Part shown: positions 1-43,798 of the stretch, one piece after another
Layout of the letters: every line of letters starts with the position of its first letter
Numbering within the stretch: the stretch's first letter is position 1
From: Nemertoderma westbladi
Taxonomy: Eukaryota > Animalia > Xenacoelomorpha
Length of the DNA: 43,798 nt
Assembly: GCA_032718475.1 (NCBI GenBank)
Contig: JAUCBJ010006367.1
Location: forward strand, 1-43,798
Direction of reading: 5' to 3'
Notes under the pieces: model-generated
What the model was told of the DNA's origin: nothing
The model's database searches: none
The model's input: only the letters and a program-made list of their open reading frames with translations
Position numbers and translations under genes: made by a program

Positions 1-238
1 TACAAATGGGAATCTAATTTGAACAAATGGGAATCTAATTGGAACATATGGGAATCTAATGGGAACAAATGGGAATCTAATTGGAACATATGGGAATCTA
101 AAGGGAACAAATGGGAATCTAATTGGAACAAATGGGAATCTAATTGGAACAGATGGGAATCTAATGGGAACAAATGGGAATCTAATTGGAATATATGGGA
201 ATCTAATGGGAACAAATGGGAATCTAATTGGAACATAT
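1..238. repeat. 21-bp minisatellite (AACAAATGGGAATCTAATTGG and variants), ~11 copies, may continue beyond the window start
   Basis: Direct tandem periodicity; it explains the repetitive ORFs 19..261 and 59..277. Confidence 0.95.
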
Positions 239-848
239 TTAAAACTAATTTTATTAGTTAATAATTTGTTTTATTAATTAGTTTTGTTGGAACTAGTAAA
301 TTCTTATGTGATTGACGATTTCTGCCATTACCAAGACTGCACATTACTCAGACATAGGAGTAATCTATATCCAAACAAAAACAATGTTGTTATGAATAGA
401 GTAAGGTTCAAATTCAGAGACCGATAAAATAATACAAAATTTAAACAAACATTACAGTACAGTACATAAAGTCCAATTAGGTAACAGGCAATAACAACTG
501 ATAAACGAGAAGTAAGTCTACAATGGTAATGACGCAAGTCAAATCACTATCATAAATGACGTGTGTCGTTGCCAAACCCAAGGTAGGAACAATACGTCGA
601 ATAATGCAATGAGTATATAAGACTTGCTCTTAAATACACGGCCATTAATTAACTGCATTTCGATGTAGACTGAACGAACATCCTACAGTTATATAAGACT
701 AGATAGAAGATAGAAGACTAGATTAGATTATAAAGTAAACTCCTAGAAATAAAATGTCGATATCAGCCACCTTCAACCAACGACAGTCACTTATTATCAA
801 AAACCGAACTTAATAAAATATTGTATACAAATACCATTTTGACTAATA

Positions 849-1665
849 ATGGATCGAGTTATTCATAACGAATACATAAGTTTAGATAATTTTGCTGAAA
901 ATGGAGAGCTAATTTCGGGCCATCAACACAACGATGGCTGTGTGTGCGTGCCGCCAGTAGAATGCACCGGTACCAACACGACTAACGCCAACCTGGAAAT
1001 AGATACGGACGAAGAGTATGGAGATACATTGAATTCTAACTACGAGAACCCCAGCGCTTCGCTCTCAATCGCTGATATTGTTCATCATAAAGGCAAAAGT
1101 AAACAAAGTAAAATACTGGTATTGTTGAAGATCGGTTTTTTCGTTGTAATAATCCTTGGGCTCATTATCCCCATAACACATCTCTACAAACAAGTTGAAT
1201 ATCTTGAGGAAAGGATAAATCTATGCAAATGCAGAAAACAAGATGATAATTCCAACTTGGGTTCTACAATAAAGCAAAGCTTAAAATCACAGATACTACC
1301 GACAAACAGCGTCAATAAAAGTGGCCAATTAACAAATATAACATCCCAAAATGAGATCAAAATGGTTCAAGCTAAACTTGACGACTTAATCGAATCTTTG
1401 GTTGAAAAGAAGGCGAATGCGAGTAGGAATATATCGTTAGCAATTACCACCTCAGACGATTCCGATATTCGCATACTACAAGAGGAGGTCGATAGCTTGA
1501 TTGAGACGTTGAATGGGTTAAACAGGATCGAAAGACGTAACCAGGATGCCATCAACGCCCTTCAGAAGAACGTCGATGGTTTGCGCATCATTTACCGAGA
1601 CCAATCAGTAACCAAATGTCTATCTGGGACGAAGGAATACAGTCGCACCCTAAAATCGACATCAG
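849..1665 (+). CDS. Exon 1 of a type II membrane protein: acidic cytoplasmic tail, TM helix, coiled-coil neck, start of H-type lectin domain
   Basis: ORF 849..1670; hydrophobic ILVLLKIGFFVVIILGLIIPI after basic KGKSKQSK; heptad-rich neck; phase-1 donor TCAG|GTTAAA at 1665/1666. Confidence 0.8.
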
Positions 1666-3188
1666 GTTAAATTTAAACACTAAATATAATTTATTATAAC
1701 AGCAGTAGATTCAGTTATATTATCGGATCCTACTTCAACTTACAGTTTACTTCTAGCCAACTCAAACGTATAGTTAGTTGTTGTGGTTTCCTCTGATAAG
1801 CCCACCTTTTTCCAGTAGCTACTGTATACTCTAATAGCTTCCATTGAACGAACAGTACTTGTCTTGTATCTTCTTTTGATAAGCCACTTTTCCAGTAGCA
1901 GTTACTGTACTATGTTTCATTGGTCCGTACTTGTAGCTTGTTTTGATGATACTGTAGCACCAATAACAACATTTCGTGCTATTGGTTAGTTGTAAATTTT
2001 GTGTAGGATCTGTCTGACTTTAATTGTGTTTGTTTTATGTATTAGTAATAGTTTGTGACATTGAACCGAAACCCCTGTAATTGTGGAATTTTTTGGTGGC
2101 ATCAATCTTCTTAGTCAAACGGCAACCGGTTCGTGGGTCGGACCTTCCCTCAGCTCGAGGCACATTCCCGTGTACTGAGCGAGGCGTATACAGTAGCTCA
2201 AACATTGCGCAAACACCCAACACAATACTCTGCCAGCTTGAAGTGAGTGTAAACAACGAAATAGTAAGGTTTTCATTTCATTTTATAACATTTCGTCCTT
2301 TAGCGGCAGACTGGAGAACTGTCGAGGCCCGGGCCCGCAACACTTTGGAGTTTAGACAGACTACATGTGTGCGTACCAGGTTTGGCTTAATTTCATCAAG
2401 AAATGACTGATTAATTCTATTAACTTTGTCGGGTTTAATTAAAGGTGTCATTTCGAAAATTTGTACGCCTAAATATGACCAAAAGTTGAAATATTTGAGA
2501 GGCTTCCAGACACCATCAGTTCAGCAGTCTCACGCTAGAGGAATACATGAACAAACCTTAAACGTTCTCCCATTTCTTTGTGTTTATTCCGTTCAAACTG
2601 AAACTAGGCACATTCGTACTATACCATTCTCATTACCCGTGTCTTTAAATGGAAGCAAGTCTGCAGTTTTCCAGGCTGCCGCTAGATGGAGTAATGTCTG
2701 ATAGTAAAACATTCTCTCATTTCGTTATTTATAATCCGTTAAAGCTGAAACTTTTCAGATCTGTAACTACTTGAACACAGCATACGTCTTTGTGGGTAAT
2801 GGTCCTTGTCTTCTGAATTTCTTCTCCAGTCTGCCGTTAGAGTCCAAAATGTCTGAAAGTGGATTCAATCCAGTTAACCTGAAACTTTACATATAATATG
2901 TACGTCATTGTGGAGGGAGACGCTTATGGATCTGCAGTTCTCCATACAGACGCCAGAGGATAAAATGAAAAGCTTCTGCCATTTCGTGTTATTGTTTACA
3001 ATCCTTCCGACCTGATTGATACTTGTTACATATTCTCTATGCTGATAGAGGTAAATTACATCAGGGGAAATCCGCTTACATTATGTTTATAATTCTTTCG
3101 AGTTGACCTTGACACTTACCATAAATTATCTCACGTGCTGCGCGATATGTATATATATTATATATTTAATTTTATTATACATCCATAG

Positions 3189-3448
3189 GTGACACCAGTA
3201 GAAAAAAATCTGCTTATATATGGGTTAGCTTTAGCAGATATTTCAAAGAAAGACCGGAGGTTATGGTGGGCACGGCTGGCATGGAATACGAGACCAGATC
3301 AAAAGCAATGAGCGGGGCATACAATCACCTAGCATACTACATAAGTGTAACAGAGATATACACCCATGGCTTCAGATTGAGGTATACCGTATGGGACTAC
3401 ACGGAGTCGTTATGGTTTTATGTAAACTGGATGGCCTGCGGAAAGTAA
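3189..3448 (+). CDS. Exon 2 of the same gene: H-type lectin domain (spliced product 358 aa)
   Basis: Acceptor CCATAG|GT is in phase with exon 1; reads GDTSRKKSAYIWVSFSRYFKERPEVMVG...VTEIYTHGFRLRYTVWDYTESLWFYVNWMACGK*, matching the H-lectin pattern F..xF...P.V...GF....W......V.W.A. Confidence 0.75.
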
Positions 3449-3566
3449 GATGGGATGAATAAAAACACTTTCAGTTTCATATACAGCAATGATTTGTCGT
3501 TACAGTTCGATATCACAAACTTTGTGTCGTAAATATTAAATAACAAACAGATACTATGATTCTATA

Positions 3567-3795
3567 CCTGGTTTTCAATAAAAACACAGGTTAGAGAAGG
3601 GCTGAATCTAACCAAAACAATAAACTAATTAGTATCTGCACAGCTTAGAAGAGGGAAATACGCGCTAAAAAAAAACATTTAATAAAGATAAATTTAAAAA
3701 ATAAAAATATTTCATATATAAAATACCAATAAAATTTCGTATAAAGAAAAAAAAAAGCGATAAGTGAAAACCTGGTATATATTCTTCACATAGGC
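3567..3795 (+). mobile_element. Partial copy of the ~280-bp MITE also at 17392 and 41023
   Basis: Shares CAGGTT..AGAAGGGCTGAATCTAACCAAAACAATAAAC and the right TIR (..TTCTTCACATAGGC). Confidence 0.75.
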
Positions 3796-4004
3796 AAATA
3801 ATCTTTTCACTGAATATATAATAATAATTGAGCTTTTTACATAATTTTACAGCTAATATATCGCATTATTAACTGAATGTGTTATTTAAGCAGGATTATC
3901 AACTGATTGAATGGAATTATTGAATGTTTAATTAATCATCAATAAGTGTTTATACAGAGAAATCGTGTGGATATATGGGAGAATATGAATCCTTCCGGAA
4001 GAGA

Positions 4005-5270
4005 GTCGTCAGGCGGGCAATCCGTTGTATAACCAGAATTTGTACAGAACACATTTAAAATTCCCGCCCAAATATAACGTGAATCTACTAACCAAAATGG
4101 AGGGAAATAATTGATAGCATATTATGTAAAGTACAGTATGGTCTATTCATTAATAAAGTATATTGAGTATTTAGTCTAATTAATAATAATAATCTACTTA
4201 AATTTACACATTTCAACATTTTCATATTGGTGCAATTTTTATAATTTCTTAGATTAGATCAAATACTTTACTTACTATAACCAAGGGACCAAGGCCATTG
4301 TAATATAAGGCCTGCTCACTACATTCTAGAATACCTCGATCAGCTGATATAAGAAGTCATACTTTTTGGCATCATATTATTGTTCGAGGCTAAAAACAAT
4401 TATTTAAAAGTTTTGTTACTCGAGCTGATGAAAAAATCGATTTAATCATATAATATATCAAATTGAAGAAGAAAGTCAGGGCAATGCGATGCTTTGCATC
4501 AGTTTTGTTTGTTAGGCATGCAATTCGCTAAATATCCAGGCTAATATTACTATTATCTTTATTTCCCCTACCTTCGCCGTGGTTTATTTAAAAAACGCAG
4601 GCTTAAGCCTAGTTAGAATAGGTATTGGGTCGAAGGTCCGAATTGGACGAAGGTCCGAAAAAAGCGACAAAAATGATAAATGTAGTGGGGCTGAGCTGAT
4701 GCAGCTTGAGATATGGGAGCTGTTCCTGAGATACATCAAACTTATTTAGCGTTTCGAATCTTGCGTTACAATTGTCATTGTTGTGCAGTGAAAATACAAC
4801 TTATACGCATTTTGCTTTAATCAGTAATATCAAATAATTAATCAATATTAAATATCAAATACGTGAAGTGCTGTTCGTTATCTAGTTCTAATTCTCCTTA
4901 ATTCTGGAGCATTTGTAATAAAATAATAGTAATACCATGGCCTACTGTATGTATAGTAGGCCATGGTAATATAATAATTAGCAATTAGTATATAAATAAT
5001 TAATCGCGTTACTTTCATATCGGAATATTAAATGAAATACATGGGTATGGGTAGGTAGTAATTTATGTAATATATTTATATAATACTTTATTCAAAGTAA
5101 GTATGATTTCATAAAATTGCCTTGCTAGGCCTATAACTTAATATAATTATTAATTATTATATCAATCATTTCTAATTAATATTGGATTAATTGATCCACG
5201 TTACTTTTATTTTAGGCGGGAATTTTAAATGTGTTAGGCCTTCAGTGATTATTGCCTGTCTGGCGAAAGT
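4005..5270. mobile_element. Degenerate inverted-repeat element, unclassified, approximate ends
   Basis: ACACATTTAAAATTCCCGCC (~4050) is inverted at GGCGGGAATTTTAAATGTGT (~5215); CGTCAGGCGGGCAAT pairs with ATTGCCTGTCTGGCG. Confidence 0.45.
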
Positions 5271-5550
5271 CATCTGGAATGAGACTTCAGGAAATAGTGC
5301 GAAATTTCGTTAGAACGTAACTAAATTCACCAAGAGATTATAAAGGATTGAAATTCCATAATATTGCCACTACGGTCTCGAACCCAGTAAATAATATCAC
5401 AGCTGCTGCGTTCTGCACAGCTCCTGACTTGGCTAAAATTTTCTCACTTTCTATCACAAATTTAGTGATAGAAAGACTTAGTGAGACTTTCTGGCACTAA
5501 TTTAGTGACTGCAAATAATAAAAGTGAGCGAAAACAGTACTTCCTCCTTG

Positions 5551-7260
5551 TAGGGTTGCTAGATTTAAATTATAATTTAAATAAAGATTTATTTTAAAAA
5601 ATCAATAGATTTTTTTGCAGATTTTATTTTATATTTTATTCAAGGTTTACAGTACATGGTTTAAATTAGAAGTGGCCACAGACCGGACCCATTGACCGGA
5701 CCCTCTAAATACCGTATTGAAGCTTTATATTTCATTTATATTTTACTTGTGTAAATTATTACCACAATTACGTAACCTGCATAATCTTGTAACATGTGTT
5801 AACTTTCGTTTATTGTTTTGGTTTCCCCAACACGCCTATGTAACCTGCTCCTTTACTAACCAGCTCCTTTAAATGGCAGTGGGTCCGGTCAATGGGTCCG
5901 GTTAACGTGTCCGGTATATTGAGAAATGGGTCCGGTCAGTAGCCTTGCCGTTTAAATTCTCTGCTGATCAATATCTCCACCGTTTTCCAGGTGTTTTACA
6001 TTGTTTTCCCGATGTTTTCCTACCGTTTTAATTGATATGTATTTCCCTAAAAATTTAGCTAAATGTACAATAGAGTACACTCAAATTAACCATACAGTTT
6101 ATTTATACTATTTCGTTTTTGGCCAGTACCTTATGGATGCATAATGTTGATTTCGAAGGTTTTTCGGTAGGTATTAAGGTATTTCGAAGGATTTCGAAGT
6201 GTTCAAGTGTTATGTCGTTAACTTATTATTTTTTTTTAATTTAATTGTTAATTTGTTACATCATAGTTAGTTTATATATTTTACTTAATTAAATATAACT
6301 TATGCATGCAATGCGAATGCGGTTTTGCTTGATTTGATAATAATTTCTCAAAATATATGCTGATATTTTCTTCACTATAGTAGACCTACACAACTGTATA
6401 ATAAATAAATTATTAAATTAAATTGATTTATACTTACCGTACTGTACGTACACTACGACAATGGGGGTTAACCAACATACATTTAAAATGAATAAATTAA
6501 TTAATACGTTAACTGCGGATTGAGCACCGGTGAACATGACCTGTGCAACTCTGTAGTGCGGAACTATTTTGGCTTGGCTGGCCCTTAGTGTGGAGGCTAT
6601 AAGTTGAGCACCGGTACTCAAATACATCAGCTGTTGTCATATTCGGTATCTGTGACCTCTTTATGACTCATATAAATATTTTTTTAGGTTTGTGCACCGG
6701 TGCACAATCCGCACTACACAAGTGCCAGTGCGGATTGAGCGCCGGTGCTCAATATTTCCACTTACGGGTATATAAATATGGCGGGATTTTTAAAATGCTT
6801 TAGCAATAGCTATTAGGCCTATTTGATTTAGTTCAGTGTTAGTTAAGCAATAACAACTGTTTACTTTTCATGTATTAATTTATATTGCATGAGCAAATGT
6901 GCTGTAACAATAACAATGTTAATTTATATTGTTTTATTCCAAAATTGTAACATTACTCAAGTTGTAACAATATTGAAATGGTCAAAATAAAACATTTGAG
7001 ACTTAATAGAATTAATTTAATTAATAAATAAAAATATAAAATAAACAATTTAAAATGTATGTAGGACTATTATTAATAATTATAAACATACCACGCAATA
7101 AGGCATTATACCAAGCAATATTATTGCTTATATTGTAAAAAAACAACATAAATCAATGAAAATCAATTTCATTGATATTTATAGTGATTTATTTGATTTA
7201 AATAAGATAAATCAGATTAATTTGTTTTTTTTTAATAAATCGTGATTTTTTACAACCGTA
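5551..7260. mobile_element. Degenerate hAT-like non-autonomous element containing further insertions
   Basis: TAGGGTTG... and ...TACAACCGTA ends with GATTT/AAATC subterminal repeats; imperfect 8-bp flanks CCTCCTTG/CTTCCTTC. Confidence 0.5.
5668..5950. mobile_element. hAT-like MITE nested in the element above
   Basis: GACCGGACCC/GGGTCCGGTC inverted subterminal repeats; 8-bp TSD TTTAAATT at 5660-5667 and 5951-5958. Confidence 0.7.
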
Positions 7261-7364
7261 CTTCCTTCTCCTTGTCTTGTACTGACCCTGGGGTCTTTAA
7301 AATTCCTTGATTTTTTGGAGTTCATTCACACCATTATTGTGGACATGTATAAGACAAAGAGAGT

Positions 7365-7610
7365 CCCTCAAGAAATGAAAACACATAAGTTGGTCCCAGC
7401 CCCAAAGAAGGGCAACCTAACAACCCGTGGATAATTTCGTGGAATCTCGTTGATCTCGATTGCTACAAAGCTATATAACACAATTATATTAAATCGCATC
7501 AGGGATCCTGTTGAGAGACTGCTACAGTAACGTGGGAACCAAAATGGGTTCCATAAAGGTAGTGGGACAAAGGAACCCATTCTGGCGCTTAGAGGTATAA
7601 TTGAAAGGTT
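7365..7610 (+). mobile_element. RTE-clade LINE reverse transcriptase fragment (frameshifted)
   Basis: Translates to LVPAPKKGNLT/DNFRGISLISIATKLYNTIILNRIRDPVERLL/RGNQNGFHKGSGTKEPILALRGIIE, typical of the N-terminal part of RTE RT. Confidence 0.85.
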
Positions 7611-8008
7611 ATAAAAATATAAATGCCATACATCTGGCTATTATGTTTCGACCACGACTCAATCGCCAGACCACGTATGTTTACTGTTCAGCATACTGGT
7701 AGCAGAAATGAAATCTAGTTCAAAACTCAATCAATACACGAGGTCAGAATATCTGAAATTCTGTTAACTGAAATTATTGACAAGAAGTTCTTTCCGACGC
7801 AAAATAAAAACCAATATCTGTAATTTTATCACATCACACCATACTTTCTGTAACTAATTTGGTGATAAAAAGTACTAAATAGTGAGAAAAGGCAGTACTT
7901 TCTTGAACTGTTTAGTGAGATAATATTTAGTCAGATAAAATATATATGACTATTTTCCAGTATTCGTAATGGTGTTGTATAATATTGATGTATAATAGGT
8001 CAGGTTAC

Positions 8009-9023
8009 CTGGTGTATTAGTAGGTTGGGGGTCGTTCTCAGCCGAATACCCGGGAGTTGGAACCAAGATGACCCCGAGGTTATTCAACTTCCCCCTCAAT
8101 GAGTTCCGAAATAAATCATTGGGATTCGGCGCAGATCGAGTGCTGTAATCGAACACGCCGCTGTCAAACTCCACGTTAAGAGTAGTCGGGATGTGATTGT
8201 TGCCGAACTTTACGATACAATAGTTTATATTCGTCTTAATTATCGGAACTAAACTCCGCCAATTCCAGTAATTATTTGTCGACTTCCCTTCCGCTTTATT
8301 TTTGGTCGTCGTCGGCTGGTAATCTGGAAGGATTGTCGGTTTCAGTGCGAAGGTGTCTTCCAGTTTAGCGAAAACTTCGCAACGATTAAACACGTGAATA
8401 TCCAAACCGTTTAGAACAAGGTGGAGCCGCGTAACTGGTTGATTAGTTAATCGAAGTTCTGAATTCTCACCGTTTCTGTCTCCGTTAACGGCGTCCTTAC
8501 TCGGTTCGTAACGTCGCCACCAATCGAACATTATAAACCCGTCGACTATAGCGACGGAATAATCACAAGTAATATAGAAGACATCGCGAAACATAAGTTT
8601 ACCGCTTAATAATGTAACTGATATGGACCCAAATCGAATGTAAGAAGAACCTTTGCCATTACCCGTTAGGTAAAAGTAGTTAATTAACTTAGTCATAATA
8701 AAAGCGAATAAACGCGAGTTGAAGTATATCAGATAAATAGCCCAAAGATTCGCGCATATCAGCATCACAATGAGACATCCGAAACAGTACGAAGTTTCCG
8801 ATGGTTCGGGGGGAGTTGTCGATGGCGACTCCACCATCACCTCGAGTGATAGATTCAGTTGATTGGGTGTAACGGTACTGTTGTATGGTAGTAACGTGGC
8901 CAATGTTGATTGAGTCATGTTCATAACAGTACCGATTGTACCGGCATCTGTGGTACTACCGGTATTAGTAGAATACGCAATCGTGGTATAGTTTCCATTT
9001 CCACCTTGCGGAGAATCCGCCAT
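8009..9023 (-). CDS. BLTP1: Bridge-like lipid transfer protein 1 (KIAA1109/tweek/LPD-3), first coding exon; gene continues left of the window
   Basis: WAIYLIYFNSR...GSISVTLLSGKLMFRDVFYITCDYSVAIVDGFIMFDWW...TRLHLVLNGLDIHVFNR...WRSLVPIIK...KFGNNHIPTTL matches the KIAA1109 N-terminus; phase-1 donor CCAG|GTAACC at 8009/8008. Confidence 0.92.
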
Positions 9024-9127
9024 TATGCCGTTAATCTTGTTAATTACGTTATTAATTCATAATTCAGTAATTTGACGGTAAAATTCGACGGATAGGCTAC
9101 CGGGGGTGCTGGTATGCTGGTCACATC

Positions 9128-10838
9128 GCCGCACTGCCACTTCGCCGCAGATCACCTCGCCGCAGATAATGTACGGCGAGGTGTCTTTGCGGCGAGGTGT
9201 CTCACTGTGAATGCCATTTCGTCGCAAATTATCGGATTATTGTATTATTATAGATACAGTAAGAGTATTTCAGTAACGTATTACCCCCTAGATTATAGTA
9301 AAACAGTCCTAATCGTAAATTTCTGCATTTGTCAAAATTGTTGATCAGTTGTTTAAAACAAGTGTGACGTTTGACGTTATGAACATTAAAACACTGACAA
9401 CAAATATAAGTATATCAATCTGTCAATATCATTATCATTCCACTAAGAACATTACATTTGTAATTAAGTAGGCCTAATTAAGAACTGTCAGACTGTGATC
9501 GGTTTAACATAAACATACAGTATGAGTATATTAACCTTTGTTGCCTTACTTCCGTTTCCGTACTTAGGCCTAGTTACTGCATTACTAAAACTCCATGTAC
9601 GCATTGTACATGTCAGCATGTACGTAAATAGTTAATACCGTAGATCAGTAGATAGATACATTTCGCAATGTGCAATGAAATGTTTTAGCCTATTCCAAAT
9701 TTCAACTAGTGAAATATGTAATATGTAATAATGCTGTAATGTCAGAATGTACAATGCCATAACTATGAACTAGGCATAGTAGGCTTCCCTGTAAATATAG
9801 GGTAAGACGGGGTAAAATGGGACATGGGGTAAAATGGGACATGTCGGGGTAAAATGGGACATGCATATTTTTGGCCAATTTTTTTTTTAAGAACACTTTT
9901 AGGTCTGTTTTAATATATTTTTAATTGAGAAACTAAATGTTACATTGTTATATAGCACATATGATGAGATCAAGATCACGCGATGAAAGCAATTTGTTAA
10001 GCGCGTATACACTTTAAAGTTAGGACACTTCCTATCATTCATTTTCTTTGATATTATATGCATTAGAATCGCAATCATCGATTTAGTGGGTGTAGAACAA
10101 GTCCAAATGTCCAAATTCCTGAACGTTTTTGAGTTACACAGATTTGTAGTTTTACCTTGATAGATGTAGATAGGCATAACTCCGTAAATAATGCCTAGAT
10201 GATTTTTCTCTTGTGATTGTTGAGTTTTATAGCTTTTATAGCTACTACCTGACTACTGCATTTAGTTATTAGGCCTAGCTCATACTGGTCTTAACTACTC
10301 ATACTCACTCATACTGCTATTTCAACTCATACTGTCATAGGCAGGCCCTAGTCTTAATCTAACTTCTGAACTTGACTAACTAACACTAACAATGCCTCAT
10401 GTCCCACTTTACCCCGGATGTCCCACTTTACCCCACTCGGGGTAAAGTGGGACACTGCGATTTTTTTAAAAATAAACCACCTGAACCAAAGGCTCAGGGG
10501 ATTATTTTGGTACAATCTGATAGCCCAGAGTTCAAATGTACAGAATATGCTTTGATTATATCCATCCAGGAAAATCCCTCTTGCTTATAGAACCAAACAT
10601 ACCAAACTTGTCCCATTTTACCCCGTCTTACCCTAGAAATAAATGATTAATATTGACTTACGGCGAGGTGTCCCAGTGTCCGATAATTTGCGGCGAAATG
10701 GCATTTCTGCATTTGCAGTGCTGCAGTACAGCAGTAAGACACCTCGCCCTCGCCGCCAGACACCTCGCTGCCTCGCCGCACATTATCTGCGGAGAGGTGC
10801 AGAGGTGACCTGCCGCTGCCGCGAAGTGGCAGTGCGGC
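9128..10838. mobile_element. Foldback-type element with ~110-170 bp GC-rich imperfect TIRs
   Basis: GCCGCACTGCCACTTCGCCGCAG...GCCATTTCGTCGCAAATTATCGGA (9128-9237) is inverted at ~10679-10838. Confidence 0.75.
9800..10633. mobile_element. Tc1/mariner-pogo-type MITE nested in the foldback element
   Basis: Perfect TIR GGGTAAGACGGGGTAAAATGGGACA; TA flanks at 9798-9799 and 10634-10635; internal GGGGTAAARTGGGACA repeats. Confidence 0.9.
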
Positions 10839-12001
10839 CCGGGCAGCCGGGGGTGAGTTTGCATGCTGGCATGGGCCATGGGGTGGGGAGTGAACTTGAC
10901 AGCTGGAACTGGAACTGTTACAGTGTTAGGTACTGGTACAAACCACAAACTGACAAGTGCAGGAGTGCATCAACATCAAGCATATTACAGTAGTACTGTC
11001 AGTGCCAGCTTACACTTACAGCAAACGCCTACACACGCCTACACATACATATGAGCCAGCACATACCGCTGTACCGGCCTGCCGGTAAGCCAATCTGCCA
11101 ATAGGCTGATAGGGCCTACATCTCACTGTCAGACTGTTGATCCCTGGATCCTCAAACTGCTGATTCTCAATTAAATCAATGTTTCCTATCTCTCGTTTAT
11201 TGTTATGGTTCCTTTCAACCTGCTTCTTTACTAACCTCAGTAACCTGCCTACAAGTAGTTGTAGGTAGGTGTACAGTAAGTGTAGCTGTAGCACGTAGGT
11301 GGGTGTAAGTGTAGGCGTAACGTTTACCCCCCTACTGTTCGTATAATAGTAGAGGCAGATTACTGTAATAATACTATACAATAATTACTGTATTACTGTA
11401 CAATGATTACTGTACAATAATACTGTAATATACACTATGCAGTGGTCAGGTGGTTAGATACAGTATAAACTCGTATAACAGTATAACTGAGACTGTGAGA
11501 CTCAAAATTTAGGTCATAGTCTTAAAGTAGCCCATACTTGACTGTGGACTGGATAGACCTGTAGACTGTGACTGTCTGACTGTATGAAGATTAATTAACA
11601 TTACTGGCTTAATGCCCCGGTGGCTAGGATAAAAGGCCCTGCAACGTTCAATAAAAACATATAGGATCAATAAAGTAGTAATATATAATGTGGCACCAAC
11701 TTTACTGTACAGAACGCGTAGAGGAACAGTGTGTGACTGTGAATGGTTGTCAGCTAGGAGATGGTATGCAGGGTAGTCCATGGTGCTTATGGTAGTTCTT
11801 GTCGGTGAAATGGTAGTCGGACCCCCATCGTGGTTTGGGTGATTTCCAGCGAGACTTAGTTTATGGCTGCATAGGGCCTGCTATGGTTAAATACTGAAAT
11901 ACTGGCCCCGAAACAGCGAAAGTAAAGGTATATTATATGTTAATAACCCAGTGAAAAGTGCGCAAGCGTATATTATTTCCAATCGCACGTTCAATATGCA
12001 A

Positions 12002-12440
12002 AGCCAGGTGGTTTATAGGAATATAATAAACGCAGTACTCGTTTTCATTATAAGCCTCGTTGCGTTCGTCCTGTTTTGGATTTAAATATATTTCTTAAAC
12101 GCAGGCTAGGACGATCTTTATAATAATAATAACTAGGGATGCGATCAATCTGTGAAGCCAGGTGGTTTATATAATAATATAGTCAACGCAGTACTCGTCT
12201 TCTTTATAAGCCTCGTTGTGCTCGTCCTGTTTTGTATTTAAATATATTTCCTAAACGCAGACTGACGATCTTTATAACTACCGATGCGTTCAATAGGCGC
12301 AGCCAGGCATGGTTTATAGGAATATAGTCTACGCAGTACTCGTCTTCATTATATGCCTCGTTGCGCTCGTCGCTCGTCCTGTGTTGTCATAAAATATTTT
12401 TCCTAAACGCAGACTGGCGACCTTTATACAGTTATAACTA
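12002..12440. repeat. Three diverged ~145-155 bp tandem units, probably a transposon interior
   Basis: AGCCAGG..TGGTTTATA...ACGCAGTACTCGT..GCCTCGTTG at ~12002, 12156 and 12301. Confidence 0.85.
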
Positions 12441-14344
12441 TGCGAAGTTTCGAAACTGTGCGAGTAACTGCTGATACATCCATGTGGAGATGTGTGATAC
12501 AACGCCAACGCATCGTATGCCGATGTAGTAATATGGGTATTGAAATAATATTAAATCAATGTACACTCTTAAAGCTGCAGCGAAAAAATGTAGCTAATTT
12601 CCTAGGTTACATATAAAATAATAATATTATTTTTAAGAACATTAATTTTACTACTTTGCAAAAATTCAATTAAAAAATAACCAGACATATACATTGTGGA
12701 ATAAACTATTTCAGAAGCCTACAACAGCCATGCCATGGATTGTGGGGCGAGACACGTATGGCGAGCCATCAGCGAACTGATATAATTATACTATGGCCGT
12801 TTTTCAAAAGTCTGTGTGTGTGTGTCAGTGTGTGTGTCGGAAGCCATAATCGAAGTTAATATCTTCAGCTAAATTGTATGGTTGAGTCATTTTGAACGGT
12901 CTCTCCATGGAAATTAATTGTTTAGCACCAAACGATTAAAGTTATTTTGCACAGAAATTAGATATCTGGAATCCATGTACCCCATTCCATTATAGTTTTT
13001 TATTTTTTCAAGTGATTTGCGTTAATAAATGTATTTTTAATTGATTTAAACATAAATTAACTTTGTAAATTCATACGCTGATTCCATTCTCCCCCATAGA
13101 GCCTAAGGCATGGCAAGGGCAGCCGTGCCCAATAATATTTCTTGAAGTTTTACATTAGTAACATTGCAAGCTAAAGTCTTTGACCAAGCCAGTGCCTAGG
13201 CTAGTACACAAGGACATAGTAGTCCAGTAGAAGGAATAGTGCTCCTTCAATACATCTCAACAGACATCAATTCATTTGCCTGTGCCTACCAACGCGTGCT
13301 CCGTGGCAGATCAGATCTGCCACCAATATTTTGGCGGTAAATTCAAATCTGTTTTAACATTGAATACATGAATAGAGTAAGACTAATGTAATTCATTGAA
13401 TCAGAATAAATTATTTCTTATCGGTTTAATTCACTCATCCGTTATTGTTGTTATTGTTCGAGCAGCACGCGAACAACTAAGCTGACTGGTTAATTAGTCT
13501 GGGACACCGAGCAGCACGTGAACAACTAAGCTGACTGGTTAACTAGTCTGTGACTTCGAGCAGCACGTGAACAACTAAGCTGACTGGTTAACTAGAATGG
13601 GACATATCGAGCAAAATTGAGGGGGGGGGGGGGGGGGGGGGGTGTCGGCGGGATTTGTTTTAACTTCTATCACAGTAAAGTCTAGAACATTATAATCATA
13701 ACAATTATACACTTATACCTAGTATATTAATAGTAGATTTCAAGTGGATAAATAGAAAGGCGCAGTGAATTGATATATTTTTGGCGATTGATTCAAATTA
13801 CAGAATTATCATATTTCCATCACAAACTGTACACAGTGTGCTGCACTATGTACGTGAGTAACGTACTAAAAGGTCAAGGAGTTAGAGCAGTATACTTCAT
13901 ACTGTAAACTTCTTACTGTTGACTGTCAGACTGTAGTAGCTACTGCTACTGCATGTGCAGTAGGCCTTAACAGTTCAGTTTAGTTGTTCATGTGCTGCTC
14001 GAAGCCCCAGAATAGATAAAACAACAACAATAACGGATGAGTGAATTAAACCGATTAGAAATAATTTATTCGAATTCAATGAATTACAATACCGGTAGTC
14101 TTATACTGTTATAAGACGTATTCTATGCTGCTATCGCTATGTTAAAACAGATTTTAATTTACCGCCAAAATATAGGTGGTAGATAGGGCTCGATCGGAGT
14201 TGGGATTTGGCCGGAGCCGGAGCAGGAGCCGGAGTTGGACAATTTGGCCGGAGCCGGAGCCGGAGTTTTTGAAAAAATTTTAAAATTTAATTATTTATTT
14301 AAAAAAAAATAAAGTATGGTTATCGTTCGCCAATCGCTCATAAT

Positions 14345-15489
14345 TAGGGCTCAACAGAAGCTTCGGCTTCGGTTCGGTTCGGGCCGAAGTTTGGCAATTT
14401 CGGTTCGGTTCGGCTTCTGCAATTGATACTGCAGAAGCCCGGAGCAAACTTTGCTAAATATTCCAAGTATTACATTGACTGGATTGAGCTAAGACCAGAA
14501 GACAGTAAGACTAATCAATCTGTCCATCGTATCGTTGTACTAATTAATTTTGGGGTGTGTAAACGTTAAACAGACACTGGTGCAGAGCAGACAGTGGTGC
14601 AGACAGTGGTGCAGACACTGGTGCAGACAGTGGTGCAGACATTGGTGCAGACAGTGGTGCAGACAGTGGTGCAGACATTGGTGCAGACAGTGGTGCAGAC
14701 AGTGGTGCAGCGTGCAGACAGTGGTGCAGACACATGGTGCAGACAGTGGTGCAGACACCTGACAGCCTGATGCAGACAGTGGTGCAGACACTGTCTGCAC
14801 CAGTGTCTGCACGCTGCACCACTGTCTGCACCACTGTCCGCACCAGGTGTCTGCACCACTGTCTGCTTAACGTTTACACCCTTAATTTTGGACTCAACTT
14901 TCATTTAAATGGCATTATTGTTTTAATTGTTTCCAGTTTACTTGTGGGTAGTTTCAAAATTAGCATAATTATACAGTAGTTTAGGTTAGGCTAGATATTG
15001 CCATTTTACTTTGTACAGTAGTACCGGTACCTATTTTTTAATTAATCATAACTTTGATACATAATACCAAATATACCTACTACCTCATATAAATAGTATT
15101 ACAAAGACTACCTGTACTTTTAGTGAGGTTTTCTAAATTTGATGTCACTACTGTACGGCTTACTACGGGTGAAAATGTGGTGCATACAGTAAGTATACAG
15201 TATATAGTTTAGGTTAGTAATGGACAGTAATGTAAATATTGTCATTTTATTTTGTAGTACCGGTACTTATTTTTTTAATTAATCATAGCTCTCTCGCTAA
15301 GTCCGCAGACCAAATAGGTACCAGTCTGCCACTGCCAGTCAGCCAGTATAGTGACGTAAATACGAATTTATGACCATAACTTGCTAAATTCCTGAACTTC
15401 GGTTCGGATTCGGTTCGGTTCGGCCCGAAGTTGGCCCTGCTTCGGTTCGGTTCGGTTCGGCCCCATAAAGTGCCTTCTGTTGAACCCTA
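14345..15489. mobile_element. hAT non-autonomous element B nested in A
   Basis: TIR TAGGGCTCAACAGAAG / CTTCTGTTGAACCCTA (1 mismatch); 8-bp TSD CTCATAAT (14337-14344, 15490-15497); TTCGG subterminal repeats. Confidence 0.92.
14553..14881. mobile_element. MULE/foldback-like MITE built of inverted 12-bp arrays, nested in B
   Basis: GGGTG(TG)TAAACGTTAA ends; (CAGACAGTGGTG)n followed by its reverse complement; 9-bp TSD TTAATTTTG (14544-14552, 14882-14890). Confidence 0.85.
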
Positions 15490-16442
15490 CTCATAATCAA
15501 TCATACTGCTGTACTGTAGGTCTAATTAATTTCATAATGTATAGATTTACGAATTTTCAATTTAAAATTTAAGTAATTAATTTATCACGGACAGACGGCC
15601 TGACGCTGACGGCTAAAAATTACCTACAGTACCTAACTCAGTAACTCACTAACTGTCTAACTATGGTAGAGGTGTGTATGTACAGTGTACTGTAGGTACT
15701 GAGGTAGCCTACCGCTGTACCGTGTACGTGTACCAGTACTGCAGTACATTACAGCATTATGCTGGCATGACAGTCAGTAAATGGCTGCAGTGGTACAGTG
15801 TACAATCATAGCATTTACAACAATTTTTACAGTAGGCAGTAGGGCCTATCTGTAAAAGTCTGCTAGTCAGCCAGCTGGCCAGTACCAGTACTGCAGTACA
15901 GTCAGTCAGTCATTGACTAAGTAAATACTGCAGTATTATGCTTGATATTGAAGCTGTACTACAGTAGTACTTATAGTGTAAATAATTGTTCAGATTAGAA
16001 TATGCACGAAATATAATACTTTATTAAAAAATTAACTCCGGCATTATTTTTACCGGAGCCGGAGCAGGAGCCGGAGGTGCCAAAATGGCCGGAGCCGGAG
16101 CCGGAGGCCGGAGCTCCGATCGAGCCCTAGTGGTAGATCTGATCTGCCATCCTTTCCAGTATAAATTACATGTCTTTCAATCATTTGAATTTCCCGCGCT
16201 ATGGAGCAGGGTGGCACCTTTTAGGGACTTGTCTTGTTTGAGTCTTGGGTTTACAGGTTTAACGTTTAAATTGTGGCGATATCGCGTTATAGTACCGGTT
16301 ACCAGAATTATTATTACAGTATTAGGATAGATTTACATAGTGACAGTGTAGGGGTAGGCCTACGCTGCTACGCCTACCCATATCCAATCATTGTAGGCCT
16401 ACCGCCGCTACCGGTACGTGTGGTTCGATAATTACAAATACA

Positions 16443-16667
16443 ATGGCAAACGATGAGTTCGGAACATTGTTTATTCAAGCCCAAGAGAACGCAACCCAGG
16501 CCAACCAGCAGATTACGATTTTGCAAGACAATGTTCAGTCTTTGCAGTTTGAGATTATAAAGAATGCTAAACTTCATGCGCAACAACTAAACGTTGAACT
16601 CCATTCACAAGTGGACCAATTGAAAGATGAACTAATTGCATTGGAAATAACCAATGGAATTAAACAG
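16443..16667 (+). CDS. AIMP1: AIMP1 (p43/pro-EMAP II) coding exon 1
   Basis: Coiled-coil N-terminus ending ELIALEITNGIKQ (cf. ELIQAEIQNGVKQ); phase-0 donor CAG|GTGAGT. Confidence 0.85.
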
Positions 16668-16880
16668 GTGAGTTTGGAAAGGGAAGATAATCTAACAGTT
16701 GGACAATACCAAAAGTATAATAATTACCACCACATTACATAGTACAGTAGTAGGTCTCCAATTAGAGGCTACCGGCACTACAACTACAAGCTGACTACAA
16801 CAACCGTACAACCCGTACTCGTACTGCCTTAACCGACGGTATTATATTACACAACATTATATATTATTATTTTTATTTAG

Positions 16881-17073
16881 TACGGATATTTGATACCAAG
16901 ATCTTCGCAAAAGCTCAATGAGGCCGATGGTTCCGAGGTCACTCAACAGATAGAGACAACTCCTACTGCTACTATTCCAAGTAAAGCTACCGGCACCTCG
17001 GATGTTGAAAAGTTGGATAAAATGAAATGTAAAAAACAACCCAAGGAACAAAATAAGAGTACTAATATAAAAG
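16881..17073 (+). CDS. AIMP1: AIMP1 exon 2 (Lys/Thr-rich linker)
   Basis: TTTTATTTAG| phase-0 acceptor, AAAG|GTAATT phase-1 donor; frame joins exons 1 and 3. Confidence 0.75.
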
Positions 17074-17391
17074 GTAATTTATTATTAACATTGATTTTAC
17101 AGAAAATAATCATTAATCATCAATTACAAGTATCTGAAGTGAAAGTGATGCTGCAGGATTATAGGCCTGACCTACCGGTATACAGGTATATGGTAAACAA
17201 ATATGAAGGAAAACTGTCTGACTGTGTTATTTCTGTTTTAAACTGTATTATATTTAATAAAGTACCGGGCAATGAAATTAAGTATTTTTTTATGTCTTCG
17301 AATACGTTGATGTTTATACGATTAAGACAGGCATATATTTTTAAATAGATGCCCATCTACAGATCTAGAGATGAATTTTCTGGGAATTTCG

Positions 17392-17672
17392 GGCCCATGT
17401 GAAGAATACCAGAATTGCTGCCGTTATATTTCACTTTGCAGTTACCCCCATGTGAAGAATACCAGGTTTTCTCCAATAACACAGGTTACAGAAGGGCTGA
17501 ATCTAACCAAAACAATAAACGAATTAGTATATGTACAGGTTATAAGACAGAAATAAGCGCTATAAAACACTTAATAAAGAAAAATTAAAAAAAAATTAAA
17601 AATCTTCATATATAAAATTCCAATAAAAAGTCGACCGAAAAGTGAAATCCTGGTATTCTTCTCATCGGGCGA
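17392..17672. mobile_element. ~280-bp MITE, full copy
   Basis: TIR GCCCATGTGAAGAATACCAG; 7-bp direct flanks AATTTCG; near-identical to 41023..41300. Confidence 0.88.
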
Positions 17673-17744
17673 AATTTCGTCATGGAATTTTGGGGAAATT
17701 TCCGGAAAAGTAATTTTACTATTTTTTAGTATAGTAAGTGTTCA

Positions 17745-18025
17745 GACTTTGCGGATGGCATCGCCCTGATTTCTAATACGCTAGCAGATGTACAGCTTCT
17801 ACTAAATAAAGTGGAGAGGGCTGCTAAGGTGGTTGGATTGCATATAAATGCTACCAAAACCGAATTCATGACCTTTAATGTTAATGGAAACTTGACAACC
17901 ATTGACAATAATCAACTAAGGAACGTCGACGACTTCCAGTACCTTGGATCATGGATAGAGAGTAGCAAAACCAGTACATTGGATCATGGATAGAGAGTAG
18001 CAAAAAGGACATAGAAGTTAGGAAA
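17745..18025 (+). mobile_element. RTE-clade LINE RT fragment (catalytic motif mutated to FADG)
   Basis: DFADGIALISNTLADVQLLLNKVERAAKVVGLHINATKTEFM...DDFQYLGSWIESSK; internal ~30-bp duplication. Confidence 0.85.
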
Positions 18026-18053
18026 GTTTTTTAAAGTCCAATAAACTGATTGC

Positions 18054-18172
18054 AGTACCTTTGCGGGTATTGTTACTGAGTTTACACTTGGATATAGTAC
18101 CTTTGCGGGTATTGTTACTGAGTTTACACTTGGATATAGTACCTTTGCGGGTATTGTTACTGAGTATACACT
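18054..18172. repeat. 42-bp tandem repeat, ~2.8 copies
   Basis: AGTACCTTTGCGGGTATTGTTACTGAGTTTACACTTGGATAT at 18054, 18096, 18138. Confidence 0.95.
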
Positions 18173-18723
18173 TTATCATTTTAACCTTCAACTGGTACAC
18201 AAAAGACAACTACACGTTGCGGGCCATGGGTGCGCTTCTCATCAGATTATAAATAAATAATACATATTTTTTTTATCTTTTACAATTAAAGATAAAGCAG
18301 CAAGTTGTATTTTAAAGAAACAATAAACGATTGGTAAAGTATTTAATTTAGCACCTGGGTGATTAATTAAGAATTAAGTTACAAAGCGCGGGACCGGCTG
18401 GGACCGCGGGGACGGCTGGGGCGCGGGACCTACTGACAGACTGGGACTAGTTTACGTTTCTGTTATTTTCTTCGCAAATTATTAGTAAAAGCGGAAATTT
18501 CAGGAAATCTTTCAAGGAAATTTCGGAATGTCTCCGGACTACCATTCCAATATTCCATCACAATTTCGTGAAATCTGTCCGGCGTATGCAGTGCTAGTCT
18601 GCCAGTGGTTTCTATTTCTAAAAAAATATTCGATCTGTTTACAAGTTTTCGCAGAAGCAAATCACGTACGACTTTAGTTTATTGTTTTGGTTTTGTTCAT
18701 CCACTTAACATCAACCATTGCAG

Positions 18724-18905
18724 ATAATATCGGAGGAGATGCTAAAACCCCTAACCCAGCGCGGCTAGACTTACGAGTTGCCAGAGTTTTATCGGCAAAG
18801 AAACACCCTGAGGCAGACACTCTGTATGTGGAAGAAATGGATTGCGGGGAGGATATGCCAAGAACTGTAGTTAGTGGTCTGGTAAAACACATTTCTGTGG
18901 ATGAG
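18724..18905 (+). CDS. AIMP1: AIMP1 exon 3 (start of EMAP II tRNA-binding OB-fold)
   Basis: [43 protein letters not shown]; TTGCAG| acceptor, GAG|GTAGGT donor. Confidence 0.93.
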
Positions 18906-19234
18906 GTAGGTTGATGTTGGGTAAGAAGAGTTTAATTAAACTTACATGTACCGGTAGTGAGTTGCGTTAGCGTAAGCACCACCGTTATCGCAGTTATTTT
19001 GTGTGCAAAATAATACTTTCTTACTATTTATTCAAGGTATTTGTTATAAACACACCTTAAAAACTATCGGTACTTATTGTAAACATGTCTAAAAATAATT
19101 AACTCTCGTAACAGGTTAGTTTCTTATCGTGCCGTCTACTGCACCAGTTAACCAATAACTCTGTAGGAATTTGTTGTGGTTAGCGGTTGTTTCGCCAGCT
19201 CGAGTTCAGTAATAACTATTTGTACATACTTGTG

Positions 19235-19940
19235 TGTAAAGTAGCACATTACAATGCGATGATCCGAGTGGCTTTGTTACACGAACGAACGTTAGTGAGT
19301 GAGTGAAAATAAAGCCACGAGGATCAGAACACTGTAAAGTAGCACATTACAATGCGATGATCCGAGTGGCTTTGTTACACGAACGAACGTTAGTGAGTGA
19401 GTGAAAATAAAGCCACGAGGATCAGAACACTGTAAAGTACTTTGCAACAAGTATGTATGTAGTTTTATTCCAAAATTGTAACATTACGAAATGATTGTAC
19501 ATATATTATAAGTGATAGAAACTGCACAAATTAAATTAGTTGCTGAATAAATAAATGTAAAAATGACATAAATTATGTTATAAATAAGTTAGCTTATATT
19601 TATGGTGGCGTTTGGAGCCATGTTATAATAATATAGCTAGGCCCTACTGGATATTAATAGGTATACCCCGCCTACCGGTAGGTAATGCAGTAGGCCTATC
19701 TGGCTGTCAGGCAAATTTCCACCTATTGTTTACGTGGTATCCAATGACGGCGTTAAGAAATGTCCCCTTAGTGGACATTACTTAACACCGTCATGGGTTA
19801 CCACGTAAACAATACCACCAAATACAATACTAAATGTACAGGCCAATACAATGCTGTAATGTCCTCTAAAGTTGTAAAGTGCTAAATAACAACTCGCTGT
19901 TAATACTAACGGCGTTGAGTAATGTTACAATTTTGGAATA
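19235..19940. mobile_element. Unclassified interspersed repeat with a 98-bp tandem duplication; related copy at ~39077-39297
   Basis: 98-bp unit at 19235 and 19333; TTATTCCAAAATTGTAACATTAC (~19465) inverted at ~19918-19941; 19692-19940 matches 39077-39297. Confidence 0.7.
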
Positions 19941-20256
19941 ACTTAGATTAAGTGAACACTGGGAGCATTGCACAGTAGAAGCTGAATAACTATTATTAGA
20001 TATAATGATCGAATATTTAGATAAACTATGTAAAACGTTTAAATAAATAAATAAAAAAACTATCATACTAGTTAATAGGGTTTTTTGTTTACAAACAATC
20101 CTAAATGATCAACAACCACGAATCGTAAACCAATATAATTCTAAAAATAAAATACGTATATTTTGTATTATAGTATTATAAATAACCGACAGCTAGTTCC
20201 GCTGTCGTAACAGAAAGTTCCGACAGCATCAACCTAAGAGTCAGAAAATCCACAAA

Positions 20257-20262
20257 TTTATT
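20257..20262 (-). promoter_or_regulatory. Candidate polyadenylation signal for MGAT1
   Basis: First AATAAA seen on the - strand beyond the 31-bp array. Confidence 0.35.
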
Positions 20263-20394
20263 TTGACGTTTTTCAATAAGGAATTAAATAAAACTATCTC
20301 GGAAAGAAATGTTTCTCTCGTATATCTCTCTCTATACACAACGTCTTCATACACATAAATGCACATTTAAAAAAATTTGCGTACGGTGTTCTGA

Positions 20395-22088
20395 CATTCC
20401 TTACCGGACGCTATTGTAACCCTTCCATTCCCTAGCGGACGCTATTGTAACCCTTCCATTCCCTACCGGACGCTATTGTAACCCTTCCATTCCCTACCGG
20501 ACGCTATTGTAACCCTTCCATTCCCTAGCGGACGCTATTGTAACCCTTCCATTCCCTACCGGACGCTATTGTAACCCTTCCATTCCTTACCGGACGCTAT
20601 TGTAACCCTTCCATTCCCTACCGGACGCTATTGTAACCCTTCCATTCCCTACCGGACGCTATTGTAACCCTTCCATTCCCTACCGGACGCTATTGTAACC
20701 CTTCCATTCCCTAGCGGGCGCTATTGTAACCCTTCCATTCCCTAGCGGACGCTATTGTAACCCTTCCATTCCCTACGGGACGCTATTGTAACCCTTCCAT
20801 TCCTTACCGGACGCTATTGTAACCCTTCCATTCCCTACCGGACGCTATTGTAACCCTTCCATTCCCTACCGGACGCTATTGTAACCCTTCCATTCCCTAC
20901 GGGACGCTATTGTAACCCTTCCATTCCCTACCGGACGCTATTGTAACCCTTCCATTCCCTACGGGACGCTATTGTAACCCTTCCATTCCCTACCGGACGC
21001 TATTGTAACCCTTCCATTCCCTACCGGACGCTATTGTAACCCTTCCATTCCCTAGCGGACGCTATTGTAACCCTTCCATTCCCTACCGGACGCTATTGTA
21101 ACCCTTCCATTCCCTACCGGACGCTATTGTAACCCTTCCATTCCCTACCGGACGCTATTGTAACCCTTCCATTCCCTACCGGACGCTATTGTAACCCTTC
21201 CATTCCCAACCGGACGCTATTGTAACCCTTCCATTCCCTAGCGGACGCTATTGTAACCCTTCCATTCCCTACCGGACGCTATTGTAACCCTTCCATTCCC
21301 TACCGGACGCTATTGTAACCCTTCCATTCCCTAGCGGACGCTATTGTAACCCTTCCATTCCCTACCGGACGCTATTGTAACCCTTCCATTCCTTACCGGA
21401 CGCTATTGTAACCCTTCCATTCCCTACCGGACGCTATTGTAACCCTTCCATTCCCTACCGGACGCTATTGTAACCCTTCCATTCCCTACCGGACGCTATT
21501 GTAACCCTTCCATTCCCTAGCGGGCGCTATTGTAACCCTTCCATTCCCTAGCGGACGCTATTGTAACCCTTCCATTCCCTACGGGACGCTATTGTAACCC
21601 TTCCATTCCTTACCGGACGCTATTGTAACCCTTCCATTCCCTACCGGACGCTATTGTAACCCTTCCATTCCCTACCGGACGCTATTGTAACCCTTCCATT
21701 CCCTACGGGACGCTATTGTAACCCTTCCATTCCCTACCGGACGCTATTGTAACCCTTCCATTCCCTACGGGACGCTATTGTAACCCTTCCATTCCCTACC
21801 GGACGCTATTGTAACCCTTCCATTCCCTACCGGACGCTATTGTAACCCTTCCATTCCCTAGCGGACGCTATTGTAACCCTTCCATTCCCTACCGGACGCT
21901 ATTGTAACCCTTCCATTCCCTACCGGACGCTATTGTAACCCTTCCATTCCCTACCGGACGCTATTGTAACCCTTCCATTCCCTACCGGACGCTATTGTAA
22001 CCCTTCCATTCCCAACCGGACGCTATTGTAACCCTTCCATTCCCTACCGGACGCTATTGTAACCCTTCCATTCCCTACCGGGCGCTAT
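20395..22088. repeat. 31-bp minisatellite, ~54-55 copies, derived from the MGAT1 3' coding end
   Basis: Unit CCGGACGCTATTGTAACCCTTCCATTCCCTA; overlaps the last MGAT1 codons. Confidence 0.97.
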
Positions 22089-23417
22089 GTGTATCCGTTT
22101 ACCTTTATAGTAGACCGATACTATCCCCTTATACGCGGTGCGCGGCACCCCCGCTTTAGTATCTAGCATTAACCCCATCGCGTTAGCTATACCCACGAAT
22201 TGATTGCGACTACCGTGGTAGAGTATAGTGAACTCGTTACTATCAGGCGACGGAAAACTCCAGTTTATAATATCGTCGTAGACGATAGTCGGAAGTCCAT
22301 AAACTCTGTCCACGAAAACCGACTCGTAATTGTCTTCCCGCAAGTAGGATAAATCCAGGGAATTAAACTCAACGTATTTCTTGTTTAAGTGAATTTTCTT
22401 GAGGAATGTATCGAAGAATTGTCCCTTACTGACGCCAACTCGCCCGAAGGTCTCGGTGCGCGGCACTTCTGGGCGCACGCACGAACGCCCACGCCGTTGG
22501 GGCGGCTCCCTCAACCAGTCGTCCCAGTAGCCGGACGGCCAGCTGGGTTCCAGCTCGTCCCACAGTCGGCGGGTCAGCATCCAACCCAACCCCGGAAAGA
22601 AATCGCTCCGGTACAACAGTTCCGGGCGGGATTCCTCTATAAACTCGGGAAGTCCGTTGTCGTTCCAAGCCGATACGCAGAACAGAGAAGAGTCGTTGCG
22701 TAGCAATGAGAAAGTCGCGGAAAAATAGTCGAAGAAATCTGGGGAGACTGATAAATCGTCTTCAACTATTATCGCCCCTTCGTACTGGGTTTCTGAGTGT
22801 TTGAACACTTGGTTGAGCGCCCATCTGTAGTGTCGGGCTATCTTATGATAACCTTGTTGCGACTGGTCAGACACCCCCTGGACGTCGCCCAATTCCGGCT
22901 GCTCTATGAGTCTCACTACCCCTGGGTTGGCCAGCACGTAGGTCTCTATAACCGCCTTGGTTTCGGCATGGCCACAATCCTGACTGACTATAATAGGGAA
23001 TGATGTACCGGCGGGTCGGTACTGGAGTAATGAGTCCAGACAACGGGCCACAGTGACCCGGTTACACGCAATAACAACCACAGGTATCGCCTGGGCTGAA
23101 CCTACATAAGGAGTAGCTTTAGTTTGGTTTTTAGAACCCTGTTGTATTTCATTCGGAGATGGAATATCTGATACAGTTATTCCCAACCTCTGCAGTCCTT
23201 CCTGTAAGATGTTCTGTAATGCCATCAATCTGTGTTGTTCTTCGGCTAATCGGCGGATCTCGTTAGATAAATCCGCGTTGTTTTGACGACACGAGAGGCA
23301 CATATTGTCTGGGTTTCCTCCGATTGTGGCGAATCCGCTTGTATGGAATATCAGTGCAACCATCATGATGAGTATGAAGGCTGCCACGGCATAGAGAATC
23401 CGATATTTGAACGACAT
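22044..23417 (-). CDS. MGAT1: Alpha-1,3-mannosyl-glycoprotein 2-beta-N-acetylglucosaminyltransferase (GnT-I), 457 aa, intronless CDS
   Basis: Type II TM anchor; IPVVVIACNR, FPIIVSQDCGH, KIARHYRWAL, IIVEDDL (EDD motif), CVSAWNDNG, LYRSDFFPGLGW, GVPRTAYKGIV. Confidence 0.97.
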   Translation of the reverse strand: MSFKYRILYAVAAFILIMMVALIFHTSGFATIGGNPDNMCLSCRQNNADLSNEIRRLAEEQHRLMALQNILQEGLQRLGITVSDIPSPNEIQQGSKNQTKATPYVGSAQAIPVVVIACNRVTVARCLDSLLQYRPAGTSFPIIVSQDCGHAETKAVIETYVLANPGVVRLIEQPELGDVQGVSDQSQQGYHKIARHYRWALNQVFKHSETQYEGAIIVEDDLSVSPDFFDYFSATFSLLRNDSSLFCVSAWNDNGLPEFIEESRPELLYRSDFFPGLGWMLTRRLWDELEPSWPSGYWDDWLREPPQRRGRSCVRPEVPRTETFGRVGVSKGQFFDTFLKKIHLNKKYVEFNSLDLSYLREDNYESVFVDRVYGLPTIVYDDIINWSFPSPDSNEFTILYHGSRNQFVGIANAMGLMLDTKAGVPRTAYKGIVSVYYKGKRIHIAPGREWKGYNSVR

Positions 23418-24549
23418 ATCAAGGCCAAGAGATCTTTATATTACATATCAATTAATTATCAGAACGATATCGGTACCGGTATAGCCTTAGGTCACAACGT
23501 CGCTACGTAATCGGATTACGTACCGGTATAAAATTCCGCTTTACTAATAATGCTAATGCTGTAGGGCCTAATGTGTAATGAATGTAGATGAGGTAGGCGT
23601 ACTCGTTTTTAAACTAAACTTCCTTTTTAGCTTTTTAGTCCAAAAACTGAAAAAGGAACTGCCATATATCTGTATATCAGTATATCAAACATTAGTTTTA
23701 CTTTAGCTTTAGGCCTATTACATGGCAGAAAGTATTTGCACACGTGTGTCAAGGCCTACCTGTACTCGACTACCGGTACGGGAGTGGCAGGAGGGGCAGG
23801 AGTCGATAAATCCATTTCTGACATTTTCATGGCCATATCTCTTCGTTCTGTTGCCACGGCAACGGGGTATTTTTTTATGTTATTTGATTCCCCGTGTAAT
23901 TAGTGGAAACCATGCACTATAGGCTTTCTAGGGTGGAGATCCGAAAGAAGTGATTTTTGTCAAGATTTGATTATTGCGGTAGACTGCTTGCTTCAGTGCA
24001 GCTTATTAGACAATTATTTTATTTTGAATTTAAAACCGGTTTAGTGAATCTATAGCTCTGCCCGTCCCGTAGTATAGTAGCCGTTAGCATGTTGTTAGCT
24101 AAGTATGAGGCGCCGTTGAAGCCAAAAGGTAAAAAAAATATTGAGATTACAAAATATGTTGAGATTTACGAAAAAGGTCAGATTTTTTCGGCCGAAATAT
24201 GGTTTTTCGGACGAAATTTGCCAGTTACGGTCGCAATTTTTTCAGCCGAATTAGGCTATTTTACACCGGTGCTAGATATTTATAAGCAGACAGGTAACAA
24301 ATCACACTAATATGCCCTAATCCCAATCCACACCCTATCTGTACTATTATGATACGCTATTATCTACTAGTACTTTTCTGCCGTAAAACGTATATTTCGG
24401 CCGTATATGGCAAATTTCGCCCGTAAAAAGCATATTTCGGCCGAAAAATCTTCATATATTTTTTGTAATCTCTATATTTTTTTGTAATCTCAATATTTTT
24501 TTTGTAAATTATTTATATATTTAGATGTTATTTTTATATTTATATTTAG

Positions 24550-24718
24550 CTTGTTGATTCTATGGTTGTTTTACTTTGCAATCTGAAACCGGCTAAGATG
24601 AGGGGTGTTGTTAGTTCAGCTATGGTGATGTGTGCGTCAACACCAGATAAGGTAGAACTGTTACAACCACCAGATGGCGCTGCAGTTGGTGATCGGGTTA
24701 CGTTTCCTTCTCACCCAG
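24550..24718 (+). CDS. AIMP1: AIMP1 exon 4
   Basis: [56 protein letters not shown](G); TTTAG| acceptor, CCAG|GTTAGT donor; absent from the ORF track. Confidence 0.95.
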
Positions 24719-27700
24719 GTTAGTGGTTACGGTGTGGTTCCGAGATCGGGTTAGGTTTCCTTCTCACCCAGGTTAGTGGTTATGGTTACGGTGTGGTTCC
24801 GAGATCGGGTTAGGTTTCCTTCTCACCCAGGTTATGGTTACGGTGTGGTTCCGAGATCGGGTTAGGTTTCCTTCTCACCCAGGTTAGTGGTTATGGTTAC
24901 GGTGTGGTTCCGAGATCGGGTTAGGTTTCCTTCTCACCCAGGTTAGTGGTTACGGCGTGGTTCCGAGATCGGGTTAGGTTTCCTTCTCACCCAGGTTAGT
25001 GGTTATGGTTACGGTGTGGTTCCGAGATCGGGTTAGGTTTCCTTCTCACCCAGGTTATTGGTTACGGTTACGGTGTGGTTCCGAGATCGGGTTAGGTTTC
25101 CTTCTCACCCAGGTTAGTGGTTACGGTTACGGTGTGGTTCCGAGATCGGGTTAGGTTTCCTTCTCACCCAGGTTAGTGGTTACGGTTACGGTGTGGTTCC
25201 GAGATCGGGTTAGGTTTCCTTCTCACCCAGGTTAGTGGTTATGGTTACGGTGTGGTTCCGAGATCGGGTTAGGTTTCCTTCTCACCCAGGTTAGTGGTTA
25301 TGGTTACGGTGTGGTTCCGAGATCGGGTTAGGTTTCCTTCTCACCCAGGTTAGTGGTTACGGTTACGGTGTGGTTCCAAGATCGGGTTAGGTTTCCTTCT
25401 CACCCAGGTTAGTGGTTACGGTTACGGTGTGGTTCCGAGATCGGGTTAGGTTTCCTTCTCACCCAGGTTAGTGGTTACGGTGTGGTTCCGAGATCGGGTT
25501 AGGTTTCCTTCTCACCCAGGTTAGTGGTTACGGTTACGGTGTGGTTCCGAGATCGGGATAGGTTTCTTCTCACCCAGGTTAGTGGTTACGGTTACGGTGT
25601 GGTTCCGAGATCGGGTTAGGTTTCCTTCTCACCCAGGTTAGTGGTTACGGTTACGGTGTGGTTCCGAGATCGGGTTAGGTTTCCTTCTCACCCAGGTTAG
25701 TGGTTACGGTTACGGTGTGGTTCCGAGTTCGGGTTAGGTTTCCTTCTCACCCAGGTTATGGTTACGGTGTGGTTCCGAGATCGGGTTAGGTTTCCTTCTC
25801 ACCCAGGTTAGTGGTTTCGGTTACGGTGTGGTTCCGAGATCGGGTTAGGTTTCCTTCTCACCCAGGTTAGTGGTTACGGTGTGGTTCCGAGATCGGGTTA
25901 GGTTTCCTTCTCACCCAGGTTAGTGGTTACGGTTACGGTGTGGTTCCGAGATCGGGTTACGTTTCCTTCTCACCCAGGTTAGTGGTTACGGTTACGGTGT
26001 GGTTCCGAGATCGGGTTAGGTTTCCTTCTCACCCAGGTTATGGTTACGGTGTGGTTCCGAGATCGGGTTAGGTTTCCTTCTCACCCAGGTTAGTGGTTAC
26101 GGTTACGGTGTGGTTCCGAGATCGGGTTAGGTTTCCTTCTCACCCAGGTTAGTGGTTACGGTTACGGTGTGGTTCCGAGATCGGGTTAGGTTTCCTTCTC
26201 ACCCAGGTTAGTGGTTACGGTTACGGTGTGGTTCCGAGATCGGGTTAGGTTTCCTTCTCACCCAGGTTAGTGGTTACGGTGTGGTTCCGAGATCGGGTTA
26301 GGTTTCCTTCTCACCCAGGTTAGTGGTTACGGTGTGGTTCCGAGATCGGGTTAGGTTTCCTTCTCACCCAGGTTAGTGGTTACGGTTACGGTGTGGTTCC
26401 GAGATCGGGTTAGGTTTCCTTCTCACCCAGGTTAGTGGTTACGGTTACGGTGTGGTTCCGAGATCGGGTTAGGTTTCCTTCTCACCCAGGTTAGTGGTTA
26501 CGGTTACGGTGTGGTTCCGAGATCGGGTTAGGTTTCCTTCTCACCCAGGTTAGTGGTTACGGTTACGGTGTGGTTCCGAGTTCGGGTTAGGTTTCCTTCT
26601 CACCCAGGTTAGTGGTTACGGTTACGGTGTGGTTCCGAGATCGGGTTAGGTTTCCTTCTCACCCAGGTTAGTGGTTACGGTTACGGTGTGGTTCCGAGAT
26701 CGGGTTAGGTTTCCTTCTCACCCAGGTTAGTGGTTACGGTGTGGTTCCGAGATCGGGTTAGGTTTCCTTCTCACCCAGGTTAGTGGTTACGGTTACGGTG
26801 TGGTTCCGAGATCGGGATAGGTTTCTTCTCACCCAGGTTAGTGGTTACGGTTACGGTGTGGTTCCGAGATCGGGTTAGGTTTCCTTCTCACCCAGGTTAG
26901 TGGTTACGGTTACGGTGTGGTTCCGAGATCGGGTTAGGTTTCCTTCTCACCCAGGTTAGTGGTTACGGTTACGGTGTGGTTCCGAGATCGGGTTAGGTTT
27001 CCTTCTCACCCAGGTTAGTGGTTACGGTGTGGTTCCGAGATCGGGTTAGGTTTCCTTCTCACCCAGGTTAGTGGTTACGGTTACGGTGTGGTTCCGAGAT
27101 CGGGATAGGTTTCTTCTCACCCAGGTTAGTGGTTACGGTTACGGTGTGGTTCCGAGATCGGGTTAGGTTTCCTTCTCACCCAGGTTAGTGGTTACGGTTA
27201 CGGTGTGGTTCCGAGATCGGGTTAGGTTTCCTTCTCACCCAGGTTAGTGGTTACGGTGTGGTTCCGAGATCGGGTTAGGTTTCCTTCTCACCCAGGTTAG
27301 TGGTTACGGTTACGGTGTGGTTCCGAGATCGGGTTAGGTTTCCTTCTCATCCAGGTTATTGGTTACGGTTACGGTGTGGTTCCGAGATCGGGTTAGGTTT
27401 CCTTCTCACCCAGGTTAGTGGTTACGGTTACGGTGTGGTTCCGAGATTGGGTTAGGTTTCCTTCTCACCCAGGTTAGTGGTTACGGTTACGGTGTGGTTC
27501 CGAGATCGGGTTAGGTTTCCTTCTCACCCAGGTTATTGGTTACGGTTACGGTGTGGTTCCGAGATCGGGTTAGGTTTCCTTCTCACCCAGGTTAGTGGTT
27601 ACAGTTACGGTGTGGTTCCGAGATCGGGTTAGGTTTCCTTCTCACCCAGGTTAGTGGTTACGGTTACGGTGTGGTTCCGAGATCGGGTTAGGTTTCCTTC

Positions 27701-29737
27701 TCACCCAGGTTAGTGGTTACGGTTACGGTGTGGTTCCGAGATCGGGTTAGGTTTCCTTCTCACCCAGGTTAGTGGTTACGGTTACGGTGTGGTTCCGAGA
27801 TCGGGTTAGGTTTCCTTCTCACCCAGGTTAGTGGTTACGGTGTGGTTCCGAGATCGGGTTAGGTTTCCTTCTCACCCAGGTTAGTGGTTACGGTTACGGT
27901 GTGGTTCCGAGATCGGGTTACGTTTCCTTCTCACCCAGGTTAGTGGTTACGGTTACGGTGTGGTTCCGAGATCGGGTTAGGTTTCCTTCTCACCCAGGTT
28001 ATGGTTACGGTGTGGTTCCGAGATCGGGTTAGGTTTCCTTCTCACCCAGGTTAGTGGTTACGGTTACGGTGTGGTTCCAAGATCGGGTTAGGTTTCCTTC
28101 TCACCCAGGTTAGTGGTTACGGTTACGGTGTGGTTCCGAGATCGGGTTAGGTTTCCTTCTCACCCAGGTTATTGGTTACGGTTACGGTGTGGTTCCGAGA
28201 TCGGGTTAGGTTTCCTTCTCACCCAGGTTAGTGGTTACGGTTACGGTGTGGTTCCGAGATCGGGTTAGGTTTCCTTCTCACCCAGGTTAGTGGTTACGGT
28301 TACGGTGTGGTTCCGAGATCGGGTTACGTTTCCTTCTCACCCAGGTTAGTGGTTACGGTTACGGTGTGGTTCCGAGATCGGGTTAGGTTTCCTTCTCACC
28401 CAGGTTAGTGGTTACGGTTACGGTGTGGTTCCGAGATCGGGTTACGTTTCCTTCTCACCCAGGTTAGTGGTTACGGTTACGGTGTGGTTCCGAGATCGGG
28501 TTAGGTTTCCTTCTCACCCAGGTTAGTGGTTACGGTTACGGTGTGGTTCCGAGATCGGGTTAGGTTTCCTTCTCACCCAGGTTATTGGTTACGGTGTGGT
28601 TCCGAGATTGGGTTAGGTTTCCTTCTCACCCAGGTTAGTGGTTACGGTTACGGTGTGGTTCCGAGATCGGGTTAGGTTTCCTTCTCACCCAGGTTAGTGG
28701 TTACGGTTACGGTGTGGTTCCGAGATCGGGTTAGGTTTCCTTCTCACCCAGGTTATTGGTTACGGTGTGGTTCCGAGATTGGGTTAGGTTTCCTTCTCAC
28801 CCAGGTTAGTGGTTACGGTTACGGTGTGGTTCCGAGATCGGGTTAGGTTTCCTTCTCACCCAGGTTAGTGGTTACGGTTACGGTGTGGTTCCGAGATCGG
28901 GTTAGGTTTCCTTCTCACCCAGGTTATTGGTTACGGTGTGGTTCCGAGATTGGGTAAGGTTTCCTTCTCACCCAGGTTATTGGTTATGGTGTGGTTCCGA
29001 GTTCGGGTTAGGTTTCCTTCTCACCCAGGTTAGTGGTTACGGTGTGGTTCCGAGATCGGGTTAGGTTTCCTTCTCACCCAGGTTAGTGGTTACGGTTACG
29101 GTGTGGTTCCGAGATCGGGTTAGGTTTCCTTCTCACCCAGGTTATTGGTTACGGTGTGGTTCCGAGATTGGGTTAGGTTTCCTTCTCACCCAGGTTATTG
29201 GTTACGGTGTGGTTCCGAGTTCGGGTTAGGTTTCCTTCTCACCCAGGTTAGTGGTTACGGTGTGGTTCCGAGATCGGGTTAGGTTTCCTTCTCACCCAGG
29301 TTAGTGGTTACGGTTACGGTGTGGTTCCGAGATCGGGTTAGGTTTCCTTCTCACCCAGGTTAGTGGTTATGGTTACGGTGTGGTTCCGAGATCGGGTTAG
29401 GTTTCCTTCTCACCCAGGTTAGTGGTTACGGTTACGGCTTGATTCCGAGATCGGGTTAGGTTTCCTTCTCACCCAGGTTAGTGGTTACGGTTACGGTGTG
29501 GTTCCGAGATCGGGTTAGGTTTCCTTCTCACCCAGGTTAGTGGTTACGGTGTGGTTCCGAGATCGGGTTAGGTTTCCTTCTCACCCAGGTTAGTGGTTAC
29601 GGTTACGGTGTGGTTCCGAGATCGGGTTAGGTTTCCTTCTCACCCCGGTTAGTGGTTACGGTTACGGTGTGGTTCCGAGATCGGGTTAGGTTTCCTTCTC
29701 ACCCCGGTTAGTGGTTATGGTTACTGTGTGGTTCCGA
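24691..29737. repeat. 52-59 bp minisatellite, roughly 85-90 copies, made of the AIMP1 exon-4 end plus donor
   Basis: Main 59-bp unit GATCGGGTTAGGTTTCCTTCTCACCCAGGTTAGTGGTTACGGTTACGGTGTGGTTCCGA; the first unit starts inside exon 4. Confidence 0.97.
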
Positions 29738-30317
29738 TAGGTGGATGCCGCACCGAACCACATATTCTTAGAAACTCAATATTCGCCAATATGTGACTTG
29801 ACACGGATTCGATGCCCGTCGTTTCCGAATTATAAATTTTTGCACTTCAGTTGTTGTATCTATTACAGCAAACCCATAAGAATTGAAATCAATGGTTTAA
29901 CTGACATCCGCTAGAGGGATAAATTTATACTAAACATTAAGATTTTCCATTTCTTTTTTAATACGTTCTATACTAGCCAAATAGATGTATCTTTGTGATG
30001 ACGCTGGTTCATATATCTACAGTCATGTCTGTCACGGGACACAGTTTTGTCAGCAGTTCTTTATTATGCCGCTAGATGTCAAAATGGCTGAAAATGAAAA
30101 CCTTCAGCCATTTCGTTGTTTATAATCATTTCGAGCTGTTACCTTGTAGAAATTTTGGCTGGGTGGTTGGTTGTGCTTGTCCGTATACGGTTACCGTTTA
30201 GCAAGAGGGCGAAATTTTTTAATTTTTATAAGATGTACTTTAAAATCACAGATACTTAACTTAGGGCCTACATCTGGTAACGTCTGATAGTATTAATTTC
30301 TACAAACTTTCCTTTAG

Positions 30318-30484
30318 GTCACCCAGATGAGCAACTTAACCCAAAGAAGAAAATATGGGAAGGAATTCAATGCGACCTTAAGGTGTCTGGAGATGGTATA
30401 GCGACTTATAAAGGAGACCCATTTACTGTCAGTGGTAAAGGGGTCTGTACGGCCTCTACTCTCAGACTGTGTGGAATTAGATAG
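30318..30484 (+). CDS. AIMP1: AIMP1 exon 5 (last); spliced product 311 aa
   Basis: GHPDEQLNPKKKIWEGIQCDLKVSGDGIATYKGDPFTVSGKGVCTASTLRLCGIR*; TTTCCTTTAG| phase-1 acceptor. Confidence 0.95.
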
Positions 30485-30810
30485 CAGGACTTTGATTCTT
30501 TGTGCTGTAATTGGTTACGGTTTGATTCACAAGTGAATATTGTATCGGTGAATCATACTTTGTTCTTGACACATAAACATGAAATGTTTCAGAAAATACT
30601 TTTTTTTCACTTGAAATGAATTAAATACATTTGGTAACCAGTTGAAATCGCGAGATGATAACGATGACAAACTACTGTGTAAATATAGATAGATAGGCCT
30701 CATGTTGCACTTAATTGTGCCCTGAATTACGCCGATATATTTATAAGTTTAAGCTTTAGTATGGAATGCGCTGGACACTGTTAGATATTATTCAGCTATT
30801 TATTCTTCCG

Positions 30811-30900
30811 CTAATAGAGATTAGTTTTCTTCATTATTCTAAGAAATTCTGCCTCGTTAATCTCACCATCACCATCACGGTCTGCTTCATCGATCATCTC
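30811..30900 (-). CDS. CETN2: Centrin (CETN1/2 type), last exon
   Basis: EMIDEADRDGDGEINEAEFLRIMKKTNLY*; TTTAG| acceptor. Confidence 0.93.
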   Translation of the reverse strand, partial: EMIDEADRDGDGEINEAEFLRIMKKTNLY

Positions 30901-31191
30901 CTAAACGTTCATAAAAAAATTAAGCACATTATTTTAAGGGGGGAGGGGGGGGGGGGGGGTTTCGCTATTTTATGAACACAGTCAATGAAAACCTATGGTA
31001 ACAGGGCAAGGCTTTGTCCAAATTGACTAATTTTTGGTATATGGATCAATCGATTACTGTGGGTGGTTTAAAAAAAGTTCATATAGTTATAATAATTTAG
31101 TGCTATTTAGTAGCCTAAAATTATTACTATTAGTTATAACATTATTACGTTATGACGTTAGTCATAACGTAAATTAAACAGTCATACAATT

Positions 31192-34100
31192 GGCTCATTC
31201 CAAAGTAAAATACGGGATTTTCGTACACAATTTTGAACTGTGATTGCCTATGTACAATGTTATCCACAGCACATATGTGAACAAAATTGTGCCTGGATTG
31301 AATTTTCGAATATCAGCTTTGATTTCGCTAAGATTATGGTGGGAGTCACTTTTGAGAAAACACCAGCTTGTCCAATTAAGGTAAAGTACGAATTCGTACG
31401 AAATGGTTTTTTTTATTTTATGATTTCAATTCTAAAATTTAGCGAATTATGCGCAGGTACGGTGATGAGTTGATGTTTGGGATAAAGCTGTATTATTAAG
31501 CTTAAAAAAATATATAAATATCAGACGAATTGCTGCATTGCTAATTTTTTACAGTGTGGTGTGTGTGGTTAAAGTATGGGACATTGCTAGGTAAAGTACG
31601 GGACCTTAACGAATTGTATGGTCAAAATGGTCTCTTACACTGTTGGGGGTGCCCCCGGGGCAAATACCACGTCCTGGTTTGCATTCTACAGGGTGGATGT
31701 GGATGTCACAGTAGAGTTAGATTTGGATACCATCACCCATCTAGTCCTATTATACTCCGATGCACATGACCCACCATGGGCTATGCAGCTCTTCTATTCG
31801 GCCATGCACTGCATCCTTAACTGCAGGTTCATATCGAAGTGGCGTGAACTCTGAAGATAAATGTGAGCCCTTTACTCCTTCTCATCTAGGGCCTACCTGG
31901 TCGGGCACGCAATATACCCATGCTTCCGAGTATATGGGTCCTTAACCCGGCCATAACGGATAAGGTGTCCCACTTATAAGCCAAGATGATGATGCCCTCT
32001 GTAAGAAGAGGGTCTACACAGCTGCAGGCTCATTCCAAAGTAAAGTACGGGACATTCGTACACAATTTTGAAATTTGATTGCCTGTACAATGTTATCCAC
32101 AGCACATATGTGCACAAAATTGTGCTTGGATTAAACTTTCGAATATCAGCTTTGATTTCGCGAAGCTTATGGCGGGACTTAGTCACTTGAGAAAACGCCA
32201 GCTTGTCCAATTAAGGTAAAGTACGGATTCGTACGAAATGGTTTTTTTTATTTTATGATTTCAATTCTAAAATTTAGCGAATTGTGCGCAGGTACGGTGT
32301 TGAGTTGATGTTTAGGATAAAGCTGTATTATTAAGCTTAAATAAAAATATAAATATAAGACGAATTGCTGCATTACTAATTTTTTACAGTGTGGTTTCTG
32401 TGGTAAAGTATGGGACATTGCTAAGGGACATCGTTGCTATCGTACGGGACCTGTACGAATTTTATGGTCAAAATTGTCTCTTACACTTAACCTAACAGTA
32501 ATTTCTGGATAATTAGTGATAATGAAGTGCAACTACGTATTTCCAACCAAGATATGGATGCAAAATGTGGGGCGACCCACAAATTGACCAGAAGTCTTAG
32601 CATATGGGTCCCCTTGAGGAGTTCTATGTTATCTGTCATCTGTCTAATTTTTGATCGCTAATTCTGTATAACTCGGTCATTTATATATGAAATTAAACCA
32701 AACCTGGTACGTATGAAGTCTGTCAAAAGTTTGGAAAGAATCTGAGGTTTAAGGAATCAAAGGTCACATATCAGACAGTCTGTCTGTTGGTACTGATAGT
32801 TTGAAAAAAAATTTTGATAAAAACCGAAATAAGTCCACCAATCTTTGATGAAATATAACCAAACTTGGTACATGTATTCTGTGAAAAGTTTAGAAATTCT
32901 TTCCATTTTTCTGAAAATGTATCAATTACTGTACTAACCGATCTTCTTATCTGCTAAAAAACTAAATTTTTTGAAATTTGTTGTAAAGTACGGGACTTTA
33001 CATGCATAAACTCAAAGATTAGTTAAGGGGGGGGGGGTACACCATTTTGGTCCAAAATATGTCGAAATTTTTTTTATGGTCTATTATAATGCACCATTGA
33101 ATGGTGTTTCCAAATCTGAAAACCGCTATTTAATAGCCCTTTTAGTTTTCAAGTTATGTAAATTTCCATTTAGGGAATCCTATTGAAATTACTATTACTA
33201 CAGTATGTATAATGAAAGGTTGATTATCTCCAAATATTTTTTTTATGAAATTGTCAACTTCAAAACCCTACTACTTCTACAATTTTTGAGTAATTAGTCT
33301 GAAACTTCCTGTGGGTGTCTAGATAGCCACCCTGCATAAAAGTATCAGGCAACTTTTCGGAATTTTTTGTTAATAAAATTTAATACTATTTATAAAATAC
33401 CTAAAAATTAGCATAAATTTGCAGCGCCACCTAGCGGTGCAGAATTATTTTAACAAAATTTCGCCTGATAGTTATGTTGCGCCATCTTTGATCTATCATA
33501 TAAAAAAACTTTCATGTGATTAGAATCAAAACTGTAAAAGCCTTAGGGTTTTAAGCGCAACCAAGTTTTTTTTGTTGTTAACTAGTATTAACTAATATTA
33601 AATAGCGGAAAATTTTTTTTTCTGACCTGTCATGTAGAATAGCATCTTAGGCACCTAAATGCCAAATTTTAGCCAAAACCAAACAATTTTGAAACGCTGA
33701 GAGTGATAAATCGAAGAGTTGTCCGAAAATGGTGTACCCCCCCCCCCCCCCCCCCCCCCCCCCCCTTAACTGAGGAATGATTCTTAGTTCAAATGCATAC
33801 TTCTATGCTTCCCCCTACTATCACCCTAAAGCATTATAACACTCCTGCCCTCCAGGTTTCATATATTACATTAATACAGTGCACTAATGTAATCGCCATT
33901 ATAATGGTAAAGTATGGGACAATTTTCAATTGGTCGTCATAATGTTTCTGAGGGAGTAGATTATGAAACTACAGGTAATTGTTTCTTAAGATGACGCAAC
34001 ACAAACGTGCTTTGCATTCCACTGGGTGATTGGGCTTAGTTAGACTACTTCTCTGTGTATAAATTAAAAATTTCACTATTTTTTGGTAAAGTATGGGACT

Positions 34101-35155
34101 TTACATGCATAAACCCAAAGATTTCTTGACCGAGGAATGATTCTCAGTTCAAATATAGACTCATATTCTTACGGCCTACTATGACCTTAGAGTATTATAA
34201 CACTCCTGGCTTCACATATTACATTAATACAGTGCACTAATATAATCGCCATTTTAATGGTAAAGTATCGGACAATTTTCAATTGGTCGTCATAATGTTT
34301 CTGAGGGAGTAGATTATGAAACTACAGGTAATTGTTTCTTAAGATGACGCAACACAAACGTGCTTTGCATTCCACTGGGTGATTGGGCTTAGTTAGACTA
34401 CTTCTCTGTGTATAAATTAAAAATTTCACTATTTTTTGGTAAAGTATGGGACTTTACATGCATAAACCCAAAGATTTCTTGACCGAGGAATGATTCTCAG
34501 TTCAAATATAGACTCATATTCTTACGGCCTACTATGACCTTAGAGTATTATAACACTCCTGGCTTCACATATTACATTAATACAGTGCACTAATATAATC
34601 GCCATTTTAATGGTAAAGTATGGGACAATTTTCAATTGGCCGCCATGATATTTCTGAGGGAGTGAAGATGAAACTATTTGTTTTATACGATGACGCAACA
34701 GAAACGTGCTTTGCATTCCACTGGGTGATTAGGCTGAGTTACATCTCTGTGAATAAACTAAAAATTTCACTATTTCAGGTAAAGTATGGGACATCACAAG
34801 ATTAACTTTATCGATTTCATTACAGAGGAATGAAACACTGGTGAAATTAAATGAAACCAAAAAAATTCGAAAATGGGTTTGCTTGTGATTTGGTACATGC
34901 TCAGAAATGTTAATTTATTGGTCATAGGAAGTGCCTACAGGAAACGAAACTTTTGCACACTTTTATTCACATTTTGAGCAGAGCAGGTGCATAATTTGTA
35001 ATTCGACTATTTTTGATAAACCACCTGTGTTGATACAATTTTTAGCACTGAATTCATGAAGTACGATAAATTTTGAACTAAAATAAGTATAAATTCAAAG
35101 CTACATCTCATTTTTAGAAATTAGTGGGGAGGTTGACCTTTTCATGGAATGAGCC
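31192..35155. mobile_element. Composite non-autonomous DNA transposon (possibly PIF/Harbinger-like) with duplicated left end and 353-bp internal repeats
   Basis: TIR GGCTCATTCCA / TGGAATGAGCC; ~31192-31642 repeated at ~32028-32486; recurring GTAAAGTAYGGGAC motif; 353-bp period (34088 vs 34441). TSD unclear (ATT/AAT). Confidence 0.7.
33027..33765. mobile_element. Kolobok-like MITE inserted in the composite element
   Basis: Poly-G-TACACCATTTT / AAAATGGTGTA-poly-C TIRs; TTAA TSD (33023-33026, 33766-33769); interrupts a unit that is uninterrupted at ~34090-34150. Confidence 0.85.
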
Positions 35156-35795
35156 AATAAAAGTATTGGTCTATTTTTTTGATACTGATTATTTCCAATT
35201 TTATTATCAAATTAATTAATTATTTTCATATTTTTTTTAAAAATTAGCATTTTTCACATTTCGAAGCCAATAAAATTAGTTAGGATCAAAATTTGAAACT
35301 GACCAATACTTTTGAAAACACCAATCTTGTGATTACTACAGTATGTCCAAATTTCATGAAAAAATATTACAAATTGGCAGAAGAGTAGAATTATGTTTTT
35401 TTGGCATGAAAAAATTACATTCTGAGATAATTGACTTTAAAATTTGTTCCTTCCCGCGCAAAAATTGTCTGTTAATATGTGAGAATGTCTGCCAATATTA
35501 TCTAGCTGACTATCCGACTATCTCTGTTTGTCAAATATTAACCATCTTGCTAAAAGTTTACCTATAGGGGTTTTCCTGGTCGGCGAATTCATTTAGAGTG
35601 TCAATTTTAACATTTGATGACTTCCAAAATGTCTGTTTGGTGGTCAGGCTGTCGGTTATATTTTGACGGACAGACTGACGGACAAAGATTAAATCGTAAA
35701 AAAATTTACAAAAAATTATTGAAACGGCGATTTATGGCATAGAGTATTAAAGCTCACTACATATTTGTATTTTTGTCTCCATAAATTATTATTAC

Positions 35796-35933
35796 CTGAA
35801 GTTCTTCGTCTGTCATTGTTTCTCCCAGTTCGTTCGCTACACGTTTCAAATTACTGAATGATATCTTCCCGGTTTTATCGTCGTCGAAAAGACGAAATGC
35901 TTTGAGGATTTCTTCTCCTGTGTCTTTCTCCGT
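35796..35933 (-). CDS. CETN2: Centrin, penultimate exon
   Basis: [46 protein letters not shown]; TTTGCAG| and |GTAATA, phase 0. Confidence 0.95.
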
Positions 35934-36244
35934 CTGCAAAATATTTATATTATTCTTAATATTGCCAAAAAAACGAAGAATAAATTTGTATTGAAACTAT
36001 ACAAATTCGGCGGACGAGTGTTGTGAATTTCGTTTGTTGCGAATTTTAATGGTTTGGAGAGATTTGGCGGGGAATTCGAATCACAATTTCATTCCCATAT
36101 GTTTTTATTGAGTCTTACTTCCTTACTTGGCATTAATGCAGTAATGTCCTGTCTGTCTGTATCAAACCTGTAAGTTTAGTAGGCCTACAAGTACCTTATA
36201 AGCCAAGCAGTATAATTATATTATATTCCACATCATTAACAAGG

Positions 36245-37546
36245 ATGCGGTGGTTGGCTGCTGTTATCCGGTGCAAACCGCACCGCTTGCCGCGTAACAT
36301 CGAAACTCCCCCGTCTTACATAACGACAATCGTTACCGCAGGAAAAAAACCCGGGAATATTAATTATTTATCGATCCCTCAAAGAAACTACTGCGGTTCA
36401 GTAAACTCCTGTAGGAGGAATATATCCGCGAATTCCAACAGGAATATATTATCGACGCTAATCGGTTTACCGGCACGTCGCAGTATGGTAAGTTCCGTAC
36501 CGGTACGTTGCTTGAGTTCCGGTGATACACTGCGGATTCCGATTGAATCGTTACCGGTTGTTGATTCCAATACCTTCGATGCAATAGCTGATACGGCCTC
36601 CTCTGGAGCAGAAAGTATCACATCCCTAGGTCTCGGTGGTTATTCGCCCAGTGGGTTGGTCCAATCGTTCCTCGAATACATCCATCTAACAACCGGTCTT
36701 GGGTGGTGGGCAACTATCATTGTGTACGCTGTAATGCTCCGTCTTCTATTGGTTCCCATTAATATTCGCACCCAACGTTTCTGTATCGTCTTAAGTAATG
36801 TACAACCGGAAGTCATGCGACTGAATAAACGTATTATGAAGGCCCAACAGGAGGGTAATATGTTAGAATCTTACACAATCCAAAGGCAATTAATACAACT
36901 GCAGCAGAAACACGGTATAAGTCATCATACAATGATGTTGCCACTTTTGATACAGGCACCTCTGTTTCTGTCCACATTCGCCGCTCTCAGAGGAATGTGC
37001 TATCTCCCTGTTCCTTCAATGACCACTGGAGGCGTCGCTTGGTTTGCTAATCTTTGTGTGGCCGACCCTTTCTATTTGTTGCCACTGGCAACGTCTGTCA
37101 CACTATGGATAGTCTTAGAGATGGGTACCGAAATGGCATTAACTCCTACTCAACAACCCAAGTTCATGAAGTACATATTCCGGGCAATGCCAGTTATTGT
37201 TTTTACTTTTATGCACGGCTTTCCTGCTGCAATGTGTCTATATTGGTTTACCAGTAACTTTATTGTTAGTTTACTCGGTGTTGCAATCCGCACCTTCCCT
37301 AAGTTCTTTAACTTGCCGGAGAGAGTGGTTCATCCATCAACTGATCAACCCGATATGTTGAACCCGTGGAATCAAGTGAAGGAGATGTGGGGAGAACAAA
37401 TGAAACGGGTGCAGAAACAGTCAATTGATGATATTATGAAACGCGTTGAGGAACGTAAGGCTGCGATAGCTGCCGACAAAACGCGGGATGTAGAGGGTCA
37501 GACAAGGACACCTCCAAACAGAATTCAGTCGAATAACAAAAAGTAG
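36245..37546 (+). CDS. OXA1L: Mitochondrial inner-membrane insertase OXA1L, 433 aa, intronless CDS
   Basis: Arg/Ser-rich presequence; LGLGGYSPSGLVQSFLEYIH..GLGWWATI, PLLIQAPLFLS.F.ALRGM, GGVAWF.NL...DPFYLLP, FPAAMCLYWFTSN. Confidence 0.95.
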   Translation: MRWLAAVIRCKPHRLPRNIETPPSYITTIVTAGKKPGNINYLSIPQRNYCGSVNSCRRNISANSNRNILSTLIGLPARRSMVSSVPVRCLSSGDTLRIPIESLPVVDSNTFDAIADTASSGAESITSLGLGGYSPSGLVQSFLEYIHLTTGLGWWATIIVYAVMLRLLLVPINIRTQRFCIVLSNVQPEVMRLNKRIMKAQQEGNMLESYTIQRQLIQLQQKHGISHHTMMLPLLIQAPLFLSTFAALRGMCYLPVPSMTTGGVAWFANLCVADPFYLLPLATSVTLWIVLEMGTEMALTPTQQPKFMKYIFRAMPVIVFTFMHGFPAAMCLYWFTSNFIVSLLGVAIRTFPKFFNLPERVVHPSTDQPDMLNPWNQVKEMWGEQMKRVQKQSIDDIMKRVEERKAAIAADKTRDVEGQTRTPPNRIQSNNKK

Positions 37547-38029
37547 TTAAAGTGGCGCCGCCACATTATTAGGAAAAACACTGCGTGTAATAAACTATGC
37601 AAGTAATGAGGTATGGGAACTTAGACGTCAGAATAAATGTCGATTTATCGACTCGCAGTCAAAATATTTAATTTAATTAAACACCCTTTTCTTTGTAAAA
37701 AATAAATAAATTAGGTTTGAGCTGATAATGTAATAGGGATCTACTATTATAGACGTGGATGAAATGTGGACGGACTTCACCCGGGGTAGAACCGGGCCTA
37801 TTCAGTAGCGCTAACCAGTCAGAGACGCCTCGCTGCTCAAATATTACTCCTCTTCAACATCAACAGTCAATCTTAGGTTGCAATTCATATTTTAAAAAAT
37901 CCCCTATCGGTACCGGTATTACAACATTTACATCACTACTACTAGGATCGGTATGCTTCATTACAGCTGCATTATTATATATTACATATATATTAAGAAT
38001 GCTCTTCCTGTTTGTCGACAAAATTGCGC

Positions 38030-38511
38030 CGCCACAACTCCATATCACCCATGACATTTGCGAGATCACCCACATCTTCAAGGACAGTTTCCTTAAGATG
38101 CGTCTCAAGAAAGTGATGGACTGTCTACCATGCTTATTCACTCCATGAGGGCGCCAAATCACAAGATTATGCACTGGGTGGTCCTCACGGCGAAAGCAAT
38201 GTCCTGCAAAGCGGAGGCGGCTTTGTTCTAGTGTCAAGCTTGGTGGAACCAATGAGACACCTCCAATGTTATATAGTCTCTGGTTGGAGATGTGTGCATT
38301 GTACTTGACACAGTGAACCCGACGTAGCATTCTTGTGAATGTGCCATCCAGAGATTTGGTGTCCTCAGCAGTTAGAGCCCAGTATGGACTCCCATAGAGG
38401 AGTACTGGAACTACTGCTGCTCTAAATAATAGGACCTTAAGTTTCCGATTAATTCTCGGTGACTTCCAAATCCTGGAAAGCCTATTCAAGGCTGCCCATG
38501 CCTTTCCCTTT
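38030..38511 (-). mobile_element. RTE-clade LINE 3' ORF fragment
   Basis: KGKAWAALNRLSRIWKS...KVLLFRAAVVPVLLYGS..W.LT....KSLDGTFTRMLRR...RLRFAGHCFRR. Confidence 0.88.
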
Positions 38512-39585
38512 TGGTACTATAATTTCAGTTAATAGTTTTTCGTTACCGGTACAGTAATTACAGTTATTCATTCCAGATCTTGGGGTACAATTCTCACCTC
38601 TACCAGGTTAGTTATAGAGTTAAATAAACCACTGAAGGTAAGGTAACTAACTGCCTAATTTGTTACTGTCAAGAAATCGTTGAACTGGGCCATCTCAGCA
38701 TGTAGACGTCTATCCCGTTCTTGAATATCGCGAGACTTCAGTCACTACGAATTCTTAGAAGTTTTAAAAATCTACCTACACAGGTCTGTAGTACGCCAGA
38801 GACAGTGCAGTGCTATGTCACTGCTGATGAAACCAACGCCCAAACATTAGGAATCCCAGTATAATATATCCTAGCGCTAGCATAGTGGCTCATGAGACAT
38901 ATTTCTCATTGGCTCTAATTTTATCCTAAATAAAATCATGACCTACTATATATACAGTAGTAGGTCATGATAAAAATATAATTAATTAAATGGTAACAAA
39001 AATATATACGAAACGTAGTTGTCGTTAATTATTATTTATTATTATTTTATTATTTCATTATTCTAGCCTATTATACAGGCCTATCTGGCTGTCAGGCAAA
39101 TTTCCACCTATTTTTTACGTAGTAACCAATGACGGCGTTAAGTAATGTCCACTAACGGGACATAACGGATAACACCAAATACAATACTAAATGTACAGGC
39201 CAATACAATGTTGTAATGTCCTCAAAAGTTTAAAGTGCTAAATAACAACTCTCTGTTAATACTAACGGCGTTGAGTAATGTTACAATTTTGGAATAAAAA
39301 CAAATTATATCATTAGCTATCTCTATTTATAATTTCATTTGGGTGGGGGGGGGGGGGGGGGGTGGGGTTAATATTTATAAAAAGTGCCCCCCCCCCCCCC
39401 CCCCCCCCCCCCACTTCATAAATTCCTAGATTCGCCACTGTTTTGAAGTGTCGACACCCTTGACGTGGCTTTTCAAAGTGTAGACATGGGCACAAAATTT
39501 CTTTCGAAATCCACTGAAATGTCATCTACCGTACCTCAATGTGCTCCCAGTCCGGTTAGTACTGTAGAAAGCCTATTATACGAAC

Positions 39586-39714
39586 CATTTTTTGTGTCAT
39601 TAACTCCAAGAAATCACTCAAGTCAATAACTCCTTTGCCTTCTTGGTCGATATCGAATATCATTTTGCGTAGTTCCTCTTTCTTTGGTTCGAATCCGAGA
39701 GCTCGTAAAGCCAC
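39586..39714 (-). CDS. CETN2: Centrin internal exon; upstream exon(s) not found in the window
   Basis: [43 protein letters not shown]; TTCCAG| and |GTTCGT, phase 0. Confidence 0.95.
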
Positions 39715-39746
39715 CTGGAACATGTAAATGGGAGAATCAAAGTTAA

Positions 39747-40945
39747 CCCTTAAACTGGTCAAAACTCATGACTTTTGGGAGGGCCAATTCCACTTGGTGG
39801 GAATTTTTCTAATGGTAGTTGGTAGTATCTGACTTGGTGAGAAATCATATTTGAGTTATCTCAAGTCTATTCCCTCTTGGTGGACCTTTTTTAAGAAGAA
39901 TTAGTTGACTTGGTGAAAACTCATGAGTTTATGAGCCATCGCCTGGACTTGGTAGAGATTATATTTTTATTCTATTCCTCCTTGTTGAGTTTTTCTTATA
40001 TTTATAAAACTCAAAATAAATTTATGTTAATTTAAGAATTGAATGCGGAATTACGCCAGTTTGGAATTCATAAAAAGATTGAAAATTATTCGTAACATTC
40101 TACAGTATGAATGTAAAAATCTAAGTGTTTAATTTTTTTTTATCGAATAAGACTAATTATTTTAAAAAATGCTGCAAATTAGTGAATTAGTAAATTAGCG
40201 TTAGAGTGCGTAATTTTCAACTTTAGAGGCGGGTACCGGTATATATATCATCTGAAAGAGGAGAAAGTTTACCTTCAACCTGGTGTATACAGTTTGTTTC
40301 TGTGACTTTTAACAATGAAACGGCCATTAGTTGAAATTAGACAACTTTCCCACGCTTTACTACCGCCTTGTTTATTTAGCCTATACTGATCGTCTGAAGC
40401 CGATTCAACTACTGTTGTCAAAAGCAAAAGCAAACAGTCGGCCGAAGCCGGAGGCGACCCGAAGGCTCCTCTTTCGATAGCTGCTACCCGAGGGTAGGGG
40501 TGGGCGCTACTCCTATCCCAAGATTTGCTCCCAGTTATTTAACTGGTACTCATTTTATCGACCCCAGTGGATGAAAGGCTGAGTGGACCCTGGCGGGGCT
40601 GAACCTACAACCAATAGATTGCAGGCCCGGCGCTCAACCAACTGAGCTACCCCGCTCACCACTGTTGTAAAGCTCATTAACATCCCAATACAATGGGCCT
40701 GTTGATGTTGACAGAAAAGTCAATGCTACCTTCCTGGGAGCTGATAAACAAAAGTATAGCCGAAACTCATATATGAGTTGAAACCAAGTCAGAACGGTTT
40801 TACTGTAACTCATATGAGTTTACACCAAGTCAGAATAGATTTTATCAATAATTCCCACCAAGTTGAACTGACAATCGCAAAACTCATATTTGAGTTTCCA
40901 CCAAGTGGAGATGGCGTTTTAGAAAAATCGTCACCAGTTTAAGGG
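39747..40945. mobile_element. piggyBac-like MITE
   Basis: TIR CCCTTAAACTGGT / ACCAGTTTAAGGG; TTAA TSD (39743-39746, 40946-40949); CTTGGTG/CACCAAG subterminal repeats. Confidence 0.88.
40419..40655 (-). mobile_element. tRNA-derived SINE nested in the piggyBac-like MITE
   Basis: Head GCGGGGTAGCTCAGTTGGTTGAGCG...GGTTCAGCCC (A box, degenerate B box); body CACTCAGCCTTTCATCC..GGGGTCGATAAAATGAGTACCAG; (TTTGC)n tail; ACTGTTGT on both flanks. Confidence 0.85.
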
Positions 40946-41022
40946 TTAATGTTGTAGCCGAAGTAAGAGAGCTCAAGAGTTTCCCAATAATATTTCGAGG
41001 GTTATGTGTTAGGCCTGACATG

Positions 41023-41300
41023 GGCCCATGTGAAGAATACCAGACTTTCTGCCGTTATATTTCACTTTGCAGTTTACCCCCATAAGTGAAGAATACCAGG
41101 TTTTCACCAAAACAGGTTACAGAAGGGCTGAATATAACCAAAAAAATAAACGAATTAGTATATGTACAGGTTATAAGACAGAAACAAGCCCTATAAAACA
41201 CTTAATAAAGATACATTTAAAAAAATAAAAATCTTCATATATAAAATTTCAATAAAAAGTCGACCGAAAAGTGAAATCCTGGTATTCTTCACATGGGCGG
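41023..41300. mobile_element. ~280-bp MITE, full copy
   Basis: TIR GCCCATGTGAAGAATACCAG; 7-bp direct flanks TGACATG. Confidence 0.88.
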
Positions 41301-41948
41301 TGACATGTTTATAGCCTTTAACGCGGTATTTCGCTCAGCAGGGGCAAAATAAAAATTATTTATGTTCATTATTACATCATTGCTATAAATAACTTGTCAG
41401 AGAATACATTCCACGTCACGTCCAAGGCCACTTATCCATTTCTGCGTGCGATATATGAATAATTCAAACACTACAACTGCCAAGTTACAGCAAGATTCGC
41501 TGTTACCTGTCAATAATTGCAATTAATTAATATCAGGTAACTCCCACACCCAACAGTCAACGCAAGTAAGTATACATTTGTTGTATATCAATTATTAATA
41601 AATTGTAAAGGACAAAAATGTTTTGCTTGCCAGGGCCAATTCGACCTATTCCGTTAAACCCAATGTTGTTATTGGTGGCTTGTCTGCCAGAAATAATCCG
41701 ATGACGCAATAATCCCTTGGTTGCTTAGTAAGAGTTAAAGCTAACAATTTTCAACCAATAGCGTCTCTGGTATTCTGAAAAGCCAGCTGTGTGGGCTCTC
41801 ACTATGGCAGTAATGGTGGTTCGGTTGTAGTGGTTAGCTGGGAGATATATTTGGCTTTCCTATTAGGCGCTGTACTACTGTACATAGTAAAGATGTGGAT
41901 TGTTCCTGTTGATAGGTGTTGCTTGTCAACCATTGGTTAATATGGGGT

Positions 41949-42003
41949 GTCATGTGACAGTCCAGTGGTTGATATAAAAGAAGTTTGGAAGGATTTCGTC
42001 ATC
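41949..42003 (+). promoter_or_regulatory. Putative cathepsin L core promoter: CLEAR/M-box, TATA and Inr
   Basis: GTCATGTGAC 41949-41958, TATAAAAG 41973-41980, Inr-like TCATC with A at 42001 (28 nt after TATA start); possible 5'UTR intron 42056-42450. Confidence 0.6.
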
Positions 42004-42486
42004 TGTTTTTTTTGTTTACAAACATAATCTACTTCCAAGTAAAGTTACAGCTTAGGTAAAGCGGATAAACCCCGGCAGCCCGGTGCTGCAATTAACATTG
42101 AAAAATTCGTGGACGAGTAATCCTAGTTTGGTACCGTTACTTACAAATGCGATACAAAATGCTATATTTTTATTAATTTACGAGTTTGTACAGTGAATTT
42201 GTTGAGGCTATCGCCATGTAGGATTGTATAGGCCTACCGGTCGGTACCGGTACCTGTATTATGTATATATTTGGTATATTATTTTAGGGTTTCTTTTTGG
42301 TCAGGCCTTAACCGTTAACACTAATTAATAATAATGAACTGAATGCATTATTGTTCATAATATAACCAAAATATAGATAGCGCTTAACATACTGCAGTAC
42401 TGATTTATTAAAGAACTCCATCCTGCCATTTGCCATTGTTCTATATTCAGTAAATTTTCGTGTTACAAATACTGAAATACTCAACG

Positions 42487-43506
42487 ATGAAGTTATTACT
42501 ATTAGCTGCGGTTCTCTTCGCAACAGTTTCTCTAGTATTGAGCCGATATCTTTCAGTAGGATCGCCTTCTTTGGACGACGAATGGGAGCTGTGGAAGCGG
42601 TTGCACAGCCGGGACTACCCTCACATCAACGAGGACTCAAAACGCCGACTCATATGGGAGAACAACCTCGAGCTCATTAACCAACACAACCTGGAGCACG
42701 ACGTTGGCAAGAAGACTTACCGACTGTCACTCAACCACCTGGCCGACCTCACCAACAACGAGTTCCGGAAACTAAACGGATTCCGAGGTCGGGCTCGTCT
42801 CGATTCCGGCAAGGTTTACTTCACCCCGGGCGATGAATCTCTCCCCAAGTCCGTGGACTGGCGCGATAAGAACCTGGTGACGCCGGTGAAGAACCAGGGG
42901 CAGTGCGGGAGTTGTTGGAGCTTCTCTGCGACGGGGTCGCTAGAAGGACAAATAAAACGGAAGACGGGGAAGTTATTGAGTCTCTCGGAGCAGCAGTTGG
43001 TGGACTGTTCAGGTAGCTACGGGAACCACGGCTGCGAAGGCGGGATAATGGACGACGCGTTTACCTACATCAAGGCGAAGGGTTTGGAGACGGAGGAGAG
43101 TTACCCGTACGAGGCGCAGGACGGTGAGTGCTCGTACGATCGGGGGCGAGTCGCGGCTAACGACACGGGATTTGTCGACGTCCCCGGGGGCGACGAACGC
43201 GCGTTGCGTCGGGCCGTGGCCACGGTCGGCCCGGTCTCGGTCGCCATCGACGCGGGACACACGAGTTTCCAGTTCTACTCGTCCGGCTTGTACGACGAAC
43301 CGCAGTGCTCGGATGCCCAGCTGGACCACGGCGTGTTGGTCGTCGGTTACGGGAGGATGGGGGTGGCCGACGCGGGGGAGGGCAGCTACTGGTTGGTAAA
43401 GAACAGCTGGGGGGAGACCTGGGGCGTCAAGGGCTACATTTATATGTCGCGAAATAAAGATAACCAGTGCGGAATCGCATCGTCCGCATCCTATCCCGTA
43501 GTCTAA
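42487..43506 (+). CDS. CTSL: Cathepsin L-like cysteine protease, 339 aa, intronless CDS
   Basis: Signal peptide [11 protein letters not shown]; ERFNIN-like and LNHLADLT prodomain; [10 protein letters not shown] (Cys), LDHGVL (His), KNSWG (Asn); first ATG at 42487 (track start is GTG). Confidence 0.96.
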
Positions 43507-43798
43507 GCAACTGAGTTACGGTCTCTATCTGGGTATACCGTAGGCGTCGCGGTGATGTCACTCTTCTATTAACCTCTCGGGGTGCAGAAGGGAGGGCCGC
43601 TAATTAATAGACTTATCGGTATAAGTCACTGTTAGTGGGTCAAAATCACTAAAAGTGACCATAAGTAAACTTCCTCGATCATTTCCAATAATTTATATCT
43701 TAAAATGACCGGTATTTTTTGGTGTTATAGAACACCATTTTTGCAACGCTACCTTGTATTAATTTTTCAGAATATCTGCGCGAATTCGAAAAAACACA

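What the first reader, a model, noticed from the sequence alone, without database searches (positions are those of the whole stretch)
24691..29737. AIMP1 intron 4 is mostly a chain of ~85-90 back-to-back acceptor|donor sites: candidate tandem recursive-splicing array
Seen: the exon-4 end TTTCCTTCTCACCCAG looks like a polypyrimidine tract plus CAG, and it was amplified with its donor GTTAGT. Each 52-59 nt interval is therefore GTTAGT...TTTCCTTCTCACCCAG, a complete mini-intron abutting the next with a zero-length exon. Retaining any unit gives CCA GGT TAG, an immediate in-frame stop, so full-length AIMP1 needs either strict first-donor use across ~5.6 kb or removal of all units. The last two units mutate CAG to CCG (~29641, ~29701); the last intact site is at 29588. 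The exon allele GTTACGTTT survives in a few units (~25960, 27921, 28327, 28445). Established: recursive AG|GT ratchet sites and intron gain by duplication of AGGT are known. I know of no described array this dense; function is inference. Copy number could tune NMD or truncation of the EMAP II domain.
Basis: partly seen in the sequence, partly recalled or inferred. Interest (0 to 1): 0.85.

Follow-up and report, generated by a model that had tools for sequence, protein, structure and literature searches.

The report
Splice-donor "mirage" repeat in AIMP1 intron
In an animal's AIMP1 gene the end of exon 4 and its splice signal are repeated 87 more times through the next intron; assembled sequence from two likely RNA samples joins exon 4 cleanly to exon 5, so this is likely a tolerated example of a repeat type known from lancelet and human genes, probably cut out in one piece rather than step by step.

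Summary
The array is real. It has 88 junctions (86 CAG|GT including the true donor, the last two CCG|GT) and 87 units of 52-59 nt, filling 90% of AIMP1 intron 4. Each unit is the last 28 nt of exon 4 plus the intron start. Three DNA runs hold the unit at 11-67 times single-copy depth, which suggests length variation. Two RNA-like runs join exon 4, with its own marker base, straight to exon 5. This build is a known class: lancelet "mirages" and the human F7/CBS/6-16 minisatellites, mostly spliced at the first donor. The scan has noted it many times, in this genome too (unchecked notes). The acceptor-like look comes from Phe-Pro-Ser-His-Pro codons. It meets a published recursive-site motif, but it is unlike this animal's acceptors and shows no significant extra conservation. 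Recursive splicing is not refuted, because it gives the same mRNA, and array RNA in one run is about 10-fold lower than the window's allele predicts. A shorter allele, 3' bias or antisense centrin RNA explain that as well. Verdict: new member of a known kind; stepwise removal about 12%.

The parts
16443..16667 (+). AIMP1 coding exon 1 (predicted; N-terminal part)
   Evidence: ATG to CAG|GTGAGT; joins into a 311-aa open frame; no Pfam hit
16881..17073 (+). AIMP1 exon 2 (predicted)
   Evidence: AG/GT borders and open frame
18724..18905 (+). AIMP1 exon 3, first half of the tRNA-binding (EMAP II) domain
   Evidence: PF01588 profile positions 1-42, E 1.6e-11
24550..24718 (+). AIMP1 exon 4 (169 nt); its last 28 nt (24691-24718) are the exonic part of the repeat unit; marker base C at 24701
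   Evidence: PF01588 46-96; human AIMP1 204-257, E 5.6e-21; covered with 0 other letters from 24556 by the spliced contig of X4
24719..24724 (+). Authentic intron-4 donor, CAG|GTTAGT
   Evidence: spliced contigs of X4 and X5 leave exon 4 here for exon 5
24691..29737 (+). Minisatellite ('mirage'): 87 further copies of exon end plus intron start; 85 internal CAG|GT and 2 CCG|GT
   Evidence: unit contigs in DNA runs X1, X2, X3
29589..29737 (+). Distal edge: two units ending CCG and a final partial unit that runs into unique intron sequence
   Evidence: at least one CCG unit in contigs of X2, X3 and X4; the CCG-to-CCG step was seen in X4 only
29738..30317 (+). Unique 3' part of intron 4 with the real acceptor (TTTAG|GT, itself an AG|GT)
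   Evidence: unspliced or antisense contig at depth 30.8 in X4
30318..30484 (+). AIMP1 exon 5, coding part to the stop
   Evidence: human AIMP1 260-311, E 1.4e-15; spliced contigs
30811..30900 (-). Last coding exon of a convergent centrin-like gene; contigs run continuously from AIMP1 exon 5 into it, so it is a possible source of antisense RNA over intron 4
   Evidence: contigs of X4 and X5 run from the AIMP1 3' end into this exon and on into the exon at 35796-35933; EF-hand hits for that exon

Best explanation
The array is a minisatellite whose unit is the last 28 bases of AIMP1 exon 4 plus the first 24-31 bases of intron 4, likely variable in length between animals and likely neutral, and the spliceosome probably takes the first donor and removes the 5.6-kb intron in one piece. 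Shown: the anatomy, the array in three DNA runs, and a clean exon 4-exon 5 join carrying the exon's marker base in two RNA-like runs. Inferred: (1) origin by one short duplication across the exon-intron border, then expansion and homogenisation by slippage or unequal exchange, with the distal edge decaying; (2) first-donor choice by exon definition and 5'-to-3' scanning, as shown for human F7; (3) the acceptor-like look is a by-product of pyrimidine-rich Phe-Pro-Ser-His-Pro codons and the usual CAG exon end, and is used at most as low-level noise.
For: The unit spans the boundary. Units average 1% substitution distance from the commonest unit, and variant blocks recur. X4 contig, depth 4571, runs through exon 4 with 0 other letters into exon 5. 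X5 contig, depth 214, gives the same join. X4 is a different study from X5. Depth ratios of 11, 16 and 49-67 against 58 expected for the window's allele suggest about 17-25 junctions in one sample and 75-102 in another (weak, contig depth). All 7 real acceptors examined in the window have 5-37% G+C and no other AG closer than -23. The commonest unit has 53% G+C, and 83 of 88 junctions have an AG at -18/-19. Splice-signal positions are not significantly spared: 3 of 16 distinct substitutions against 6.0 expected, P 0.10; without CpG sites 3 of 11 against 4.7, P 0.23; two of the three deletion types also hit the signals. In human, 55.6% of constitutive exons end in AG and 10.2% of cassette exon ends score as acceptors (PMC10156609). 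Precedent: PMC1557585, PMC3087553, PMC3902484.
Against: The mature join is the same whichever route removes the intron. In X4, array-unit contigs are only 5-7 times the depth of the unique 3' intron part, against about 57 for the window's allele, the direction recursive removal predicts. The junctions do meet the published recursive motif, with 12 of 13 pyrimidines, and keep a TNA branch motif at -19. The shortfall of substitutions in splice signals is in the direction of selection, though not significant. In 6-16 and CBS the next two donors are used as well (PMC1557585 introduction), so strict first-donor use is not general. Both runs are contigs labelled 'DNA?'; rare or NMD-degraded forms would be lost.
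Confidence: 0.78

Rival explanations
1. A substantial share of transcripts lose the array stepwise. Exon 4 is joined to an internal CAG, which rebuilds the same donor, and this repeats until the last intact site (29588); a final 729-nt piece is then removed. Jumps over several units are likelier than single 52-59-nt introns.
For: 86 of 88 junctions meet Y5+ N0-4 YAGGT. 74 of 88 rebuild the authentic donor hexamer. X4 holds a contig from the last CCG unit to exon 5 (depth 30.8), while array units are about 10-fold scarcer than the window's allele predicts. UBC shows that tandem AGGT sites can act as donor and acceptor (PMC10809524). Human recursive sites were found in introns of median 3.4 kb (PMC10156609).
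Against: X4 also holds CAG-type array junctions with array sequence upstream, at about 5 times depth, which a pure last-step intermediate lacks. Short alleles seem to exist (X1, X3). Antisense centrin read-through or 3' bias could also give the 3' intron contig. The units' acceptor context is unlike the 7 real acceptors. Nearly all fly recursive segments exceed 1 kb (PMC6110457). Donor mirages elsewhere are tolerated with no reported need for an acceptor (PMC1557585).
Confidence: 0.12
2. Downstream donors are used at a rate that rises with copy number, giving a 257-residue truncated product or NMD substrates, so array length tunes AIMP1 dose.
For: Donors 2-6 all give a stop right after ...PSHPG, 51-274 nt before the last junction. 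Second and third donors are used in human 6-16 and CBS (PMC1557585 introduction). Array length seems to vary.
Against: No contig joins an array-allele unit to exon 5 in X4 or X5; the CAG-unit contig of X4 continues into the next unit. In F7 the choice falls on the first site whatever follows. With scanning, only the nearest units would matter, not the total number.
Confidence: 0.07
3. The array is an assembly artefact or greatly inflated in this assembly.
For: X1 and X3 depth ratios (11, 16) are well below the 58 expected. No long read spanning the array could be examined.
Against: Twenty distinct unit types in a non-periodic order. X2 ratio of 49-67 fits the window's length. Unit contigs are present in all three DNA runs laid.
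Confidence: 0.03

Closest known systems
Lancelet 'mirage' minisatellites (Adh3, globins BflGb6/BflGb9, troponin C, PGBD5). PMC3087553: 6 passages seen. PMC3902484: 1 passage seen.
   Same: Tandem copies of an exon-intron boundary; many units keep AG/GT signals; copy number differs between haplotypes; cluster edges escape homogenisation; regular splicing reported.
   Different: 88 junctions over 5 kb here, against 3-6 units in BflGb6; the copied exon end here has an unusually clean pyrimidine run before CAG; the host is not identified as a lancelet.
Human F7 intron 7 37-bp VNTR, with CBS intron 13, 6-16 (IFI6), LMNB2 and PDGF as cited there. PMC1557585: abstract, synopsis, introduction and 12 passages seen.
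   Same: The first unit spans the exon-intron border, so the donor is repeated downstream; polymorphic length; the most upstream donor is used (plus the next two in CBS and 6-16).
   Different: 5-9 to about 25 units there; the F7 unit holds only 4 exonic bases and a TGG|GT donor, so no acceptor-like end; here 28 exonic bases with a pyrimidine run.
Tandem dual-specificity (AGGT) splice sites of human UBC. PMC10809524: part 1 of 7 and 12 passages seen.
   Same: Head-to-tail repeats, each bounded by AGGT.
   Different: UBC has 9 coding units, and its splicing gives a ladder of mRNAs; here the units are out of frame, stop-bearing, and only one mature join was seen.
Recursive splice sites (ratchet points) of flies and human, including distal exonic sites. 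PMC6110457 and PMC10156609: passages seen.
   Same: Pyrimidine run plus YAG|GT that would rebuild a donor.
   Different: Known sites are few per intron (up to seven high-confidence in flies), segments nearly all over 1 kb, conserved, and shown by junction reads, lariats or sawtooth cover. None of that is shown here.

Membership tests
Mirage / exon-intron-boundary minisatellite | Tandem unit spans an exon-intron boundary of the host gene | tested here: met
   28 exonic plus 24-31 intronic bases, 87 further copies
Mirage / exon-intron-boundary minisatellite | Splice signal is repeated in the units | tested here: met
   GT in 88 of 88 junctions, the authentic hexamer in 74
Mirage / exon-intron-boundary minisatellite | Mature mRNA has the regular exon join | tested here: met
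   exon 4-exon 5 contigs in X4 and X5, the 2 runs that behave as RNA among the 6 runs laid
Mirage / exon-intron-boundary minisatellite | Copy number varies between alleles | tested here: inconclusive
   depth ratios 11, 16 and 49-67 and differing CCG-unit paths suggest it, but contig depth is not a copy number
Mirage / exon-intron-boundary minisatellite | Homogeneous interior, divergent edge | tested here: met
   mean substitution distance 0.010; CCG only in the last two junctions
Recursive splice site | Motif Y5+ N0-4 YAGGT | tested here: met
   86 of 88 junctions
Recursive splice site | Junction reads or lariats to internal sites | not testable with these tools
   only assembled, unstranded contigs were served
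Recursive splice site | Sawtooth RNA cover across the intron | tested here: inconclusive
   X4 array contigs at 5-7 times the 3' intron depth, against about 57 expected; that animal's allele is unknown
Recursive splice site | Site conserved beyond its surroundings | tested here: inconclusive
   within the array, 3 of 16 substitutions against 6.0 expected, P 0.10; P 0.23 without CpG sites; no related species' DNA available
Recursive splice site | Spacing typical of known sites (segments nearly all over 1 kb in flies) | tested here: not met
   52-59 nt against PMC6110457
UBC-type dual-specificity array | Ladder of mature isoforms differing by whole units | tested here: inconclusive
   only the unit-free join was seen in X4 and X5; contigs drop rare forms and NMD could remove them
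Chain of 52-59-nt mini-introns | Unit length within the intron sizes this species splices | not testable with these tools
   no genome held; the shortest AIMP1 intron is 213 nt

The most novel reading that the evidence does not exclude
A self-ratcheting mirage: because the copied exon end is also an acceptor, the 5-kb array is removed in steps that each rebuild the donor, ending at the last intact CAG. Splicing would then be blind to copy number, and this would be the densest recursive-splicing array known and a route by which such satellites grow at no cost.
Probability: 0.12. Interest if true: 0.7.

Novelty: new member of a known kind. Interest (0 to 1): 0.2.

Why it matters
As it stands it is one more large mirage minisatellite, in a genome that seems full of them (unchecked scan notes list arrays up to about 2,100 copies). 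Its modest value is as a test piece. The exon carries a marker base that 83 of 87 copies lack, and the first unit (53 nt) differs from the commonest one (59 nt). Ordinary stranded reads with matched DNA could therefore tell first-donor splicing, downstream-donor leak and recursive jumps apart. If stepwise removal were shown, it would tie minisatellite growth to recursive splicing, a link that my searches did not find in print.

Tried and rejected
No whole genome is held, so there was no genome-wide scan for similar arrays and no intron-size distribution. No holder was listed as RNA; X4 and X5 are read as RNA only because their contigs skip introns. Absence of a contig is not evidence: the DNA runs showed no exon-4 contig, and an X4 unit contig seen was missing. 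The lack of X4 cover over 23606-24485 is therefore not counted. RNA structure hiding the pseudo-sites: rejected; unpaired probability of the pyrimidine run was 0.54 at the true donor against 0.50 (mean of 82 array junctions), and of the donor 0.36 against 0.45. G-quadruplex as the driver: not supported; G4Hunter mean 0.24, best window 0.80 (the usual cut-off of about 1.2 is recalled). The array's C-to-G change at -18 as a killer of the branch point: weakened; a TNA motif stays and AGs near a branch point can be bypassed (PMC2991248); the preference for a pyrimidine after the branch A is recalled. Organism: MGAT1 hits are 44-56% identical, spread over vertebrates, insects and a mollusc (120 of 1066 listed); no close named relative, so the host is left as a non-model animal. 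PMC13196383 (9 passages) does not link repeats to recursive splicing. No supplements were read; the UBC paper's table of introns in tandem repeats might hold closer cases.
Full report
Observation. The window is animal DNA; MGAT1 has only distant named relatives (44-56% identity, 120 of 1066 hits listed). Five exons (16443-16667, 16881-17073, 18724-18905, 24550-24718, 30318-30484) give a 311-aa frame. Exons 3 and 4 match PF01588, and exons 4 and 5 match human AIMP1 204-257 and 260-311, so the gene name holds. Intron 4 is 24719-30317. The array has 88 junctions: 86 CAG|GT counting the true donor, and two final CCG|GT. The 87 intervals are 59, 53, 52 or 58 nt, in 20 types, and cover 89.6% of the intron. 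Two small errors: 14 of 88 junctions do not start GTTAGT, and 14 of 87 units would stop after 11-47 residues rather than at once.

Anatomy. The unit is the last 28 nt of exon 4 joined to the first 24-31 nt of the intron. 83 of 87 copies differ from the exon at one base (C at 24701 in the exon, G in the copies), which serves as a marker. Units average 1% substitution distance from the commonest unit, variant blocks recur, and the AG is lost only at the distal edge. This is the pattern of a young, homogenised minisatellite with a decaying edge (inference; the edge effect is described in PMC3087553).

Sequencing runs. Eight runs were listed, five hold the stretch, from three studies, and none is on record as RNA. 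Six were laid, all as contigs. DNA-like runs X1, X2 and X3 hold unit contigs at depth 258, 1322 and 245 against single-copy depth 23, 20-27 and 15. The window's allele predicts a ratio of 58; the runs give 11, 49-67 and 16, or about 17, 75-102 and 25 junctions. X1 and X3 are one sample. This supports the array and suggests length variation, weakly, since contig depth is not a copy number. X4 and X5 skip introns and so behave as RNA. In X4 a contig of depth 4571 covers 24556-24720 with no other letter and continues into exon 5. In X5 a contig of depth 214 gives the same join. The mature mRNA therefore has the exon's marker base and no retained unit.

What speaks against the simple reading. X4 also has a 658-nt contig (depth 30.8, 0.7% of the spliced contig) from the last CCG unit through the unique intron to exon 5. 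It ends exactly where spliced and unspliced forms merge (30345). Array contigs in X4 have depth 159 (CAG junction), 210 (shared unit), 82 and 46 (CCG units). The CAG and shared contigs are 5-7 times the unique part, where the window's allele predicts about 57. Early removal of the array would look like this. So would a short allele in that animal, 3' bias, or antisense read-through from a convergent centrin-like gene whose last exon is at 30900-30811 and whose contigs run continuously into the AIMP1 3' end. A pure last-step intermediate would lack CAG junctions with array sequence upstream, and these are present. Unstranded contigs cannot decide between these.

Is the unit end an acceptor? It meets the motif used by PMC10156609 (Y5+ N0-4 YAGGT) at 86 of 88 junctions. 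The same motif occurs 8 times on the + strand outside the array, including the real intron-4 acceptor. That paper reports AG at the end of 55.6% of constitutive human exons and an acceptor-level score for 10.2% of cassette exon ends. An acceptor-like donor mirage is thus expected by chance among many mirages (inference from human figures). The pyrimidines are the codons for F-P-S-H-P, which align with human F-D-A-F-P. The 7 real acceptors examined (4 AIMP1, 3 centrin-like) have 5-37% G+C in the 43 nt upstream and no other AG closer than -23. The commonest unit has 53% G+C, and 83 of 88 junctions have an AG at -18/-19. This is a small sample, and a TNA branch motif remains at -19, so the site is not excluded (PMC2991248). 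Splice-signal positions carry 3 of 16 distinct substitutions against 6.0 expected (P 0.10), or 3 of 11 against 4.7 once CpG sites are set aside (P 0.23); the donor and the pyrimidine run also carry deletions. There is no significant sign of selection on the signals. Folding shows no masking of pseudo-sites. Whether this species splices 52-59-nt introns could not be tested; a human threshold near 65 nt and a general animal floor near 30 nt appear in search listings only (PMC4463651, PMC13644364).

Mechanism. Most likely (0.78), one duplication across the exon-intron border seeded a minisatellite, which expanded. The spliceosome defines exon 4 with the first donor and removes the intron whole; the other sites are ignored or used as noise. 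The anatomy and the mature join are shown; the one-step route is inferred from F7, where minigenes showed that only the most upstream working donor is chosen (PMC1557585). Rivals: substantial stepwise removal (0.12), copy-number tuning through downstream donors and NMD (0.07; donors 2-6 give a 257-residue product), and assembly artefact (0.03).

Comparison. The build matches lancelet mirages (PMC3087553, PMC3902484) and the human F7, CBS, 6-16, LMNB2 and PDGF arrays; four of five defining features were met and length variation was inconclusive. PMC3087553 already notes that many mirage units keep AG/GT signals without disturbing splicing. UBC is a tandem array of AGGT sites used both ways, but coding and in register (PMC10809524). 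For recursive sites the motif is met, the spacing is not (PMC6110457), and the defining RNA evidence could not be obtained. Searches found no paper showing recursive removal of an intronic minisatellite; most subscription papers and all supplements were not seen. Unchecked notes of this scan describe the same build in other genomes and in at least nine other pieces of this genome, some far larger. They gave me the name 'mirage', which I checked in the papers; I did not test their loci.

Verdict. Observation confirmed; interpretation partly supported; new member of a known kind; interest 0.2. The recursive reading stays open at about 12% and can be tested cheaply with the marker base and the 53-nt first unit.

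Noticed in passing
window 22044-23417 (-) and 20395-22093: An MGAT1 gene with an unbroken coding frame (PF03071) is nested antisense in AIMP1 intron 3. A 31-bp, 55-copy array starts in its last ten codons; the out-of-frame second copy supplies the last residues and the stop. The X4 contig ends 58 nt beyond 22110, about where it would merge with the array. This is a second array seeded at a coding-exon end, here with no AG|GT junction.
   Followed up: partly
window 24691-29737 and 20395-22093: Both large arrays carry GGGTTA (telomere-repeat-like; recalled) on the sense strand of their genes; the hexamer occurs 13 times on both strands in 37 kb outside them. Noticed after the fact, not tested.
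   Followed up: partly
window 24719-29737: 5 of 16 distinct substitutions in the array are C-to-T or G-to-A at CpG, which hold 8 of 59 positions (P 0.055); a hint of germline methylation.
   Followed up: partly
window 30484-30900: AIMP1 (+) and a centrin-like gene (-) are convergent, and contigs run continuously between them; X5 assembles both into one contig. Minus-strand poly(A)-type hexamers lie at 30799, 30218, 30060 and 29957.
   Followed up: partly
window 36245-37546 (+), 42484-43506 (+), 7950-9020 (-): Long uninterrupted frames: an OXA1-like gene (PF02096) nested in a centrin intron, a papain-family protease (PF00112) and the start of a BLTP1-like gene (PF20413).
   Followed up: no
window 14571-14866: A 12-bp array (17.6 copies) followed at once by its inverted copy, a possible long hairpin.
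   Followed up: no
window 2-235, 13459-13604, 18054-18173, 19235-19439, 33850-34792: Further tandem repeats of 21, 49, 42, 98 and 353 bp: the region is repeat-prone in general.
   Followed up: no
window 843-1670 and 3170-3448 (+): A 275-aa frame without a Pfam hit and a downstream H-type lectin frame (PF09458) may be two exons of one gene.
   Followed up: no
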